NCBI GenBank assembly: GCA_028710985.1
Contig: JAQTTB010000001.1
Location: 457,864-521,863 of the forward strand
Source: Patescibacteria group bacterium
GTDB taxonomy: Bacteria > Patescibacteriota > Patescibacteriia > JAHJFT01
Direction: 5' to 3'
Length of the DNA stretch: 64,000 nt
The notes beneath the pieces were generated by a model. That model made no database searches. It had not been told where the DNA came from and saw only the letters and a program-made list of their open reading frames with translations. How positions within the stretch are numbered: the first letter of the stretch is position 1; every line of letters starts with the position of its first letter. Shown one piece after another: positions 1-64,000 of this stretch. Both the position numbers and the translations under genes were made by a program.

Positions 1-281
1 AATCGGCGAGGATTAATGCCGACGTCAAGGGCCAGAACGCGGTAATTGCCGGAGAGGTGAACGGCAACATGAAGATTTCGGAAAAGATTGAACTCCTGGC
101 GAGCGCCAAAGTGAACGGCGATATCGAAACCAAGATACTCTCGGTTACTCCCGGCGCCGTAATCAACGGTAAGATAAGCATGGGAACCGAAATGCCAGCC
201 GTGGCTCCGATGGCGCGCGGCAAAAAAGGAGCTCGGGATATTGAAAAAGAAATCACTTCAAGCGAGGATACGGAACTTTAA
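1..281 (+). CDS. Bactofilin-like protein, 5'-partial (frame continues upstream of the window)
   Basis: Repetitive beta-helix-like translation (INADVKGQNAVIAGEVNGNMKISEKIELLASAKVNGDIETKIL...) typical of the bactofilin/DUF583 fold; no stop in frame back to position 3. Confidence 0.5.
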   Translation, partial: SARINADVKGQNAVIAGEVNGNMKISEKIELLASAKVNGDIETKILSVTPGAVINGKISMGTEMPAVAPMARGKKGARDIEKEITSSEDTEL

Positions 282-284
282 AAT

Positions 285-1019
285 ATGTATTATTATGTTT
301 ATGACGAGTTCGTTCAGGCTCGCCGGTATGAAAAGGATTTATTTCAGATCGAGAGTCGCTTGACCGATCTCGGCATTTCTGGGAAGATAGGGCGACTTGC
401 CTTATTTAAAGATGCGTGCGAACTGGTTCGCGATGAAATTCGTCGTGGAGCCAAGACCGTGATTTTTATTGGCAACGACGAGACCGTCAACAAAATCGTA
501 AAAATTTTGCCCGAAGTTAAAGCGACATTCGGAATCATTCCGCTCGGTGAAGAAGGAAACAGTATGGCGAAGATTCTCGGCATGCCCGAAGGCATCGCCG
601 CCTGCGATGTGATTTCCGCGCGCATGGTCAAAGAACTGGATATCGCAAAAGTCAATGACCGCTGTTTTCTCTCGCGCGTTGTGATTCCAGATACGACCAT
701 TGCCCTGCGTTGCGAAGGTAATTACGCGATATCGCCCTCGAGTCGCGGCGACATCGAAATCCGAAATTGGGGAATCATTGATAAAAAAGAAACCGCATTC
801 GGCAATCCGGAAGACGGACTTCTGGATATCGTGATACACGCGAAGCTCGGAAAGAACAAGGAACAGATTACAAATCTGAAACTCAAGAGCGTGGAAATAA
901 AAACCCGCGAACAATTTTCCATCTTCATTGATCACGAACGCATCAACGGCAATAATTTCAAAATTAAATTTGCCCCGCGCCGCGCGCGGTGGATTGTCGG
1001 CAAGGGTCGGCTTTTTTAA
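285..1019 (+). CDS. Diacylglycerol/lipid kinase catalytic-domain (DAGK_cat, YegS-like) protein
   Basis: N-terminal VIFIGNDETVNKIV nucleotide-binding segment and overall DAGK_cat-like layout; ORF is 244 aa. Confidence 0.55.
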   Translation: MYYYVYDEFVQARRYEKDLFQIESRLTDLGISGKIGRLALFKDACELVRDEIRRGAKTVIFIGNDETVNKIVKILPEVKATFGIIPLGEEGNSMAKILGMPEGIAACDVISARMVKELDIAKVNDRCFLSRVVIPDTTIALRCEGNYAISPSSRGDIEIRNWGIIDKKETAFGNPEDGLLDIVIHAKLGKNKEQITNLKLKSVEIKTREQFSIFIDHERINGNNFKIKFAPRRARWIVGKGRLF

Positions 1020-1050
1020 AAAAATATTTTACTTTAAAAACTTATTAAAC

Positions 1051-1136
1051 GCCGGGATGGTGGAATGGTAGACACACTAGCTTGAGGTGCTAGCGGGGGC
1101 AACCCTGTGGGAGTTCGAATCTCCCTCCCGGCACCA
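1051..1136 (+). tRNA. tRNA-Leu (anticodon GAG), class II with long variable arm, CCA encoded
   Basis: Acceptor GCCGGGA/TCCCGGC; anticodon arm CTAGC-TTGAGGT-GCTAG; T arm GGGAG-TTCGAAT-CTCCC; discriminator A plus CCA. Confidence 0.85.
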
Positions 1137-1143
1137 AACTAAA

Positions 1144-1416
1144 ATGTTTTGTGTTTATGCAATTGATAGTTTGAATAGAAACTATATTTATATTGGCATT
1201 ACAAATAACTTGAGCCGCCGACTCCGACAGCATCAGGGCGGTAAAAATAAAACCACAGCGCCCTATCGTCCATTTAAACTGCTGTACAAAGAAGAGTATA
1301 ATACGAGAGCAGGGGCAAGGCAGCATGAAAAATATTTAAAGTCTGGCTGCGGTAAAGAGTGGATAAAGAGTAATTTTAAAAAACGCGCTAGCCTGCCTGC
1401 CGGCAGGCAGGCTTGA
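1144..1416 (+). CDS. GIY-YIG nuclease family protein (small stand-alone YhbQ/UPF0213-like)
   Basis: MFCVYAIDSLNRNYIYIGITNNLSRRLRQHQGG carries the GIY...YIG and R..H..G motifs; ATG is 8 nt after the tRNA-Leu CCA; 3' end reads through the 20-bp palindrome (LPAGRQA*). Confidence 0.8.
   Translation: MFCVYAIDSLNRNYIYIGITNNLSRRLRQHQGGKNKTTAPYRPFKLLYKEEYNTRAGARQHEKYLKSGCGKEWIKSNFKKRASLPAGRQA
1392..1411. repeat. Perfect 20-bp palindrome CCTGCCTGCCGGCAGGCAGG (family copy 1)
   Basis: Read directly; same element at 14710-14729 and as the C>T variant at 43526-43545 and 51744-51763. Confidence 0.9.
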
Positions 1417-1467
1417 GGTGCTAGTGGGGGCAACCCCGTGGAGGTTCAAGTCCTCTCCGCAGCACCA
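1412..1467 (+). pseudogene. tRNA-Leu-like 3' fragment (anticodon loop to CCA), diverged duplicate of 1081-1136
   Basis: CTTGAGGT-GCTAG-TGGGGGCAACCCCGTG-GAGG-TTCAAGT-CCTC-CCGCAGC-A-CCA; the 3' acceptor strand does not pair with any adjacent 5' half; 5' stem CTAG(C) lies immediately upstream of the palindrome. Confidence 0.5.
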
Positions 1468-1470
1468 GAC

Positions 1471-1525
1471 GTATGAATTAGGAATAAGCAAGACCCTGAT
1501 TCCTGATTCATGATTCCTAATTCCC
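1471..1525. repeat. REP-like intergenic repeat (GAATTAGGAAT ... ATTCCTAATTC inverted arms with internal TGATTCCTGATTCATGATTCC)
   Basis: Inverted repeat read directly; related copies at 6541-6608 and 34182-34253. Confidence 0.5.
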
Positions 1526-1579
1526 GCTGCCCATTCGGCATAATCATTTTTTAAAGTATAGCGATTTATAAACAGACAT

Positions 1580-1771
1580 ATGGAACTCAAAATAGACAAA
1601 GAGCTCTGCATCGGTTGCGGGCTTTGCACGTCAATTTGCAAGGATGTTTTCCGTCTGGGAGCCGACGGCAAGTCGGAAATAATTCCGGACGTCGATCTCG
1701 CAAAACACGCCGACCATATTGACCAGGCCGCGGCTTCCTGCCCGGTGAGCGCGATTATATATAAAGAGTAG
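1580..1771 (+). CDS. Ferredoxin (single 4Fe-4S cluster type)
   Basis: CIGCGLC...CP cysteine motif in a 63-aa protein. Confidence 0.65.
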   Translation: MELKIDKELCIGCGLCTSICKDVFRLGADGKSEIIPDVDLAKHADHIDQAAASCPVSAIIYKE

Positions 1772-1772
1772 G

Positions 1773-1849
1773 GGGCGCGTAGCTCAGCTGGTTAGAGCAT
1801 CTCGTTTACACCGAGAGGGTCAGGGGTTCGAGTCCCTTCGCGCCCACCA
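1773..1849 (+). tRNA. tRNA-Val (anticodon TAC), CCA encoded
   Basis: Acceptor GGGCGCG/CGCGCCC; anticodon arm TCTCG-TTTACAC-CGAGA; T arm AGGGG-TTCGAGT-CCCTT. Confidence 0.85.
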
Positions 1850-2007
1850 AATAAACTTTGTTTAAGGCAAGGTTTTTTTATTTGCTCCGTCGGTCGGCAA
1901 TTGACAATCTCGGTAAAATATGTGATTATATTGTGTTGCCGGGATGTTCTCGGCAGGTTTCCCCGCCAGAGGCGGGCAGGCTAAATTCCGGTCTGGAGGA
2001 AAAGCAG

Positions 2008-2337
2008 ATGAACGCAGCCATGAAAAAGCTCCCGGCCCATGAGCTGATTCTGAAGAAAATCGAAGACTATCAATCCGGAGTTCATCGCCGCGCGCTGGAG
2101 CCCAAGAAACCTCAAAGTGATATCGCGGCAATGATGAATTACGCACGCGCAAAGGAAAGAGAAGGGTTATTCAATATTCTCGTGAGCATGACCCTTCCGT
2201 CGGAAGAAGTGCCGAATATTCTCCGCCGTCTGCAGAGTCTTAGAGAGGCGGGGCTTTTCGACGACGATCTCGGTATGCGCACCAAGCTTAACTCAATTAT
2301 CTCAGAACTTTCCGGCGCCCCGGATACGGAAACGTAG
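2008..2337 (+). CDS. Hypothetical protein (109 aa)
   Basis: ATG 8 nt after GGAGG; the listed longer ORF (1858) has no RBS; upstream TTGACA(1901)-N18-ATTATA promoter-like. Confidence 0.4.
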   Translation: MNAAMKKLPAHELILKKIEDYQSGVHRRALEPKKPQSDIAAMMNYARAKEREGLFNILVSMTLPSEEVPNILRRLQSLREAGLFDDDLGMRTKLNSIISELSGAPDTET

Positions 2338-2471
2338 CGTGGATTCATGAATCGCCGCGAATAATCGTTCTTTCTTTCCCGAACTTCGGTTCGGGACATT
2401 TTTTGAGGCCATCCCTGAATTTTGTCGAAGGGGCGGTATTGAAGAATGGACTTTGAAAAAGGAGCAAGCGG

Positions 2472-2771
2472 ATGAGAGAATATTCTTTGCGCTACGAATT
2501 ACTGAAACGTGAGTACGATAAAGTGACGAGTGGCCGGAAATGCGTGGCCTCGTGCCAGCGCATTTATGATTTTACGGCCAAGGGTGATCGGCAAGCCGGG
2601 AACATTGCCAGAGGGTTTCTTGATCGCCTCGTGCATCGGCGCGGCAAGAACGCCGTGGGCAGGGTGCGCTTGGAGCGGCTGGATCCGGATGACGAGATGC
2701 CCAGTTATGCGGTCGCGATTCCATCCGAAGTGCGCCTCAGTATATGTCTGAAAGCGAGGAGGGTTTCATAA
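2472..2771 (+). CDS. Hypothetical protein (99 aa)
   Basis: ATG preceded by AAAGGAG. Confidence 0.35.
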   Translation: MREYSLRYELLKREYDKVTSGRKCVASCQRIYDFTAKGDRQAGNIARGFLDRLVHRRGKNAVGRVRLERLDPDDEMPSYAVAIPSEVRLSICLKARRVS

Positions 2772-2924
2772 ACGCGGGTTTATCCCCGCTGTCTCACCGG
2801 TCATCTTGCATTGGAGGATGTATAGCTGGCCGGATTTTTTTCAGGCAAACATTGACACTGGCCGGGTTTTCTGTTTTAATGCATTGAAAAGTTGATTATA
2901 ATCGTCAGGAAGGAGGAAGAAGGG

Positions 2925-3689
2925 ATGAGAGAGGTAATAAACGACCGGAAAGCGCTCGGCGAAGCGGGAAAGTCTGCCGAGCGTCTCAGGGAAAGGCGTT
3001 TTATTTACCGCAACGCATTCGCGCAATATGCCGCGTTTTGCTATGAATCGTCACTACCCGGTCCGCCGCCGAAGATGGATCCGGCAGCTGCCAAGACGCT
3101 CGAGCGCTGGCTTCGCATTTCGGAAGTCAAGATCGCGCTCGGCGGAGCGACGCTCGCCATGGACGAGATTTTGGCCCCCGGCTACCCACCGGAACGCGCC
3201 GGTTACGCCAAGCTCCTCGAAAAAGTGCTTAACGACTGGCTCAAGCCAGCGGATCCCGAAGGCTGCGCCATGAAGGATTTCTGGCAGAGCTATCTTGTCG
3301 CCGTCGCCACTGGTACAATCAGCGCGCCGGTTTCATACGAAAAACTTATCACTGATGTGATACGGCGTTTTACCGCCGATCAGCGCTCCGAAGTCCGTCC
3401 GGTATGGGATGAAGCCGCGTTTCAGCTGGTCGACCGGGTTCTGAACGAACTTTCCGAGCAGGAACGGAGCGTGATCCGCAAGCACTATGGCATGGATGGA
3501 AAGGCCATGACGCTCGATAGAATCGGCCGCGAATTTTCCATCTCTCGTGAACGCGTGTATCAGATTGAGGTTGCTGCGCTGCACAGGCTCCGCGATCCAA
3601 AGCACAGCCGCCGGCTCAGGCCTCTCGTTCAATCCGTTACGCAACTGCTTACCGACCGGCTCGCGTCAATCAAGCGGATGGTTTCATAG
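2925..3689 (+). CDS. Sigma-70 region-4 (HTH) domain protein; putative atypical sigma/anti-sigma-associated regulator
   Basis: C-terminal ...LSEQERSVIRKHYGMDGKAMTLDRIGREFSISRERVYQIEVAALHRLRDP matches sigma-70 region 4.2; ATG 2925 follows AGGAAGGAGG (ORF-track TTG 2892 rejected); TTGACA(2852)-N17-TTTAAT upstream. Confidence 0.5.
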   Translation: MREVINDRKALGEAGKSAERLRERRFIYRNAFAQYAAFCYESSLPGPPPKMDPAAAKTLERWLRISEVKIALGGATLAMDEILAPGYPPERAGYAKLLEKVLNDWLKPADPEGCAMKDFWQSYLVAVATGTISAPVSYEKLITDVIRRFTADQRSEVRPVWDEAAFQLVDRVLNELSEQERSVIRKHYGMDGKAMTLDRIGREFSISRERVYQIEVAALHRLRDPKHSRRLRPLVQSVTQLLTDRLASIKRMVS

Positions 3690-3792
3690 CCGCCTCTCGC
3701 TGGCAGCGAAACTCTGTTTCGTTGCCGTTTTTTTTATTCACCTCGCCGTTCATTATTGGTATACTGATAGCAACAACAAGGAGGTTCGCACA

Positions 3793-3996
3793 ATGGATAA
3801 GAGAAGACTCAAGAGATTGACCTCTCTCGATGGAGTAAGTGTCGAATATCGCGAGAGCGAGCTCAATCATAGCTTGAGCAAGGAAGAACTCCTGAAAGAG
3901 CTGAACGAGCTGGTCGATGACTATAATTCAGGTCTTGAGAATCCTCAGGTTGCGGAGGCAACCGAGATTCCGAGAGGATGGGAGATTTTCTTCTAA
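3793..3996 (+). CDS. Small hypothetical protein (67 aa)
   Basis: ATG 9 nt after GGAGG; preceded by a TGgTATACT extended -10. Confidence 0.35.
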   Translation: MDKRRLKRLTSLDGVSVEYRESELNHSLSKEELLKELNELVDDYNSGLENPQVAEATEIPRGWEIFF

Positions 3997-4046
3997 TGGC
4001 CGAGCAATAAGCGTAGACGCTCTTTCATAGGCAATCGCCAATCCTT

Positions 4047-4079
4047 GCCGATCAAAAAAAGATCGGCTTTTATTTTTAT
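4047..4079 (+). terminator. Rho-independent terminator
   Basis: GCCGATC-aaaaaaa-GATCGGC followed by TTTTATTTTTAT. Confidence 0.6.
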
Positions 4080-4101
4080 GGTATTTTTAAGGTTGAAAGC
4101 C

Positions 4102-4130
4102 TTGACTTTTTTATTCTTTCGGCGTATAAC
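4102..4130 (+). promoter_or_regulatory. Sigma-70-like promoter TTGACT-N17-TATAAC
   Basis: Read directly; followed by AAGGAGG RBS 8 nt before ATG 4173. Confidence 0.5.
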
Positions 4131-4172
4131 CAAATATCTTGTACTTTAAAATATTTTAAGGAGGTAAAGAAC

Positions 4173-5642
4173 ATGAACGCTAACGATATGACGCATGAGA
4201 ACGAGCGTACTGGTCGGCTTCCCAAATATCCTGTTTCCGAAAGCGCTTTTGATTTGGCAAAGAGGCATGGCGGCATTGCCACAACGCCCGAAGAGGCGCT
4301 CCGCGAGCTCGGCGTGAGGAAAGTCTACTGCGAAACCAGGGCTTTTTACACGCTGGTCGCCGAGAAGGAATATGCCGAGCTTTGTTCAATCAGCCATAAT
4401 CTAATGCGCGAGTATCCCGGTTACATCTTTGCCGATCATCTCGATCGGATGCGCCGGATGATCAATGGTCACGAGCTGCTCACTCGCGGCGAACTGGGGT
4501 TTGTGAAATCCCGCGCCGAGCAATTTATTGCCGCCAAGGTTCCGCCGATATTCAATCCGGATCTTTACGGATATTCCTATTACACGGTTTATCCTCTTGA
4601 TTCCGTGGAAAAGGGCGTGACGATCATGCGGCTTTTTCCTTCGGTTGACTTTATTATCCAGTTCGCGATCGGTATGTTCGAACTGCGCCGAACGGCAATT
4701 GCCGCCCGCCTTAAGAGCAAGGGCGGGTTCTCCCCCTCGGCTTTGCTGATACAGCCGACTACCGTCAGCGACGTATACAGGTTTAGAAGTCGGGCTTTTC
4801 ACAAGCCGAAGCAAATCAATCCGTTTCTGATTCGCGAAACGCTTTCCTACGTCAAGGAGCACTTTAAGTTTCAAGACGGGGATCGCGCGAGTTACGTATC
4901 CGAACGGCAATGGAAAATCTTCCTTCACCTGGAGGAAGCCATGTCCCGGATGCCGTTTGTTCGCGAATACGAGACCTGGAACGGCGACACGGATGTCGTT
5001 CTTGAAAGGTGCTGGTATCTCCGCTTCAAGTCCGCAGACATTCTGAAGATTATCCGCGCGCGCAAGGACGCTATGCCCTTTCCGCCGCGCGACCGGGATC
5101 GGCAGATCTGGAAGCAGTTCAATATGCTGTTTCCGAAAATCTGCCCGGATCTTCAGGATATCGCCGCACGCCAACGCGCCGAACAGATACTTGAATTGGA
5201 GGGTCGTTTTGAGCGCGTCGAGTCGGTTGACGATCTGTGCGGTTTGCCGGACTGGATCTTCACCAAGGAGCCTTGGCGTTCTCGGTTCATGCCAAAGCTC
5301 GTCGGCCTCTTTGAAAGCGCTTGCGAATATCTAGCGCGGGAATCGTCGGAGTCGATTTTTCTCGCAACTACGGAAATTTCCGAGCGCGTCCATATTCCAT
5401 CCGTCGTCCTCTACCGACAGCCATTCAAGCAGGTCTTGAGTGCGGTGCGGCTCCGGACGGTACGCGAGATGGATGACCGGACTTTCATACTTGTTTTCTG
5501 CGGCGAGAGCAACCGACACCGCAAAGCAAGTATTGCCTGCTCCAGGTTCTATGAGTTGGATTCATCTTCGCGCGCCCTGCGCCAATATCTCCGGCACCGA
5601 TCCCAGCAGCTTCATAGTTCTCTCTCTGCTTCTTTCGATTAG
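4173..5642 (+). CDS. Hypothetical protein (489 aa), no recognisable domain
   Basis: Long ORF with strong promoter, RBS and terminator signals. Confidence 0.55.
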   Translation: MNANDMTHENERTGRLPKYPVSESAFDLAKRHGGIATTPEEALRELGVRKVYCETRAFYTLVAEKEYAELCSISHNLMREYPGYIFADHLDRMRRMINGHELLTRGELGFVKSRAEQFIAAKVPPIFNPDLYGYSYYTVYPLDSVEKGVTIMRLFPSVDFIIQFAIGMFELRRTAIAARLKSKGGFSPSALLIQPTTVSDVYRFRSRAFHKPKQINPFLIRETLSYVKEHFKFQDGDRASYVSERQWKIFLHLEEAMSRMPFVREYETWNGDTDVVLERCWYLRFKSADILKIIRARKDAMPFPPRDRDRQIWKQFNMLFPKICPDLQDIAARQRAEQILELEGRFERVESVDDLCGLPDWIFTKEPWRSRFMPKLVGLFESACEYLARESSESIFLATTEISERVHIPSVVLYRQPFKQVLSAVRLRTVREMDDRTFILVFCGESNRHRKASIACSRFYELDSSSRALRQYLRHRSQQLHSSLSASFD

Positions 5643-5649
5643 CCGCTGC

Positions 5650-5680
5650 GCTCCGACCTCGTGTCGGAGCCTTTTTTTAT
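5650..5680 (+). terminator. Rho-independent terminator
   Basis: GCTCCGAC-ctcgt-GTCGGAGC followed by CTTTTTTTATT. Confidence 0.6.
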
Positions 5681-5734
5681 TCAGCCGGCGCTTGCCCATT
5701 TTACGCAAAAATTATATAATAACCGTAGAATTTT

Positions 5735-5977
5735 ATGATTGCACAGATAATCATCGGAATCGTCATTATCCTGGTCGGTGCTTTTATGGTCATTAAAACC
5801 GAAACCTTTTACGGCATCTTCGGACCAATTGCCTGGGCGGACGCCAAATTCGGCGGTACGCGATTTTTTTACAAAGTTCTGGGCATCGTATTCTGCATCA
5901 TCGGATTTATGGTTGTCACCAATATGTGGCAGGGAATTATTACTTGGATTTTCGGATCATTACTTGGAAAAAAATAA
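5735..5977 (+). CDS. Small membrane protein (2 predicted TM helices)
   Basis: Hydrophobic 80-aa ORF. Confidence 0.4.
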   Translation: MIAQIIIGIVIILVGAFMVIKTETFYGIFGPIAWADAKFGGTRFFYKVLGIVFCIIGFMVVTNMWQGIITWIFGSLLGKK

Positions 5978-5990
5978 TTTTTTTATAGAT

Positions 5991-6542
5991 ATGTCAATCA
6001 TCCCATCAACCAGCGAACTTATTAACGCCGCCACTCTTCTTGCCCAGGGTGCGATTCGCCAGGGCATGAAGGTTGCGGATTTAGGTTGCGGCAGCACCGG
6101 CCATTTCGTGTTTGCCGCGTCCGAACTTGTGGGAAAAGACGGAATCGTCTACGCGGTTGATATTCAAAAAGGAGCGCTTGATGGCGTTGAAAGCCGCACG
6201 CGGCTTGAGGGTGCCGAGAATGTCAAAACCGTGTGGTCGGATATTGAAATGTTCGGCGCGACTCGTATCCCGGCGGCGAGTCTTGACCTCGTTCTTCTTG
6301 TCAATAATCTTTTTTTGGCAAAAAACAAAAGCGAACTGGCGCGCGAAATCATCCGCCTGATGGTTCCTGGCGGCCGGCTCATTGTCGCAGACTGGAAGAT
6401 GACGCAGGCGCCGTTTGGCCCGTCCGTGAATGATCGCATTTCGCCCGAAGAAGCAAAGAACGTATTTTCTAAGGCCGGGATGAGGCTGGAAAAAGAATTT
6501 GAAGCCGGCAAATATCATTACGGCTTAGTATTTGTAAAATGA
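5991..6542 (+). CDS. Class I SAM-dependent methyltransferase
   Basis: Motif I VADLGCGSTGHF, motif II IVYAVD, post-I LDLVLLV; start ATG 5991 (upstream part of ORF-track 5778 lacks homology). Confidence 0.7.
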   Translation: MSIIPSTSELINAATLLAQGAIRQGMKVADLGCGSTGHFVFAASELVGKDGIVYAVDIQKGALDGVESRTRLEGAENVKTVWSDIEMFGATRIPAASLDLVLLVNNLFLAKNKSELAREIIRLMVPGGRLIVADWKMTQAPFGPSVNDRISPEEAKNVFSKAGMRLEKEFEAGKYHYGLVFVK

Positions 6543-6608
6543 ATCATGAATCAGGAATCATGAATTAAGAATATCGCGCATCGCACGTCCCTGATTCCCG
6601 ATTCTACG
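6541..6608. repeat. REP-like intergenic repeat GAATCATGAATCAGGAATCATGAAT ... CTGATTCCCGATTC
   Basis: Starts inside the stop codon of the methyltransferase; same family as 1471-1525 and 34182-34253. Confidence 0.5.
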
Positions 6609-6647
6609 CATTGGTAAAAATTTACTATAAAATAAATAACATCCAAT

Positions 6648-7064
6648 ATGTTTGATATCAGCCCTTTATTAAAAATTTCGTATTGGTTTGACCGCCGGCC
6701 GCCGGCGCTTGAGCCGGCCGCCCAGCAGGTATTTTTTTATGTCTTTGCCGGGCTGGTCGCGCTCTCGGTTGTCATTTCCATAATTATAAAAAAGAAAAAA
6801 GAAGAAGATCCGTGGGTTGCCAAAGGGTTTCAAAAAGTTTCATCGTGGTGCCTCACTATGGGCGTGGCCGGCCTGATGATTTTCTTTTTTAGTTTTGAAC
6901 AGGTGCCGATTCTTTCCATGAGAATTTGGTTTGCGGGCTGGGCGGTTTGGGCGGTCATTTGGATGATCTTTATAATCATGTTTTTCGTTAAAACCATTCC
7001 GGCGGAAAAATCCAGGATAAAAGAAAAAGAGCGGCTGGAAAAATATCTGCCCGGGAAAAAGTGA
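6648..7064 (+). CDS. Hypothetical integral membrane protein
   Basis: 138-aa ORF with 3-4 hydrophobic helices. Confidence 0.45.
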   Translation: MFDISPLLKISYWFDRRPPALEPAAQQVFFYVFAGLVALSVVISIIIKKKKEEDPWVAKGFQKVSSWCLTMGVAGLMIFFFSFEQVPILSMRIWFAGWAVWAVIWMIFIIMFFVKTIPAEKSRIKEKERLEKYLPGKK

Positions 7065-7126
7065 GAATGTTGAATAACTATTCAACATTCTCATCCCGAC
7101 CCCGAGCGAAGTCGAGGGGAGGGATC
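7063..7126. repeat. Composite structured element A: AT-rich 14-bp perfect hairpin + ATCCCGA + GC hairpin (CCCC-GAGCGAAGTCGA-GGGG) + AGGGATC
   Basis: GAGAATGTTGAATA/TATTCAACATTCTC hairpin then ATCCCGA...AGGGATC; same architecture at 60275-60338. Confidence 0.5.
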
Positions 7127-7145
7127 CCTTATCTTCCGCAAGAGA

Positions 7146-7544
7146 GTGTTGGTTGATTATAAAAACCACATCAAAAATATGATCAAGCGGCTCGGCGAAT
7201 GGGGGGAGGACATTGCGGCCGCTTTTTTAGTTAAAAAAGGATATACCCTGGTTGAGCAAAACTGGCGCTGTGAACTCGGGGAGATTGACTTGGTCATGAA
7301 ATTCAATGATAAGGGAAATGAGGTTTATGCTTTCATCGAAGTCAAGGCTCGCGCCGATACGGAATTTGGATATCCGGAAGAGGCAGTCACCCGGTCAAAG
7401 CTTAATCATCTCGTCGCCGCCTGCGAGGCATATTCATACGAGCATAATTTAAAATCAATCTGGCAAATCGATATCGTGGCGATTATCGGAACGCCATCGT
7501 ACGGGATTAAAGATATCAGGCATTTTTCTAAGTTGGAGCTATAA
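7146..7544 (+). CDS. YraN-family (UPF0102) endonuclease
   Basis: GEDIAAAFLVKKGYTLVEQNWRCELGEIDLVM...EVKAR matches the YraN/UPF0102 core; the true start may be ATG 7179. Confidence 0.7.
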   Translation: MLVDYKNHIKNMIKRLGEWGEDIAAAFLVKKGYTLVEQNWRCELGEIDLVMKFNDKGNEVYAFIEVKARADTEFGYPEEAVTRSKLNHLVAACEAYSYEHNLKSIWQIDIVAIIGTPSYGIKDIRHFSKLEL

Positions 7545-7598
7545 TTTTGAATTTCTATGGGCCTTGCGTCTATTTTTGCCGCATGCTATACTCAACGC

Positions 7599-7630
7599 AG
7601 ACTAGTCTCAATAGACTAGTTAATTTTTTA
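7599..7630 (+). terminator. Tandem AGACTAGTCT palindromes forming a hairpin followed by TAATTTTTTA; terminator candidate after yraN
   Basis: AGACTAGTCT-caat-AGACTAGT + T-run. Confidence 0.4.
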
Positions 7631-7640
7631 CCAAGAATAT

Positions 7641-7687
7641 GAAATCGTTGATTTTTCAACGATTTCACCCTGAGCGAAGTGAAGGGT
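7641..7687 (+). promoter_or_regulatory. Two adjacent hairpins in the nusA upstream region (11-bp GAAATCGTTGA/TCAACGATTTC, then ACCCT-GAGCGAAGTGA-AGGGT)
   Basis: Read directly; second loop identical to the loop of element A. Confidence 0.3.
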
Positions 7688-7715
7688 CTTATGCCTAAAC
7701 AGAAAGTAAATTGCT

Positions 7716-7724
7716 TGCTATAAT
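7716..7724 (+). promoter_or_regulatory. Extended -10 promoter element TGcTATAAT upstream of nusA
   Basis: TGCTATAAT 35 nt before ATG 7759. Confidence 0.4.
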
Positions 7725-7758
7725 TAGATAAAACTTAGTAATACTTATACCTAAAAAT

Positions 7759-9120
7759 ATGCCATCAGCAATCACCCAGGCGATCAAGCAGATTTGTGAG
7801 GAAAAAAACATTTCCTACGAAGCCGTGCTTGAGACAATTGAGGCGGCCATGGGCGCCGCGTACCGCAAGGATTTCGGCAATAAAATGCAGAATATCCGCG
7901 TTAATTTTGATCCCGAAACCGCCGGGATCAAGGTTTTTGACGTTAAAGAAGTGGTGGAGGATCAGGAAATCGAGGAACTTGAAGAAGGCGAAGCCGAAGC
8001 GGCCGAAGAGCCAAAGGGCAAAGAGGTCAAAGAAAAAGAAGAGGAAAAAGAAAAGCCCGTTGAGCCCAAAGAGGGCGAAGTGGCGGAAGGCGAGGAAGCG
8101 AAATTCAATCCCAAGACCCAGATTATGATTTCCGACGCCAAGGATATTAAAGCCGACGCGAAAATCGGGGACGAGATACGCGTTGAGCTTGAGGTTCCGG
8201 GAGAATTCGGCCGCATGGCCGCGCAGACCGCGAAACAGGTCATCACGCAAAAATTGCGCGAAGCCGAGCGTGAAAATGTTTATAAAGAGTATAAAGATCG
8301 CGAAGGTGAAGTCATCAACGCAGTTGTCCAGCGCCGCGAAGGCCGCATCGTGCTTATTGATCTCGGCCGTATCTCAGGCATCATGAGGCCCGAAGATCAG
8401 GTGCCCAGTGAATTTTATCGCCCGGGCGAGCGCATTAAGGTTTTTGTCGCCAAAGTTGAAATGACCACCAAGGGTCCGGAGATACTTCTTTCGCGTTCGC
8501 ATCCCGAGATGGTACGGCGCCTCTTTGAACTAGAAATTCCGGAGATTGCCTCCGGCGCGGTTGAGATTAAAGCTATCGCCCGCGAAGCCGGATCGCGCAC
8601 CAAAGTCGCGGTAACCACGCGCGAAGAAAATGTTGATCCAATCGGCTCCTGCATCGGTCAGCGCGGCACCCGTATCCAGACAATTATCAGCGAACTCGGC
8701 GGAGAAAAGATTGATATCATTGAATGGAAAGAAGATGCCGAAACATTTATCATGAATTCGCTTTCACCGGCCAAGACCGCCCGGGTTACTTTGGATCAAG
8801 AAGGGCACAGCGCGCTTGTGTCCGTGGCACCGGATCAGCTTTCGCTCGCCATCGGCCGCGGCGGACAAAATGTGCGCCTGGCCGCGCGCCTCACCAGCTG
8901 GAAGATTAATGTTGCCGAAGAAGGTGGTGGCGTGATTGCGGATTCGGAAAAAGGCGAAATCGCGGCTGAAGCCGAAAAGCCGGCCGAAGAAGCCGCGCCG
9001 GTCGCAGAGGTCAAACCCGCCGAGGAAATTGCCCCGGTTGAATCCAAGAAAAAGAAAGAACCAAAAAAGAAGAAAGTGAAAAAAGAGAAAAAAGAAGATA
9101 AAAAAGAAGGCAAAGAATAA
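7759..9120 (+). CDS. nusA: Transcription termination/antitermination factor NusA (with acidic/Lys-rich insertion and K-rich C-terminal tail)
   Basis: S1 and KH regions present: ...VVQRREGRIVLIDLGRISGIMRPEDQVP...PIGSCIGQRGTRIQ...AIGRGGQNVRLAARLTSWKINV. Confidence 0.9.
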   Translation: MPSAITQAIKQICEEKNISYEAVLETIEAAMGAAYRKDFGNKMQNIRVNFDPETAGIKVFDVKEVVEDQEIEELEEGEAEAAEEPKGKEVKEKEEEKEKPVEPKEGEVAEGEEAKFNPKTQIMISDAKDIKADAKIGDEIRVELEVPGEFGRMAAQTAKQVITQKLREAERENVYKEYKDREGEVINAVVQRREGRIVLIDLGRISGIMRPEDQVPSEFYRPGERIKVFVAKVEMTTKGPEILLSRSHPEMVRRLFELEIPEIASGAVEIKAIAREAGSRTKVAVTTREENVDPIGSCIGQRGTRIQTIISELGGEKIDIIEWKEDAETFIMNSLSPAKTARVTLDQEGHSALVSVAPDQLSLAIGRGGQNVRLAARLTSWKINVAEEGGGVIADSEKGEIAAEAEKPAEEAAPVAEVKPAEEIAPVESKKKKEPKKKKVKKEKKEDKKEGKE

Positions 9121-9132
9121 CCAGAAAATTTT

Positions 9133-9894
9133 ATGGAAATTTTTCAGACCATCCTTTATCAGCCAATATTTAATCTTTTGGTTTTGATTTACGATTTTAT
9201 TCCGGGCCACGACATCGGGCTCGTGATAATCGTGCTCACGCTCGCCATCAAGGTTATTCTCTACCCCTTGTCCCGCCAGTCAATAAAATCGCAAAAAGCC
9301 ATGACCGAGCTTCAGCCCAAGATTGACGAGATCAAAGAGAAATATAAAGACAAAAAAGATGAGATGGCCAAGGCCATGATGGAGATGTATTCTAGCCAAA
9401 AGGTGAGTCCGTTTTCTTCGTGTCTGCCACTCATTATTCAGTTGCCGATTATTTACGCCCTTTACCGCGTCATGCGCGACGGTTTGAGCTCGACGCATCT
9501 TGACCTGCTTTACGCCTGGGTGCCGAATCCCGGCCACATCAGTTCAATGTTTTTGGGAGAAATTGACTTGGCCGTGCCGAGTATTTTTCTCGCCGTGCTT
9601 GCCGGCATCGCTCAATTCTGGCAAGCCCGGATGATGAGCGTGCGCCAGCCGCCTAAGTCAATTCGCAAAAAAACCGGAGCCATTGACGAGAACCTGCTCG
9701 CTACCATGAACAAGCAAATGGTTTATTTCATGCCCATCATGACGGTGGTGATCGGCGTGTCTCTTCCCGGCGGCCTTGCGCTTTACTGGTTTATCAATAA
9801 TCTTCTCACCATCGGCCAGCAGTATCTGACTTTTGGCAAGAAAAAAACCGCGGCCGCGATTCCGCCGCCGGCTAATCCAACCCCGACCGTATGA
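9133..9894 (+). CDS. yidC: Membrane protein insertase YidC (short Oxa1-type form)
   Basis: ...MTELQPKIDEIKEKYKDKKDEMAKAMMEMY...LPLIIQLPIIYALYRVM... Confidence 0.85.
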   Translation: MEIFQTILYQPIFNLLVLIYDFIPGHDIGLVIIVLTLAIKVILYPLSRQSIKSQKAMTELQPKIDEIKEKYKDKKDEMAKAMMEMYSSQKVSPFSSCLPLIIQLPIIYALYRVMRDGLSSTHLDLLYAWVPNPGHISSMFLGEIDLAVPSIFLAVLAGIAQFWQARMMSVRQPPKSIRKKTGAIDENLLATMNKQMVYFMPIMTVVIGVSLPGGLALYWFINNLLTIGQQYLTFGKKKTAAAIPPPANPTPTV

Positions 9895-10229
9895 TTATCC
9901 CGTGGGAAAAATTAAAAAATTTACCGGTTGAAACCCAGAGCGGCGAACGGCTCGGCCGGATGAGTGGTTTTGATTTATCGAGCGACGGCCAGGACATTAA
10001 AACCTACCGCGTTAAAAGCCGCGGAATAATCAAGGGATTGATGAATGGGGAACTCCTGATCAGCCGTGAGCAGGTCGTGTCAATCAATGACGAACGTTTG
10101 ATCGTTCCCGACGCCCTGGTCACCGAAAAAAACGCGCTTCGGAGCGAAGTCGCGTCGCGCGTCACGGCCGAAAGCGCGCCCGCCACCCAGAGTCGGATTT
10201 CAAGCTCACAAAATTTAAATAATTCTTAA
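9891..10229 (+). CDS. PRC-barrel-like domain protein, translationally coupled to yidC (ATGA overlap)
   Basis: LGRMSGFDLSSDGQDIKTYRVKSRG...LISREQVVSINDERLIVPDALV resembles the PRC-barrel fold. Confidence 0.4.
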   Translation: MIIPWEKLKNLPVETQSGERLGRMSGFDLSSDGQDIKTYRVKSRGIIKGLMNGELLISREQVVSINDERLIVPDALVTEKNALRSEVASRVTAESAPATQSRISSSQNLNNS

Positions 10230-10239
10230 TTAAAATTTT

Positions 10240-10836
10240 ATGAATCAAGTCTTAAAAATTATCATCGTCGCATTGATCGCCGCAATTATTATCGGGGGTG
10301 GTTATTATTTCTGGCAAAAAAATCAAGCAACTCAGTCAACGGCAGGATTAGGAAACACAGCAGCACCGGCTGGGGAGGAGCTGCCCGATCCACTCTTGTA
10401 TTCAACGGCCGGCCTTCCGGTTTCAGTTTCGAAAAATGCAGTATTGTTTGATTACACAGTCGAGCAATTGGAGGGGATGGCAGGGGAATGTGGTTCTCAA
10501 CACGACCCCGATTATTTTGATGAATTGATTTTAAAGTTCGTCGCTGCGGGTGCGACAAAGCATATTTACAACCTTAAATATTCTGATGCGAGCCAGGAGC
10601 CTGACACTTTCGTCATTACCCTGTTGCCTAATGAAGCGGGATACGCTTCCCTTGATCAGTTCAAAAAAGATTTTGATATATGCGCCGCAGGTGGCGATGC
10701 TTATCCCACCATGCTCAGCGAAAATTGGCTTCTTTTTGTAAATTCATGCGGAAGCGGATTTGATGACGGTTCGGGACGACCGATCGGGTGCGAAAAAGTA
10801 CGAGAAATCGTTGAGCCTACATTGAAGTTGAGATAA
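10240..10836 (+). CDS. Membrane-anchored hypothetical protein
   Basis: N-terminal TM helix, 198 aa. Confidence 0.45.
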   Translation: MNQVLKIIIVALIAAIIIGGGYYFWQKNQATQSTAGLGNTAAPAGEELPDPLLYSTAGLPVSVSKNAVLFDYTVEQLEGMAGECGSQHDPDYFDELILKFVAAGATKHIYNLKYSDASQEPDTFVITLLPNEAGYASLDQFKKDFDICAAGGDAYPTMLSENWLLFVNSCGSGFDDGSGRPIGCEKVREIVEPTLKLR

Positions 10837-10857
10837 AAATCAGCGTGCAAAATTAAA

Positions 10858-10950
10858 CCGAAAAAATTTTTCAAGCCATCTCGAAAACACTGGCGTTGAG
10901 AGCCCGGGAATAAAACCGAAGTCGGTTTCCCCGGGTTTTTTGGCCGGAAA
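10858..10950. repeat. Degenerate, internally deleted duplicate of 13592-13800 (5' region of the gene at 13474-14490)
   Basis: cgaaaaaatttttcaagccatctcgaaaacactggcgtt matches cgaaaatttttcaagcaatcttgaaaacactggcgtt; ...cggtttccccgggttttttggccgg matches cggttttttccggggtttttattttttggccgg. Confidence 0.6.
10903..10941 (+). terminator. Nested hairpin (CCCGGGAA ... AAACCGA-ag-TCGGTTT ... CCCCGGG) + TTTTTT
   Basis: Read directly. Confidence 0.45.
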
Positions 10951-10979
10951 AATTAAAAGATTTATTTCGTATTAATCTA

Positions 10980-11007
10980 TTGACAAAATTGGGGATAGCA
11001 CTATGAT
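10980..11007 (+). promoter_or_regulatory. Sigma-70-like promoter TTGACA-N16-TATGAT upstream of the peptide/radical-SAM cassette
   Basis: Read directly; ~140-nt leader contains a long-range inverted repeat TGCTGCTTTGGGTC ... GGCCCAAAAAGCAGCA. Confidence 0.45.
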
Positions 11008-11147
11008 GATCATAGGTCCTTAACATCTAGCCTCAAGTCCTACTTCTCTTGCATTGCTGCTTTGGGTCAATGAAGTTAAACGAAAATTCATGGTGAATTT
11101 TCGGCCCAAAAAGCAGCAGAAGACTGTAGGCGAGAAAGGAGGAAAAA

Positions 11148-11285
11148 GTGAAAAAGCCGCGGAAAAACACCAAGCCAGTCGTGCTCAAGGCCGATGATCG
11201 CGCGAAGGTTCTGGGAAATATTCCCAAACCTGGTCGCGACGTCGCTGACTGCGTTTGCTACACATCGTGCACGCGCTGCACGTAG
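11148..11285 (+). CDS. Putative RiPP precursor peptide, 45 aa, Cys-rich C-terminus (SCIFF/ranthipeptide-like)
   Basis: GTG start 5 nt after GGAGG; translation VKKPRKNTKPVVLKADDRAKVLGNIPKPGRDVADCVCYTSCTRCT*; not in the ORF track (<60 aa); sits directly upstream of the rSAM/SPASM gene. Confidence 0.5.
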   Translation: MKKPRKNTKPVVLKADDRAKVLGNIPKPGRDVADCVCYTSCTRCT

Positions 11286-11296
11286 CCGCAATTGCA

Positions 11297-11339
11297 GTGG
11301 GGGGTGTGGAAAGTAACTCTTCCCACCCCCGCATTTTTA
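11297..11339 (+). terminator. Imperfect GC hairpin + ATTTTTA between peptide and maturase (partial terminator/attenuator candidate)
   Basis: GTGGGGGGTGTGGAAAG-taact-CTTCCCACCCCCGC then ATTTTTAT. Confidence 0.4.
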
Positions 11340-11358
11340 TAGAGAAGGAGAAAATGCT

Positions 11359-12717
11359 ATGCAACTTTCCCGATGGTGCCACACGTTGCATCAAGATGGC
11401 GTTTCGGCGCTGGTGAACGCACTGACTCTTGGAGTAGTGTACATTTCAACCGAGGAACTGCGCGCTTTTATGGAAGCACTGCCCTCATCAGATAATGTTG
11501 GTGAGGTGGGGCTCATAGAAATTCTTACAGCCCAGGGATTATTAGTTGAAAATCAGACTACCGATGAGTTGGTATTCGCAAGAACGCGCGAACGGCTCAG
11601 ATCGGAGATGTCGCTCGAGCTGCTATATTTGCTTGTCACCGACGGTTGCAACCTGCGATGTACCTATTGCTTCGAAGAAACGCCGTCGCTTACGGCCCCA
11701 TTCCATTCGACGCAGATGACTAAGGAAACGGTTATCAGGGCGCTCGATCTATTCGCGAGGATGACGGCACGACACGGCAACCCGGAAAAAAAGAAGGTGA
11801 TTCATCTTTATGGCGGCGAGCCGTTAGCGAACCGCAAGGCGGTATATGAGGCCGTGTTCTATGTTGACGAACTCAAGTCGCGCGGTATTTTGTCCGACAG
11901 CTGTCAGATCGCAATCGTGACCAACGGAGTACTTCTCAAAGAGGAGGACGCACGGCTCTTCGCGACACACAACGTTACGGTTGGACTCTCGATTGATGGC
12001 CCAGCATCAGTTACCGATTTTTATAGGATTCCAAAACGCCGAGATGTGCGCGTTACGGAACGCATTACTTCTGCATTTCGCCTGCTCAAGCGTCATAATG
12101 TGAGTATCGGGCTGTCGGTAACCTTGACGCCCCAAGCGATTGAACGCTTCGATGAATTCGTCGCCTTCTTCACGGACGGGGAATTTCGCGAGGTGGACGG
12201 TGTTAGTCTGAATTTACTTCATTTTTCGCCCAATCTGATATTGCCTGACGATTATTATCACGCGGCCGTAGAGTGCCAGATAAAATTCTTTAAACGGTTT
12301 CGTGAGGCCGGACTCTACGAGGAGCGGGTGATGCGTAAAGTTCGTGCATTCGTGGATCAAGAACCGATGTACGCAGATTGCGGCGTGGTAGGCCGACAGC
12401 TCGTCGTCGCTCCGGATGGACGCATTGGCGTCTGTCAGGACTTCGTCAAGCCAAGAACTTACTTTCCGCGCTCTGTGTACGACGTGGAACATCACGATCT
12501 CCTTGAGGCGCTCTTCGCGGACTGGCGCGATCGTTCACCGTTTTTCATGCCACAGTGCAGGGATTGTTTAGCCATTAGCATCTGCGGCGGCGGGTGTCCC
12601 GCGAGTGCCGAGCTTAAAACCGGTAGTCGGTATAATCTCGACGAACGCGCTTGCCATCATAGTAAGCAAATACTTGAATGGTTGGTCTGGGATGCGTACG
12701 CAAAGCTCGACGGCTAG
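11359..12717 (+). CDS. Radical SAM/SPASM-domain peptide maturase (N-terminal RRE-like region, CxxxCxxC, C-terminal SPASM cysteines)
   Basis: VTDGCNLRCTYCFEE; C-terminal CGVVGRQLVVAPDGRIGVCQDF...CRDCLAISICGGGCPAS; AAGGAG RBS 8 nt upstream. Confidence 0.85.
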   Translation: MQLSRWCHTLHQDGVSALVNALTLGVVYISTEELRAFMEALPSSDNVGEVGLIEILTAQGLLVENQTTDELVFARTRERLRSEMSLELLYLLVTDGCNLRCTYCFEETPSLTAPFHSTQMTKETVIRALDLFARMTARHGNPEKKKVIHLYGGEPLANRKAVYEAVFYVDELKSRGILSDSCQIAIVTNGVLLKEEDARLFATHNVTVGLSIDGPASVTDFYRIPKRRDVRVTERITSAFRLLKRHNVSIGLSVTLTPQAIERFDEFVAFFTDGEFREVDGVSLNLLHFSPNLILPDDYYHAAVECQIKFFKRFREAGLYEERVMRKVRAFVDQEPMYADCGVVGRQLVVAPDGRIGVCQDFVKPRTYFPRSVYDVEHHDLLEALFADWRDRSPFFMPQCRDCLAISICGGGCPASAELKTGSRYNLDERACHHSKQILEWLVWDAYAKLDG

Positions 12718-12761
12718 CGGCTATCAGGGGGTTGAGAATGCTCAAAATATTTGCTACAATA

Positions 12762-12797
12762 GGGAAGATGAGAAACGCTTATCTTCCCTAATTTTTT
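12762..12797 (+). terminator. Terminator hairpin GGGAAGAT-N11-ATCTTCCC + TAATTTTTTA, overlapped by the TTGAGA-N17-TACAAT promoter of the next gene
   Basis: Read directly. Confidence 0.5.
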
Positions 12798-12799
12798 AT

Positions 12800-13540
12800 A
12801 TGAACTATCCTCACATTACTTTTCGCAAAAGCGCAAAAAAAGATTTTGAAACTTTACGCGCCTTCACGAAAGATGCCGAATATGATAATGGCAGAAATTT
12901 GAATTGGGCAGTATTCAAAAAATATCCCCGTCTAAAAATATATTTTGATAAAGATAAACATTTCAAAATCAAAAATGAAAAAGTATTGAGCAATTTTATT
13001 GATGAAACATATCGTGGTGAACAGATAAATATGAATCGTGCCTTGGCCCAGCACAAAAAACGTTGGGAAAAAATTGCTTTGGATTATTTTTCACTCGTTG
13101 ACGAACTCTTCAGCGGACGCAAGTGGCCGCGGGGTAAATATGTCGCCTTAGGCACGATCTGGGGCATGTATCCGCGTTTTCTGGAAGACAAAACATTCCA
13201 GATTCCATTTCGCCATCGTACCCCCGGGTATATTTCAGTTGTGATTGCGCATGAACTACTCCATTTTATGTTTTATGACTATTTTTACGCTCATTATCCA
13301 AAATATCGTGGTTCCGGAAATAATTTTATTGTCTGGCATATCTCAGAAATTTTTAATACCGTCGTTCAGAACTCACCGGCGTGGCTTAGCCGTTTTAAAA
13401 TAAAATCACTTGGATATCCAGAACACAAAAAAATTGTCGCGCGCATAGGCCGTACCCTGTACTGCAGTAATACATGGGATCTGAACGCGCTGGTGGACAA
13501 AATAATAAAAGAAGTGCAGAATCAGAAAATAAACAAATAG
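12800..13540 (+). CDS. Hypothetical protein with an HExxH motif (AHELLHF); possible zincin-like peptidase
   Basis: 246-aa ORF; AT-rich and K/N/Y/F-rich, unlike the adjacent GC-rich rSAM gene; start ATG 12800 rather than ORF-track 12605. Confidence 0.5.
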   Translation: MNYPHITFRKSAKKDFETLRAFTKDAEYDNGRNLNWAVFKKYPRLKIYFDKDKHFKIKNEKVLSNFIDETYRGEQINMNRALAQHKKRWEKIALDYFSLVDELFSGRKWPRGKYVALGTIWGMYPRFLEDKTFQIPFRHRTPGYISVVIAHELLHFMFYDYFYAHYPKYRGSGNNFIVWHISEIFNTVVQNSPAWLSRFKIKSLGYPEHKKIVARIGRTLYCSNTWDLNALVDKIIKEVQNQKINK

Positions 13541-14490
13541 TCCCGACTGATGTTTTGCTTCGCGAAACAAAAAACTCTGTGCAAAATGATTCCTCGAAAA
13601 TTTTTCAAGCAATCTTGAAAACACTGGCGTTTTTTGACATTTTTGATTATCCGCTCACTTCATTGGAAATCTGGCGGTATCTGTACGCGCCGGGTGAGCA
13701 AAAAATTTCCCTGAATCAAATTATTGAAGCCCTGGGAAATCCGGAACTAAAAGCCAAAATCGGTTTTTTCCGGGGTTTTTATTTTTTGGCCGGCAAGCAG
13801 GATTCGGTTGAACTGCGCCGCGAGCGGAACGCAATTGCCGAAAAAAAATTAATCCGCCTCCGGCCATACGCAAAATATCTCAACCGGCTCGGCGCGGTCT
13901 CCGGAGTCGCGGTGGCTAACACTCTTGCCATAAAACACTCACGGCCCGAATCGGATATTGATTTATTCATCATCGCGCGTCCGCATGCGGTCTGGAGCGC
14001 ACGGTTCTGGGCCATTCTGCCGCTTTATTTTTTCGGCGGACGTCCCCGGCCGGGAAGCATGCGCGATAAATTCTGTTTGAGTTTTCTGGTTGATGAAAAT
14101 CATCTTGATATTCTGCCGTGGAAAATGGAGCAGGATATTTATTATATATACTGGCTCGCGACGCTCATGCCCGTCTCCGGTCCGGAAGTGTTTGCGAATT
14201 TTTTTGAAAAAAATAAATGGATAAATAAATATTTGCCGAATTTTTTCCCGCCCGAGATGAGCGCGCGCGGGGAGCGGCGCCCGGCCTCGCGCCTTCCGTG
14301 TTTCGGCGGACGCATCTTAAAAGCGATTCAGCTTTTTGTGATGCCAGCCGCGCTCAAGGAGGCGGCGGCGCGGCATCACACGGACGTTATAATTTCCGAC
14401 ACTGTTCTCAAATTCCACCTTAATGACCGCCGAAGTGAATATGAAAAATGCTACCAGAAACGAGTTGCGAAAATTATTGATACAGTATAA
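13474..14490 (+). CDS. Hypothetical protein with nucleotidyltransferase-like (GS...SDIDL) segment; start uncertain (TTG 13555 or GTG 13579 possible)
   Basis: ...GAVSGVAVANTLAIKHSRPESDIDLFIIARPH...; the 5' part is duplicated at 10858-10950. Confidence 0.45.
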   Translation: MGSERAGGQNNKRSAESENKQIVPTDVLLRETKNSVQNDSSKIFQAILKTLAFFDIFDYPLTSLEIWRYLYAPGEQKISLNQIIEALGNPELKAKIGFFRGFYFLAGKQDSVELRRERNAIAEKKLIRLRPYAKYLNRLGAVSGVAVANTLAIKHSRPESDIDLFIIARPHAVWSARFWAILPLYFFGGRPRPGSMRDKFCLSFLVDENHLDILPWKMEQDIYYIYWLATLMPVSGPEVFANFFEKNKWINKYLPNFFPPEMSARGERRPASRLPCFGGRILKAIQLFVMPAALKEAAARHHTDVIISDTVLKFHLNDRRSEYEKCYQKRVAKIIDTV

Positions 14491-14709
14491 AGCCCTTCCT
14501 ACAATGTGTTGGGCAATTATAATCGTTTTCTAGCATCACTCTTGTTTGCTTTCAGCAGGACATACTTTTGTAACCAAAAGTATGCAAAAGTTTCGGGGGC
14601 GCAAATTCGCTCTCGAATATAGGTAATGATTTACCGATTTAATCCACGCTCAGTTGCGCCCCCGAACCCCAGGGCACTGGTCAAGACGTTCTTAAAGGGT
14701 TCTCTCCCT

Positions 14710-14729
14710 CCTGCCTGCCGGCAGGCAGG
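14710..14729. repeat. Perfect 20-bp palindrome CCTGCCTGCCGGCAGGCAGG (copy 2), nested in a larger inverted repeat TCTCTCCCTC...GGGAGAGGCAGAGAGGG
   Basis: Read directly. Confidence 0.9.
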
Positions 14730-14796
14730 TTGTAAAGGGAGAGGCAGAGAGGGATTTTACGTCGTCGGTTAGGGCAGGGGTTAGGTAAGAAATAAT

Positions 14797-16122
14797 ATGT
14801 TACAACGCATCGCAAAATATCTCCTCTGGTTCTGGGTTTTTCTCATACCGTGGCAGACGCGGTGGATTATCGTTGATCCGATAATCGGCGGAGCGGCGTG
14901 GGAATATGGGCGGGTTAGCCTTTATGCGGGTGATATTATTTTTATAGCCCTTGCCGTCATTGCGGCATTTTTGGCTAAATCCCAAATCTCTCTGCCCGAG
15001 GCGGATGCGCCTCTGGTGCAAAATCTCAAATCTCAAAAATTTGGATTGAATTATATTTTAATTTTGATTTTTTTTCTGTGGGCCGGGGCGACTTTGATTT
15101 GGGTGGATGACCGGTTGGTCGGATTTTATTATGTTTTGCGTTTTAGCCAGATTGTTGCGCTTTGGTTTATCATAAAAATTATCAAACCAAATTTAAGTTT
15201 ATTTTTGTCCGCGCTGATTGCCTCCGGCGCGGTTCAGGCCGGGCTCGCGATCGCGCAGTTCGGATTTCAGTATTCTCCGGCCGATAAATGGCTCGGACTC
15301 GCCTCGCACGCGCCCTGGGAGCTTGGTCCGGCCGTGGTGGAAAGCGCGGCCGGCCGGTTTCTGCGCGCCTACGGCAGTTTGCCGCATCCCAACATGCTCG
15401 GCGGATTTCTGGTTTTTTGCCTGATCGCGGCCGCGCATTATATCAGCCGCGTTTCCGGACGAGTGGCGCTCTGGCTTGTCCTGCCCGTCCTCGTAATGTC
15501 GCAGGCCCTGGTCTGGAGCTTTTCGCGCTCTGCCTGGCTTGGACTCGCCTTCGGTTTTGCGGTTCTTATTCTAGGTTCGCGCGGCGTAAGAGATACACAG
15601 AAAAAATTCATCGTGATATTTGTTTTAATTTCGTCGGTTTTTCTCGCGAACGCCGCGCTCGCGCCCGATCTCCTGGGCTCGCGGCTCGCGGCCGCCGGCC
15701 GGCTTGAAGCCCAGTCAATTGCCGAGCGGGGAGCGCAGGCCGGACTCGCGCTTGAAGCCGCGAAATCCCATCTTCTGGGCCTCGGCCCGGGAAATTACAC
15801 GGTTTGGCTCATGCAAAAGTTTCCCAATTTGGCGGGCTATGCCTATCAGCCGGCCCACAATCTTTATCTTCTGGCATTGGCCGAACTCGGAATTCCGGGG
15901 GTAATAATTCTTGCCGCCCTGGCCGCCATGTTTTTGAAATTTTGCCGAAAAAATCTGCTTTGCCTTTCCCTGCTTGCGGCCGCCGGCATAATCAGCCTGT
16001 TTGACCACTATTTTTGGTCCAGCTACAGCGGAATTTTGCTCCTCGGCCTTGCCCTCATCCTGCCTGGGGTTAATGGGTTTTCAATTCACGCGCATTCTTG
16101 GTATAATAATCGCGAGGAATAA
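14797..16122 (+). CDS. O-antigen ligase-like (Wzy_C family) polytopic membrane protein
   Basis: Multi-TM protein with the ...SRSAWLGLAFGFAVLILG... segment typical of O-antigen ligase/O-oligosaccharyltransferase families. Confidence 0.55.
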   Translation: MLQRIAKYLLWFWVFLIPWQTRWIIVDPIIGGAAWEYGRVSLYAGDIIFIALAVIAAFLAKSQISLPEADAPLVQNLKSQKFGLNYILILIFFLWAGATLIWVDDRLVGFYYVLRFSQIVALWFIIKIIKPNLSLFLSALIASGAVQAGLAIAQFGFQYSPADKWLGLASHAPWELGPAVVESAAGRFLRAYGSLPHPNMLGGFLVFCLIAAAHYISRVSGRVALWLVLPVLVMSQALVWSFSRSAWLGLAFGFAVLILGSRGVRDTQKKFIVIFVLISSVFLANAALAPDLLGSRLAAAGRLEAQSIAERGAQAGLALEAAKSHLLGLGPGNYTVWLMQKFPNLAGYAYQPAHNLYLLALAELGIPGVIILAALAAMFLKFCRKNLLCLSLLAAAGIISLFDHYFWSSYSGILLLGLALILPGVNGFSIHAHSWYNNREE

Positions 16123-16140
16123 GAATGTTTAAGCCGAAAA

Positions 16141-16743
16141 ATGGATAGCCAAACTCGAAAGCTCTCCAGAGGCGAGAAGTGGAGCTTATTTGTATTAAGC
16201 GCCGCGACTTTGTGTATCGTAATTTTGGCTTCATGGCAGATGAAAAATACGATTTTTTCACCGTTTGTCCAGACGCCAAGTGAGGATACGCGCGCTCTGT
16301 TTGATAATTCACTGCAGCTTGAGGAATTGCGCGGCAAGGACAGCGATAGCGATGGCTTAAGCGACTTTGACGAGCTCTATGTCCACAATACGAGTCCGTA
16401 TCTTCCGGATACTGATTCCGACGGTATGAGCGATTCCGCGGAAATCACTGCCGGTAAAGACCCAAACTGTCCCGAGGGCCAGGAATGCTATATTGACCAG
16501 ACCGGCGGCACCTCGACCGCGGCCGGAGAAACCGAAGAAGTGAATTTGACGGAAAGCGAAAAGGCCGATCTTATGCTCCAGCTTCCGGCCGATGAGATCC
16601 GCGAGCTTCTGAAAAATGCCGGCGTGCCCGAGGAAACGCTCAACCAGCTTACTGACGACGAACTCAAACAGATGGTTGCCGATGTTCTTGCCGAAGAGGG
16701 CGGCTCATTGCCGGCGACCGGCTCAACTTCAACCCAAGAGTAA
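16141..16743 (+). CDS. Membrane-anchored protein with thrombospondin-type-3-like Ca-binding repeats (DSDSDGLSDFDE, DTDSDGMSD)
   Basis: N-terminal TM helix and acidic D-x-D-x-D-G repeats. Confidence 0.5.
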   Translation: MDSQTRKLSRGEKWSLFVLSAATLCIVILASWQMKNTIFSPFVQTPSEDTRALFDNSLQLEELRGKDSDSDGLSDFDELYVHNTSPYLPDTDSDGMSDSAEITAGKDPNCPEGQECYIDQTGGTSTAAGETEEVNLTESEKADLMLQLPADEIRELLKNAGVPEETLNQLTDDELKQMVADVLAEEGGSLPATGSTSTQE

Positions 16744-16747
16744 ATTT

Positions 16748-19700
16748 ATGATGCGTTTAAAACAACAAACAATGCGGACAATCGTTGCGCTTGTTTGTTT
16801 TGTTTTTGTTTGCAATCTCCTGCTCGTGCCGATTCATTACGCGCGCGCTCAACTGGTAGTAACGGATCCGGTTACCGGCCAGGCAGTCACCATAAAAAAT
16901 GTAAAAGATTTTATAAAGACCCTGCTTGTCGGCGTGGCCGGCGTTGCCGTAATTAACGCAGCAAATTATTTCGCACAAAAGCTCGCCTACGACGCCGCCG
17001 TAGCTTTGGTTTCCGGCGGTAAGGGCCAGATGCCGCTTTTTTCCACCAAGGGCTGGGGCGATTATTTTAAAGACGCATCGCTCGGCGCGGTCGGCGAATT
17101 TGTGGGCACTTTGTCCGAAGGATTTGAGGGCCTAGATCTCTGTAATCCCGGTCCGCCCGGCCTTGTGGCAAAACTTCAGACCAGTTTGGTCAAACCATAT
17201 ATTCCGGTGGGCGAAGGCCCGGAGCCAAAATGCGAGTGGAGCAATATTTCCGAAAACTGGACCGAGTTTACCGAAGACTTTACCACCGGCGAGGTTCTTC
17301 AGCGCTCGGGCGTGATGTTTGAACCCGGCCAGTCGCCGCTTTCCATTACCCTTGAAGCCAGCCGCAATCTTTCGGTTCAGGTTTATGAAATGGAAAAATT
17401 AAAAACCCTGGAACGCGAGGAGGGGGAAGGATTTTTGGCCAAGACCGGCATTATTTCCGGCGAGGTCCAGACTCCAGCCCAGGTCATCGCCCAAAAAGCC
17501 AAAGACCTTTCAAAGAGCGGCGAAGAATCCCAGCAAACTAATGTCCAGATGATGGGTTCGGCGCTCGGCGCCGGCGCGACGCAGATTCTCACTTCCGCGC
17601 TTGGCACATTCGTGAATACCCTGGCCGGAAAATTATTGGAAAAAATATTTAACAAGGGTTTAATTAGTTTTCAGAAAAAGGGAAAAAATACCGGCGCACT
17701 CATTAATCCTGAATTTTCGCTCGTCGGCACGCGCGAGGTGGCGCAGGAGATGCAGTCCGATCTGATTACCCCGCCGATTAAAGAGGCCGAGGTTTTTGAT
17801 CAGGTGACTGATTTTTCGGTCTGCCCCTCCCAGTTCGCCAGCCCGAATAACTGCGTAATTGACCAGGGATTTTCCGAAGCCCTGCGGCGGGAACAATCCG
17901 GTACCCCGCTCTCGGTCAAAGAGGCGATTAATCAGGGCCTGCTCCGCGGCGACTGGCCGCTTATTTCCTCGTATGACCGCGCCCGCAACACGGATATTTT
18001 TTGCTACACCTACGGATATTGCTATTCAAATTTAGTCAAACTTCGCAAGGCGCGCATCGTCCCGATCGGTTGGGAAATTGCCGCGCAAAAAAGCGGCGCC
18101 TCGGCTTCGCAGATAACCTTGAGCCAGGCCATGGATGCTTTCTATGACTGCGGAACCGATGCCGATGGCCGGCCGGTTGTGGATTCCGAACATCCGTGGT
18201 GCCACCTCGTCGATCCAAACTGGATTATCAAATATCCGCTTACCCAGTGCCGCGCTTCGGTCTACGGTTCAACCCTGCTCACCGCCGAAAACAGCCTGCG
18301 TTCCGAAACCTGCGTTGATTCGCCGACTTGCATTGCGGTTGATGACGGCGGATCCTGTGTCGGGGGTTGGGGATACTGCACCCGCGAAAAAAATACCTGG
18401 CATTTTGACGGCGACCAGTGTCCGGCGCGTTACGAGTCCTGCATCGCGCTTGAAGACCGGAGCGGCAATCAGGTTTCGTATTTATTAAATACCGTAAATT
18501 ACGGCGCCTGCACTTCGGAAAATGTTGGCTGTCGCTGGTACGCGCGCGAAAAGGCCGGCGACAACTGGACCGCGACCGCAAGTTATAATTCCACGGATAA
18601 AACCATGGTCGCGACCGCGGGCGCCATTTATTTAAACAAAAACGCGGCCGAATGTTCGGCTTCGGACGCCGGCTGCACGGAAATGATCCGTGCCACGGCG
18701 ACCGGAGCGACTTTGAATATTCTGCCCAATCCGAGTTTTGAAACCGCGTCCGCCGAAAATCCGGCCATGCCCGAGAACTGGGTTGCCGCCCGCGATAATT
18801 CCAAATACACCAGCGCGGCAACTACCCTGGACGCCACGGGGGACAAATCTTACGACGGGGTCGCGGCGGTTTCGCCCGGCACCGGCTTAGCCGCCGAAGT
18901 CAAACTCAATGCTTCAAGATTTTACACATTCTCTTTTTACGCGCGGACTTCCAGCCGCGCCACGCTTCTCGCCGGTGTTTCAGTCCTGAAGAGCGATCGT
19001 GTCAAAGCCGATCTCACGCCATATTATTTTTCTGGAACCAATTGCACGCGCGGCACCCAATTTGGCGAAGGCGGGGTAAATGAATCAGTTTATTTTAATC
19101 AGATTGCACCGCCCACCGAATACGCGCGCTATTCCTGCACCTTTACCACTCCGGTTGCCGCGGCTTCGCCCAAGGGATATTTTATCGGCCAGATATTTCT
19201 CTATAGCCAGGACGGCACCTGGATTGACGCCGTCCAGCTTGAAGAATCCGAAACCGTAACCGCGTTTCATGAAGGGATTTCCAGCGGAGCCGGGAGTGTT
19301 TATCTTAAAAAACCGCCCGAATATCTGGGATGCACCGGCGCCTCAACCGATCCGGCCGAATGTTCCAATTATCTGCGCCAATGCCTGGCATCGGATGTCG
19401 GCTGTTCAATGTATTATCCAACAAACGGCGATCCGGCGCTTGCCGCGGTCGCGACCGGCGAGAATATTTGTCCGGCCGAATGCGTCGGCTACGACACCTT
19501 CCGCGAAGAGCCGAGTCAGTGGACCGCCGCGGCCAAATTCCCGCTTTACTTAATTCCGGATACCGCCGAGATGTGTGAAGCGAGTGTCGTGGGCTGCGAT
19601 GAATTTACCAACTTAGATGCCGCTGAAGCTGGTGGGGAATCCAAAAATTATTTCACTTCAATCCGCTCCTGCCAGAAGCCGGCCGCGGACAGCGAAACGT

Positions 19701-22700
19701 TTTATACCTGGGAGGGCTCGGACACCGCCGGCTATCAGCTCAAGACGTGGGTGCTCAAGGCGAGCGACAAGGACGCCGGCCCGTGTACCACGCTCGCGCC
19801 GGGCGGGACCTGTAATGATCCAGCCGTCGGCACCGCGGACTATGACGAGCGCGACTGCTCGGAAGATTTTAAAACCGACGCCAACTGCCGCGAATTTTAC
19901 AATACCGCCGGCGGAATTTTTTATCGCAATTATTCAGATACCATTATTTCCACCGATGAATGCTATCGCTACCGCAAAACCGAAGCAACCGGGGAGGCGG
20001 ATTGCGAATCAACCGGCGGCCAGTGGAGCGCGGCCGGAGAATGCATTTATCTGGGCTATCCGTCCGAGAGCCAGCGCTGCGGCGCCGAATCCGCGGGCTG
20101 CCGCGCCTACACCGGCCCGACGAGCCGCAATGTTGAGGAAGAATTTTTTGACGAATTTGAAAATAACACAACCCAGGATTGGCAGGGCGGGGCCGTGAGC
20201 ACCGAATCCGTCACGCTCGGCGGGCATTCGCTCAAAGCCGCGTCCGGGGCCGCGGTTTCCAAAACCTGGGAATTAACCGCGGGCGAAACTTATATTTTGA
20301 GTTTCTGGGCCAAGGGACAAGGCACGGTGGCCGCGCAAATTGACGGCGAGCCGCTCGGCAGCGTCGCCCTCGGTTCGGAATGGGCAAATTATCAGGTCGG
20401 GCCCCTGCTCATGAGTGAGGCGGGGATAGGTTCAGTGGTTAGCTTCAGCGGATTTGCGGTTGATTCGTATCTGGACAACATCCGGCTCACTCGCGTATCG
20501 GATCATCTTTATTTAATTCGCAACTCCTGGTATACGCCGATGGTGTGCGACATGAATAATCAGGGCGTCTACCTGCCGCGCGCCCAACTCGGTTGCCGCG
20601 CCTACACGGACAGCGAAAATCAGGAAAAATATTTTAAATCATTCGATCGCCTTTGCAGCGAAGGGGCGGTGGGCTGCGAAGCTTTTATTGATACTTACAA
20701 TTCCGCGTCAACCGCGAAACAGATATTCAATCAGGGAGAGGACGGCGCCGAAGTCACGGTGCCCGGCGACACGCTTTCATATTATGTATATGACGAGAAC
20801 ATGGCCTGCGGCGCCGACGCCAAAGGTTGCGAAGCGATGGGTCGCCCGATTTTGGATCAGGATGGTCATACCGTGCTCTCGTACGATGATGTATATCTCG
20901 TGAACGATCCGGAAAATTATTCCAACTCGCTCTGCCTCACCGAAGAAGCCTACTGCGACGAATTCAAGGGCGATACCGGAACTTATTATTTCAAACATCC
21001 GGAAGACAAAACCTGCGAATTTAAGGAAAAGGTGAAAATTGCCGGGCTGGAATATTCGGGTTGGTTCCGCACCGGCACCGAAGACCCGTGCTATGGGTCG
21101 TATCTCGGCGCCGGCAACTCGTACGGTATCTGGAAAAACGGCGACTCGGGCTATGACGCCTGGTACGGCAACTGCCCGGCCGACATGAGCACCTGCACCA
21201 AATTTACCGATCCAGCCGACACTTCGGCCGATGAGCCGCAGGGCAAATCATATTATTATTTGGATAACGACACGCTTGATACTAAGAGCTGCGCTGGTTC
21301 GGCCTCCAAAAGCGCGGGCTGCGCCTTATTTAACAGTACTTCAAAGTCAACCAAGACAGAAAATTCCTGGGCGACTTATCTCACGAGCGAGGACAATAAT
21401 TTCGCCGCTGTTGCCACAATCGATTGCCTCAAAAGCGATAGTCCGTATTGTACCAAGGTTTGCTTTGATAAAGAATTCGGCCCGGAAGCGTTTGTTCCGT
21501 ACCGGTTCGGCCATAACTGTCGCGATGCCGGCGACTGTTCGGGCTACAGGGGTTGCGGTGAGATTTCAAGTTTTGGCAGCAAATGGCGGCACTGGATTCC
21601 GGAACAGAATATTTATCAATACACCGGTTCGTGCGAGGCCGGTTCGGTTTGCGCGGCCGGCAATCCGGGCTGTACCGTCGGCGATCTTTGCGTGGATATG
21701 GCCAAAGAGCTCCTGCGCAATGATTCAAATGAATTATTGAAAGTCCGCCGCGACCGCGAATGCGGCGAGTGGCTGGCGTGCCGCAGTTCGGTTTCGGTCT
21801 GGGACAATGAAACGCAAAAATACAAAAAAATCTGCACCAGCCTCGGGCTTTGCGACGAGTTTGCCCCGGTCGGGGATTCCAGCGAGTGCGTTCATTTTAT
21901 TGAGAGCGAACACGCCGAAGACGTGCTTTCCGAAGCGCTTTACACCGCGCGCGATGTTTCCTGGGAAGGCCAGGATTATTCGGGCTACGCCATTCCGAAT
22001 TATTATTCCATTGACGAGCTTTCGCCCATTGATTTGAGCAGTATTGTCGCCGGTTCAAGCCTGCCGGATTTGCGCGTTGCTTATGTTGAAACCGGCTGCG
22101 GCGCCGGCGTGGCTACTGGCCAGACATGCGGAGACGCGAACGCGCTCGGCAACAAGGGTGTCTGCGTTGCCCAAAAATGCGTTTATGCCATCAACGGCGA
22201 AGCCCTGCCCACGGCCGGAACATCGGCGGAATTATATACGTCGCTTACCGCCGGGGAAAACAAATACCGCGTGGTCGGCCAGTCCTGCCGCGCTTATCCG
22301 GAAGAAGGCGCGCCGTTCCCCTCAAGCGTGGCCGAGTGGGAGAACGGAAAAATGACCACCATTGACCCCAACTTCAAACGCGCCAATATCTGCGAGCAGT
22401 CGATCTGGGAAGATCTGAACAGCGACGGCGTGCGCGATGAAAACGAAATCACGTATCAGGACTGCGAATGCGATTATCAAAAAGTTGAATTTGGAAACGG
22501 CGCGGTCACGAAATTTTATTCCACCAATGAAGTTAATATTCCCAAAGGCATCTGCCTCAATGGCCCGCGTTCCGGGCTTTCGTGCGTGCCGGGCGCGGAA
22601 TACGACGACACCCTGCCGGCCGATTCCGCGGATAATCAAAAAACCTGCGGCGCGATTACTTCGGGCGGCGCCTGCCAGGCGGTTGAGCGCGCCGACAAAT

Positions 22701-25582
22701 TCGTGGGCTGGCTCGGCCAGTGCCTGGAGCGCGATTTGCGCACGCCATTGAACGGCAGCACCGAAGATTTTGCCTGCCTGACCTGGTATCCGTCTTACAT
22801 TCTTTCCGGCGGACAGGATGTTTATAATCTTTTCCCCAATGCCGGATATAATCCGACCAACACCGGCCGCTACTGGTGCGCCGAGGCGCGGGGCATCCGC
22901 AATTCCATTGGACCGACTCGGGCTGGCGAAGATTATGAAGTCATAACGCGCGATAATATTGCCAGTACCACAAAGTGGACAAAAGATCCGCCGGGCGTAT
23001 TATTCCCCGGGGTGCTGTGCACTGGCGCTATTAATTGTCCGGATGCAACGGGCCAGGAAAAGTCCGTGTGCCACGACTTTGGTTCTTACAGCGCCTGTGC
23101 CACGGGTAAATTTTATGGCAGCTATACGGCTTCTGAAGATTCGGCCTGGAATCTTTTGGTCTATACGGCCGACACCAAGGATTATTCAGAAAGATTTTTG
23201 CCGGCAACACAATACGAAAATTATTATCTTGACGAAATCGTTGCCATTGAACTCGCGGTTGACGGCGCGCATAATCCCAAGTTGTGGCCGGATGGCCAAA
23301 ACAGTGATACTGAAGATTTTTACGAAGACGGAAACAATATATTAAGCCGCCAGAATGAAGTTGAATTGAAAAACGGATTCAAAGCCTGGGAAACAAGCTG
23401 GGGCATTCCCGAAGAAACAAAAATTCCGTCAAGCGCTCCGCCGATTCTCACGCAGGCCAATTATGCGTTTTCCGGAGAATATAAATATGAGCATGTAACC
23501 GAAGACGCTTCATGCGAAAATGATTACAGCGATTCAAAGAGCTATTTTGCCATTCGCGCCATCTTTGACGCAAACGGCAAATTCCGCGGATTTTGGACCA
23601 CAACCTGCAATGGCACAAGCAAGCCGCGCGCCTGGGTGAAATTTAAAGTCGTTTTTCACCTTGCGGAAAATTGCGAATCTGTCGCCCAGGTGGTAAAGGC
23701 GAGCGGAGAAAACAAGGCCTATACCGACCGGCTTTATCAGGCAACGAATTTTTTAATGATTGTTGGCAGCGAATATAAATATCCGCAGACTTTCGCGCCC
23801 TTTGGTTCGGCGCAAAGTTACGAGTCGCCGCTTGGCCAAAAATTGCCGTGGATTGTCGGCGATAATCGGAAAGACAAAAATTCTGTCGGTACGCCGGACT
23901 TGAGCCTGATTCCGGAAGATTACACTCTCGCCGGTTCATCCCTTGGTTGTAAGGGCGCATGCGCCAAAGAAGAACTCGATGATTTAAATTTTAATACTTT
24001 AACGCGCGCCCTGGGCAATCTTCAGCAGTTATTTACTGCGGTTTATAAAATATTTGAGTGGGAGCCGGGCTATAAACAGGGCAAATGCGAACCGTCCGGC
24101 GGCTGGTCGGAAGGAACGGGTTTCTATATTCCCTGCAATGGCGAGGGCAACACATGTGATAATGATCCGCCCGGTTCGTGCGTGCAGTCTCTTGAATGCG
24201 ATATCGGTCCGCTCGCCGGCGATCGAAATTGCGCAATAAATGATTATTGCCAGGGCGAGTCCGGATATTGCTATCCAAATCCAGACACCACTGTTTACGG
24301 CGATACCGGCGGCGGACGATATGGGGTGATTGAGGAAGGCGAAGGCATTTGCACCGGCAGCTTGCGCGGCAGCGCGCTGTGCGGCGATATTGAATACCCG
24401 GATGAGGGCACGAATAATTTTCCGTCTCCCGAGGGCACCATCAATTTAACCGTTGACGCCGAACGGGCCGGTGATGAATTCTGTCAGACTTCGGGGGTGT
24501 GTATTGATTGGCATATTAGCGATGGTCAGACAATTTATCAGTGCTATGGCGGGCTAAAACATGGCGAGTCATGCAGCGGACAAAGCGATTGCGGCATTAA
24601 TGCCATGAACGGCTTTTGCGACAGCGGTGTTTGCACGGGCGGCGGCTTTGACAGCATATCGGAAAAAGTTTTCTGTTCCGATAACTCGCAGTGCATAATT
24701 TCAAATGCCATGTGCGCGACAAATGTTTATCGCTGCAGCGACGGACTATTGTCTGGCGCCGAATGTGATCCGGGCTCAAGCATTTGCGGCCAGTCATTTT
24801 CTTGTACAGTAGACGCTGTTCCGGCAGAGCGTGACTTTTACGAAAAGAGCGTTCCGGCCTCTGTCTCCGACACGGCCGAAAGCCAGGGCGTTCCGCCGAC
24901 CGTCGCGGCCATTGATTTTACCAAATGCGATCAATCAACCGGCACCTGCCGCATTGCCAAGCTTAACGGTTTTGATGTGAACAACTGGTATTACGGCACC
25001 ATCACCGGCCAGGAACAGCTCAAGGCAACCATCCGCTTTTATGCCTGGGCCGACCATAATCAGATGCCAATTGTTTCGCGCACCGTGGACTGGGGAGACT
25101 CAAGTCCCAAAGACATGACCTCGGCGAGCAAATACAAAAACTATAAGCCTTATTGCGACAGTGATTCCCTGGAATGTTCGGACGCTCCGGGCATGACCTG
25201 CAAGACATCGAGCGACTGCCCGTCCGGCACCGGCACGTGCCAGCCGGATCTAAGCGGCGTGCCGCACTTTGGCAATGATGACAAAGCCTGCAGCGAGGGA
25301 TTTTTCCAGTTTGAACACACTTATCTTTGCGATGGCGGCGACGAGCTTGGTACTTGTCCGTTCAGCGGTTCGCCGGCTTCGTCAGACAGCATTCCGGCCA
25401 ATGGCTGCAAAACCGCGACTGCCTGTTATTACCGCCCGCGCGTCCAGGTTCAGGATAACTGGGGCTGGTGCAACGGCGACTGCAATGGATTGGGTGAGGG
25501 GTGCTATGAGGATGAATGCTTTATTACAAGGGATGATCCACATTGGACCGAGTTTGATGGCTACATCAAAATAAATAAATAA
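16748..25582 (+). CDS. Giant secreted cysteine-rich protein (2,944 aa), signal peptide, CBM-like NPSFE region
   Basis: Uninterrupted 8.8-kb ORF; start at the ATGATG 5 nt after the upstream stop; N-terminal hydrophobic signal (IVALVCFVFVCNLLLVPIHYARA); very high Cys content. Confidence 0.7.
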   Translation: MMRLKQQTMRTIVALVCFVFVCNLLLVPIHYARAQLVVTDPVTGQAVTIKNVKDFIKTLLVGVAGVAVINAANYFAQKLAYDAAVALVSGGKGQMPLFSTKGWGDYFKDASLGAVGEFVGTLSEGFEGLDLCNPGPPGLVAKLQTSLVKPYIPVGEGPEPKCEWSNISENWTEFTEDFTTGEVLQRSGVMFEPGQSPLSITLEASRNLSVQVYEMEKLKTLEREEGEGFLAKTGIISGEVQTPAQVIAQKAKDLSKSGEESQQTNVQMMGSALGAGATQILTSALGTFVNTLAGKLLEKIFNKGLISFQKKGKNTGALINPEFSLVGTREVAQEMQSDLITPPIKEAEVFDQVTDFSVCPSQFASPNNCVIDQGFSEALRREQSGTPLSVKEAINQGLLRGDWPLISSYDRARNTDIFCYTYGYCYSNLVKLRKARIVPIGWEIAAQKSGASASQITLSQAMDAFYDCGTDADGRPVVDSEHPWCHLVDPNWIIKYPLTQCRASVYGSTLLTAENSLRSETCVDSPTCIAVDDGGSCVGGWGYCTREKNTWHFDGDQCPARYESCIALEDRSGNQVSYLLNTVNYGACTSENVGCRWYAREKAGDNWTATASYNSTDKTMVATAGAIYLNKNAAECSASDAGCTEMIRATATGATLNILPNPSFETASAENPAMPENWVAARDNSKYTSAATTLDATGDKSYDGVAAVSPGTGLAAEVKLNASRFYTFSFYARTSSRATLLAGVSVLKSDRVKADLTPYYFSGTNCTRGTQFGEGGVNESVYFNQIAPPTEYARYSCTFTTPVAAASPKGYFIGQIFLYSQDGTWIDAVQLEESETVTAFHEGISSGAGSVYLKKPPEYLGCTGASTDPAECSNYLRQCLASDVGCSMYYPTNGDPALAAVATGENICPAECVGYDTFREEPSQWTAAAKFPLYLIPDTAEMCEASVVGCDEFTNLDAAEAGGESKNYFTSIRSCQKPAADSETFYTWEGSDTAGYQLKTWVLKASDKDAGPCTTLAPGGTCNDPAVGTADYDERDCSEDFKTDANCREFYNTAGGIFYRNYSDTIISTDECYRYRKTEATGEADCESTGGQWSAAGECIYLGYPSESQRCGAESAGCRAYTGPTSRNVEEEFFDEFENNTTQDWQGGAVSTESVTLGGHSLKAASGAAVSKTWELTAGETYILSFWAKGQGTVAAQIDGEPLGSVALGSEWANYQVGPLLMSEAGIGSVVSFSGFAVDSYLDNIRLTRVSDHLYLIRNSWYTPMVCDMNNQGVYLPRAQLGCRAYTDSENQEKYFKSFDRLCSEGAVGCEAFIDTYNSASTAKQIFNQGEDGAEVTVPGDTLSYYVYDENMACGADAKGCEAMGRPILDQDGHTVLSYDDVYLVNDPENYSNSLCLTEEAYCDEFKGDTGTYYFKHPEDKTCEFKEKVKIAGLEYSGWFRTGTEDPCYGSYLGAGNSYGIWKNGDSGYDAWYGNCPADMSTCTKFTDPADTSADEPQGKSYYYLDNDTLDTKSCAGSASKSAGCALFNSTSKSTKTENSWATYLTSEDNNFAAVATIDCLKSDSPYCTKVCFDKEFGPEAFVPYRFGHNCRDAGDCSGYRGCGEISSFGSKWRHWIPEQNIYQYTGSCEAGSVCAAGNPGCTVGDLCVDMAKELLRNDSNELLKVRRDRECGEWLACRSSVSVWDNETQKYKKICTSLGLCDEFAPVGDSSECVHFIESEHAEDVLSEALYTARDVSWEGQDYSGYAIPNYYSIDELSPIDLSSIVAGSSLPDLRVAYVETGCGAGVATGQTCGDANALGNKGVCVAQKCVYAINGEALPTAGTSAELYTSLTAGENKYRVVGQSCRAYPEEGAPFPSSVAEWENGKMTTIDPNFKRANICEQSIWEDLNSDGVRDENEITYQDCECDYQKVEFGNGAVTKFYSTNEVNIPKGICLNGPRSGLSCVPGAEYDDTLPADSADNQKTCGAITSGGACQAVERADKFVGWLGQCLERDLRTPLNGSTEDFACLTWYPSYILSGGQDVYNLFPNAGYNPTNTGRYWCAEARGIRNSIGPTRAGEDYEVITRDNIASTTKWTKDPPGVLFPGVLCTGAINCPDATGQEKSVCHDFGSYSACATGKFYGSYTASEDSAWNLLVYTADTKDYSERFLPATQYENYYLDEIVAIELAVDGAHNPKLWPDGQNSDTEDFYEDGNNILSRQNEVELKNGFKAWETSWGIPEETKIPSSAPPILTQANYAFSGEYKYEHVTEDASCENDYSDSKSYFAIRAIFDANGKFRGFWTTTCNGTSKPRAWVKFKVVFHLAENCESVAQVVKASGENKAYTDRLYQATNFLMIVGSEYKYPQTFAPFGSAQSYESPLGQKLPWIVGDNRKDKNSVGTPDLSLIPEDYTLAGSSLGCKGACAKEELDDLNFNTLTRALGNLQQLFTAVYKIFEWEPGYKQGKCEPSGGWSEGTGFYIPCNGEGNTCDNDPPGSCVQSLECDIGPLAGDRNCAINDYCQGESGYCYPNPDTTVYGDTGGGRYGVIEEGEGICTGSLRGSALCGDIEYPDEGTNNFPSPEGTINLTVDAERAGDEFCQTSGVCIDWHISDGQTIYQCYGGLKHGESCSGQSDCGINAMNGFCDSGVCTGGGFDSISEKVFCSDNSQCIISNAMCATNVYRCSDGLLSGAECDPGSSICGQSFSCTVDAVPAERDFYEKSVPASVSDTAESQGVPPTVAAIDFTKCDQSTGTCRIAKLNGFDVNNWYYGTITGQEQLKATIRFYAWADHNQMPIVSRTVDWGDSSPKDMTSASKYKNYKPYCDSDSLECSDAPGMTCKTSSDCPSGTGTCQPDLSGVPHFGNDDKACSEGFFQFEHTYLCDGGDELGTCPFSGSPASSDSIPANGCKTATACYYRPRVQVQDNWGWCNGDCNGLGEGCYEDECFITRDDPHWTEFDGYIKINK

Positions 25583-25593
25583 AAAATAATAAA

Positions 25594-25628
25594 TCGTCCT
25601 GATGGATGGTGAGGACGATTTTGTTTTT
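25594..25628 (+). terminator. Rho-independent terminator after the giant gene
   Basis: TCGTCCT-N11-AGGACGA + TTTTGTTTTT. Confidence 0.55.
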
Positions 25629-25664
25629 AAAAAAAAGAGAGCGCCAACAGGGGGTTGGTGCTCT
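25629..25664 (-). terminator. Minus-strand terminator for the PEGA lipoprotein gene
   Basis: AGAGCGCCAAC-aggggg-GTTGGTGCTCT preceded (on +) by AAAAAAAAG. Confidence 0.5.
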
Positions 25665-25694
25665 TGAGGAGGCGACCGAAGGTCAGACCGCGGG

Positions 25695-26276
25695 TCAGAA
25701 GACGCGCGTGTAAGAAAGGTCGTCAGAACCGAACGAGTTGATGATGTGAATTGTGACGTGGTTGTTGTCCGCGACCGTGCCGGTGATGGTTTCGTCCGCA
25801 TCTTCGTAGCGGAGAGAACTTCCCTCCATGTAGAGGAGACTGGCACCGCAGAGACCATTCACCGTACAGCCATCCTGACCTACGTCGCAGATGCTCGTCG
25901 AGACATCCTCCACCCACCGTCCGGTGAGGTCGTAGTCGCAGGTCGGGACCGCCGGGTCCAGGGAAACATCCACGGGCGTGGTTGTTCCGGATGCCACATC
26001 CACTACGCCGGAGTATTCGTCATATCCGGCGAGCGTGATGCGCACCTGGTACTGTCCGGGTGTGAGGTCGGCGATGACCGTGGGCGTTGTGCCCTTGACC
26101 TCTTCGTTGAGGTACAGGGTCGCGCCGGCGGGCGTGGTGTCCACGGAAAGAATTCCGTAGGTTACCGAGTCTGGCGTTGCGTCCGAGTCGGTCGTGGTGT
26201 CGGCCGGGTTGTCGGTGGTTTCGCACGCGAACGCGAACATGGCCGCCAGGGCCAGGATGATGTATTTCCCCTTCAT
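25695..26276 (-). CDS. PEGA-domain lipoprotein
   Basis: Signal + Cys (AAMFAFAC); GILSVDTTPAGATLYLNEEVKGTTP...LTPGQYQVRITLAGYDEY matches PEGA; GC-rich gene; AGGAGG RBS. Confidence 0.6.
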   Translation of the reverse strand: MKGKYIILALAAMFAFACETTDNPADTTTDSDATPDSVTYGILSVDTTPAGATLYLNEEVKGTTPTVIADLTPGQYQVRITLAGYDEYSGVVDVASGTTTPVDVSLDPAVPTCDYDLTGRWVEDVSTSICDVGQDGCTVNGLCGASLLYMEGSSLRYEDADETITGTVADNNHVTIHIINSFGSDDLSYTRVF

Positions 26277-26421
26277 GATCGTTTCCTCCTATGGTCAATT
26301 CGGGGGTGGTTCAAAGGGCAATGGGCCAGGATTGGTCCATTTTTATTATCGCGCAATTATATCACGGATTCAAGGGCTTGTCAAGGGGGAGACGGTGAAT
26401 ATTTGCGTAATATTCGCCAAA

Positions 26422-27009
26422 TTATTTACACGGATCAAGAATGTTTTTCCAATTTTTGGGATTATTTTTGATGTAATTCGTAATGCGTCGTAAATCCCAT
26501 GCGTCGCGGACGATGTGGTCATAATATGAACGTTGCCATTGAAAATATTCATCCTCGTTTTGATTCGCGATTCGGGTAACCGCGGATTTAAATTCATGGA
26601 TAATTTTTGGCAACAACATTTTATCCCGTTGTACGTCGCGTTGTACGTCGCGTTGTAGGGGTCGCATATATGCGACCCCTACGTCCGTCCATTGCCCGCC
26701 ATGCGAATCGTCCACCCCGTCCGTCCATTGCCCGCCGTACGCATTCCGAATAAATATTAATCCATGAAAATGGTCGGGCATAACAATGTATTGCCCCAAA
26801 TCAATATTCGGAAAATGAATTGGTAAATAATTCCAACATCGGTCCGCGATTTCACCAATCGCTGAACGCCGCATTTCATTTTTTACAATATTTCCAAAAA
26901 AACATTTTTTTCCATCGGTACATATTGTTACATAATATATACTCGGGCGGGAATAATCGCGTTTTTGATATCGGTTTCGTTTTCGCGCGCGTTGATTCAT
27001 GTTAATCAT
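26422..27009 (-). CDS. IS200/IS605-family HUH (Y1) transposase / REP-associated tyrosine transposase (RAYT)-like
   Basis: YYVTICT..., HUH motif MPDHFHGLI, C-terminal WQRSYYDHIVRD; gene contains tandem GTTGTACGTCGC repeats and a 28-bp perfect palindrome GTAGGGGTCGCATATATGCGACCCCTAC. Confidence 0.65.
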   Translation of the reverse strand: MINMNQRARKRNRYQKRDYSRPSIYYVTICTDGKKCFFGNIVKNEMRRSAIGEIADRCWNYLPIHFPNIDLGQYIVMPDHFHGLIFIRNAYGGQWTDGVDDSHGGQWTDVGVAYMRPLQRDVQRDVQRDKMLLPKIIHEFKSAVTRIANQNEDEYFQWQRSYYDHIVRDAWDLRRITNYIKNNPKNWKNILDPCK

Positions 27010-27222
27010 ACGTTCATATCATAACATTGAAAATAATCGACATTCAATCCAAAAATATAATTATTCCATGTCACAATTTACCGACACGCACGCGGGATAT
27101 TGCATAAATATATGAATAACGTTAATGCATAAGAAGACGCGCGAATGTAATTAATTATTTTCAACACCTCAAATTTGACCTAGTCTGATATAAAAATTTA
27201 TAATTAATACATAAACAACAAT

Positions 27223-27888
27223 ATGCGAATGAAAACATACATCATCGCCATTCTCGTTCTCGTTATTTTAGCCGTGATTCTTATTGTCATGATATTCTGG
27301 CAGATGCCGGCAAATCGTCTTGTGCCGCCATTGCCGTCCGAGGAATTATCCGCCGTTCCGCCGGTTGAACCGAACGCGGAACGATTATCAATTTTCGCAA
27401 GCGAAAAATTGGGTTTTGAGATTTCTTACCCCGAATATTTATCCGTGTCGCAAGAAATCGCATTTTATGATCTGGCCGGAGCCTATGAAAAATCCGAAGC
27501 CGCCGGCCGTATTGTCTCCGTGGGCATTGTGCGCTTAAGCGGTTCGTCATCTCAGCCGGATGCCGAATGGAACGATATTTCAATCTACGCGGTTCATCCG
27601 CAGGATATGGGCGCCACCGCCGAGGAATCCGCCGCATTCATCCAAAAGTTTGAAAATGATTTTCCGCAATTCAAAGAACCGGGTGAAAAAATTTCCAGCG
27701 CCGAATCAATTACAATTGGCGGGCTGGATTTTAAAAAAAATATTTCAGAAGCCGCTGCGGGCAAACGGATAACATATATTTATAACTCGTCTCCGGATTC
27801 TTTATACATTATTTCCGCCAAAGCGGCGGGCGCCGAGGTCGGCGGCCTGCTCTCCGAAATCGTGCCGACCTTCAAAGTCAAGCAATAA
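27223..27888 (+). CDS. Membrane-anchored hypothetical protein
   Basis: N-terminal TM helix, 221 aa. Confidence 0.45.
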   Translation: MRMKTYIIAILVLVILAVILIVMIFWQMPANRLVPPLPSEELSAVPPVEPNAERLSIFASEKLGFEISYPEYLSVSQEIAFYDLAGAYEKSEAAGRIVSVGIVRLSGSSSQPDAEWNDISIYAVHPQDMGATAEESAAFIQKFENDFPQFKEPGEKISSAESITIGGLDFKKNISEAAAGKRITYIYNSSPDSLYIISAKAAGAEVGGLLSEIVPTFKVKQ

Positions 27889-27961
27889 TTTAGTTATGTG
27901 CCGGCCGGGCATGCGGCAGGTAATTATGCTTGCACTTTGAAAATCCACGAGGAGGTGGAAA

Positions 27962-30004
27962 ATGAAGGTTGTGCATTTCGTCGCGCTCATCGCGGCCATG
28001 ATTCTCATCTGCGGCTGCGAAACCCGCTACGACATGGAGGAGAGTCCATCCGACGAGGGAGGTCCGGCCGGCGAACGCCGTCTGCCCTTCCTTCCGAACA
28101 CCACGGTCACGGTCTCGCAGGGGAATGACCAGGCCGATCCGGCGAGTACGCACTATCGCTTGGGCGCGCTCGCCAAAGCCGTGGACTTTACGGCCGGACC
28201 CGGCTGCGAAGATCGGGGAGTGCCGATTATCGCGGCCGCCGGCGGCACGGTGATTGAAGCGGTTGCCGGCTTAGCCGACCGGTCCGGAACCGGCACCGGC
28301 AATCATGTCTACGTCCGCTACTCCGACGGCCGCGTTGGCCGTTATTTTCATCTTCGCGACGTCATGGTGCGCCGCGGCCAGCCGGTTCTTGAGGGCCAGG
28401 CGCTCGGCACCATGGGCACGAGCGGTTACTCAACCGCGTGCCACCTGCATTATGACGAGGTGGCCGACGGCTCGTCGCAGACCCTGCCGCTGAACTTTCT
28501 GGAATCCGACGGCGTGCCGCAGGAAGGCCGTTCGTACTCATCCCGCAACACCGGTCCGTACGACCGCGCCTACTGGTCAGCCGGCGGCCCCTCCATGCTC
28601 GGCGAGCCGAGCGAAGAGGCGCGCTGGTACGATTCATACGCGCGCTGCGCGGACGATGACGGCGACGCGGATTTGCTCTGCGACAATGAATCCGCGCATC
28701 GCGCCAATATTCACATTCTGCCGTTTGAGGGTGGCCTGGTCGGCCGCGCCGCACTGGTCTACGACGCTCTGCGCGGCGCGCGCGAAGCGGTCATAATTCA
28801 TGGCCGTCTGTACGATTGGTATATGGCGAGCCACGGTCCGGCATCGCCATTCATCGCGCCCCTGAACAACGAATACGTTGATTCGGCCGGCGACACGCGG
28901 CAAGACGGCATCGGAGGATATCTCTCCTGGGACGGCGCGAACGCGAGCTTTCATGCCTGGCCGGATGATGCCGCACCCGGTGAGATTGCCGGGCCATCGG
29001 CGTGGAATCGGCTCGCGAGCTATGCCGTGGTTGAAGCGTATAACGCGCTTGGCCGCGAAACGCTGGCCGGCGAACCGGTTGCTCAATTCGGTAATCCGGC
29101 CGAACTGCATCTCTGGAGCGGATATCGTTATCTAGTGCAGGACTTTAACGGCGGTCCGCACGGCTGGTTCGTGATTTTCTACGATTCCGAGAATTATGCT
29201 TACGGCGGCGCAAATCGCGCCATCTCGGTCATGGACCAGTTCTGGGGATATTACATCACCCATGACGGCGAGCGCCATTTCGGCGCGCCGATCTCGGCCG
29301 CCTACATCGATTCCGCAAGCGGCAAGCGCCGCATGGATTGGGAGAGCGGATTCTGCCTTCTCGCCCAAGGCGAAGCGGTTGAGCAGGGAACAATGTCCGC
29401 GGCTCCGGTGCCCGGATATTTACCCAATGCGAGCATCTGCCAGATTTCCGGCGGCACAACACCGCCTGAACCCGAACCCCATGATCCCGATAACGACGTC
29501 GACGGCTACACCATTGCTGAAGGCGATTGCGATGACACAAATCCGCTCATTAATCCCGACGCGGTTGAGATTTGCGACGACGGCCGCGACAACGACTGTG
29601 TCTGGGGAGTGGACTGCGACGATCCGAATTGCGCCGACGATCCGCATTGCGCGACCCCGCCCATGCCGGTTGATCGTCTTGTGGTGCGCTACACCGCGCC
29701 GGCCGCATTTTCCGGAACCATCATCTACTCCGACTGGAGCGGATACTCGGCCGGCGGCACTCTGCGCGCGCCGTGGGCCGAACGCTGCCGCGCCGCAAGC
29801 GGCTCGTCCCTTGAGTGCGAGCTTGATCAGCCCGCCGGCACCTTTGCGGTTTTCAACATCCAGTACGGTTCATCCTGGGCCTGCGCCAACTGGCCGGCGA
29901 GCACGGGCGGAACGATCAGCCTCACCTGGCGGGGCATCTCTTACTCCGCGATTCCCGAAGCCAATGGTTCAGGCGGCTGCAATTTTCGCGTCAGTCTTTA
30001 CTAG
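27962..30004 (+). CDS. M23-family (LytM-like) peptidase lipoprotein with C-terminal myxobacterial-type Cys-rich metal-binding repeat
   Basis: GNHVYVRYSDGRVGRYFHL...GTSGYSTACHLHYDE (M23 HxxxD/HxH motifs); later DPDNDVDGYTIAEGDCDDTNPLINPDAVEICDDGRDNDC; very GC-rich. Confidence 0.75.
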   Translation: MKVVHFVALIAAMILICGCETRYDMEESPSDEGGPAGERRLPFLPNTTVTVSQGNDQADPASTHYRLGALAKAVDFTAGPGCEDRGVPIIAAAGGTVIEAVAGLADRSGTGTGNHVYVRYSDGRVGRYFHLRDVMVRRGQPVLEGQALGTMGTSGYSTACHLHYDEVADGSSQTLPLNFLESDGVPQEGRSYSSRNTGPYDRAYWSAGGPSMLGEPSEEARWYDSYARCADDDGDADLLCDNESAHRANIHILPFEGGLVGRAALVYDALRGAREAVIIHGRLYDWYMASHGPASPFIAPLNNEYVDSAGDTRQDGIGGYLSWDGANASFHAWPDDAAPGEIAGPSAWNRLASYAVVEAYNALGRETLAGEPVAQFGNPAELHLWSGYRYLVQDFNGGPHGWFVIFYDSENYAYGGANRAISVMDQFWGYYITHDGERHFGAPISAAYIDSASGKRRMDWESGFCLLAQGEAVEQGTMSAAPVPGYLPNASICQISGGTTPPEPEPHDPDNDVDGYTIAEGDCDDTNPLINPDAVEICDDGRDNDCVWGVDCDDPNCADDPHCATPPMPVDRLVVRYTAPAAFSGTIIYSDWSGYSAGGTLRAPWAERCRAASGSSLECELDQPAGTFAVFNIQYGSSWACANWPASTGGTISLTWRGISYSAIPEANGSGGCNFRVSLY

Positions 30005-30010
30005 TCTCTT

Positions 30011-30040
30011 TGAGGCTCCATCCCGGGGCCTCATTTTTTA
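30011..30040 (+). terminator. Rho-independent terminator
   Basis: TGAGGC-N11-GCCTCA + TTTTTT. Confidence 0.55.
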
Positions 30041-30108
30041 TGTATTGACAAATTATTAATCTTATATTAAGTTGGTATGACGCCCTTTGAATATAAAAGG
30101 AGGATATC

Positions 30109-30444
30109 GTGGAGAATCAGAAGGCACTCATTTACAGCACCATTTGCCGTGTCGTGATAAAGCGGAACGGCATCACGCTCGTCAACGATATTTTTAGCTT
30201 CCAGGTCGGCGTGGATCCCAAGACCGCGATGGAGTATACGATTCGCGACCAGCTGGCAAAGAAAAGGATCGATTGCGATCCTCGGACCTTCCTGGTCGAG
30301 ATCAGCGAGGTGAGAAAGCAGGCGGTTAACCCGATTCTCATCTTCGTCCGCTGCTGTCCGAAGCACGGCCTGGCCGATGAGCAGTACAAGTTCTGCGGCC
30401 AGTGCGGCCAGCAGACCGAATGGAAGATCAAGAAAACCGAGTAG
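30109..30444 (+). CDS. Small protein with C-terminal CPxH...CGQCG zinc-ribbon-like motif
   Basis: GTG start 6 nt after AAAGGAGG; CCPKHG...CGQCGQQ. Confidence 0.4.
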   Translation: MENQKALIYSTICRVVIKRNGITLVNDIFSFQVGVDPKTAMEYTIRDQLAKKRIDCDPRTFLVEISEVRKQAVNPILIFVRCCPKHGLADEQYKFCGQCGQQTEWKIKKTE

Positions 30445-30471
30445 TAACTTGCTGTTCCCCGATCCTTTCTT

Positions 30472-30499
30472 GAGGCTAGAAATAGCCTCCATTTTTTTT
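30472..30499 (+). terminator. Rho-independent terminator
   Basis: GAGGCTA-gaaa-TAGCCTC + C-ATTTTTTTT. Confidence 0.55.
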
Positions 30500-30502
30500 A
30501 TT

Positions 30503-30531
30503 TTATCCGCTCTTGACAGCAGGCGCGTTGT
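30503..30531 (+). promoter_or_regulatory. Sigma-70-like promoter TTGACA-N17-TAAAAT for groES-groEL
   Basis: Read directly. Confidence 0.5.
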
Positions 30532-30560
30532 GTATTAAAATCATCTAACGTAAACAAATG

Positions 30561-30581
30561 GCAGTCGGTTTATTTGACTGC
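30561..30581 (+). promoter_or_regulatory. CIRCE-like inverted repeat GCAGTC-N9-GACTGC (variant of TTAGCACTC-N9-GAGTGCTAA) in the groES leader
   Basis: atGGCAGTC-ggtttattt-GACTGCTAA; right half 8/9 to CIRCE, with a compensatory C/G swap. Confidence 0.45.
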
Positions 30582-30609
30582 TAAAATAAGATTAATAATA
30601 ATATAAAAT

Positions 30610-30888
30610 ATGACAATAAAACCATTGGGCGACCGCGTATTGGTTAAGCCAAATCTTGAAGAAGAAGTTACCGAACACGGCATCGTTCTGCCTGACACCG
30701 TGGAGAAAGAAAAAAAGGCCGAAGGCGAAGTCATTGCCATCGGCGCCGGCGAAAAAGTCGCCAAGCTCGGGCTTAAGCCGGGCGATATTGTGATTTTTGA
30801 AAAATGGGGAGGCGAAGAAGTTGAAATCAATAAGGTTCATCACAAGATTCTGGATCACGAGAAAATTCTCGCGATTATTATTAATTAA
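30610..30888 (+). CDS. groES: Co-chaperonin GroES
   Basis: MTIKPLGDRVLVKP...GIVLPDT...GEVIAIG. Confidence 0.9.
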   Translation: MTIKPLGDRVLVKPNLEEEVTEHGIVLPDTVEKEKKAEGEVIAIGAGEKVAKLGLKPGDIVIFEKWGGEEVEINKVHHKILDHEKILAIIIN

Positions 30889-32532
<1,644 letters not shown>

Positions 32533-32558
32533 ATTGAGAGAACGTTTATTAAATCAAA

Positions 32559-32588
32559 GATGAGCTCGGTAAAAGCCGGGCTCATTTT
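32559..32588 (+). terminator. Rho-independent terminator after groEL
   Basis: ATGAGCTCGG-taaaa-GCCGGGCTCAT + TTTA. Confidence 0.55.
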
Positions 32589-32729
32589 AATCATGGAACA
32601 ATCTAAAATCTCAAATCTTAGATCTCAAATCTAAAGATATTAGATATAAGATATATTTTTGAGATTTGAGATTTTATTTATAAGATACTTGTGGTATAAT
32701 ATTTGCGTTTAAGAATTAATATATAAAGT

Positions 32730-33062
32730 ATGGCAGACGAAAAAAAATTTGATCAAAAGGACATTGACGAGAATAAGGTTCTCGCGGCCATTGGCTATCT
32801 CTGCATCTTGTTTTTGGTACCGCTATTCGCGGCAAAATCTAGCCCATTCGCCCAGTTCCATGCCAAGCAGGGTCTGGTTTTGTTTGTTGTCTGGGTAATT
32901 GTTTGGGTCGTCACGCTGATCCCGATCCTCGGTTGGATTATTGGTTTTTTTGGCACGATTCTACTTGCCGTGGTTTCGCTCATCGCCCTCATTAAGGCGC
33001 TTCAGGGCGAGGCCTGGGAAATTCCGTTTGTGGCCGATTTTGCCAAACAGCTCAAAATATAA
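32730..33062 (+). CDS. Small membrane protein (DUF4870-like, 2-3 TM)
   Basis: KVLAAIGYLCILFLVPLFAAK...; TGtGGTATAAT extended -10 upstream. Confidence 0.45.
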   Translation: MADEKKFDQKDIDENKVLAAIGYLCILFLVPLFAAKSSPFAQFHAKQGLVLFVVWVIVWVVTLIPILGWIIGFFGTILLAVVSLIALIKALQGEAWEIPFVADFAKQLKI

Positions 33063-33065
33063 TTT

Positions 33066-34197
33066 ATGAAAGAGCTTATCCGCGAACTTGAAGATTTCAC
33101 TGCGCAAATCTCCAAGACATGGGGGTTACTTTGACCTCGACCGCCTGAAATCAGAAATCAAGGCGTTAGAGTCCGAGGCGAGCCAGCCGGATTTTTGGGC
33201 TGATCCGGGGCACGCCAAAGCGGTTTCGCAAAAGCTCAACAGCCTCAAAGAAGAGGTTGAGACTTGGGATAAAATAGAGAAAGAAGCGCGCGAGCTTCTT
33301 TCTCTTTGTAATTTAGCGGAAAGCCAGGGGGATGAAAGTTTGTCCGCTGAAGCGTCGGGAAAATTTGCTGAACTCAAAAAACGCTACGAGCGATTAGAAT
33401 TTTATCTTCTTTTCGGTGGAAAGTACGATCGCGCGAACGCCATTGTGGCCATTCATGCCGGCACTGGCGGCCGCGAGGCTCAGGACTGGGCAGATATGCT
33501 GCTCCGCATGTTTTCGCGTTTCTGTGAGCGTCGCCGCTGGGGAGCGCGCATCCTTGATGAATCGCGCGGCGTTGAGGGTGGTCTCAAGAGCATTACCCTC
33601 GCCGTCGAGGGCGCCTGGGCTTACGGATATTTAAAATCCGAAGCCGGCGTCCATCGTCTGGTGCGCATTTCGCCGTTTGACGCCGAAAAGATGCGCCACA
33701 CTTCGTTCGCTCTGGTTGAAGTTTTGCCCGAGCTTCCGGAAGGTGTGGAGATCGCGATTGATCCGAGCGATTTGCGCATTGATACATTCTGCGCGTCCGG
33801 GCACGGCGGTCAGTCGGTCAATACGACCTACTCTGCCGTGCGCATCACGCATCTGCCGACCAAGATTTCGGTTTCATGTCAGAACGAACGATCCCAGCAG
33901 CAGAATCGCGAAACCGCCATGAAAATTCTCAAAGCAAAGCTCCATCAACTCGAAGAAGAAAAAATGCGCCGCGAGAAAGCCGAAATCCGCGGCGAATACG
34001 CGGCCGCCGAGTGGGGCAATCAGATTCGGAGCTATGTGCTTCAGCCGTACCATCTAGTCAAAGACCACCGCACCAAATATGAGACCGCGGATACCGAAGC
34101 CGTGCTCAACGGAGAATTGGAGCAGTTTATGGAGGCCTATTTGCGACATTTGGCTAGAAAGAGAGATTTACGCGCAAGAGCGAATCAGGAATTATGA
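33066..34197 (+). CDS. prfB: Peptide chain release factor 2 with programmed +1 frameshift (frame-0 ATG 33066, shift at CTT-TGA-C 33129-33135)
   Basis: Frame 0: MKELIRELEDFTAQISKTWGLL*; +1 frame continues DLDRLKSEIKAL...; internal SD-like GGGGG 3 nt upstream of CTTTGAC; SPF/GGQ regions (GHGGQSVNTT) downstream. Confidence 0.9.
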
Positions 34198-34253
34198 ATC
34201 AGGAATCATGAATCTTTTTAATACCCTAATTCCTGATTCCTAATTCTTGATTC
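34182..34253. repeat. REP-like inverted repeat GAATCAGGAATTATGAATCAGGAATCATGAATC ... GATTCCTAATTCTTGATTC
   Basis: Starts within the prfB stop codon; same family as 1471-1525 and 6541-6608. Confidence 0.5.
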
Positions 34254-34308
34254 AACTTAGTGGCAAATACATTTAATTTTTTTAATAAGCATTAATAGAA
34301 ATAATAAT

Positions 34309-35310
34309 ATGTCCAAAAAAGCAATCGTTACCGGCGGCGCCGGATTTATCGGTTCGCACATGGCGGATCGTTTATTGCGTGAGGGATTTCAAGTTGTTGT
34401 AATAGACAGCTTAATTGCCGGAAAGCGCGAAAACGTTCCGTTGAAAGCCAGGTTTTATAAGTGCGATATCAAGGACATTAAAAAAATAATGAATATATTC
34501 AAACGAGAAAAACCTGATTATGTTTTCCATTTTGCCGCGCAGATAAATCCTCGTTTTTCGGTTGAAAATCCATGGGCCGATGCCGAAGAAAATATCGTCG
34601 GCGGTCTTAACGTCATTGAAGCAAGTCGGCGCATTCGTGTGAAAAAATTTATTTTTTCCTCATCCGGCGGTGCAATTTATGGCGGCGCTCAGGAATTGCC
34701 AACACCCGAATCTTATCTTCCCCATCCCTATTCGCCCTATGGAGTTTCAAAATTAAGCGTTGAGGAATATCTGCATTGTTTTAGACACATAGAGAAAAAT
34801 CCGCTGACGTCGATTTGTATGCGATATGCCAATGTCTATGGTCCGCGGCAGGATAGTTCCGCCGAAGCCGGTGCCATTGCGATTTTTGTCAAAAAACTTC
34901 TGGTCGGCGAGCGGCCAACGATATTTGGCGACGGAAAGAATACAAGAGATTGGGTGTATGTTGGCGATGTCGTGGAAGCGAATATGCTTGCCCTTAAAGT
35001 AGATAACCCTCATCATAAAATTTTCAATGTCGGTACAGGAAAAGAAACTTCGGTAAATGAAATGTTCCAAAAACTTAAGGAAATATTAAAAAGCAACATA
35101 AAGCCCATTCATGGTCAAGCCAAACCCGGGGAAGAGCGTCGGAGCGTGCTCGACTGCTGTCGCGCGCATCGAGAATTAAATTGGCGGCCAAAAGTCAGTT
35201 TTGATGATGGTCTTGTCCAGACAGTGCAGTGGTATAATCAATATGAGCCAAGGCTCAGTGAAAAAATAAAGAAATTATTCAAGGGCAAAGGGAGAATTAG
35301 AAAAAGTTAA
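34309..35310 (+). CDS. NAD-dependent epimerase/dehydratase (UDP-glucose 4-epimerase-like, extended SDR)
   Basis: AIVTGGAGFIGSHMADRLL...YSPYGVSKL (YxxxK). Confidence 0.8.
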   Translation: MSKKAIVTGGAGFIGSHMADRLLREGFQVVVIDSLIAGKRENVPLKARFYKCDIKDIKKIMNIFKREKPDYVFHFAAQINPRFSVENPWADAEENIVGGLNVIEASRRIRVKKFIFSSSGGAIYGGAQELPTPESYLPHPYSPYGVSKLSVEEYLHCFRHIEKNPLTSICMRYANVYGPRQDSSAEAGAIAIFVKKLLVGERPTIFGDGKNTRDWVYVGDVVEANMLALKVDNPHHKIFNVGTGKETSVNEMFQKLKEILKSNIKPIHGQAKPGEERRSVLDCCRAHRELNWRPKVSFDDGLVQTVQWYNQYEPRLSEKIKKLFKGKGRIRKS

Positions 35311-35325
35311 TGCATTAATATAATA

Positions 35326-36174
35326 ATGAGTTTTGACACCCCAGCTAAAATAAAACAGGTTTTATCCAAATACAACCTTCGTCCAATCCACGGCCGGGGG
35401 CAAAATTTTTTGGCTGACAAAAATATCGTGGATAAAATTATGGCCGTCGCGGAAATCGGCAAAAAGGATTGCGTTTTGGAAATCGGACCGGGTCTCGGCA
35501 TTCTCACCGACCGGCTTGCGACGGCAAAAAGAGTTCTTTCCGTGGAAATTGACAAAAAAATTGTCGGTCTGCTCGCCTCCGAGTATGTTTGGCCCAATGT
35601 TACGGTTCTCACTTCCGACATTTTGCGCGTTTCGAACGCAGAAGTCGTAAAAATTCTCGGCTGTCCGCGTTATTCGCTGGTCGCCAATCTGCCGTACCAG
35701 ATTACTTCGGCGGTGATTGAAAAATTTTTAACCACCGAGCCCGTGCCGGACCGGATTATCATCATGGTTCAGCGTGAGGTTGCCGACCGCCTGCTCGCCT
35801 TGGATGGCTACGAGAACCTCCTGTCGCTGCTTGTGAAATTGCACGGTCGCGCCAAGAAACTTTTCAATGTTTCGCGCGGAAGTTTTTTGCCGAGCCCGAA
35901 AGTTGACTCCGCGGTTGTGGAAATTACGCCGTTCTCCGGGCCTGAATCAAAAAAAGTCCTCAATGGCGCGCGGATCGCGGCGGTTCGGAGCCTGATTCGC
36001 GCCGGTTTTCACTCGCCCCGCAAGATGGCAATTTCTAATCTGGCAAAGTACACGAATCTACCTAAAACTACGCTAATTTCGGCATTCCAGGACCTTGGGT
36101 TAGACCCCAAAATTCGCGCCGAAAAATTTGCCATTTCCGACTGGGTAAATCTGGCCCGAACTGTGAATTGTTGA
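35326..36174 (+). CDS. rsmA: 16S rRNA (adenine1518/1519-N6)-dimethyltransferase RsmA/KsgA
   Basis: GQNFLADKNIVDKIM...VLEIGPGLGILTDRLA. Confidence 0.9.
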   Translation: MSFDTPAKIKQVLSKYNLRPIHGRGQNFLADKNIVDKIMAVAEIGKKDCVLEIGPGLGILTDRLATAKRVLSVEIDKKIVGLLASEYVWPNVTVLTSDILRVSNAEVVKILGCPRYSLVANLPYQITSAVIEKFLTTEPVPDRIIIMVQREVADRLLALDGYENLLSLLVKLHGRAKKLFNVSRGSFLPSPKVDSAVVEITPFSGPESKKVLNGARIAAVRSLIRAGFHSPRKMAISNLAKYTNLPKTTLISAFQDLGLDPKIRAEKFAISDWVNLARTVNC

Positions 36175-36185
36175 TGCACCTATTT

Positions 36186-36196
36186 TGTGGTATACT
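36186..36196 (+). promoter_or_regulatory. Extended -10 promoter TGtGGTATACT for the T4SS-like operon
   Basis: TTGTGGTATACT 40 nt before ATG 36236. Confidence 0.4.
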
Positions 36197-36235
36197 AATA
36201 ATGTAAAATTTGACTAAATCTGCGACATTTTTACA

Positions 36236-38698
36236 ATGATTACCGCTTTTAAAAATAAGGTGGTAGATTTGGCGTCAAGGTGGAGGCGGACGGCTTTTGT
36301 TTTGTCCGTTTTTTTGTTTAGCGGTTTGGGAATGGCCGCCGCGCGTCCGGCATACGCGGCCGCCGAAGCGCTTGCCGACATGATTTCATATATTTTGATA
36401 AACTGGGTGATCGCCACCATCGGTAAAATCATTCTTTTGCTTTTTAATCTCGTGGTCGGCTGGCTCGCGCCGTATAACAATTTTATCGATTCCGCTGCTG
36501 TGGTTACCGGCTGGGTTCTGACGCGCGACATGGCTAATATGTTTTTTATCCTTGTGCTTCTGGCCATCGCATTCGGCACAATTTTGAAAATAGAACAGTT
36601 GAATTATCAGCGCATCCTGCCCAAGCTTTTAATTATGGCCGTGGTTATTAATTTCAGCAAAACACTCTGCGGTCTCGTGATTGATTTTGGCCAAGTGGTG
36701 ATGCTTACGTTTGTGAATGCGTTTATGTCCGCGGCCGGCGGAAATTTTCTGAACGCCCTTGGACTTACCAAGCTCATGCAGCTAAGTCAGAACACTACGC
36801 TTGATTTCGGATCGTGGGAGGTGGCCGCGGCTGCTCTTTTTGGCACCATTATGATGGGTGTGACGCTTATGGTAGTTGTGGTTTATGTCATCGTGCTCGC
36901 GTATCGTATTGTCATGCTCTGGATACTCGTGATTCTTTCGCCGCTCGCGTTTTTGGCCGGCGGTTTTCCGATCGGTAAGGCGAGCGCAGCCTATGGCCAG
37001 TGGTGGGACAATTTTGTCGGCGCCGTTCTCATCGGTCCGGTACTTGCGTTTTTCTTATGGCTCGCGCTTCTTACGGCCGGCGGCGGCACCCTGGGCCAAG
37101 ATTTTATCAATACGCAGTACACGGCCCCGACATCCGAAGAACAAATCAGCGGCAGCCTGACTGAGAATTACTTTATTACCGAAGGCGGGACCAGCGAATC
37201 AACCGTGGGATTTATCATCGCCATCGCCCTGCTTCTTGCCGGGCTTGCGGTTGCCCAGCAGGTGGGCGGCGAGCTTGGCGGCGTGGCCGGCCAGTGGGCC
37301 GGTAAAACAAAAGGATTTATGGCCGGCGCCTTGACCGGCGCGGCCGTCGGCGCAAGCAAACTCGGCGTTGGTGCGGCCCGCAAAACCGCGGGCTGGACCG
37401 ACCGCCAGCTCGGAGTCCGGGAAAAGCTCTATGGCGGAATGGCCAAGGTGCCGGGCCTAAAACAGCTTGGTTACACCCAGCTTGCTAAAACCCGCCACGA
37501 ACGCGCGCAGAAGACCGGCGAATTGGCCAAGGTTGTTTCTAGCCTCGCGCCCGCGGAAGTGGAGAATTTGCTCAAGGGTCGGGCGATGACTGCCGATCAG
37601 AAAGAACTGCAGATGCTCGGGCATAAGCAGGCGCTTAGCTCCGGGCATGCCGGCTTTCTTGCGAAACAGGGCAAGAGCAAGCCGGAAATTTTGGCTGAGC
37701 AGGCCAAACATCTGGATGTGTTTACCAGCATGGCCAAAGAACGCGGTGATGTTGAAATGATGAAATTTGCCGGCGAGTATAAAGATAAAAATCCGCACCT
37801 TATTTTGGATTCAAAAGCAAAAGCCAATGCCTATAAAGACGCTTCTTCCGAAGATAGAAAAAAATGGTCATCTGACGCGTGGCGCGATACCGAAGGCTTG
37901 GCCGCGCTTGCCGAAAAAGAACGGCAGACCCCGGGGATTATATCCGAAGTTTTGAACAAGGCAGGGGGCGAGCCATCCAAACTTTTCAATAAGTTTATGG
38001 ATGATTATCCGGCCGGAGCCGCTATGCCGGGAGCCGGCATATTCACAATGGACAAAGGCTTTCAGCCCGCGGTCTTAACCGGAGCTCAGGCTTTTGGCGC
38101 CAAAGCCGCCGGCGTGATTCTTGAAGACTTGATGAAGGCGCGTGATTCAAAACTAAATTTCATCGCCAGAGAAGGCTATAACCCGGCTACCAATGTTTTC
38201 AACCCTGATGTTTTGCGCAGTAGCATGAAGATTCAGGCCGAAGGCGGGAACGCGGAGCAGGCTTTTGGCGCGGACCGGAAAACCGGCCAGTTTATTAACG
38301 ATCAGTTTGGTGCAAGTTTTGGCGCCGCGTTATTGGAGGCGAAAGCCGATACTATCGGTTCGATTGGAGAGTTTCAAACGCTTTCCGAAGCGCAAGTCGC
38401 CGGAGGTAAATTTATACTGGGCATCGATGATCAGGCTTTAAAAGTCAAGGACGGTGATTATCGCGAAAAAGTTATTAATAATATTGATGTGGATAATTTA
38501 GTTACTGCAACCGAAGTGGCAGAGAGGGAAAATATACCCGGAGGCATGGAAAAAATTAAGAGCCTGCTCAAAGAATTTCAATCCGAGGCTCAAACCATCA
38601 GATCTTCGGGTAGTGTAAGCGACAAAGAACAGATTATCCTGGACAAGATTGACAAGATGACGAACAACGACACCCTCCGCCGGGCGATGGGTAAATAA
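36236..38698 (+). CDS. TrbL/VirB6-like polytopic membrane protein with large soluble C-terminal extension
   Basis: About 7 TM helices in the first 330 aa with a Gly/Ala-rich inter-helix pattern, then a 450-aa soluble region; first gene of the VirB4-containing operon. Confidence 0.5.
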   Translation: MITAFKNKVVDLASRWRRTAFVLSVFLFSGLGMAAARPAYAAAEALADMISYILINWVIATIGKIILLLFNLVVGWLAPYNNFIDSAAVVTGWVLTRDMANMFFILVLLAIAFGTILKIEQLNYQRILPKLLIMAVVINFSKTLCGLVIDFGQVVMLTFVNAFMSAAGGNFLNALGLTKLMQLSQNTTLDFGSWEVAAAALFGTIMMGVTLMVVVVYVIVLAYRIVMLWILVILSPLAFLAGGFPIGKASAAYGQWWDNFVGAVLIGPVLAFFLWLALLTAGGGTLGQDFINTQYTAPTSEEQISGSLTENYFITEGGTSESTVGFIIAIALLLAGLAVAQQVGGELGGVAGQWAGKTKGFMAGALTGAAVGASKLGVGAARKTAGWTDRQLGVREKLYGGMAKVPGLKQLGYTQLAKTRHERAQKTGELAKVVSSLAPAEVENLLKGRAMTADQKELQMLGHKQALSSGHAGFLAKQGKSKPEILAEQAKHLDVFTSMAKERGDVEMMKFAGEYKDKNPHLILDSKAKANAYKDASSEDRKKWSSDAWRDTEGLAALAEKERQTPGIISEVLNKAGGEPSKLFNKFMDDYPAGAAMPGAGIFTMDKGFQPAVLTGAQAFGAKAAGVILEDLMKARDSKLNFIAREGYNPATNVFNPDVLRSSMKIQAEGGNAEQAFGADRKTGQFINDQFGASFGAALLEAKADTIGSIGEFQTLSEAQVAGGKFILGIDDQALKVKDGDYREKVINNIDVDNLVTATEVAERENIPGGMEKIKSLLKEFQSEAQTIRSSGSVSDKEQIILDKIDKMTNNDTLRRAMGK

Positions 38699-38709
38699 AA
38701 GAATTTTCT

Positions 38710-40521
38710 ATGGACGCACTGACCACAACCCGCTATCTTCCGAGATCGGTAAAAACATATTTGGGTTCGGCTGAAGTGACGGATATCAATATTGATATCA
38801 AAAAAAAGTTTGATTTGCGGGAAAGGGAACTTGATATTCTCTTTGAACTCACCTGGGATATTCTGGAAGGTCGCCGCGCGCCGCGCGCCCTGGCTTACGA
38901 GCTCAAGGCGCAGATAAAATGGCAGGAAAAAAAAGCCGCTGAAGTTGCGCTGGAAATCCTTGGACGAAAACTTTTGCCCCTTTCCAATCTTATCCCCGGC
39001 ATTCCGGAAGCGATTAAAGATCTCGGCGCTGATCCGGCCAAGTATCCGCAGAAAAAAATCACGTCCGATCAGACGACCCTGCCGGTTTTTGTGGATGAGA
39101 TGATCCGCGATCTCGGCATCCAGCTCGCCGACAAATTTTTGAAACACCGGCTTGAGAATGTTGCCGAAGCAAAAATCAAAGGAGTGCGTGATGATTTTGA
39201 AACAAAAGAAAGAATGGTCCGTGGAATAAAAATCGGTGGGCTCGAGCTCGCCCCGACACAGGCTGACCAAATTATCGCCTACATCGAATCTGCGAAGAAA
39301 ACCATACAAATCGTTGACCGCCCATCCGCTCCGACAGCGGTTGGGGGAACGGCTCCAGCCGTAGCGATTCCGCTGTCAAGGATGCCGGCCGAGTCCGAAG
39401 TGCCGGAAGAAATCACGAGACATGAAACCGGAACCGCCGCGCCTTTCGCCATGCGCCCCGAGGATGTCGCTGAAATCCACGCCGAGCGGGGCCGGGAAAT
39501 CTCGGATGCCGTTTTGCCGGAGTACGAACGAGTAGATAAAGATATTATAAAAGATTCAGGATTCAGTTTTTCCGATCCGGATATGCAAAAGCGTTTTGAA
39601 AACACGGTTCGCGCGCGCGTGCGTGATGTGCGCGACGAACTGGAGACAAAAAATATACTGACCCGCGGGCCCAAAGAGGGCGGACTCGGCTTGCCTAAAG
39701 AAAAATCCGACCGCCTCATCGCTCTCATCAATCAAAAAGTCGGACCCCTTCGCCTGAAACTCGCGAAAATCGAAGAGCAAAAAAAGGCTGAACATCTCGT
39801 GAGAGAAAAACGAAATCGGGAAATCGGCCGCGAGAGGGAAGAGGAGAACTTGAATCGCCGCTACGCCAAACTTACCGGACGAATGCCGAGCTCGATGCCC
39901 AGTGAAGAAAAAAAACCGGAACGAACCCTGCCCTTAAAAGACCATATTATTAAGCCGAGCGCTCCGGTGATAAAACCGGTCGCCCAAGTTTCGGTCGTGA
40001 CAGCCGTGATTCCGCAAGAGCCGGGATTACCGATGACGATTGTGCCGGTCCCGATCGCGATCGGGACGCCGGTCCGCCCGGCATCTCGTCCGGAATCGCT
40101 AAAGCCCAAGGTTCGCGTCTCGCCGCCGAGTATTCCGGCGCAGACGTCGCAAACCGGCCGGCCGCGCGTTGAAGAAATAAAGTTTTCGCGCAGGCTGTTC
40201 GGGCCGATTGAGGAATTGCGCGAAATGAAGTTTGAAGATTTTCGCCGCCTGTCGCGCGAACCGCGGGAACGCGCCATTAAGATAAAGGACAAGATAGATC
40301 TCCTGGGCGAAGAATCATTTGAGAAAAAAATGCAGGGCATCGCCGCGTGGCAAGAGAGCCCGATTAATAAACTGTATCTGAATTTAATACAGGAAGCGTT
40401 CCAGACCGGCAAGAACATTGAGACAATTACGCGCGAACGTGAAGCCGCCGGCCGTTCGACGCTTTCATGGGACGAATTCCAGTCAATTATTGAGCTAAAT
40501 CAAAATTTAGGTAAAATTTAA
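38710..40521 (+). CDS. Hypothetical charged/helical protein (603 aa) within the T4SS-like operon
   Basis: No TM; K/E/R-rich. Confidence 0.45.
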   Translation: MDALTTTRYLPRSVKTYLGSAEVTDINIDIKKKFDLRERELDILFELTWDILEGRRAPRALAYELKAQIKWQEKKAAEVALEILGRKLLPLSNLIPGIPEAIKDLGADPAKYPQKKITSDQTTLPVFVDEMIRDLGIQLADKFLKHRLENVAEAKIKGVRDDFETKERMVRGIKIGGLELAPTQADQIIAYIESAKKTIQIVDRPSAPTAVGGTAPAVAIPLSRMPAESEVPEEITRHETGTAAPFAMRPEDVAEIHAERGREISDAVLPEYERVDKDIIKDSGFSFSDPDMQKRFENTVRARVRDVRDELETKNILTRGPKEGGLGLPKEKSDRLIALINQKVGPLRLKLAKIEEQKKAEHLVREKRNREIGREREEENLNRRYAKLTGRMPSSMPSEEKKPERTLPLKDHIIKPSAPVIKPVAQVSVVTAVIPQEPGLPMTIVPVPIAIGTPVRPASRPESLKPKVRVSPPSIPAQTSQTGRPRVEEIKFSRRLFGPIEELREMKFEDFRRLSREPRERAIKIKDKIDLLGEESFEKKMQGIAAWQESPINKLYLNLIQEAFQTGKNIETITREREAAGRSTLSWDEFQSIIELNQNLGKI

Positions 40522-40961
40522 TGCCGGAAAAATTTGTAGTGCCGCAATTCATTGACGTGGAAGATAAGATATTTGGGCCGATCACGACTCGCCAGTTTGT
40601 AATTTTGCTCGTGGATGGATTGTTCGTTTTTATCGCGTTTAAATTATTGGAGAAGATTTTATTCATTCCGGCGGCTATTTTGCTCCTCGGAGCCGGCGGC
40701 TTGCTTGCTTTTATAAAAGTGAACGGCATGCCATTTCATTTTTTTCTTCTGAACATCATTCAGACAATGAAGCGTCCGTCTCTCCGCGTTTGGGATAAAA
40801 CGCCTAGCAACACCGAACTGCGCGCGTACATCAGCAAGCCTGAAGTCAAAGCCGCGCCCGTTCCTCCCAAGAAAGAGCCATTAACAACAAGCCGCCTGTC
40901 CGAACTTTCGCTCATCGTTAATACAGGCGGTTTATACAAACCCGAAGAATATGAGCACTAA
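40521..40961 (+). CDS. PrgI/VirB3-like small membrane protein
   Basis: MPEKFVVPQFIDVEDKIFGPITTRQFVILLVDGLFVFIAF... matches the PrgI-family N-terminal pattern; sits immediately upstream of VirB4. Confidence 0.45.
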   Translation: MPEKFVVPQFIDVEDKIFGPITTRQFVILLVDGLFVFIAFKLLEKILFIPAAILLLGAGGLLAFIKVNGMPFHFFLLNIIQTMKRPSLRVWDKTPSNTELRAYISKPEVKAAPVPPKKEPLTTSRLSELSLIVNTGGLYKPEEYEH

Positions 40962-41622
40962 AAAAATTGTCAGACCCGGCCAACCAACTCAGCGTTACAT
41001 GGACATCGCAGAAATCCGCGAGGATGTGGTGATAATGAAGGACGGCACACTGCGCGCCGTTATTCTGGTCTCAAGTATCAATTTCGCGCTGAAGTCGGTG
41101 GATGAGCAGGAGGCGATTATTTCCGCCTACATGCAGCTTTTGAATTCGCTAGAACATCCTTTGCAGATTGTAATTCAGTCGCGTCGTATGAATATTGAAA
41201 AATATCTTGACGCCCTGAAGGAAGAGGAAAAAAATCAGAAAAACGATCTTTTGAGCGCGCAGATTTCCGATTATCGCAGTTTTATCAACCAGTTGGTTGA
41301 GCTTGGCGAGATCATGAGCAAGAAATTTTTTGTTACCGTGCCGTACGACCCAATGTCGGATAAGCAGAGAGGTTTTTTCTCGCGGATAAAAGAAATTTTT
41401 TCACCAGCCGTAAGTCTCAAATTGAGCGGCCAGAAATTTATTGAGCGCCGCAAGGAGTTGATGATGCGGGTGGAGCATATCATAGGCGCCCTACAGAGTA
41501 TCGGGCTCACCACCGCGCTTCTTGATACCCAGAGTTTGATTGAACTTTATTACAGTGTTTACAATCCCGAAGTTTACGAAAGCCAGAAGGTCAAGGATTT
41601 AAGCAAAATACAAATAGAATAA
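40951..41622 (+). CDS. VirB4/TraC-family ATPase, N-terminal segment encoded as a separate ORF
   Basis: QRYMDIAEIREDVVIMKDGTLRAVILVSSINFALKSVDEQEAIISAYMQLLNSL aligns by pattern with the VirB4 N-terminus (LPY...VLLEDGS...DGV.FEL); ends with a TAATAA double stop. Confidence 0.6.
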   Translation: MSTKKIVRPGQPTQRYMDIAEIREDVVIMKDGTLRAVILVSSINFALKSVDEQEAIISAYMQLLNSLEHPLQIVIQSRRMNIEKYLDALKEEEKNQKNDLLSAQISDYRSFINQLVELGEIMSKKFFVTVPYDPMSDKQRGFFSRIKEIFSPAVSLKLSGQKFIERRKELMMRVEHIIGALQSIGLTTALLDTQSLIELYYSVYNPEVYESQKVKDLSKIQIE

Positions 41623-41626
41623 TAAT

Positions 41627-43579
41627 ATGCCATTCCGACCAAAAGAAGCCGTTGCTCCTGAAGCCAAAACCGGCGCGGTTGCGCCGACCGGCCGCATCGT
41701 GCGGCGCGAGGCCGAGGCGCGCGCCGAGGCCGAGCGAGAACGCATCGTACTTGAAGAAGAGCGCATTTATCGCCGCGGTGTTGTTTCCATCCGCGACCTG
41801 ATCGCGCCGGCCGCTTTTGAAGTAAAACCGAACTATCTCCGGCTCGGCGACAGCTTTTGCCGCACGATTTTTATTGTCACTTATCCGCGCTATGTTTCGG
41901 TTGGATGGGCGACGCCGGTTATCAACTATAATCACACCCTGGATATCGCCATGTTTTTCTATCCAGTCAAGGCGCCGATAATTTTAAAACAGCTCAAGAA
42001 TAAAGTCGGCGTTCTGGAGGCCCAGATCATGGCCGATTCGGAAAAAGGCGCTCCTCGCGATCCGATTCGCGAAACCGCACTCCGCGACATTGAACAGCTT
42101 CGCGACGACCTGACGCAGGGGATTGAGCATTTTTTTCAATTCGCTTTGTACATTACGATTTACGCGAAAGATGTTACGGAACTGGATAAGATATCAACCG
42201 ATATCGAAACCATCTTCGGTTCAAAATTGATTTATTCCAAGCGCGTTCTTTATCAGTCCGAGCAGGGCTTTAATTCCACTGTGCCGCTCGCGAACGACGA
42301 GCTCATGATTACCTTCAATATGAACACCTCGCCGATTGCTTCGTCGTTCCCGTTCACTTCGGCCGAGCTTACTTCGGACAACGGCATACTCTACGGAATA
42401 AACCGCCACAACAACAGCCTGATTCTCTTTGACCGTTTCTCCATGCCGAACGCCAACATGGTTGTTTTTGCCACTTCCGGCGCCGGCAAGAGTTATGCCG
42501 TAAAACTGGAAATCTTGCGCAGCCTGATGCTTGGCACGGATGTTCTCGTCATTGATCCGGAAATGGAATACAAGCACCTTTCCGACGCGGTCGGCGGCAC
42601 CTACATCAATATTTCCCTGGCTTCGGAAAGCAAGATTAATCCGTTCGATCTGCCGCGGCCCATGGGCGAGGATATCAGCACCGAGGATATTATCCGGAGC
42701 GCCGTAATTACTCTCAAGGGTTTGCTCCGCATCATGCTCGGCAAGCTCACTACGGCCGAGGATTCGCTTTTGGATCGCGCGCTTCTTGAAACCTATGCTA
42801 AGCGCGATATTACGCCAAGTTCCGATCTTTCTACCGTCGAGCCGCCGATTATGCAGGATTTGCAGGAAGTGCTCGAGGGCATGGAAGGTACCGGCGATTT
42901 GGTTGTCCGGCTCAAGAAATTCACTGACGGCACATTTGCCGGTCTCTTGAACTCGCCGACCACGGTCACTATGAAAGCCCAGCTCGTGGTCTTCAGCGTG
43001 CGCGATCTTGAGGACGAGCTCCGTCCGATTGCTATCTATACCATCATCAACTACATTTGGAATGTCGTGCGCTCGGAGAGCAAAAAACGCATTCTCACGA
43101 TTGACGAAGCCTGGTGGCTGATGATGCACGAGGACAGCGCAAAATTTATTTTCGCCTTGGTCAAACGCTGCCGGAAATACTATCTCGGCATTACCACCAT
43201 CACGCAGGATGTTAACGATTTTTTGTCCAATCCGTACGGCCGCTCTATTGTCACTAACTCCTCAATGCAGATTCTGATGAAACAGTCGCCGGCCGCGGTT
43301 GATTTGGTGCAAAAAACTTTTCTTCTCACCGAGGGGGAGAAATATCTTCTTCTTGAGTCCGCGGTCGGAGAGGGGATTTTCTTCGCCGGCACAAAGCACG
43401 CGGCGATCAAGGTGGTTGCTTCGTATACCGAGGACCAGCTCATTACCACCGACCCGCGCCAGCTCTTGGAAATAGAAGAATCAAAAAAGCAATTCGCCGA
43501 AGAGGTGCTCGGTCAGTCCGAAGCCCTGCCTGCCGGTAGGCAGGGCGCTTCCGGGGAACCCCCAGCAATAAATATCTAA
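41627..43579 (+). CDS. VirB4/TraC-family type IV secretion ATPase (middle and ATPase domains)
   Basis: IAPAAFEVKPNYLRLGDSFCRTIFIVTYPRYVSVGW; Walker A FATSGAGKS; Walker B ILTIDEAWWLM; C-terminus carries the palindrome insert (EALPAGRQGAS). Confidence 0.8.
   Translation: MPFRPKEAVAPEAKTGAVAPTGRIVRREAEARAEAERERIVLEEERIYRRGVVSIRDLIAPAAFEVKPNYLRLGDSFCRTIFIVTYPRYVSVGWATPVINYNHTLDIAMFFYPVKAPIILKQLKNKVGVLEAQIMADSEKGAPRDPIRETALRDIEQLRDDLTQGIEHFFQFALYITIYAKDVTELDKISTDIETIFGSKLIYSKRVLYQSEQGFNSTVPLANDELMITFNMNTSPIASSFPFTSAELTSDNGILYGINRHNNSLILFDRFSMPNANMVVFATSGAGKSYAVKLEILRSLMLGTDVLVIDPEMEYKHLSDAVGGTYINISLASESKINPFDLPRPMGEDISTEDIIRSAVITLKGLLRIMLGKLTTAEDSLLDRALLETYAKRDITPSSDLSTVEPPIMQDLQEVLEGMEGTGDLVVRLKKFTDGTFAGLLNSPTTVTMKAQLVVFSVRDLEDELRPIAIYTIINYIWNVVRSESKKRILTIDEAWWLMMHEDSAKFIFALVKRCRKYYLGITTITQDVNDFLSNPYGRSIVTNSSMQILMKQSPAAVDLVQKTFLLTEGEKYLLLESAVGEGIFFAGTKHAAIKVVASYTEDQLITTDPRQLLEIEESKKQFAEEVLGQSEALPAGRQGASGEPPAINI
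43526..43545. repeat. Palindrome-family copy 3, CCTGCCTGCCGGTAGGCAGG, in-frame inside the VirB4 CDS
   Basis: Read directly; the same 24-mer is present in the clpC-like gene in the same gene-relative orientation. Confidence 0.9.
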
Positions 43580-44194
43580 ATGACAAAAACGATAAAAATT
43601 ATTTTAATCGCGCTCGCTGGGGTGATGTTGCTTGCCGGCATAATGTTTTTGATTTGGGCACTCATGACGCGGCCGGCCGTAATTTTCAAACCCGCGCCGG
43701 CTCAGCCTGCCGCCGAAACTACGGAGCCCCTGCCGACCGGCGGTTCGGTTATGGTTCCAGTGAGTACGACAACGCAAGAGGTTTCCGGAATTCCGTTTGA
43801 AGTCAGTACTTCGGCCGAAGCGGAAAAACAGGCCGCCAAAAATCTTTGCATTCTTTTCGCCGAGCGGTTCGGAAGTTTCTCGAACCAGGGAAGCTACGAA
43901 AACATCACGGATTTGTTGTCGGTCATGACGCCGTCCATGCGCGTCTGGGCCGAAAATTATGTTTCCAAGAATGCGTCCGCGGCTCCGGCTGAATACTACG
44001 GAGTAAGCACCAAGGTTGTTGCCAATACTTTTAATAGCTATGATGCGGCGCAGGGCAACGCCGTGATGACTCTCGATACCCAGCGCCGCGAAATGCGCGC
44101 TTCGGTCGAAGATCGGATTTATTATCAGGCCATCAGAATTTCGCTTAAGAAAATTGACGGCGCGTGGCTCGTCGACAGCGCATCATGGCAATAA
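43580..44194 (+). CDS. Membrane-anchored hypothetical protein
   Basis: N-terminal TM helix, 204 aa. Confidence 0.45.
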   Translation: MTKTIKIILIALAGVMLLAGIMFLIWALMTRPAVIFKPAPAQPAAETTEPLPTGGSVMVPVSTTTQEVSGIPFEVSTSAEAEKQAAKNLCILFAERFGSFSNQGSYENITDLLSVMTPSMRVWAENYVSKNASAAPAEYYGVSTKVVANTFNSYDAAQGNAVMTLDTQRREMRASVEDRIYYQAIRISLKKIDGAWLVDSASWQ

Positions 44195-44844
44195 AAGATT
44201 TTTTACTCGATTTAATATTTCCAAAGTTCTGCCTGCAGTGCGGGCGGGAAGGCACCATGCTTTGCGCCGAGTGCGTTTCGGCGATTGATCCGCAATGGGA
44301 TCCCCTTGATTTTGAAAATCAAAAGGAGGTATTAATAGGTCGTTTAATCAGCCTTGGGTACTACCGCGAAAAAATTTGGCAGCGTATTATTCAAAATCTA
44401 AAATATCAATACGTAACTGAGCTTGAAAGCGCGCTGGAAAATCTCGTCGGCCGGTTTATACAAAAATATCCTGAATCTATCGGCGTGCCCTATGATTATC
44501 TTGTTCCCGTGCCGTTGCACCGTAAAAGACTGCTTGAACGCGGATTTAATCAGGCGGAAATAATTGCCCGCTTAATTGGAAAAAATACCGGTTGGCCGCT
44601 TGAAAGCGAAAATCTATACCGAAAAAAGAACACCGCGCCGCAGGCCCAGCTCGAAGATGAAAAAAGAAAGGCGAATTTAGTCGGCGCATTCGGCGTCCGG
44701 AATCCGGAGCGGTTTGAAAATAAGAAAATTTTGCTTATTGATGATGTATATACCACGGGTTCAACTATAAAAGAATGCGCCAGTACCCTTCTCGCCGCCG
44801 GCGCGGCCGAAGTCGGAGCCTGGGTCGTCGCCCGCCGCACTTAG
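44164..44844 (+). CDS. ComF-family protein (double zinc ribbon + phosphoribosyltransferase domain)
   Basis: CLQCGREGTMLCAECV...; C-terminal LLIDDVYTTGSTIKECASTLLAAGA PRTase motif. Confidence 0.7.
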   Translation: MARRQRIMAIKDFLLDLIFPKFCLQCGREGTMLCAECVSAIDPQWDPLDFENQKEVLIGRLISLGYYREKIWQRIIQNLKYQYVTELESALENLVGRFIQKYPESIGVPYDYLVPVPLHRKRLLERGFNQAEIIARLIGKNTGWPLESENLYRKKNTAPQAQLEDEKRKANLVGAFGVRNPERFENKKILLIDDVYTTGSTIKECASTLLAAGAAEVGAWVVARRT

Positions 44845-44909
44845 CCTTTAAGCGGGTCGGATCTTGAAAAAAATGCCGATTTCTGGTAGGATAGAGGAAA
44901 TCTTTTCAG

Positions 44910-44999
44910 GGAAGGGTGGCAGAGCGGACGATTGCACCGGTCTTGAAAACCGGAGTCCCTTCACGGGGACCGTGAGTTCGAATCTCACCCCTTCCGCCA
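44910..44999 (+). tRNA. tRNA-Ser (anticodon TGA), class II, CCA encoded
   Basis: Acceptor GGAAGGG/CCCTTCC; anticodon arm CCGGT-CTTGAAA-ACCGG; long variable arm; T arm GTGAG-TTCGAAT-CTCAC. Confidence 0.85.
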
Positions 45000-45014
45000 T
45001 TCTGTAGACTATTC

Positions 45015-45110
45015 GGAGAGGTGGCCGAGAGGCTGAAGGCGGCGGTTTGCTAAACCGTTATACGTGGTTTTTGCCGCGTATCGAGGGTTCGAATCCCTCC
45101 CTCTCCGCCA
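45015..45110 (+). tRNA. tRNA-Ser (anticodon GCT), class II, CCA encoded
   Basis: Acceptor GGAGAGG/CCTCTCC; anticodon loop TTGCTAA; long variable arm; T arm GAGGG-TTCGAAT-CCCTC. Confidence 0.85.
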
Positions 45111-45136
45111 ATTTATAAAATTCAAATCCAGACAAT

Positions 45137-45610
45137 ATGCCGGAAATTACTAAAATCACCCACGAAGTGCCGGAATTTATCAAACACGAAAGATCGCTTC
45201 TTTGGTATATTGTTGCATTTCTGATTGCCGGCGGGCTGGTCACTTATGCTATTCTCAGCGGGAACTTTTTATTCGCCGTTATTGTTGTTCTCATCGGCGT
45301 GATTATTGTCTTGACTTCGTTCCGCGAACCGCGTAAGCTGAGTTTCGAGATCGATCCAATGGGAGTGGCTGTCGGAGGCAAGAGATATAAATTTACGGAT
45401 TTTAAGGATTTTTCCATCATTTACAATCCGCCGGAAACCAATACGCTGTATCTAGAATTTCGCATGCCTCTGCGCGAGCGGCTTTCGGTGCAGCTCGGTG
45501 ATATGGATCCGAACGAAGTGCGGGAATATTTAATGAATTTTTTGAAAGAAGATCTGGAACGTGAGCAGGAATCACTGAGTGATATCTTAAGCCGTTTATT
45601 GAAATTTTAA
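45137..45610 (+). CDS. Hypothetical membrane protein (2 TM) between tRNA genes
   Basis: 157-aa ORF. Confidence 0.4.
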   Translation: MPEITKITHEVPEFIKHERSLLWYIVAFLIAGGLVTYAILSGNFLFAVIVVLIGVIIVLTSFREPRKLSFEIDPMGVAVGGKRYKFTDFKDFSIIYNPPETNTLYLEFRMPLRERLSVQLGDMDPNEVREYLMNFLKEDLEREQESLSDILSRLLKF

Positions 45611-45611
45611 T

Positions 45612-45689
45612 GCGCCCGTAGCTCAGCTTGGATAGAGCGCAACCCTGCGGAGGTTGAGGCCAGACGTTCAAATCGTCTCGGGCGCACCA
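45612..45689 (+). tRNA. tRNA-Arg (anticodon GCG), CCA encoded
   Basis: Acceptor GCGCCCG/CGGGCGC; anticodon arm CAACC-CTGCGGA-GGTTG; T arm AGACG-TTCAAAT-CGTCT. Confidence 0.85.
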
Positions 45690-45699
45690 TGATAATTAG

Positions 45700-47760
45700 A
45701 TGTACAGTTTGGATGCACCAATTAAAGAATTGGCGCGCGCTGGAAGAGTAAGGGAGGGGCAGATGGCGCGTTTGGGTATTGAGACCGTTCAGGATCTCAT
45801 TTTTTATTTTCCAAAAAGATACGAAGATCTGTCGCGGTTACAAAAAATCGACGAACTCGCGATTGGCGAAAACGCGACCATTCATGCCCGGCTTGAGCAG
45901 ATAAAAAGTTTTCGCAGTCCGAGAAAACACATGATAATTACTGAGGCCCTGGTCGCCGACGAGACCGGCAAGCTGCGTATCGTTTGGTTTAACCAAGCCC
46001 ATCTTTCCAGGGCCATGAAGCCCGGTTCTTTTTATTATTTTTCTGGCAAGGTTGACGACAAATATCATTTTGAAATGCTGAGTCCGGCTTGGGAGCTCGC
46101 TCATGCCGGCGGGGAGCAGATTCACACGAACCGCATCGTGCCGCTTTACGCGCTCACCGAGGGGGTGACGCAGAAACAGCTCCGCTGGCTCATTAAGCTC
46201 GCCCTGCCGTCGGTTGAGGGTTTGGATGAGTGGTTTCCGGAATACATTACCGAGCGGGAATCGTTTCCTTCAATTCGCGACGCGCTTCGCGTGATACATT
46301 TTCCGGATGATCTGGATTCCGCGGCCGCGGCTTTAAAACGTTTTAAATTTGGCGAACTTTTTTTGCTTCAGCTCTTGGCAGCCAAAAACCGCCAGGGTTT
46401 AAAAGAGCTGCCGGCTCCGCGCATCACGCTCCGGCCCGAAGTATTAAACCGCTCTTTCGAGCGCCTGCCGTTTAAATTAACCAGTGATCAACAGGTCTCG
46501 CTACAGGAGATTCTCCTTGATCTCTCTGGCGAACATCCCATGAACCGCCTTCTTGAGGGGGATGTGGGTTCGGGCAAGACGATTGTTACCGCCCTGGCCG
46601 CCGGACAGGTGGTGGCGAATGGTTATCAGGTTGTTCTCATGGCTCCGACATCAATTCTCGCGCGCCAGCATTATGAAAGTTTGCTTAAATATTTTAAAAC
46701 GAGCGGCATTTCCGTCGGCCTCTTAACGCGCACCGACGCGTCAGTCGGCGGCGAGAGCGTCAAGGCCCGCGAATTCGTGGACGCGCTCTCGGTCGGCAGC
46801 CTCAACTTTGTCATCGGCACGCATGCCATTCTTGAGGAAAAAATAAAATTTAAAAATCTCGGGCTCGCGATAATCGATGAACAGCACCGTTTTGGCGTGC
46901 GCCAGCGCCAGGCGCTTCGCGAGCGCAATCAGGGTGAATACTGGCCTCATCTCCTTTCTCTCACCGCGACGCCGATTCCGCGCTCGCTCGCACTTACTCT
47001 TTACGGCGATCTCAACCTCTCCATCATCCAGACCATGCCGCCGGGCCGCAAGCCGGTGATCACCGACATCGTGAGTGAAACCGGCCGGGCTTCGGCGTAC
47101 GGCTTTATTAAAGAAGAACTCAAACGCGGCCGCCAGGCTTTCGTGGTCTGTCCGCTGATTGAAGAGTCGGACAAGCTCGGCGTCAAGTCCGTAACCGCGG
47201 AATACGAAAAATTAATTCAGGTTTTTCCGGGATTCCGCATCGGCCTGCTTCACGGCAAGCAGAAACTCGCGGACAAAGACGCCATCATGGCGGATTTTAA
47301 ATCCGGCGGCATTCATCTCCTCGTCTCCACTACCGTAATTGAGGTCGGAATCGATATTCCGAACGCCAGCATTATTATCATCGAAGGCGCCGAGCGTTTC
47401 GGCCTGGCCCAGCTCCATCAATTGCGCGGCCGCGTCGGCCGGAGCGGGGAACAGGGTTATTGCATGCTTTTTACGGAAAGCGCGAATCAAAAAACCCTGG
47501 ACCGGCTCAATGTCTTCCGCGGCTCAACTAACGGCTTTGAGCTCGCCGAGGCGGACCTTGAAATCCGCGGCCCGGGCGATATCTACGGCTGGGAGCAGTC
47601 CGGCTTTCCGCGCCTGCGCTTCGCGAGCTTCTCGGACAAGGGCCTGATCAAGAAAGCGCAAAAATACGCCCAGGAAATTCTGGACTCTTCCGGTCTCAAG
47701 AAATTCCCCGCGCTCGCCAAGCGGCTTCAACAGTTTGAGCGCAGCATTCATTTTGAATAA
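45700..47760 (+). CDS. recG: ATP-dependent DNA helicase RecG
   Basis: Wedge/OB N-terminus, GDVGSGKTIVTALAA, DEQHRFGV, QLHQLRGRVGR. Confidence 0.9.
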   Translation: MYSLDAPIKELARAGRVREGQMARLGIETVQDLIFYFPKRYEDLSRLQKIDELAIGENATIHARLEQIKSFRSPRKHMIITEALVADETGKLRIVWFNQAHLSRAMKPGSFYYFSGKVDDKYHFEMLSPAWELAHAGGEQIHTNRIVPLYALTEGVTQKQLRWLIKLALPSVEGLDEWFPEYITERESFPSIRDALRVIHFPDDLDSAAAALKRFKFGELFLLQLLAAKNRQGLKELPAPRITLRPEVLNRSFERLPFKLTSDQQVSLQEILLDLSGEHPMNRLLEGDVGSGKTIVTALAAGQVVANGYQVVLMAPTSILARQHYESLLKYFKTSGISVGLLTRTDASVGGESVKAREFVDALSVGSLNFVIGTHAILEEKIKFKNLGLAIIDEQHRFGVRQRQALRERNQGEYWPHLLSLTATPIPRSLALTLYGDLNLSIIQTMPPGRKPVITDIVSETGRASAYGFIKEELKRGRQAFVVCPLIEESDKLGVKSVTAEYEKLIQVFPGFRIGLLHGKQKLADKDAIMADFKSGGIHLLVSTTVIEVGIDIPNASIIIIEGAERFGLAQLHQLRGRVGRSGEQGYCMLFTESANQKTLDRLNVFRGSTNGFELAEADLEIRGPGDIYGWEQSGFPRLRFASFSDKGLIKKAQKYAQEILDSSGLKKFPALAKRLQQFERSIHFE

Positions 47761-47775
47761 ATTAAAATAAAAAAA

Positions 47776-47798
47776 CGGCGAGTGCGCCGGTTTTTTTT
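47776..47798. terminator. Bidirectional terminator between convergent recG and the minus-strand operon
   Basis: AAAAAA-CGGCG-agtg-CGCCG-G-TTTTTTTT. Confidence 0.6.
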
Positions 47799-47806
47799 AT
47801 TTGTTT

Positions 47807-49276
47807 TTATCGATATAAATCCGGGTTCGCCAGGATTTCGTGCGCGTAAACCGGACAATTTTTTACCCAGCCGGATTTTAGATAGCCGATAAGAGATGAC
47901 TTGACCCTGACCGAACGGGCGGTATGATTATTCACCGTGATTGCCGGCGGGCCCCCGCCCATTTCGATGATCTCCTTGCCGGAAATTCCGGTATAATTTA
48001 TCGCATGTCCACAATTGCCATCCAGCCAGATAAAAGTTCCGGCGCTCAACGAAATTTTTTTATTTTCAAGGTCGTTCGCCATATCCTCGGCGCGAGAATA
48101 ATAATATTTTGCCTTTGACTGGTTAGTCTTATCGGGCAGGGGGTTAATATCAGCAATGCACTTATACAGAGTGCGGGTGAATGTTAAACAATCGCCGCAA
48201 TAAATGCTGCCCAGGCTTTGGGCCCAGCTGCGATAGGCGTCTATATCGCCGTTCCATTCTTCAAAGCCATTCTTCGCTAGTTTTTTATTATAATAATTGT
48301 CCGCCGCCGGTGCGGTGCAGGCGCCGGATTTCATGGTGCCGCCGCCGACATAGACAACTTTTTTTGGCAGCGCCGAGGACCAGGCATCAATAACTTTTTT
48401 TAAATTCGCGGCGTAATTTGCTGGATAGCTCTTGTCTTCCGGACATGCCTTCATCATATCGGCGTAAGAAACAAATCCGCCAGCCGCCGGAATTGCTGCA
48501 ATCGTTGCGTCATAGGACGACGAGTCATCTGCTCCGCCGAAGTATCCTTCGTCAAATGTTATCTCTTCGCGACCGATGATTGCGAGCCTCAGTGAATTAA
48601 AACTCACCAGATCTGGGTTTATTAGATTCAAAAGCGTGTATGAGCCGAGCGCAAGCACTAGCCCCATTGCCGCGCCGATAATAGATTTTTTGGCTTCGCT
48701 GATTTTTCCGGAATCGCCGGCCGCCGTCACCCAGCGGAATCCGCCGTACATGATCATTGTAATCGCAAGAATTGTCGCCACGCCGACCATATATCGATAT
48801 ACAGCGGCAATGTATTCGGCAAGCCAAGGGACGGAGACGAATTTTTGTCCGCCGACGTCGCTCACCATGAGTTTGCTAAATTGGATATTGAAGTCCGGAA
48901 TCTGCAGGGACGGTTCAATCGCCGAAAACGGAACGCCCTGGGTGATGCTTCCGCCAGTGCCGAACGCGCCGCTCGTTCCCGTTACTCCATAGCATTCGTC
49001 GCCCGGTTTTTCGTTCCAGTCAATATAACCGTCATCGCAATGCACCGCTTTCCAGGAAACGCTCGAAGTGGTGCGAGAAGCGCAGTAGATGTCGCATTGA
49101 GTTTTAGTCTCGACGTCTTCACCTGTCGTTTCGTCTTCTTCGGTATGATGTTCGCAGACATTGTTTGACCCAAGGCACCAGCAATGATCGCAGTCTACGG
49201 CTAAAACCGTCGACGGCATGAAAACAAAAATAAGCAGAAATAAAACTGCAGTTATTTTTTTATTCATGCGCATCAT
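47807..49276 (-). CDS. Secreted protein with Cys-rich N-domain, central two-helix hydrophobic (VirB2/TrbC-pilin-like) core and C-terminal papain-like (CHAP/NlpC-P60-like Cys...His) region
   Basis: Signal peptide; CDHCWC...; VGVATILAITMIMYGGFRWVTAAGDSGKISEAKKSIIGAAMGLVLALGSY; later IYCGDC ... GNCGHAINYTG. Confidence 0.45.
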   Translation of the reverse strand: MMRMNKKITAVLFLLIFVFMPSTVLAVDCDHCWCLGSNNVCEHHTEEDETTGEDVETKTQCDIYCASRTTSSVSWKAVHCDDGYIDWNEKPGDECYGVTGTSGAFGTGGSITQGVPFSAIEPSLQIPDFNIQFSKLMVSDVGGQKFVSVPWLAEYIAAVYRYMVGVATILAITMIMYGGFRWVTAAGDSGKISEAKKSIIGAAMGLVLALGSYTLLNLINPDLVSFNSLRLAIIGREEITFDEGYFGGADDSSSYDATIAAIPAAGGFVSYADMMKACPEDKSYPANYAANLKKVIDAWSSALPKKVVYVGGGTMKSGACTAPAADNYYNKKLAKNGFEEWNGDIDAYRSWAQSLGSIYCGDCLTFTRTLYKCIADINPLPDKTNQSKAKYYYSRAEDMANDLENKKISLSAGTFIWLDGNCGHAINYTGISGKEIIEMGGGPPAITVNNHTARSVRVKSSLIGYLKSGWVKNCPVYAHEILANPDLYR

Positions 49277-50494
49277 TTATTTTAGTCTCATCTTATTCAG
49301 ACGGCTGGTTGCCTGGTCAACGTAGAACAGATATTTGCCGTCTGAAGAAAGTGTAATCTGTTTTATGGTTGAAGCGTCTTCCGGCTTGCCCACGGTTGTT
49401 TTGCGGCCCGAGGCAAGGTCGATTTTATAAATCGTATCCGGAATGCCGTTCGCGAGGTCGCGCTGGAGTCCAGCGCCTTCAGGAAGATAGTCCGGCACCG
49501 CGCAGTATGCCGTGGAATTGTCGGCGAAAGTGCATTTATCCGCCCAGGTATTGACTTTCAGGGATTTTCGGTTCGCGCCGATATTCTCTCCGGAAGCGTC
49601 AACGACCCAAAGCACGGGATTATAATTGCTGTCCATATTGTACGCGTTGTACACCATTCGTTCGCCGGTTGGAGACCATTCATAGTCAAACCCCCAGCCT
49701 TCAATCACGAGCCCTGGAAAATTTTCATTATTTTTTCCGACCAGGAGCACCTGCTGGCGGTTGATGCCCATGGCTTCGCCAGTTCGCGAGGTAGCGATGA
49801 TTTGGTTATTTGGCGACCACTTTACCTGTACCTTGTCGCCGTTATTGCCGAGCGGTTCAATGGCTTCGGCGTCGGAGCCGTCCTTATTTGCCACGATGAG
49901 CCAGCGATTTTCCTCATCCAGGCCCATGCTTTTCGCCACGATTTTGTCTCCCTGCGGAGAAAAATCAAAATCCTCCCAGTGCTTGGGCAGGGTGATCTGT
50001 TTCTTGCTCTGAAGATCGTAAAGAATATTTGAGCCGTCCGGATATTCCAGAATCGCGCTCGCGCTGTCGCCGGACCAGTTCACTTTTTCCACATTATAAA
50101 AAGTCTGGGAGGAAAGCGACTGTACCGTGCCGTCGGGGAGCACTTTATTAAGCCGTCCGTTCGTCGGATCGTAGAAATTCATTCCCTGTCCGTCGCCGGA
50201 GAGCGCGGCGCTGGAGACGCTGACTGTTGGTGTGAGATTCTCAACCTGCGTGATTCCGCCGGAAGCAATTGGGGAGGCGGTTGGCAAAACCGGCGTCACT
50301 CCTTCAGTAACTTCGGTAGTCGGAGTTCCGAGGCCGGCTTCAGGAAGCTCGCTGGTCGGCGTCACTTCTTCTACGGTGGTAATTTCCAGAGTTTCGGCTG
50401 GCTTAAAGAAAAAATAATAAACTCCATATCCGGCCGCCGCGGCCGCGGCGATGAAAAGAATTATTATCAATATTTTTTTTAAATCAAATCGCAT
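49277..50494 (-). CDS. TolB-like beta-propeller (PD40-repeat) protein, N-terminal membrane anchor
   Basis: Repeated ...SPDG/SPTG...IVA/MVY... propeller-blade pattern. Confidence 0.5.
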   Translation of the reverse strand: MRFDLKKILIIILFIAAAAAAGYGVYYFFFKPAETLEITTVEEVTPTSELPEAGLGTPTTEVTEGVTPVLPTASPIASGGITQVENLTPTVSVSSAALSGDGQGMNFYDPTNGRLNKVLPDGTVQSLSSQTFYNVEKVNWSGDSASAILEYPDGSNILYDLQSKKQITLPKHWEDFDFSPQGDKIVAKSMGLDEENRWLIVANKDGSDAEAIEPLGNNGDKVQVKWSPNNQIIATSRTGEAMGINRQQVLLVGKNNENFPGLVIEGWGFDYEWSPTGERMVYNAYNMDSNYNPVLWVVDASGENIGANRKSLKVNTWADKCTFADNSTAYCAVPDYLPEGAGLQRDLANGIPDTIYKIDLASGRKTTVGKPEDASTIKQITLSSDGKYLFYVDQATSRLNKMRLK

Positions 50495-50529
50495 AATTTC
50501 TAAAAATAATTTTTTATTCCGGCGCTCCG

Positions 50530-51585
50530 TTAGCCGCCGAAGGCGCTTTTGATCGGATCAACGATGTCCGGACCCAAAAGCTTTACCAGGTCGCTGATCA
50601 TTGCGACCGCGTCGCCCGGAGCGGCGATTGCGAAAATAATAAATCCGATTATCGTGAGCGGCAGGCCCCATTGGATAAACCAGTTTATAAACAAATTGCC
50701 GATCACCGCGAAAAGAATCAGCACTTCGGGAAACGAAAGAGGAGTGACCTGATAGCCAAAAAATTTTGTTTTCTTGTTTGAAACGATGCCGCTCGGATCG
50801 CCGTTGCCGATAATATTCCCGAGAATATAATCTTTGATATATGAAAGCAGGGTATAAAAAATTCCGATAATCGCCCCGGCGGCACCGCCGCGCAGCAAGT
50901 CTTTAAATTTTTTGGCGGTATCCAGAGCGCGCTTGGCCTGCGCCATCGCGACATCCGCTTTTTCCGGAGTGACGGCCTTGGCAAGCGCTGATTGCATGCG
51001 TCCGGCGGCAAATTTCTGAACCCTTCCCATTACATCGCCGCCCGCGCCGCCGCCACCAATTTTGCCAAGCTCTCCGCCCAGCCCGCCGATTGCTTTTTCG
51101 GTTTGCTGGAGCGTGCTGCCAAGAGAGGAGAGCTGCCCGCCGCCCTTTTTGGCCACTCGTCCGCCGGCCGCGGCTGCTTTGCCTCCGGCCTGCGCCGCGA
51201 TTCCGGCGCCTTCGGCCGCGGCTCCGCCGCCGACCATAAGTCCGCCGGCCGCCATCATGGGCACGCCCGCTAATGCGCCGAGCCCGGTTGAGCTGGCAGC
51301 GGCGCCGGCCCTCGCGATTCCCATGCCCGTGGTGCGCGCCGCTTCTCCGCCGGCTTGCAATGCCTTGCCGCCGGCCTGGGCCGCCTGGCCGCCAACCTCG
51401 GCCGCGGTTCCAGCCGCTTGGATGCCTTTTCCGGCAACTTTTGCTCCGCCAGCCGCGACTTTGGCGACTCGTTCGGCTTTTTGAATTTTTTCCGCCGGGC
51501 TTTCCTGCCTCATTCTTGCCCGGCTGCGCGCCGCGGCAAACTGCATTGCCATTTCCTCTTGTTCCGGCGTTAATTCCTCCGCCAT
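50530..51585 (-). CDS. Gly/Ala-rich repetitive protein with C-terminal multi-TM region
   Basis: AGGKA/AQAGG-type repeats through the first ~230 aa, then a hydrophobic C-terminus; GC-rich repetitive DNA. Confidence 0.4.
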   Translation of the reverse strand: MAEELTPEQEEMAMQFAAARSRARMRQESPAEKIQKAERVAKVAAGGAKVAGKGIQAAGTAAEVGGQAAQAGGKALQAGGEAARTTGMGIARAGAAASSTGLGALAGVPMMAAGGLMVGGGAAAEGAGIAAQAGGKAAAAGGRVAKKGGGQLSSLGSTLQQTEKAIGGLGGELGKIGGGGAGGDVMGRVQKFAAGRMQSALAKAVTPEKADVAMAQAKRALDTAKKFKDLLRGGAAGAIIGIFYTLLSYIKDYILGNIIGNGDPSGIVSNKKTKFFGYQVTPLSFPEVLILFAVIGNLFINWFIQWGLPLTIIGFIIFAIAAPGDAVAMISDLVKLLGPDIVDPIKSAFGG

Positions 51586-51594
51586 ATTATTGGA

Positions 51595-54162
51595 TTAATC
51601 GCTTATGCTTGCGGAAAAACTGAACTTTCCCCGCGATAAGCTGACTTTAACCGTATCTCCTTTGTTTATTTTACCATTTAAAACCATTTCGGACAAAGGA
51701 TTTTCCACCAAGTTTAGCAGAGTTTTCCGGACGGCGCGCGCGCCCTGCCTACCGGCAGGCAGGCCGTCGCCGGCGTCAATGCAGCGGTCCGCGAGCGCCG
51801 GCACGATATTGAAGTTAAATTTAATACGCACGCCGCGGCTTTCCGCGCCAACGGCGATTTGATTAAGTTCTTTCTTTATGATGCTTTCAAGCGCCGTTCG
51901 ATCCAGGGAATTAAAGTAAATAATTGCGTCGAGCCGGTTTAGCAGTTCGGGCCGGATGCAGTCCTTGAGCCGGGCGTCCAAATCCTTTTTCAGATCGTCG
52001 AATTTCATCATTTCCCCATCTGGCCCGCTAAAGCCGATGCGGCCGGTTCCGGCGTCATAGCCAGCGTTTGAAGTAAGGATGATGACAGTATTTTTGAAAT
52101 TGATTTTCCGGCCGCTCGCATCGGTAATTTCGCCTCGGTCAAGAATCTGGAGCAGGAGAGCCTGCACATCGGCGTGGGCTTTATCAAATTCGTCAAAAAG
52201 AACCACGGCATAGGGTTTTTTCCTGACCTCGTCGGTGAATTTATTCCTTTCCTTGTATCCGATATAGCCGGCCGGCGAGCCCAGGAGCTTGGATGCCGAA
52301 TAGGATTCTTTGTATTCTGACATATTAATAAGCACGAGCGCGTCTTCGCGCGGATATATTTTTGCCGCGAGCGTGCGCGCGAGCTCGGTCTTGCCCACGC
52401 CGGTCGGTCCGACAAATAGAAAAGAGGCGAGTGGCCGCGTCGGATCCGAAAATCCGGCCTTGGCGCGGGAAAGCGCGGCGACAAGCTCGTCAATCGCCCG
52501 GTCCTGGCCGATGATGGTCTGGCTAAGCGCGTTTTTTAATTCAAAAAACTTCTGATCGCCGCTCGTGAGTTCCTGAGCCGGAATGCCAAGCTGCCGGGAT
52601 ATTACTTCCATAATGTGGCGGTCGGTGAGCTTGCCGTAGGATAGATTATTGCCTTCAGCCTCCTGCCGCGCGGTAATTACCGCGCGTTCAAGTTCTTTTT
52701 CTTTTGTCTTGAGGTCAATCGCTTCGGAATAGCGCTCGTCCAAAACCGCCCGCTGTTTAAGTTCGCGGACTTTATTAAATTCGTTTTCCAGCGCGCGGAT
52801 GCGGACAAGCCGCGGGTCAGCCGGCTGGGAAATTTTTATTCCGGACGCCGCTTCGTCAACGAGATCAATCGCTTTATCCGGCAAAAATTTATCGGAGAGA
52901 TAGCGCGTTGAAAGTTCAACTGCCGCGCGGATTGCTTGGTTGCTGATTTTAATTCGGTGAAATTTTTCATAATTCGGTCGGATTCCTTCAAGGATGTGCA
53001 CGGTCTCTTCCTTGCTCGGTTCGCGCACCACGATAGTTTGAAAACGTCGTTCAAGCGCCGGGTCGGATTCAATATGTTTTTTATATTCATCCAGTGTGGT
53101 CGCGCCGATGCACCGCAGTTCGCCGCGCGCGAGGGCCGGTTTCAGAATATTGGCCGCGTCAAGCGAGCCGGCGGTTGAGCCCGCGCCGATGATATTGTGC
53201 ACCTCGTCAATAAAAACAATCAGATTCTTATCGTTGCGGATTTCCTCAATAATCTGTTTGAGTCGCGATTCAAATTCGCCGCGGTACATGGTGCCGGCGA
53301 CGATGAGCGAAAGATCCAGGGCCAGAATTTTTTTGTCGGCAAGTTCGTCCGGCACTTCACCGAGCGTGATTCGTTTCGCGAGTCCCTCAACAATCGCGGT
53401 CTTGCCCACGCCCGGCTCGCCGATCAAAAGAGGATTATTCTTGTGTCTCCGGCAGAGAATCTGCATCAGCCGGACAATCTCATCCTGGCGTCCGATTAGG
53501 GGATCGATTTTTTTCTGCATTTCCGGAGATGTGAGATCAATGGAAAAAAAATCAAGCGCCGGAGTTTTTGATTTATCGGTTTGCCGGTAGGCAGAGTGCG
53601 CGTCCAGTCCGAGTTCTTCATCCACGACTTCCGCGTCAATCGGTTCGGCGGGCAATGCGCCGATGCCCGGCGCTTCGCCGCGGTCCGCAATTTCGGTAAA
53701 GCGGGACGCCATTTTCAGAATATTCTCAATCTGGTTTTTCAGTTTCGCAAGATCGACATGCTGCGCTTTGAGTTCGCGGATTATTGCCGCATCCCGGATC
53801 TCCATGAGACCGAAAAGAAGATGCTCGGTGCCCACGTACTTGTGCGAGAAAAGATTTGCCGCCAGCACCGCTTTTTCAATCGCTCGTTTTGCGTCCGGCG
53901 AAAGAGTCGGCGTGGGATTTTTTATTTTGGTTGCCGTGTCGCCCGGATTTTCGGAAGAAATATTTTTCCGTTGTCCGGCCGAGGGCCTGAAGTTCGTTTT
54001 GTTGATGATTTCATGAGCGATTGATCCGCGCTGTCCGGCAAGCGCGTTCATGAGCCCGAGCGGTTCAATATTTTTTTGATAATTCAAAATCGCGGCCTCC
54101 ATCGCTCGCGCGAGAACCTGTTTCAAATTTGTAGAAAATTTATCCAAGATGTCAATTTCCAT
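51595..54162 (-). CDS. Clp/Hsp100-family ATPase, ClpC-like (two Clp_N repeats, two AAA+ modules, short UVR-like middle region)
   Basis: LIGEPGVGKTAIVEGLA (Walker A1), LIVFIDEVH, FLFVGPTGVGKTELARTLA (Walker A2); about 330 aa between the two Walker A motifs; C-terminus carries the palindrome insert (GLPAGRQGARA). Confidence 0.85.
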   Translation of the reverse strand: MEIDILDKFSTNLKQVLARAMEAAILNYQKNIEPLGLMNALAGQRGSIAHEIINKTNFRPSAGQRKNISSENPGDTATKIKNPTPTLSPDAKRAIEKAVLAANLFSHKYVGTEHLLFGLMEIRDAAIIRELKAQHVDLAKLKNQIENILKMASRFTEIADRGEAPGIGALPAEPIDAEVVDEELGLDAHSAYRQTDKSKTPALDFFSIDLTSPEMQKKIDPLIGRQDEIVRLMQILCRRHKNNPLLIGEPGVGKTAIVEGLAKRITLGEVPDELADKKILALDLSLIVAGTMYRGEFESRLKQIIEEIRNDKNLIVFIDEVHNIIGAGSTAGSLDAANILKPALARGELRCIGATTLDEYKKHIESDPALERRFQTIVVREPSKEETVHILEGIRPNYEKFHRIKISNQAIRAAVELSTRYLSDKFLPDKAIDLVDEAASGIKISQPADPRLVRIRALENEFNKVRELKQRAVLDERYSEAIDLKTKEKELERAVITARQEAEGNNLSYGKLTDRHIMEVISRQLGIPAQELTSGDQKFFELKNALSQTIIGQDRAIDELVAALSRAKAGFSDPTRPLASFLFVGPTGVGKTELARTLAAKIYPREDALVLINMSEYKESYSASKLLGSPAGYIGYKERNKFTDEVRKKPYAVVLFDEFDKAHADVQALLLQILDRGEITDASGRKINFKNTVIILTSNAGYDAGTGRIGFSGPDGEMMKFDDLKKDLDARLKDCIRPELLNRLDAIIYFNSLDRTALESIIKKELNQIAVGAESRGVRIKFNFNIVPALADRCIDAGDGLPAGRQGARAVRKTLLNLVENPLSEMVLNGKINKGDTVKVSLSRGKFSFSASISD
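51744..51763. repeat. Palindrome-family copy 4, CCTGCCTACCGGCAGGCAGG on + (CCTGCCTGCCGGTAGGCAGG in gene sense), in-frame inside the clpC-like CDS
   Basis: Read directly. Confidence 0.9.
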
Positions 54163-54180
54163 ATTCGGCTGGAGATATAA

Positions 54181-54208
54181 TAAGGGTAGAAGAATTCTCC
54201 TACCCTTA
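54181..54208. terminator. Hairpin TAAGGGTAG-N10-CTACCCTTA between lemA (upstream on the minus strand) and the clpC-like start
   Basis: Read directly; loop contains GAATTC. Confidence 0.4.
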
Positions 54209-54225
54209 TTGTTGGTTTTGAAATG

Positions 54226-54777
54226 TTAAAATTTCACTTCCGGAGTTTCACGCTCCATGGCTTCAATCTCAAAGAATTGGTAATTCTTGAAGCCCAGCAT
54301 CCCAGCAATCATGTTAGTCGGAAATACTTGGATCTTGGTGTTGAAGTCGCGGACATTGCCGTTATAAAAGCGGCGCGATGCCTGCACTTTGTTTTCCGTG
54401 TCCGTGAGGTCTTCCTGCAGTTTGGTAAAATTTTCCGAAGCGCGGAGCTGGGGATAGTTTTCCGCCACGGCGAACAATGTTTTCAAGGTCGCGGAGAGCG
54501 CATTTTCCGCCTTGGCCGCCTCTTCCGGGGTCTTGGCGCCCATTGCCGCGCTGCGAGCAGCTGTTACATTTTCAAAAAGCTGTTTTTCATGGCCCGCGTA
54601 GCCCTTTACGGTTTCCACCAGGTTGGGGATAAGGTCGTGCCGGCGTTTGAGCTGGACATCGATGTCCGACCAGGCTTCATCTGTGCGATTTTTGAGCGTA
54701 ATCAGGCCATTATAGGTGCCGATGAACCACAGGGCGACGACCGCAAGTACGCCAAGCAGAATGTAGACTATAATCAT
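54226..54777 (-). CDS. lemA: LemA-family protein
   Basis: N-terminal TM helix; LITLKNRTDEAWSDIDVQLKRRHDLIPNLVETVKGYAGHEKQLFENV. Confidence 0.8.
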   Translation of the reverse strand: MIIVYILLGVLAVVALWFIGTYNGLITLKNRTDEAWSDIDVQLKRRHDLIPNLVETVKGYAGHEKQLFENVTAARSAAMGAKTPEEAAKAENALSATLKTLFAVAENYPQLRASENFTKLQEDLTDTENKVQASRRFYNGNVRDFNTKIQVFPTNMIAGMLGFKNYQFFEIEAMERETPEVKF

Positions 54778-54793
54778 AATTTTGCTTATTTTA

Positions 54794-54816
54794 GCGAATA
54801 TTTTTAAGATATATTC
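54794..54816. promoter_or_regulatory. Inverted repeat GCGAATAT-N7-ATATTCGC in the divergent lemA/PGM-PMM promoter region
   Basis: Read directly. Confidence 0.3.
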
Positions 54817-54896
54817 GCCGGTTTGTATTATTTATTAATAAATTATACAATTAGATTGTAGATAAAATTTGCTAATTTGTAAAGGAATTTTTTTGT

Positions 54897-56249
54897 ATGG
54901 GCAAGATAAATGAAGGAATTTTCAAGGCTTATGACATCCGCGGCGTTTTTGGGCAGGATTTTGACACTGAAACCGCAAAACGCGTTGGCCGGGCAATGGT
55001 TAAATTCACCGGCGCCAAAACCGTGGTTGTCGGCCGGGATATGCGCAAGTCCAGCCCGGAACTTTGTCGGGCGGTGATTGACGGCATTATCTCATCCGGC
55101 GCGGATGTGGTTAATATCGGCGAATGCTCAACCCCGACTTTTAATTTTGCCCTGGCCGAATATGATCTCCACGATGCCGGCATCATGATCACCGCTTCCC
55201 ACAATCCGGCGAAATATAACGGATTCAAGCTTTGTTACGGCGATTCTCTGCCCATCGGCAAGGGTTCGGGCATGGATGAAATTAAAGAACTTGTCATGCG
55301 CGGCGGGTTTGAGGACCAGCCGGCCGGAAATGTCGTTGAATCGCCGATTACCGAGGAATATATTAAAAAGATATTTTCGTTCGTCAATGTTGATAAAATC
55401 AAACCTTTGAAAATCGTGATTGACGCGGGCAACGGCATGGCTGGGCCGATTCTTAAAAAAATTTTTAAACGCCTGCCGCAGGTTGAAGTGACGCCAATGT
55501 TTTTTGAACCGGACGGAACATTTCCCAATCATGAAGCAAATCCGATCAAAGAGGAAAATCTTCGCGACCTCAAAGAGAAGGTGAAAGAAATCGCACCCGA
55601 TCTCGGCATTGCCTTTGACGGCGATTGCGACCGCGTCGGATTCGTGGACGAACGCGGTGAAACCATATCCGGTGATTTTATCACCGCGCTTCTCGCCAAA
55701 GAAATTCTAAAAAAATATCCGGGCGCCATTATACATTATGATCTCCGTTCAAGCTGGGCCGTCCGGGATACGATTTTGGAAAACGGCGGCAAGCCGGAGA
55801 TGTGCATGGTCGGCCACGCGTTAATCAAAAAACTCATGCGCCAGACCGGCGCGGTTTTCGCGGGCGAGCTCTCCAGCCATTTTTATTTTAAAGATTTTTA
55901 CGGCGTGGAATCCGGCGATCTTACGATGCTCTATATTCTGACTTTGCTTTCAGGAGAGGGTAAAAATATATCCGAACTCGTTGCGCCGCTTAAAAAATAT
56001 TTTCATTCCGGAGAAATAAATTTTGAAGTGGATGACAAAGAGGGCAGGATGCGCGAACTGGAAGAAAAATATTCGTCCGAGGCCAAAGATGTTTCTCACA
56101 TTGACGGCATCCGTCTTGAATTTGAAGACTGGTGGTTCAATGTCCGCGCTTCCAACACCGAGCCCCTTCTGCGCCTCAATCTTGAGGCCAAGACAAAAGA
56201 GCTTATGGAAGAGAAGCGGGATGAGATAAGCAAAATTCTGAATTCTTAA
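54897..56249 (+). CDS. Phosphoglucomutase/phosphomannomutase family protein (alpha-D-phosphohexomutase)
   Basis: Active-site TASHNPAKYNGFK; metal-binding DGDCDR; GELSSH sugar-binding loop. Confidence 0.85.
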   Translation: MGKINEGIFKAYDIRGVFGQDFDTETAKRVGRAMVKFTGAKTVVVGRDMRKSSPELCRAVIDGIISSGADVVNIGECSTPTFNFALAEYDLHDAGIMITASHNPAKYNGFKLCYGDSLPIGKGSGMDEIKELVMRGGFEDQPAGNVVESPITEEYIKKIFSFVNVDKIKPLKIVIDAGNGMAGPILKKIFKRLPQVEVTPMFFEPDGTFPNHEANPIKEENLRDLKEKVKEIAPDLGIAFDGDCDRVGFVDERGETISGDFITALLAKEILKKYPGAIIHYDLRSSWAVRDTILENGGKPEMCMVGHALIKKLMRQTGAVFAGELSSHFYFKDFYGVESGDLTMLYILTLLSGEGKNISELVAPLKKYFHSGEINFEVDDKEGRMRELEEKYSSEAKDVSHIDGIRLEFEDWWFNVRASNTEPLLRLNLEAKTKELMEEKRDEISKILNS

Positions 56250-56309
56250 TTCAGGAAAGGCGAATAATTTAGACATTTTAAGGATATTATTGTAGGATAC
56301 ATTTATATT

Positions 56310-58169
56310 ATGGAAGGAAAATTTGGTGAACAATTTTTGCATCAAAGAGAACCCCAGCTCCACACCTCCAGGTTCGTGGAGCATGAAAAGAAACGAAAAA
56401 AGCTCAAGGGTGAAAAAGTATCTCAAAAACCGGCGGAAAAAATCGCCGATTGGTTTAAGGTTATTGAAAAAACCCACATGGGCCACCGCGATGACCCAAG
56501 GGTCTTGGAGCGCATCAAGCGTCAGTATCATAAAGAATACGTGATAAAACCCGATGACATTCCCGAAAGCTATTATGAAAACCAAAGGCGGCTTGCCCGC
56601 GAACAGGGCCACGGCGACATTGAAATAACCCATGAAATGAAAGACCAGCTCTCCGAAGTAATCGTCGCGGACCAGGAATCAACCCTGGACAACTGGGTGG
56701 ATTATCTTTCTTCCGAAGACTCGGACAGCTTTCCAACCTGGGCAAAATACTGGGCTTTTCGCGGCATGGTCAAGCTCTCAACCTATGACAAGGAAAAGCA
56801 CACTTTTGCCAAAAGAAAAAAAGACACGGTCGCGCCGTTCCCCGACTTAAACCGCGAAGCATTAGCTTATGTGGTTGACGCAATCGTTAAAAATGTAAAT
56901 CAGGAGCATGTCCCGGCCGAAGCCGAAAACCCGGAATTTCAAAAACTTTTACAAGGCGCGAACTTTGGCAGGCTCTATGCCTGGGCAATTGAAAAAGTCA
57001 CCCCGGCCGAAGAAAGAGAGCTTTTAACCACCGCCGGCCAGTGGATTAAATACGACCGAGGCTCTGACCACATGCCTCTTGTTGAATCTCTTCAGGGCCA
57101 TGGTACCGGCTGGTGCACGGCCGTTGAAGAAACTGCCAAATCCCAAATAGCGGGTGGCGACTTTCACGTATATTATTCATTTGACAAAGACGGAAAGCCC
57201 ACTGTCCCAAGAATCGCCATGCGCATGGCAGGCAATAGTATTGCCGAAGTGCGCGGCATTGCGCATGAACAAAACCTTGACCCCAATATCGCCGAAACCA
57301 AGATTTTGGACGATAAACTCAAAGAATTTTCTGACGGAGAAAACTACAAAAAAAAGGTGACGGATATGAAGCGCTTGACCGAAATTGAAAAGCGTTGGAA
57401 AAAGGCGCAGGATCTCACCAGGGATGATTTGCGCTTTTTGTATGAGATGGATTCCAGAATTGAAGGATTTGGCTACGATGATGACCCCAGGGTTGTAGAG
57501 CTTAGAAGCCAAAGAAACCCGGAAGCCGACATGCCCGTTGTTTTTGACTGCGCGCCCGGCGAAATCGCGCGCCATATTAAAGAAATAAATGAAAACACCA
57601 AGGTTTTTGTCGGCAAGCTTGAGCCTGGCATATTTGATCAAACGCAAAAATACGGCATTGAGCACCTTTATACCGAATTCCCCGAAAAAAAAATCAGAAA
57701 ATATGAAATCAAAATCGGCGCAAAAACCCGGGAAGAGCTTGAGCAAGAACTAAAAGAAAAAAACATCTATGTCAGCGATTGGGCAAAATCATTATTAGAG
57801 AGCAAAGACTTTCAAGCATCAAAAAACATTGAAAAAGAAAAATTAGCCAGATTAACGGTCAAAGACCTTGGCTTTCCCCGAGGCGCGACCACGGATGAAA
57901 TCTACAAACGCGGCCAAGAGCTCGGCTTAGAGCTTTGCCCGGCAGAAACCGCCCCGCATCTTAGACTGCAGTATTCGGGCAAAGAATGGCTTATGATTGC
58001 CATGAAACAAATTTTTAACCGCGACGGCGGCCTCTTCTTGGCATTCCGCCTGTCCTGGGACGGCGACCAGCTGAAGCTTCGTGGCAATCGTGCTGAGCCT
58101 TCTGACAGGTGGTTTTCGAGGCACGAGTTTGTTTTCCGCCTCCGCAAGTTTGAAACTGGGAAACATTGA
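56310..58169 (+). CDS. Hypothetical protein (619 aa), K/E-rich, no recognisable domain
   Basis: Long ORF, AT-richer than its neighbours. Confidence 0.5.
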   Translation: MEGKFGEQFLHQREPQLHTSRFVEHEKKRKKLKGEKVSQKPAEKIADWFKVIEKTHMGHRDDPRVLERIKRQYHKEYVIKPDDIPESYYENQRRLAREQGHGDIEITHEMKDQLSEVIVADQESTLDNWVDYLSSEDSDSFPTWAKYWAFRGMVKLSTYDKEKHTFAKRKKDTVAPFPDLNREALAYVVDAIVKNVNQEHVPAEAENPEFQKLLQGANFGRLYAWAIEKVTPAEERELLTTAGQWIKYDRGSDHMPLVESLQGHGTGWCTAVEETAKSQIAGGDFHVYYSFDKDGKPTVPRIAMRMAGNSIAEVRGIAHEQNLDPNIAETKILDDKLKEFSDGENYKKKVTDMKRLTEIEKRWKKAQDLTRDDLRFLYEMDSRIEGFGYDDDPRVVELRSQRNPEADMPVVFDCAPGEIARHIKEINENTKVFVGKLEPGIFDQTQKYGIEHLYTEFPEKKIRKYEIKIGAKTREELEQELKEKNIYVSDWAKSLLESKDFQASKNIEKEKLARLTVKDLGFPRGATTDEIYKRGQELGLELCPAETAPHLRLQYSGKEWLMIAMKQIFNRDGGLFLAFRLSWDGDQLKLRGNRAEPSDRWFSRHEFVFRLRKFETGKH

Positions 58170-58245
58170 AGCTTTGTTCGCTTTTGAATCCTTATTTGTT
58201 TAAATTTTTCCTACAACCTAATTCCTACAAGCTACCACCTCGTCT

Positions 58246-59028
58246 ATGATTGGCATTTTTGATTCCGGCATCGGCGGCCTGACCGTGGCGCGCGAACTAA
58301 TGCGGCAGATTCCCGAAGCCGGCATTATATATTTTGGCGATACGGCGCGCTACCCGTACGGCAATAAAAGCAAACAGACAATCGAACGCTACGCGCTCCA
58401 GGACGCGCATTTTTTAATTTCCCAGGGCGCGAAAATTATCGTCGTGGCCTGCAACACCGCGTCCGCGCTCGCGATTGACGCGCTGCAAGCCGAAATCAGC
58501 CTGCCGCTTTTTGAAGTGATTACCCCGGCCGTGGAAAAAGCGGTCCGCGTTACCGCAAGTAAAAATGTCGGCGTCATCGGCACGCGCGGTACGGTCAATA
58601 GCAGTATTTACGCCTCAAAGATCCACGACATTGATCCGCAGATAAAAGTCGCGAGCCAGGCCTGCCCGCTTTTTGTGCCGCTCGTGGAAGAAGGCTGGCT
58701 GCGCCGTCCGGAAACCAAAAAAATTGTCCGCGCCTATCTCGCGCCTCTCAAGGCGCAGGGGATCGATACGCTAATTCTGGGTTGTACTCACTATCCATTG
58801 CTCAAATCCCAGATTCAGGAAAAAATCGGCCGGCGCGTGAAGCTCGTGGATTCAGCCGAAGAGGTGGTCAGCCGGATTGTCGAATATATTAAGAATAATC
58901 CGGCTATTAAGAATCAAATTACCGGGCAGAGCCGCTTTTACTTAAGCGATGTCTCATCCCATACCGAAGGGATCGCCTCAAAATGGCTGGGAAGGGCGGT
59001 TAAGTTTGAGCAGGCGGTGGTGGAGTAA
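58246..59028 (+). CDS. murI: Glutamate racemase MurI
   Basis: IGIFDSGIGGLTV...VVACNTASA...LGCTHYPLL. Confidence 0.9.
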   Translation: MIGIFDSGIGGLTVARELMRQIPEAGIIYFGDTARYPYGNKSKQTIERYALQDAHFLISQGAKIIVVACNTASALAIDALQAEISLPLFEVITPAVEKAVRVTASKNVGVIGTRGTVNSSIYASKIHDIDPQIKVASQACPLFVPLVEEGWLRRPETKKIVRAYLAPLKAQGIDTLILGCTHYPLLKSQIQEKIGRRVKLVDSAEEVVSRIVEYIKNNPAIKNQITGQSRFYLSDVSSHTEGIASKWLGRAVKFEQAVVE

Positions 59029-59132
59029 AATTTGCTAAATCTAACCAAATTTGACAAGCTCTGCCCATCTGGTATTCTGTTATAGAATGAGAAAAAAGTT
59101 TACGCCAATCAAAAAATTATTTCTTGGGACAA

Positions 59133-59162
59133 AATTCCTCCCCGGCTGGGAGGAATTTTTTT
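59133..59162 (+). terminator. Rho-independent terminator (AATTCCTCCC-cggct-GGGAGGAATT + T7)
   Basis: Read directly. Confidence 0.5.
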
Positions 59163-59172
59163 ATCAGCCTTT

Positions 59173-59204
59173 CGGCCCCGGTCCCCCCGGGGCCGATTTT
59201 TTTT
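59173..59204 (+). terminator. Second tandem terminator (CGGCCCCGG-tcccc-CCGGGGCCG + T8)
   Basis: Read directly. Confidence 0.5.
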
Positions 59205-59224
59205 ACTAACATAATAAAAATAAT

Positions 59225-60235
59225 ATGACCAAAGACAAAAACATTATCCGGCTCTTTCACCAAATCATCCGGTCGGTCCGAGGCGGGCTTGAAGAGCGGG
59301 GATATACCGAAGTGGTTGTGCCGCGGCTCGTGCGCGCGTCCGGCGCTTGCGAAAACATCAATACGCTTTTCGAGGTCTCGGTGGAAGAAGATAAAAATTG
59401 GTTTCAGGGCCGCCGGGGATACCTTGCCCAGACCGGCCAGCTTTATCTCGAGGCTTTTGTTCCGTCGTTAAAAAAAGTGTTCTGTCTGGGCCCGAGTTTC
59501 CGCGCTGAACCGAGCGTTGACGGCCGGCATCTCACCGAGTTCACCATGGCGGAAATTGAATTCGCCGGCGGATTTGACGAGCTTCTCGCCGAGATTAGCG
59601 AAATCATTTGGAGGATCGCTCAGCATTTTGTGCAAAATAAGCCTCTCGCCGCGAGCCTCGGCCTTTCGGCCGAACAGATGGAGAGGCTCAGCCGCGTTCC
59701 GCGCAGATTCAAACAGATTACTTACGATGACGCAATTCATCATCTAATCCGCGCGGGCGAGGATATTGAATGGGGAGATGATATCGGCTCGGCGCAGGAG
59801 AAGAAATTAGTCAGTGATTTTGGCGGCGAGCCTCTTTTCATCACCCGTTTTCCGGATCCCATGTGGGATTTTAAAAAAAAGATTGAAGTTGAGAAATTTT
59901 TCAACATGATACCCGATCCCGAACATCCGGGCCGCGTGCTTTCCTGCGATCTGATTTTGCCCCACGGCGGCGAGGCGGTCGGTGCGGCCGCCCGGATTCA
60001 TGACCATGCAACCCTGGTTAAAAGACTCAAAAATTCGCGCATGTTCAAACGCCTGATTGACCGCGGCGGCAGCCTGAATGACTTTGAATGGTATATTGAA
60101 GCGGTTAAAAACGAGGGGTCCGTGCCCCACGCCGGCTGCGGCTTCGGTCTGGCCCGAATTGCCCAATTTATCCTCGGCAAAGAGGATATCCGCGAATGCG
60201 TGCCCTTTGTCGCCAACCGGCAGAATATCATCTAA
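59225..60235 (+). CDS. Class II aaRS catalytic-core protein without anticodon-binding domain (AsnRS/AspRS-core-like; candidate archaeal-type AsnA aspartate-ammonia ligase)
   Basis: Motif 2-like GPSFRAEPS...RHLTEFTMAEIEFA; motif 3-like GCGFGLARI; 336 aa. Confidence 0.5.
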   Translation: MTKDKNIIRLFHQIIRSVRGGLEERGYTEVVVPRLVRASGACENINTLFEVSVEEDKNWFQGRRGYLAQTGQLYLEAFVPSLKKVFCLGPSFRAEPSVDGRHLTEFTMAEIEFAGGFDELLAEISEIIWRIAQHFVQNKPLAASLGLSAEQMERLSRVPRRFKQITYDDAIHHLIRAGEDIEWGDDIGSAQEKKLVSDFGGEPLFITRFPDPMWDFKKKIEVEKFFNMIPDPEHPGRVLSCDLILPHGGEAVGAAARIHDHATLVKRLKNSRMFKRLIDRGGSLNDFEWYIEAVKNEGSVPHAGCGFGLARIAQFILGKEDIRECVPFVANRQNII

Positions 60236-60274
60236 ATACCGGCTTGCCCGCCTTCCACAAAAATGATACTATAT

Positions 60275-60338
60275 GAGAGCATTAAATATTTTTTAATGCT
60301 CTCATCCCGAGTCCCCCGCAGTGCGGGGGCGAGGGATC
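60275..60338. repeat. Composite structured element B: 12-bp AT hairpin (GAGAGCATTAAA/TTTAATGCTCTC) + ATCCCGA + GC hairpin (CCCCCGC-agt-GCGGGGG) + GAGGGATC
   Basis: Same architecture and conserved spacers as element A (7063-7126); ends 8 nt before the rseP ATG. Confidence 0.5.
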
Positions 60339-60345
60339 TCTCATT

Positions 60346-61515
60346 ATGCTTCTCACGATTATTATTTTCATCGCGGTTCTCTCCCTGCTGGTCTTTGCCC
60401 ATGAGCTCGGCCATTTTTGGGTTTCGCGGCTCTTCGGCGTCAAAGCCGAGGAGTTTGGTTTTGGTTTGCCGCCGCGGATTGTCGGCGTGGTCAAGGATGA
60501 TGCCGGAAAATGGCGCGTCGTCGGCGGAAAAGATGAAGCCGTTTTTAAGCGGACAATCTATTCGCTGAACTGGATCCCGGTCGGCGGATTTGTAAAAATC
60601 AAAGGTGAAAGCGGCGAGGCGCAGGGCGATAACGACAGTTTTTCCACCCGAAAAATCTGGCAGAGGGCCTTAATGCTTTCCGCCGGCGTGATTATGAATG
60701 TGGTTCTGGCGGCCGGCATTCTTTCGCTCGGTTTTATGCTTGGCCTGCCGTCGGTGGTTGATGATGAACCTCCGACCGGCGCGATCGTGCGCGACCGCGA
60801 GATACAGATTCTTTCCGTTCTTAAGGATTCACCCGCCGCCGCGGCTGGACTTGCCTCCGGCGATGTTATTCAAAAAATTGACGGCCGGGATTTTACCACC
60901 ACCGCTGAAGTGCAGGAATATGTCAGCGGCCGCGAGAATCAGGAAACCGAATTTATTTTCAACCGCCAGGGGACTGAGCTTGTAAAAAAAATCACCCCCG
61001 TGAAGCTTGCTGAAACCCCGCATGGCGGGGGCATCGGCATCGGCCTCGCCGACGTGGGCCTGGTTTCGTATCCGTTCCATGTCGCGATTTGGCGCGGCAC
61101 CCAGTCGGCCGTTTTTCTCACCGGCGAAGTTATTATTGCTTTCGGCGAACTCATCAAAAATCTTGTGGTGAAACAGGAAGTTGCCGTGGATCTCTCCGGA
61201 CCGGTCGGCATCGCGGTGCTTACCGGACGCGCGGTGCGCATGGGCATTACCTATCTTTTGCAATTTACCGCTTTTCTTTCAATCAATCTCGCGGTGGTGA
61301 ATTTTCTGCCCTTCCCGGCGCTGGACGGCGGCCGCGTGTTTTTCCTTATCTTAGAAAAAATTCGGCGCCGCCCGGTGAGCGTCAGGCTTGAGAGCCTGAT
61401 ACACAATATCGGTTTTGCCCTGCTTATGGTTCTGGTCGTGCTCATTACTTACCGCGACCTGGTGCGCGCAAGCGGCCAGATTATCGGCGGATTAAAGAAA
61501 CTAATCGGAGTTTAA
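60346..61515 (+). CDS. rseP: RIP metalloprotease RseP (site-2 protease, M50 family, with PDZ domain)
   Basis: HELGHFWVSRLFGV (HExxH); PDZ region; C-terminal ...NLAVVNFLPFPALDGG. Confidence 0.85.
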   Translation: MLLTIIIFIAVLSLLVFAHELGHFWVSRLFGVKAEEFGFGLPPRIVGVVKDDAGKWRVVGGKDEAVFKRTIYSLNWIPVGGFVKIKGESGEAQGDNDSFSTRKIWQRALMLSAGVIMNVVLAAGILSLGFMLGLPSVVDDEPPTGAIVRDREIQILSVLKDSPAAAAGLASGDVIQKIDGRDFTTTAEVQEYVSGRENQETEFIFNRQGTELVKKITPVKLAETPHGGGIGIGLADVGLVSYPFHVAIWRGTQSAVFLTGEVIIAFGELIKNLVVKQEVAVDLSGPVGIAVLTGRAVRMGITYLLQFTAFLSINLAVVNFLPFPALDGGRVFFLILEKIRRRPVSVRLESLIHNIGFALLMVLVVLITYRDLVRASGQIIGGLKKLIGV

Positions 61516-61519
61516 ATTT

Positions 61520-62542
61520 ATGGACGCGCAGCTGGAAGGTTTATCAAAAAAATTTAATCAGGAAATCGCCGCCGCAAGAGACAGCAGGACGGCCGGGGAT
61601 ATTGAAATTAAATATTTGGGACGCCGCGGTGAATTGACGCGGATTTTACGCGGTCTGGACCGGCTGCCCATGGAGCGTCGGCGCGCCCTTGGAAGCGAAG
61701 CCAATGCGCTCAAGGTTCAGCTTGAAAAAATTATTAAAGAAAAAATTAAAACTTTTTCCGCCGCGGAATTCAGGGGACTCGGGCAGAAAGAACGGGTTGA
61801 TATCACCGCGCCGGCGCGCCGCCGGGTCGGCCATCTTCATCCGGTTTCCATAATTCAGCGCGAGCTCGAAGACCTGTTCCGCGGTATGGGTTTCATTGTT
61901 GCCGCCGGTCCGGAGCTTGAATCGGATTATTATAATTTTGAAGCCCTGAATATTCCGCCGCACCATCCGGCCCGCGATATGCAGGATACATTCTATATAG
62001 AAGGCCGGGATGATTTGGTTCTGCGCACCCAGACATCGCCGATTCAGATACGCGCGATGCAAAAATACGGCGTTCCGCTCCGCATGATCGGGCCGGGCCG
62101 TTGTTTTCGGAATGAAGCGACCGACGTGCGCCATGAGCACACGTTTTATCAGCTTGAGGGGGTCGTAATAAGCGAGGATACGAGTTTCGCCGATATGAAG
62201 GGGGTGCTGGAAATTGTCGCGCGGCATCTTTACGGACAAAAAACCGAAGTGCGCTTGCGTCCGAAATTTTTCCCGTTTGTCGAGCCCGGTGTGAACGGCG
62301 AGGTCACCTGTTTCTTGTGCCGCGGCAAGGGCTGCCGCCTGTGCAAGGGGAGCGGCTGGCTTGAGATATTCGGCGCCGGCATGATTCATCCGAACGTTCT
62401 CTCGGTTGGCGGCGCTGATCCCAAAAAATATCAGGGATTTGCCTTTGGTTTCGGGCTGACGCGGCTCGTGATGCTTAAATATAACATTGACGATATCCGC
62501 CATTTCCTAAGTGGCGACCTGAGGTTTATCCAGCAATTTTAG
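61520..62542 (+). CDS. pheS: Phenylalanine--tRNA ligase alpha subunit
   Basis: HPARDMQDTFY...FRNE...GSGWLEIFGAGMIHPNV...GFAFGFGLTRL. Confidence 0.9.
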   Translation: MDAQLEGLSKKFNQEIAAARDSRTAGDIEIKYLGRRGELTRILRGLDRLPMERRRALGSEANALKVQLEKIIKEKIKTFSAAEFRGLGQKERVDITAPARRRVGHLHPVSIIQRELEDLFRGMGFIVAAGPELESDYYNFEALNIPPHHPARDMQDTFYIEGRDDLVLRTQTSPIQIRAMQKYGVPLRMIGPGRCFRNEATDVRHEHTFYQLEGVVISEDTSFADMKGVLEIVARHLYGQKTEVRLRPKFFPFVEPGVNGEVTCFLCRGKGCRLCKGSGWLEIFGAGMIHPNVLSVGGADPKKYQGFAFGFGLTRLVMLKYNIDDIRHFLSGDLRFIQQF

Positions 62543-62547
62543 TCAAA

Positions 62548-62650
62548 AGTTAAAAATCAAAAGTTAAAAGTTGAGTTAAAAGTTTACAAGTTAATTTATA
62601 ATGGACTTATTGATTTTTGACTTGACTTTAGACTTTTAACTTTAGACTAA
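62548..62650. repeat. Long imperfect inverted repeat built from AAAAGTTAAAAG / CTTTTAACTTT units between pheS and pheT
   Basis: Left arm GTCAAAAGTTAAAAATCAAAAGTTAAAAGTTGAG..., right arm ...GACTTTAGACTTTTAACTTTAGAC. Confidence 0.35.
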
Positions 62651-62653
62651 GTT

Positions 62654-64000
62654 ATGCTTGTTTCCAGAAACTGGCTAAACGAATATTGCGCCATACCCAA
62701 GAGTCTTTCTGACAAAGACCTGGCTTTGAAATTATCTCTTACCGTGGTGGAAGTTGAGGGCTGGCAGGAAGAGGGCAAAAACCTTGATAAAGTCGTGGTC
62801 GGAAAAATTTTAAAAGTTTCAAAACATCCGAACGCCGATAAGCTCAAAATTTGCGTCGTTGATGTGGGAACGGAAAAGCTTTCCATCGTCTGCGGCGGAG
62901 CCAATGTAGCCGAGGGCATGCTGGTCGCGGTTGCGCGTGTCGGCGCCCGCGTTCGCTGGCACGGCGAAGGCGAACTCCAGGAGCTCGCGCCGGCAAAGAT
63001 CCGCGGCATTGAATCGCGCGGCATGATTTGCGCGGCCGAAGAGCTCGGCCTTTCCGAAAAATTAAATCCCGAGCACGGTATCCTGGATATCACCGGAACC
63101 CGGGCCAAACCGGGCGCCCCGTTTGCCAGGGCTCTCGGCCTGACCGACACGATTTTTGAAGTTGACAACAAGTCGCTCACGCACCGGCCCGACCTCTGGG
63201 GTCATTACGGCATGGCGCGCGAATTATCCGCAATTTACGGCGGAAAATTAAAACCCGTAGATTTGCAGAAAATCAAATCGCCCAAAAAGGGGACAGCCAA
63301 AAAATTAAAAGTAAAAATCCTGGACAGCGCCCTCTGCCCGCGTTATATGGGGCTCGTGATTGATAATATTAAAATCGCCGCGTCGCCGGTCGTCCTGCAG
63401 AAAAGGCTCGCCGCGCTCAATGTCCGGCCGATCAATAATATAGTTGACGCGACAAATTATATTCTTCTTGAGCTCGGGCAGCCCTTGCACGCGTTTGATT
63501 ATTCCCTGATTCCGGGCGGCGAAATCATGGTCCGCCGGGCCGCGAGGGGCGAGAAGATTACAACGATTGACGAAATTCCGAGGAATCTTGATTCCGAAAT
63601 GCTTGTTATCGCGAACGCCAAAGGGCCGGTCGCGGTTGCCGGCATCATGGGCGGCCGCGACAGTGGAATCAGCGGCGCAACGAAAACAATCGTCATTGAA
63701 TCCGCGAATTTTGAGCCGTATTCAATCCGCAAGACTTCAACCAGACTCGGACTCCGGACCGAATCATCAATTCGGTTCGAAAAAAGTCTTGATCCCAATC
63801 TTGCGGAAACCGCGATTCTCCGCGCCGCCAAGCTCATTATGGAAATGTGCCCCGAGGCGCGCATCGCCTCGCCGCTTGTCGACGCGGCCAAATTTTCCCT
63901 GAAGCAGGGGCCGATCAAACTCAGTTTAAAATCATTTGAAAGCAAAGTCGGCCTCAAGCTTCCGCGCGCCCGGGTGGCCTCAATATTAAAAAGTCTGGGT
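62654..64000 (+). CDS. pheT: Phenylalanine--tRNA ligase beta subunit, 3'-partial (continues beyond the window)
   Basis: N-terminal tRNA-binding domain VGKILKVSKHPNADKLKICVVDVG...SRGMICAAEELGL; B3/4 region follows; no stop before the window end. Confidence 0.85.
   Translation, partial: MLVSRNWLNEYCAIPKSLSDKDLALKLSLTVVEVEGWQEEGKNLDKVVVGKILKVSKHPNADKLKICVVDVGTEKLSIVCGGANVAEGMLVAVARVGARVRWHGEGELQELAPAKIRGIESRGMICAAEELGLSEKLNPEHGILDITGTRAKPGAPFARALGLTDTIFEVDNKSLTHRPDLWGHYGMARELSAIYGGKLKPVDLQKIKSPKKGTAKKLKVKILDSALCPRYMGLVIDNIKIAASPVVLQKRLAALNVRPINNIVDATNYILLELGQPLHAFDYSLIPGGEIMVRRAARGEKITTIDEIPRNLDSEMLVIANAKGPVAVAGIMGGRDSGISGATKTIVIESANFEPYSIRKTSTRLGLRTESSIRFEKSLDPNLAETAILRAAKLIMEMCPEARIASPLVDAAKFSLKQGPIKLSLKSFESKVGLKLPRARVASILKSLG

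What the first reader, a model, noticed from the sequence alone, without database searches (positions are those of the whole stretch)
40951..43579. VirB4 encoded as two adjacent ORFs (223 aa + 650 aa) in different frames, separated by a TAATAA double stop and 4 nt
ORF 40951-41622 matches the VirB4 N-terminal region (…DIAEIREDVVIMKDGTLRAVILVSSINFALKS…). ORF 41627-43579 begins with its own ATG and a charged low-complexity linker (REAEARAEAERERIVLEEERIYRR), then continues with the canonical VirB4 middle region and the Walker A/B ATPase. Together they total 873 aa, the usual VirB4 length. A clean double stop and a new ATG argue for a genuine split (two-subunit) VirB4 rather than a random frameshift. 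A pseudogene or assembly error cannot be excluded.
Basis: partly seen in the sequence, partly recalled or inferred. Interest (0 to 1): 0.55.

Follow-up and report, generated by a model that had tools for sequence, protein, structure and literature searches.

The report
Conserved two-gene VirB4 (TrsD plus ATPase)

Summary
ORF1 (40951-41622, 223 aa) and ORF2 (41627-43579, 650 aa) lie in different frames at the junction gaa-TAA-TAA-T-ATG.

The split is genuine and old:
- All 31 related genome loci have a stop at the homologous place and a separate ATG for ORF2. Spacers range from 1 to 511 nt, with all three stop codons and both same-frame and different-frame arrangements.
- The best 120 homologues of each half are separate proteins: 196-251 aa for ORF1, 601-672 aa for ORF2.
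- None of the best 150 cluster representatives of ORF1 exceeds 443 aa.
- Both halves are under purifying selection (dN/dS 0.006-0.17 in the closest pairs).

ORF1 aligns end to end with TrsD of plasmid pSK41, where TrsD/TrsE are split at the same point.

The arrangement is published. Quinonero-Coronel et al. 2025 (PMC12102498) report TrsD, remotely homologous to the VirB4 N-terminus, as the most abundant T4SS component of Patescibacteria, usually next to virB4. They also describe the comF/recG neighbourhood seen here.

Verdict: real, ordinary, already known. How the two proteins work together is inferred, not shown.

The parts
36236..38698 (+). 820-aa protein with about 7 predicted transmembrane segments and a large soluble C-terminal part; candidate VirB6-like channel subunit and first gene of the tightly packed cluster
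   Evidence: ORF. Hydropathy scan (7 segments in aa 45-340). No Pfam hit. The VirB6-like role is inferred only from topology and position.
38710..40521 (+). 603-aa soluble protein of unknown family, lying between the membrane protein and PrgI
   Evidence: Searches found no family. One search found no transmembrane segment.
40521..40961 (+). PrgI family protein (VirB3-like), with 2 transmembrane segments; its end overlaps the start of ORF1 by 11 nt
   Evidence: Pfam PF12666 PrgI, E 2.8e-11, 44.2 bits against cut-off 27. Transmembrane segments. A homologue lies upstream of ORF1 in 30 of 31 related loci; the exception, L009, starts within ORF1.
40951..41622 (+). ORF1: TrsD-like protein of 223 aa, soluble; the detached first part of the VirB4 N-terminal domain
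41620..41629 (+). Gene junction TAA TAA T ATG: ORF1 stop, a second in-frame stop, 1 nt, then the ORF2 start (+1 frame)
   Evidence: In relatives the spacing is 1-8 nt in 21 of 31 loci and 17 to 511 nt in the rest.
41627..43579 (+). ORF2: shortened VirB4 ATPase of 650 aa. It has a conserved M-P/A-F tip, a variable charged linker (aa about 5-45), the rest of the N-terminal domain, and the Walker A/B C-terminal domain.
   Evidence: NF045971 CD1110: E 1.1e-97, 328.2 bits against cut-off 325, aa 42-590 matching profile 175-730. Pfam P-loop_TraG, AAA_10, DUF87. 4AG5 E 4.5e-47 over aa 248-607. 113 of 120 homologues start M-[AP]-[FIL].
43580..44194 (+). 204-aa protein with one N-terminal transmembrane segment; starts on the base after the ORF2 stop; unknown family
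44164..44844 (+). ComF-like phosphoribosyltransferase with a double zinc ribbon
   Evidence: Pfam Pribosyltran E 5.4e-8. DZR_2 E 9.5e-5 at 22.6 bits, below its cut-off of 27. The comF/recG neighbourhood matches that reported for class ABY1.
45700..47760 (+). RecG helicase, a context marker of the ABY1-type T4SS neighbourhood
   Evidence: Pfam RecG_wedge, DEAD, Helicase_C, RecG_dom3_C. PMC12102498 section 14.

Best explanation
This is the chromosomal type IV secretion locus of a Patescibacteria (CPR) bacterium. The synteny is of the ABY1-class type. Its VirB4 motor is normally made as two polypeptides.

ORF1 is a TrsD-family protein. It corresponds to roughly the first 200 residues of a full-length VirB4, that is, the first part of the N-terminal domain. 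ORF2 is the rest of VirB4: the second part of the N-terminal domain plus the Walker A/B ATPase domain.

Shown here:
- The two genes are separate in every relative examined.
- Both are under purifying selection.
- They cover complementary, colinear parts of full-length VirB4.
- ORF1 folds like part of TrwK/VirB4.
- The break lies at the same place as the TrsD/TrsE break of staphylococcal plasmid pSK41.

Inferred, not shown:
- The genes PrgI (VirB3-like), ORF1 and ORF2 are co-translated from one tightly packed operon (11-nt overlap, then a 4-nt gap, with no Shine-Dalgarno motifs). This would give matched amounts of the three proteins.
- ORF1 binds ORF2 non-covalently to rebuild a complete VirB4.
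- ORF1 supplies at least part of the surface that the membrane protein PrgI/VirB3 wraps around, as VirB3 does with the N-terminal domain of VirB4 in the R388 structure. This would dock the ATPase hexamer at the membrane.
For: Split conserved:
- In 31 of 31 related loci (39-71% identity to ORF1, including a Saccharibacteria-labelled contig) ORF1 ends in a stop at the homologous position and ORF2 has its own ATG.
- Spacers range from 1 to 511 nt. TAA, TAG and TGA all occur. The two ORFs share a frame in 12 of 31 loci.
- The best 120 homologues of ORF1 are 196-251 aa and those of ORF2 are 601-672 aa.
- An exhaustive search of 1.84 billion cluster representatives found 2240 relatives of ORF1. The best 150, down to 34% identity, are 117-443 aa and none is fused.
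- 113 of 120 ORF2 homologues begin M-[AP]-[FIL], so the start codon itself is conserved.

Selection (dN/dS for ORF1 / ORF2):
- 0.009 / 0.006 for L007-L009.
- 0.17 / 0.10 for L027-L029.
- 0.11 / 0.11 for L018-L019.
- 0.08 / 0.07 for L004-L010.
- Between the window and its relatives, synonymous sites are saturated while pN is 0.18-0.44 for ORF1.

Complementarity:
- ORF1 matches CD1110 profile positions 3-119 and ORF2 matches 175-730.
- ORF2 aa 56-584 equal residues 216-762 of a fused 799-aa enterococcal VirB4. The ORF1 family profile maps weakly, but in order, to residues 25-86 and 143-196 of that same protein (domain E about 0.01 and 0.3).
- There is no homology between the ORF1 and ORF2 families, so ORF1 is not a spare copy of something ORF2 already has.

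Same break in known systems:
- pSK41 trsD (227 aa) plus TrsE (672 aa). ORF2 aa 57 aligns with TrsE aa 36. ORF1 aligns with TrsD residues 30-218.
- A Pontibacillus megaplasmid has 274 aa plus 621 aa.

Literature:
- PMC12102498 describes TrsD as remotely homologous to the VirB4 N-terminus. It reports 2,272 homologues in Patescibacteria, 1,664 of them next to virB4, and an essential one in Ca. Southlakia epibionticum. It also reports ABY1 loci carrying comF and recG.
- In R388, VirB3 wraps around the VirB4 N-terminal domain, residues 15-400 (PMC9259494).
Against: - Physical assembly of ORF1 with ORF2 or with PrgI was not tested and cannot be tested with these tools.
- ORF1 scores far below the curated cut-off of the NCBIfam TrsD/TraD model (25.6 against 200 bits).
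- ORF1 matches single fused VirB4 sequences only weakly (E 0.01 by hhalign). The homology rests on profiles and on the predicted fold.
- The fold-search outputs do not give aligned residue ranges. That ORF1 corresponds to the N-terminal part of TrwK specifically rests on the sequence profiles.
- The ORF2 model was too poor to use (pLDDT 46).
- Ten of 31 loci have spacers of 17-511 nt, so tight translational coupling is not universal.
- According to the 2025 paper, TrsD has no experimentally assigned function.
Confidence: 0.88

Rival explanations
1. A VirB4 pseudogene, or a sequencing or assembly error: a single indel broke one 873-aa gene into two ORFs in this genome only.
For: The two ORFs are adjacent, in different frames and only 4 nt apart. 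That is what a +1 frameshift would look like if this window were seen on its own.
Against: All 31 related loci are split at the same protein position, with unrelated junction sequences and spacers of 1-511 nt. No fused form appears among 240 close homologues or 150 cluster representatives. dN/dS is far below 1 in both halves. The ORF2 N-terminal tip M-[AP]-[FIL] is conserved. ORF1 is listed on 3 contigs, from NCBI and Logan sources; the identical ORF2 is listed on 1.
Confidence: 0.01
2. Programmed recoding: a +1 frameshift or stop-codon readthrough at the junction makes a single fused VirB4, alongside or instead of the two separate products.
For: The gap is short in most loci (1-8 nt in 21 of 31). 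In 12 of 31 loci the two ORFs share a frame, so readthrough of a single stop would fuse them wherever the spacer is short.
Against: The window has two consecutive in-frame stops and would need a +1 shift. The frame relation, stop codon, spacer length and spacer sequence are not conserved. Ten loci have spacers of 17-511 nt. ORF2 keeps a conserved initiator Met and N-terminal tip. No conserved slippery motif is visible in the junction sequences.
Confidence: 0.02
3. ORF1 is an independent accessory factor that only descends from a VirB4 N-terminal piece. It might be a chaperone, a regulator or a substrate adaptor. On this reading it works on its own rather than as a structural subunit completing ORF2.
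Against: ORF2 lacks the region that ORF1 supplies, and the profile coverage is complementary and colinear. The break point is the same in pSK41 and in a Bacillota megaplasmid. The gene order PrgI-ORF1-ORF2 is invariant, and the genes are packed tightly in most of the 31 loci. ORF1 evolves under constraint of the same order as ORF2.
Confidence: 0.09

Closest known systems
TrsD + TrsE of staphylococcal conjugative plasmids pSK41/pGO1 (the pGO1 sub-class of MPF-FATA type IV secretion systems)
   Same: The layout is the same: a soluble protein of about 225 aa directly upstream of a VirB4-like ATPase of about 650-670 aa, and the break lies at the homologous point. ORF2 aa 57 aligns with TrsE aa 36. 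The ORF1 family aligns with TrsD residues 30-218 of 227.
   Different: Sequence identity is only about 22-24%. ORF1 falls far below the NCBIfam TrsD/TraD cut-off (25.6 against 200 bits). pSK41 is a conjugative plasmid with relaxases. The window is a chromosomal region of housekeeping genes, and no relaxase was seen among the neighbours scanned.
Chromosomal T4SS of Patescibacteria (Quinonero-Coronel et al. 2025, PMC12102498; essential in Ca. Southlakia epibionticum according to Wang et al. 2023, as cited there)
   Same: The components are the same: PrgI/VirB3, TrsD and VirB4, plus a polytopic membrane protein. The neighbourhood is the same as reported for class ABY1 (comF, recG; ksgA also lies upstream). 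The closest homologues are all from Patescibacteria.
   Different: Nothing substantive differs. This window is one more instance. This analysis adds three explicit demonstrations: the two proteins are complementary, the break point is shared with pSK41, and both genes are under purifying selection.
Single-chain VirB4 ATPases (PrgJ/CD1110 family of enterococcal and clostridial elements; TrwK of R388; T. pseudethanolicus VirB4, PDB 4AG5)
   Same: The ATPase core and domain order are the same. ORF2 aa 56-584 equal residues 216-762 of a 799-aa enterococcal VirB4. ORF2 aa 248-607 equal 4AG5. The ORF1 model resembles TrwK.
   Different: Those proteins are one polypeptide. Here the first roughly 200 residues are a separate gene product, and ORF2 begins with a variable charged linker absent from the fused forms.
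VirB3-VirB4 fusions in some MPF-T systems (mentioned in Guglielmini et al. 2014, PMC4027160)
   Same: They show that the module VirB3 / VirB4 N-terminus / VirB4 ATPase tolerates different divisions into polypeptides.
   Different: The direction is opposite: fusion there, fission here. Here the module is three separate proteins.

Membership tests
VirB4-like conjugal transfer ATPase, CD1110 family (NCBIfam NF045971) | Whole-protein score at or above the curated cut-off | tested here: met
   ORF2 scores 328.2 bits against a cut-off of 325, E 1.1e-97. This is only just above the cut-off, because the N-terminal 174 profile positions are absent from ORF2.
VirB4-like conjugal transfer ATPase, CD1110 family (NCBIfam NF045971) | Walker A and Walker B motifs, and a C-terminal domain homologous to a solved VirB4 | tested here: met
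   SGAGKS at aa 284-289 and IDEAW at aa 492-496; G285, G287, K288, S289 and D493-W496 are invariant across the family alignments. 4AG5 E 4.5e-47 over aa 248-607.
VirB4-like conjugal transfer ATPase, CD1110 family (NCBIfam NF045971) | One polypeptide containing the whole N-terminal domain | tested here: not met
   ORF2 covers profile positions 175-730 only. Positions 3-119 are matched by ORF1, a separate gene.
TrsD/TraD family conjugative transfer protein (NCBIfam NF041427; the 'TrsD' of CONJScan/MPF-FATA) | Score at or above the curated NCBIfam cut-off | tested here: not met
   25.6 bits against a cut-off of 200, E 9e-6. ORF1 is a distant relative, not a member of this narrowly defined subfamily.
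TrsD/TraD family conjugative transfer protein (NCBIfam NF041427; the 'TrsD' of CONJScan/MPF-FATA) | End-to-end homology with TrsD of pSK41/pGO1 | tested here: met
   hhalign of the ORF1 family against pSK41 TrsD: probability 83%, E 8.7e-6, 181 columns, 10-208 against 30-218 of 227. hmmsearch E 4.3e-10.
TrsD/TraD family conjugative transfer protein (NCBIfam NF041427; the 'TrsD' of CONJScan/MPF-FATA) | Stand-alone soluble protein of about 200-230 aa encoded directly upstream of the VirB4-like ATPase | tested here: met
   223 aa with no transmembrane segment. A 4-nt gap to ORF2. The order is the same in 31 of 31 loci.
TrsD/TraD family conjugative transfer protein (NCBIfam NF041427; the 'TrsD' of CONJScan/MPF-FATA) | Detected by the CONJScan TrsD profile used in PMC12102498 | not testable with these tools
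   That profile is not in the libraries offered. The database's precomputed Pfam hit for the identical protein is PF26593. The local Pfam copy did not report it.
Patescibacteria chromosomal T4SS (PMC12102498) | virB4 accompanied by PrgI/VirB3 and TrsD; closest relatives in Patescibacteria | tested here: met
   PrgI, Pfam E 2.8e-11. TrsD-like ORF1. All named close homologues and most locus titles are Patescibacteria, Uhrbacteria or Magasanikbacteria. No phylogenetic tree was built.
Patescibacteria chromosomal T4SS (PMC12102498) | Chromosomal context without a relaxase; ABY1-type neighbours comF and recG | tested here: met
   ComF-like at 44164-44844 and RecG at 45700-47760. GroEL, RF2 and KsgA lie upstream. 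No relaxase family appeared among the 16 neighbouring proteins scanned between 16.6 kb and 47.8 kb. The rest of the window was not scanned.
Frameshifted pseudogene | Orthologues with an intact single ORF, and relaxed selection on the broken copy | tested here: not met
   No fused orthologue in 31 loci, 240 homologues or 150 representatives. dN/dS 0.006-0.17 in close pairs.
Programmed ribosomal frameshift or readthrough gene | Conserved frame relation and a conserved recoding signal at the junction | tested here: not met
   Frame relation, stop codon, spacer length (1-511 nt) and spacer sequence all vary.

The most novel reading that the evidence does not exclude
The most novel reading my evidence leaves open is that the two-gene form is functional rather than a neutral fission. 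On this reading the detached N-terminal module (TrsD) is a separately dosed or exchangeable adaptor that controls when the VirB4 hexamer docks on PrgI/VirB3. It could even represent the ancestral state, from which single-chain VirB4 arose by fusing a TrsD-like module to a HerA/FtsK-type ATPase. Two observations would fit such a docking arrangement: the conserved M-[AP]-[FIL] tip of ORF2 followed by a variable charged linker, and the TrsD variants with long C-terminal extensions.
Probability: 0.1. Interest if true: 0.5.

Novelty: already known. Interest (0 to 1): 0.15.

Why it matters
For genome annotation, this junction should not be flagged as a frameshift, a pseudogene or an assembly error. 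ORF1 ("hypothetical protein" in the public record) can be named a TrsD-like VirB4 N-terminal subunit. For biology, the T4SS of Patescibacteria is reported to be essential for the epibiotic lifestyle, and TrsD is its most frequently detected component yet has no assigned function. This analysis shows that TrsD and the short VirB4 are complementary pieces of one VirB4, broken at the same point as in pSK41. That yields a concrete, testable proposal: TrsD is the part of the motor that meets PrgI/VirB3. This refines published knowledge; it is not a new kind of system.

Tried and rejected
- **Sequence search of the ORF1 family profile against PDB chains.** No hit even at E 10. Only the fold comparison revealed TrwK.
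- **AF2 model of ORF2.** The second gave pLDDT 46.3 from a shallow alignment (72-86% identity) and was not used for fold search.
- **Foldseek against afdb50.** The library was not available, so I could not show the ORF1 fold at the N-terminus of many fused VirB4 models.
- **ORF1 as a paralogue of the ORF2 N-terminal region (internal duplication).** Considered because of a weak BLASTP hit to TrsE 63-140 (E 0.028) and a similar order of secondary-structure elements. Profile-profile comparison found nothing, so this stays unsupported.
- **Promoter and terminator scan of 36000-45200.** Counts were within chance and there was no convincing signal between ORF1 and ORF2.
- **Search for Shine-Dalgarno motifs.** None lies before any of the seven genes of the cluster, so coupling cannot be argued from ribosome-binding sites.
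- **Pseudogene, assembly error and programmed recoding.** Rejected on the comparative evidence.
- **Third homologous-protein search.** Not spent, because the answer no longer depended on it.
Full report
**1. The observation**

The window holds ORF1 at 40951-41622 (ATG, 223 aa) and ORF2 at 41627-43579 (ATG, 650 aa), in different frames. The junction reads GAA TAA TAA T ATG CCA. The four bases between the ORF1 stop and the ATG are TAAT, so they include the second in-frame TAA. Only one base follows the TAATAA. The quoted peptides and the charged stretch at ORF2 aa 27-50 are present.

**2. What the two ORFs are**

ORF2 is a VirB4-type ATPase.
- It scores 328.2 bits (cut-off 325, E 1.1e-97) against NCBIfam NF045971, the CD1110 family of VirB4-like conjugal transfer ATPases. 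ORF2 aa 42-590 match profile positions 175-730 of 752.
- It has Pfam P-loop_TraG, AAA_10 and DUF87.
- ORF2 aa 248-607 match the solved VirB4 C-terminal domain 4AG5 at E 4.5e-47.

ORF1 has no hit in the local Pfam copy, but it matches the N-terminal ends of three VirB4 profiles:
- CD1110 positions 3-119, E 2.7e-6.
- VirB4_plasma positions 104-231, E 2.2e-11.
- VirB4_CagE positions 19-137, E 3.5e-4.

It also matches the stand-alone TrsD/TraD family model (E 9e-6, far below that model's cut-off).

The ORF1 and ORF2 families show no similarity to each other in a profile-profile comparison. So ORF1 supplies something ORF2 lacks; it does not duplicate it.

Against a fused 799-aa enterococcal VirB4 that follows a PrgI gene, ORF2 aa 56-584 align with residues 216-762. 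The ORF1 profile maps weakly, but in order, to residues 25-86 and 143-196 (domain E about 0.01 and 0.3). The two ORFs are therefore complementary and colinear pieces of one VirB4, broken near residue 205-215 of the fused form.

**3. Is the split an accident of this genome?**

No.
- The 120 best homologues of ORF1 (59-100% identity) are all 196-251 aa. The 120 best of ORF2 are all 601-672 aa.
- An exhaustive HMMER pass over 1.84 billion cluster representatives found 2240 relatives of ORF1. The best 150, down to 34% identity, are 117-443 aa, and none carries the ATPase.
- I fetched 31 related genome loci (39-71% identity to ORF1). Most are labelled Patescibacteria and one Saccharibacteria.
- Thirty of them show the order PrgI, ORF1 homologue, ORF2 homologue. 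The remaining one, L009, starts within ORF1.
- In all 31, ORF1 ends at a stop at the homologous position and ORF2 has its own ATG.
- The junctions are otherwise unrelated. TAA, TAG and TGA all occur. The two ORFs share a frame in 12 loci. The spacer is 1-8 nt in 21 loci, 17 nt in one, and 32-511 nt in nine.
- 113 of 120 ORF2 homologues begin M-[AP]-[FIL], so the start itself is conserved. A linker of variable length follows, ahead of the conserved LEEERIY motif.

Nei-Gojobori estimates show strong constraint on both genes in the least diverged pairs:

| Pair | ORF1 dN/dS | ORF2 dN/dS |
|---|---|---|
| L007/L009 | 0.009 | 0.006 |
| L027/L029 | 0.17 | 0.10 |
| L018/L019 | 0.11 | 0.11 |
| L004/L010 | 0.08 | 0.07 |

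Between the window and its relatives, synonymous sites are saturated (pS 0.64-0.96) while pN is 0.18-0.44 for ORF1 and 0.11-0.32 for ORF2.

These results rule out a pseudogene or an assembly error. They also leave no room for a conserved frameshift or readthrough signal.

**4. Surroundings**

The genes from 36236 to 44844 are packed head to tail on the + strand:
- An 820-aa protein with about seven transmembrane segments. It is VirB6-like by topology only; there is no family hit.
- A 603-aa soluble protein of unknown family.
- PrgI (VirB3-like; Pfam E 2.8e-11; two transmembrane segments), overlapping ORF1 by 11 nt.
- ORF1, then ORF2.
- A 204-aa protein with a single transmembrane segment, starting on the base after the ORF2 stop.
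- A ComF-like phosphoribosyltransferase.

Three tRNA genes and recG follow. GroEL, RF2, an epimerase and KsgA lie upstream. No Shine-Dalgarno-like motif precedes any of these genes. The promoter and terminator scan shows nothing beyond chance between ORF1 and ORF2.

The identical proteins are in NCBI as a hypothetical protein (PHW53_02405) and an "ATP-binding protein" of a Patescibacteria MAG, on a 744,538-bp contig.

**5. How it most likely works**

Shown: two separately encoded, conserved, complementary parts of VirB4, always next to PrgI.

Inferred:
- The three genes are co-translated from one operon.
- ORF1 associates non-covalently with ORF2 to complete the VirB4 N-terminal domain.
- ORF1 provides at least part of the surface bound by PrgI/VirB3. 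In the R388 structure the VirB4 N-terminal domain is residues 15-400 and VirB3 wraps around it (PMC9259494). ORF1 corresponds to roughly the first half of that domain.

I could not model the complex, and the fold searches do not report aligned ranges. The docking role is therefore a proposal. The main rival, that ORF1 acts as an independent accessory factor, keeps about 9% of my belief.

**6. Comparison with what is known**

The arrangement is not new.
- In pSK41, trsD (227 aa, annotated "TrsD/TraD family conjugative transfer protein") lies 14 nt upstream of the 672-aa VirB4-like TrsE.
- The ORF1 family aligns with TrsD almost end to end: columns 10-208 against residues 30-218, probability 83%, E 8.7e-6. 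ORF2 aa 57 aligns with TrsE aa 36. The break point is therefore the same.
- A Pontibacillus megaplasmid has the same two-gene form, 274 + 621 aa.

Quinonero-Coronel et al. 2025 (PMC12102498) surveyed 3,035 Patescibacteria genomes. They report:
- TrsD is present in only the pGO1 sub-class of MPF-FATA.
- It has no assigned function.
- The homologue in Ca. Southlakia epibionticum is listed as essential.
- In class ABY1 the T4SS loci commonly include comF, recG and radA.

The window has comF and recG, so it fits that description fully. A 2025 review also treats the Patescibacteria T4SS as established (PMC12857230).

Membership is as follows:
- ORF2 passes the VirB4 CD1110 cut-off, but it is not a full single-chain VirB4.
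- ORF1 is a distant TrsD homologue. It fails the narrow NCBIfam TrsD/TraD cut-off (25.6 against 200 bits) but meets the architectural and homology criteria.

**7. Verdict**

The alternatives it left open are excluded. The feature is an ordinary member of an already described arrangement.

This analysis adds four things:
- The explicit demonstration of complementarity.
- The break point shared with pSK41.
- The selection estimates.
- The conserved N-terminal tip of the short VirB4.

Interest is low, at 0.15. The most novel reading still open is that the detached module is a regulated docking adaptor, or the ancestral state of VirB4. I give that about 10%.

Noticed in passing
L008:5288-9187: The VirB4 homologue of this locus is a continuous 1300-aa ORF. 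It carries an in-frame insert of about 650 aa at the Walker A/P-loop, with Intein_splicing (E 2.1e-12) and LAGLIDADG_3 (E 6.1e-17) domains. This is an intein with a homing endonuclease inside the T4SS ATPase.
   Followed up: partly
L004, L006, L008, L010, L012, L013, L015, L020, L022 (between the ORF1 stop and the ORF2 start): Nine loci have 32-511 nt between the two genes. Several spacers consist of short repeated motifs, for example 'aaatcccaaatctcaaatcccaaatcccaaat' in L010 and 'ctttttag' repeats in L013. Their origin is unknown.
   Followed up: no
L010:5008-5110 and L015:5652-5775: An ATG sits 1-5 nt after the ORF1 stop, as in most loci, but it is out of frame with the ORF2 body. This suggests a local frameshift or assembly error inside the low-complexity linker, or a replaced linker.
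   Followed up: no
window 41627-41765 (ORF2 aa 1-46) and its homologues: 113 of 120 ORF2 homologues begin M-[AP]-[FIL]. A charged linker of variable length follows, and the LEEERIY motif starts anywhere from residue 14 to 47, mostly 36-45. A conserved tip on a flexible tether may be a docking peptide.
   Followed up: partly
window 36200-44200: No Shine-Dalgarno-like motif lies within 20 nt upstream of any of the seven genes of the cluster. The starts are preceded by A/T-rich sequence, and the genes overlap or abut.
   Followed up: partly
window 40951-41622 versus 41815-42230 (ORF2 aa 64-200): ORF1 and the N-terminal region of ORF2 have a similar order of strands and helices in their models. 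ORF1 aa 50-127 gives a weak BLASTP match to pSK41 TrsE 63-140 (E 0.028). Profile-profile comparison finds nothing. A very old internal duplication in the VirB4 N-terminal domain is possible but unsupported.
   Followed up: partly
cluster representatives P0241-P0390: 37 of the 150 best representatives of the ORF1 family are 300-443 aa, mostly through extra C-terminal sequence. None exceeds 500 aa. The extensions were not examined.
   Followed up: no
window 16616-25582: A 2988-aa ORF on the + strand. Its only Pfam signal is a weak carbohydrate-binding CBM_4_9 match. It is probably a giant surface protein of the kind common in CPR genomes.
   Followed up: no
L003, L004, L008, L010, L013, L016, L018, L019, L021, L022, L024, L027, L029-L031 (record titles): The public record titles call these contigs 'uncultured Gammaproteobacteria bacterium', 'Candidatus Methylomirabilis' or 'Candidatus Binatia'. 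They nevertheless carry the Patescibacteria-type PrgI-TrsD-VirB4 locus at 41-63% identity to ORF1. This is likely mislabelling or mis-binning.
   Followed up: no
plasmid hits H1-H25; L032: The ORF1-like proteins found on plasmids are almost all on large 'non-mobilizable' replicons of Bacillota (33 of 35 records; Clostridium, Cytobacillus, Paenibacillus, Bacillus, Pontibacillus). In Pontibacillus the pair is followed by a DD-metalloendopeptidase. This hints at non-conjugative T4SS-like loci outside Patescibacteria.
   Followed up: partly

Follow-up and report, generated by a model that had tools for sequence, protein, structure and literature searches.

Much of the bacterial diversity that has not been cultured belongs to the Patescibacteria. 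Among systems of this kind, their T4SS with its pilin arrays is the sole one for which a requirement in growth has been demonstrated (PMC10633639, PMC12102498), and in Saccharibacteria epibiotic growth depends on the pilin arrays (PMC10633639). Of the Patescibacteria that possess VirB2-like pilins, most are reported to be devoid of VirB1, and typical ABY1 T4SS loci contain recG, radA and comF (PMC12102498). The VirB2/TrbC-like pilins of this group (PF18895; PMC10633639, PMC12102498) carry a secretion signal ahead of two hydrophobic helices linked by a short basic stretch, comprise roughly 100-150 aa and are coupled to virB3/virB4. In Gram-positive T4SSs, VirB1-type hydrolases such as PrgK (pCF10), TraG (pIP501) and CD419/TrsG are membrane-anchored, extracytoplasmic enzymes that act on peptidoglycan through a Cys/His domain of clan CA (CHAP or NlpC/P60), and their genes are close to that of a monoderm-type VirB4; they have a single N-terminal TM anchor, usually an SLT or LytM domain as well, and lie inside the T4SS operon (PMC12102498).

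Here we describe three genes, A, B and C, located in a window of 64,000 nucleotides (the whole stretch of patescibacterial DNA that was analysed). In our judgement gene A probably encodes an exported pilin hairpin joined to an NlpC/P60-type wall hydrolase, gene B its likely partner and gene C a variable membrane protein, the three forming a conserved locus. The family of such fusions, found in many ultrasmall Patescibacteria, may provide the wall-breaching that their unusual secretion system seemingly lacks. A pilin hairpin fused to swappable peptidoglycan hydrolases beside a conserved propeller is thereby a concrete and testable candidate for the absent VirB1 function.

Organisation of the gene block

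A first-pass annotation had proposed a three-gene block on the minus strand which follows a ClpC-like gene and ends at a terminator shared with recG, and this description holds. Three closely spaced minus-strand ORFs are present with the positions and sizes claimed: gene A (47807..49276, 489 aa), gene B (49277..50494, 405 aa) and gene C (50530..51585, 351 aa). The TAA stop of gene B directly abuts the ATG of gene A, and the gaps are 35 nt between C and B and 9 nt between the ClpC-like gene and C. Likewise, the protein strings MIMYGGFRWVTAAGDSGKISEAKKSIIGAAMGLVLAL, IYCGDC and GNCGHAINY, quoted earlier for gene A, are all found in the sequence. In the 46-nt gap between the stop of the convergent recG (47760) and that of gene A (47807) lies a bidirectional intrinsic-terminator-like hairpin (47776..47789; stem CGGCG-AGTG-CGCCG, 4-nt loop) with T-runs on both strands, common to the two genes.

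Directly upstream of genes C-B-A, in the same strand block, is a ClpC/ClpB-class double AAA+ unfoldase (51595..54162, minus strand) with Clp_N, AAA, AAA_lid_9, AAA_2 and ClpB_D2-small matches; its ClpB, ClpA and ClpV matches are all below cutoff. The block is headed by a LemA-family gene (54226..54777, minus strand), an ORF whose orthologous position is occupied by PF04011 LemA in relatives. A promoter-like -35/-10 pair (TTTACA-17-TACAAT; 54855..54883, minus strand) upstream of LemA agrees with the consensus at 10/12 positions, in a scan whose site count for the region is not above shuffled expectation. LemA, ClpC, C, B and A are probably transcribed together as a single five-gene operon. The arrangement is reminiscent of LemA-HtpX(M48)-Clp neighbourhoods of envelope stress and quality control, in which LemA and a ClpC/ClpB-class AAA+ gene also occur; however, HtpX is missing from this window, although relatives have it between LemA and ClpC, and any functional tie between these genes and genes A and B is purely positional.

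We surveyed the neighbourhood in 80 related genomes/GTDB loci, using for each count the loci with enough sequence. Homologues of genes A, B and C are conserved in matching order in other genomes, which, like the Pfam score of the gene A hairpin given below, speaks against a chance pattern. The recurrent order is LemA-HtpX-ClpC-X-propeller-DsbA-pilin fusion(s)-RadA, with RecG convergent. Gene order kept within one clade may stem from inheritance rather than function.

Pilin hairpin and enzyme-like domain of gene A

The gene A product begins with a Sec-type signal peptide (residues 1-26, MMRMNKKITAVLFLLIFVFMPSTVLA; 49199..49276, minus strand; hydrophobic stretch 6-30, model helix 5-18), whose cleavage site is predicted from the sequence. 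It is followed by an N-domain with 8 Cys, assigned as extracytoplasmic (residues 27-100; 48977..49198, minus strand; pLDDT about 80-88), the conservation of which is limited to close relatives. Residues 150-219 (48620..48829, minus strand) form the two-helix hydrophobic hairpin of the T4SS_pilin family, its helices 150-184 and 189-219 being joined by the Lys-rich loop AAGDSGKISEAKK according to the AF2 model and hydropathy. The VirB2/TrbC-like hairpin suspected earlier on pattern is supported by Pfam PF18895 (T4SS_pilin), which matches with 34.3 bits (E 2.5e-8; gathering cutoff 26.6 bits) over residues 151-217, corresponding to profile positions 4-69 of 71, and which is also matched by 13/14 relatives. 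The hairpin matches a Mycoplasma ICE pilin-like family below threshold, and a protein identical to the gene A product carries the name 'pilin' at NCBI.

Like the VirB2/TrbC-like pilins of Patescibacteria, gene A thus combines a hairpin with a preceding hydrophobic signal, and it lies within about 5 genes of an MPF_FATA-like virB4 in an ABY1-type locus with comF and recG. In contrast to these pilins, it is 489 aa long, bears an extra Cys-rich N-domain and an enzyme domain, and belongs to a different, convergent operon, in which its coupled neighbour is a beta-propeller gene and not virB3/virB4. We know of no characterised pilin that resembles such a protein with bulky domains flanking the hairpin.

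The topology follows from this layout. The product would be exported via Sec to the envelope, the hairpin would span the membrane, leaving its Lys-rich loop on the cytoplasmic side, and two disulfide-rich domains, the 8-Cys N-domain and a divergent NlpC/P60-type cysteine peptidase domain (Cys363, His424, Glu435/438), would lie outside the cell. The total of 15 Cys in gene A and the adjoining DsbA gene of most loci, usually placed between propeller and fusion, fit the extracytoplasmic location.

Concerning the C-terminal part (residues 265-489; 47810..48484, minus strand), the first-pass annotation had considered a CHAP- or NlpC/P60-like enzyme. CHAP (PF05257) matched neither gene A nor 13 relatives at E<=1. 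Pfam NLPC_P60 (PF00877) itself does not match gene A at E<=1; among its relatives two members match at E<=0.03, and the best of them (P0007) scores 16.6 bits, the cutoff being 23 bits. In hhalign, the Cys and His of gene A fall opposite those of DCSG and GHVWIYIG in two Pfam-positive NLPC_P60 fusions (L036, L071; E 4.6e-4), and His424 aligns weakly with GRHVGIYIG of MepS. The putative nucleophile Cys363 (codon 48188..48190, GDC motif) stands at the N-terminus of helix 363-375, the predicted catalytic His424 (codon 48005..48007, GH motif) at the start of strand 424-431, and the EIIE of EIIEMGG (Glu435 to Glu438, codons 47963..47974), on the next strand (434-439), offers candidates for the third catalytic residue, a role suggested by conservation and by the model; all three sites are on the minus strand. 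C363, H424 and E438 are invariant among 14 sequences reaching down to 25% identity, and E435 is nearly so.

The domain is predicted to have a papain-like alpha+beta fold. Its predicted structure is akin to NlpC/P60 endopeptidases (MepS/Spr, CwlO, SagA, RipB, Acd24020; PF00877), with which it has in common the Cys at a helix N-terminus and the His where a strand begins. The acidic residues on the following strand are candidates for the family's third, polar catalytic residue about 10-14 residues past the His, and GDC...GH...E would parallel DCSG...GHVGIY...H. It differs from them in falling below the Pfam threshold, in an additional helical subdomain on its N-terminal side (residues about 270-355), in its six to seven Cys and in a CxxC at the nucleophile (C360, C363, with C373 close by), a motif from which one could suppose that Cys363 is engaged in a disulfide. 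The structure prediction that had been suggested for gene A thus delivered the hairpin helices and placed Cys and His at family-typical positions of the secondary structure, but Foldseek of the model against the PDB gave nothing significant, nor did sequence and profile searches of the PDB with gene A find a hydrolase. With the Gram-positive VirB1-type hydrolases gene A would share the membrane anchorage, the extracytoplasmic enzyme domain of Cys/His type and a monoderm-type VirB4 gene in the vicinity; in contrast to them it has a pilin-hairpin anchor and a single divergent NlpC/P60-like domain, and the gene lies outside the T4SS operon.

The hydrolase-like part is not constant in this family. 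Among 64 pilin-domain proteins downstream of B, Pfam assigns VanY to 11, M15 to 9, Amidase_2 to 6, C39_2 to 4, M23 and SLT to 3 each and NLPC_P60 to 2, which shows that the C-termini of the pilin fusions are interchangeable wall hydrolases. In gene A orthologues with N-halves 52-57% identical, Peptidase_C39_2 occupies the slot after B. Peptidase_C39_2 is best known for peptide processing, and C39-type peptidases process secreted proteins. It is conceivable, though in our view very unlikely, that the C-domain is papain-like but does not act on peptidoglycan, being either a protease or transglutaminase-like enzyme on secreted proteins or a binding module without catalytic activity. The presence of C39_2 in orthologous slots, the missing NLPC_P60 match at threshold and the CxxC with other conserved Cys close to the nucleophile would agree with this, yet Cys, His and Glu are invariant, the nearest folds in structural comparison are all cell-wall endopeptidases, and sister fusions bear clear wall enzymes (Amidase_2, VanY, M23, SLT). 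Most likely, judged from alignments and model, the C-domain of gene A cleaves peptidoglycan stem peptides. With its predicted catalytic Cys363 and His424, gene A provides a defined protein for biochemistry and for searches for host-interaction factors.

The propeller and the neighbouring T4SS

Gene B had been described as a membrane-anchored TolB-like propeller. Anchor and propeller hold: the AF2 model (pLDDT 87.7) comprises a TM helix (5-30), a disordered linker (31-80) and a closed seven-bladed beta-propeller (84-403). In structure it comes closest to the propellers of S9 peptidases and oligogalacturonate lyases, and weak Tricorn_2nd and PD40 signals were obtained (PD40 15.9 bits, cutoff 20.9). 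On the basis of the model we assign gene B to the S9-peptidase/Tricorn type of seven-bladed beta-propellers, here with a TM anchor. It resembles TolB/PD40 propellers and S9 peptidase/Tricorn domains in being an extracytoplasmic beta-propeller; it has, however, no attached peptidase domain. TolB was rejected, since TolB is a soluble periplasmic protein of the tol-pal operon with six blades and an N-terminal alpha/beta domain, which in gene B is replaced by the TM helix and the 50-residue disordered linker, and no tol/pal genes are found nearby. The propeller is likely to partner the fusion, either as a scaffold or as a regulator.

The MPF_FATA-like T4SS operon (36236..44194, plus strand) encodes an 820 aa polytopic protein, a 603 aa protein, a 146-aa 2-TM protein, a TrsD-like protein, VirB4 and a 204-aa TM protein. 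VirB4 (41627-43579, plus strand; NCBIfam CD1110-family, 328 bits, cutoff 325) is 4.2 kb from gene A, in a separate and convergent operon, with the TrsD-like gene and the gene of the polytopic protein upstream of it. A pilin HMM run over the whole window matched gene A only; the T4SS operon is without a pilin gene and has no hydrolase gene of its own in the window. Local wall hydrolysis by gene A could serve this neighbouring, VirB1-less T4SS.

The earlier suggestion that the locus supplies missing T4SS functions has nevertheless not advanced beyond conjecture. The fusions track the propeller, with 1-4 pilin-domain genes downstream of B in 49/54 loci, they track DsbA, and they are co-located with ClpC in 29/50; VirB4 is near the locus in just 5/20 related loci, which makes the T4SS link plausible but unproven, and ComF in 8/29. 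Together with the convergent operons in the window and a conservation of gene B far above that of T4SS-type parts, these counts would fit a housekeeping envelope module apart from the T4SS, a reading we regard as rather unlikely. The hairpin would then be a pilin-derived anchor, the hydrolase would remodel the cell's own wall in growth, division or turnover under regulation or positioning by the propeller, and LemA, HtpX, ClpC and DsbA would act in quality control and folding of envelope proteins. Speaking against such a role, amidase, DD-carboxypeptidase, endopeptidases and lytic transglycosylase swap at one slot between close relatives, which is unusual for a dedicated step; moreover, the anchor is specifically T4SS_pilin, and ABY1 T4SS loci typically have recG, radA and comF (PMC12102498). 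Should the T4SS link fail, what remains is an autolysin-plus-propeller module of minimal cells that is conserved widely and had not been described before. The family of pilin hairpins with swappable hydrolases is widespread in the sampled ABY1-type lineages, and DsbA also adjoins the second pilin protein of this genome.

In solved conjugative pili (F and T pilus) both termini face outward. One might imagine an enzyme-armed pilus, in which A-type proteins are major or minor subunits polymerised by the T4SS, their N- and C-terminal domains cover the outer face of the filament, and the hydrolase digests the wall of a putative host or prey cell that the epibiont has attached to. The hairpin passes the Pfam threshold as a pilin family, the polymorphic, swappable hydrolases resemble target-tuned weapons or endolysins, and the pilin arrays are essential to epibiotic growth of Saccharibacteria (PMC10633639). 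Still, each subunit would have to accommodate about 100 aa ahead of the hairpin and 270 aa behind it, which is sterically demanding, gene A lies outside the T4SS operon, and we hold this reading to be quite improbable. Of little probability, too, is a more speculative scheme in which the ABY1-type VirB2-like pilin is a hydrolase carrier and the neighbouring relaxase-less T4SS, with the propeller as docking or assembly factor, assembles an enzyme-decorated pilus of conjugative type, or a pilus base, able to bore through peptidoglycan, which might be that of a host cell; if true, it would account for the 'missing VirB1' of these epibionts as well as for their essential and hypervariable pilins.

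The variable gene C

Gene C had been taken for a Gly/Ala-rich protein with C-terminal TM segments and a possible channel function. The former description is correct by hydropathy, composition and alignments, whereas nothing supports the channel: a VirB6/PrgH-like T4SS channel requires at least 5 TM helices, gene C has only a C-terminal TM hairpin (about 286-331), and no channel profile matched. Searches of Pfam, NCBIfam and PDB gave no match, the sole PHROG match is of unknown function, and the database search returned just 3 homologues. Gene C is a lineage-specific form of a variable tail-anchored membrane protein which is always found between ClpC and the propeller. Its first 25 aa and the C-terminal membrane module are conserved, and the region of GGxAxxA heptads (about residues 40-150) is variable; in the alignment these Gly/Ala repeats are a variable linker, almost deleted in one orthologue. 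Alanine and glycine make up 37% of the protein, and the DNA of the gene displays a 21-nt periodicity.

Layout of the probable operon

The first-pass annotation proposed three minus-strand ORFs downstream of a ClpC-like gene, and these are real and correctly placed: A (47807-49276, 489 aa), a candidate pilin-hairpin/hydrolase fusion, B (49277-50494, 405 aa), a propeller protein, and C (50530-51585, 351 aa), a Gly/Ala-rich membrane protein. The start ATG of A directly follows the stop TAA of B, C and B are separated by 35 nt, and 9 nt lie between C and the ClpC/ClpB-class AAA+ gene upstream of it (51595-54162, minus strand). A LemA-family gene (54226-54777, minus strand) heads the same strand block. 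Beyond the end of the block, at a distance of 17 nt, comes a GC hairpin (47776-47789) with T-runs on both strands, which is common to the convergent recG. A consensus scan placed a promoter-like site upstream of LemA; since such sites are not more numerous in the region than the shuffled expectation, the start of the operon is only suggested. In the comparison loci L001-L005 and L006-L085 an HtpX-like M48 peptidase gene is found between LemA and ClpC. As the corresponding gap in the window (54162-54226) is merely 63 nt, the HtpX gene has been lost from this locus.

Pilin hairpin and C-terminal domain of A

Residues 151-217 of A match Pfam T4SS_pilin (PF18895) with 34.3 bits (E 2.5e-8; cutoff 26.6 bits), and the identical protein at NCBI is named 'pilin'. 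The hairpin also matches the NCBIfam model 'Mbov_0395 pilin-like' of a Mycoplasma ICE, below the cutoff of that model, and matches to TrbC/VirB2 (PF04956) are weak (best 0.0012, among relatives). An AF2 model of A, based on 14 sequences (mean pLDDT 67.6), shows two long helices, 150-184 and 189-219 (pLDDT about 70-75), joined by the Lys-rich loop AAGDSGKISEAKK. The pilin-like hairpin noted at first pass is borne out by profile and model. The N-terminus consists of a signal-like segment followed by an eight-Cys domain (residues 27-100, pLDDT about 80-88). We infer that both domains flanking the hairpin are extracytoplasmic and that the basic loop lies inside the cell, a placement consistent with the 15 Cys of A and with the DsbA genes next door in relatives. 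VirB2-type pilins have the same topology before assembly.

Structure prediction also bears on the C-terminal domain. Residues invariant in the 14-sequence alignment include G361-D362-C363, H424 and E438-M439-G440-G441. In the AF2 model Cys363 opens a helix (363-375), His424 opens a strand (424-431), and Glu435 and Glu438 lie on the strand that follows; as modelled, this placement is the NlpC/P60 arrangement, with which BCE_2878, CwlO, SagA and RipB are listed. By sequence the case is weaker: A itself has no NLPC_P60 match in Pfam. Two relatives match the family below threshold (P0007 with 16.6 bits), and two pilin fusions at the same locus of other genomes pass it (L036:6096-7754 and L071:11882-12970). 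In a profile comparison the GDC and GH of A are in register with the DCSG and GHVWIYIG of these two fusions (E 4.6e-4).

Other searches returned little. A full-library HMMER search with residues 226-489 against the representative library retrieved eight relatives only, and therefore offers no bridge to annotated families by that route. Hhalign of the C-terminal domain with E. coli MepS gave a weak 26-column match at the His motif (E 0.07), and phmmer with MepS found no match among 64 fusions; we take these comparisons as suggestive only. Phmmer with A, B or C against PDB gave no significant match, nor did PDB profile searches with B (38 sequences) and the C-terminal domain of A (11 sequences). 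Foldseek of the A model against PDB returned helical-hairpin noise only, every E being >1, and neither A nor B matched a PHROGs phage family. Because neither Foldseek nor the PDB sequence searches gave a significant match, we call the domain a probable divergent NlpC/P60-type domain, not a certified member of PF00877. Of the earlier 'CHAP-like' assignment, the papain-like placement of Cys and His stands, as judged from the AF2 model and the L036/L071 alignment, and the CHAP identity is rejected.

Propeller B and the slot between ClpC and B

B has more than 2100 homologues; in genomes that bear the labels Uhrbacteria, Falkowbacteria and Magasanikbacteria, identity is 44-52%. Its AF2 model is confident (pLDDT 87.7) and comprises a TM helix (5-30), a disordered linker (31-80) and a seven-bladed propeller (84-403). 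The propeller recognised in the first reading is therefore retained. The label 'TolB-like' is too specific; B is rejected as a TolB member because of its seven blades, the domains it contains and its genomic surroundings. Most of what the first reading called for A and B from sequence patterns was right.

For C, no family match and no PDB match was obtained. Three database homologues were found, and a single PHROGs match carries no annotated function. Ala and Gly make up 37% of C, with GGxAxxA heptads. Aligning C with its orthologues in two close relatives (L088:4874-5764 and L089:5091-5741) shows that two parts are kept: the first 25 residues and, at the C-terminus, a module of ~150 residues with KDYxLGNxxxNGDPxG ... 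VTPLSFPEV and a TM hairpin. The heptad region expands and contracts among close relatives (proteins of 351, 327, 296 and 216 aa), and the shortest of these orthologues almost lacks it. More distant genomes encode, in the slot between ClpC and B, proteins of 171-1082 aa that look unrelated; 27 of the 28 examined have a hydrophobic hairpin at the C-terminal end. Jackhmmer from C reached its own clade, L018 and L040 and none of the other slot proteins, and BLASTP of C against slot proteins of 886 and 1027 aa gave no match. A role of C as channel, as first proposed, or as a VirB6-like protein found no support in the family, PDB, jackhmmer or BLASTP searches and is rejected.

Conservation of the locus and its relation to the T4SS

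Close relatives share the order LemA-(HtpX)-ClpC-C-B-A, convergent with recG, beyond which ComF and VirB4 are found; in some of them there is a second pilin-SLT fusion, e.g. L002:13755-15065 (436 aa). Relatives of B occur in at least 531 species, and with B as probe 80 loci were fetched from GTDB species representatives. Profile searches of their ORFs revealed a recurring order, PGM on the minus strand, LemA-HtpX-ClpC-slot protein-B-DsbA-pilin protein(s)-RadA, convergent with RecG. Among loci with enough sequence, a pilin-domain gene follows B on the same strand within 8 kb in 49 of 54, ClpC lies upstream of B in 29 of 50, and beyond RecG come ComF in 8 of 29 and VirB4 in 5 of 20. The 64 pilin proteins match in Pfam T4SS_pilin (56), VanY (11), Peptidase_M15 (9), Amidase_2 (6), Peptidase_C39_2 (4), Peptidase_M23 (3), SLT (3) and NLPC_P60 (2). 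In L088 and L089, whose B is 61-67% identical to that of the window, the gene abutting B encodes the N-domain and hairpin of A (52-57% identity) with a Peptidase_C39_2 C-terminus. The C-terminal enzyme is thus an exchangeable module, carried by a pilin-hairpin chassis that is itself conserved.

The best supported reading, which we consider probable, is that A is an extracytoplasmic NlpC/P60-type wall hydrolase anchored by a pilin hairpin, within a conserved fusion family partnered with the propeller B, and that the envelope genes for C, ClpC and LemA are probably transcribed together with them. That wall hydrolysis by A serves the metabolism of the cell's own wall is in our view doubtful, and the polymorphic enzyme modules speak against a purely housekeeping role. 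In the literature searched, neither pilin-hydrolase fusions nor the partner propeller were described, which is not proof of novelty. Another putative wall hydrolase, possibly of foreign composition, is the 680-aa protein at 27962-30004 (plus strand), which combines Peptidase_M23 with a MopE-like metal-binding motif and is encoded where the GC content of the window is highest (0.63 vs about 0.50).

One pilin-domain gene is present in 36 loci, two in 12 and four in one (L018, in tandem). The extra fusions that follow the A orthologue in tandem in some relatives recall the arrays of pilins described for other classes of Patescibacteria; in a Saccharibacterium, the pilin arrays are indispensable (PMC10633639). 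That A acts within a filament against a host wall seems improbable to us. The genome of the window encodes a second pilin-domain protein on another contig piece (L086:2543-5107), 592 aa long with a Cys-rich Dickkopf/EB-like tail. Its gene is directly downstream of a DsbA gene, which reproduces the DsbA-pilin pairing seen beside the propeller in other lineages.

The neighbouring T4SS operon (36236-44194, plus strand), followed by ComF in a stretch to 44844, encodes a CD1110-family VirB4 (328 bits vs cutoff 325), a TrsD-like protein (223 aa), a polytopic protein (820 aa) whose soluble tail is long, a charged protein rich in E, K and R (603 aa), a two-TM protein (146 aa) and a TM-anchored protein (204 aa); VirB6, VirB3 and VirB8 are assigned by shape only. 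No wall-hydrolase family match was found among the operon genes, and the pilin HMM detected no pilin other than A in the 64-kb window. A published survey of Patescibacteria T4SSs describes them as MPF_FATA-like, records VirB2-like pilins (PF18895) from 1948 assemblies, finds few VirB1 and places comF, recG and radA within ABY1 T4SS loci (PMC12102498); the window matches these features. We hypothesise that wall hydrolysis by A could serve the adjacent, VirB1-less T4SS, and the weak VirB4 linkage across loci favours caution.

Between ComF and recG (44910-45689, plus strand), a conserved ORF of 157 aa (45137-45610) is flanked by tRNA-Ser(TGA), tRNA-Ser(GCT) and tRNA-Arg(GCG). It has a hydrophobic segment of 47 residues, a length that would suffice for two TM helices, and L001-L003 have an equally long ORF at the same place. 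Elsewhere in the window, a giant ORF of 2988 aa (16616-25582, plus strand), with a CBM_4_9 carbohydrate-binding domain as its only Pfam signal, may encode a large surface or adhesion protein.
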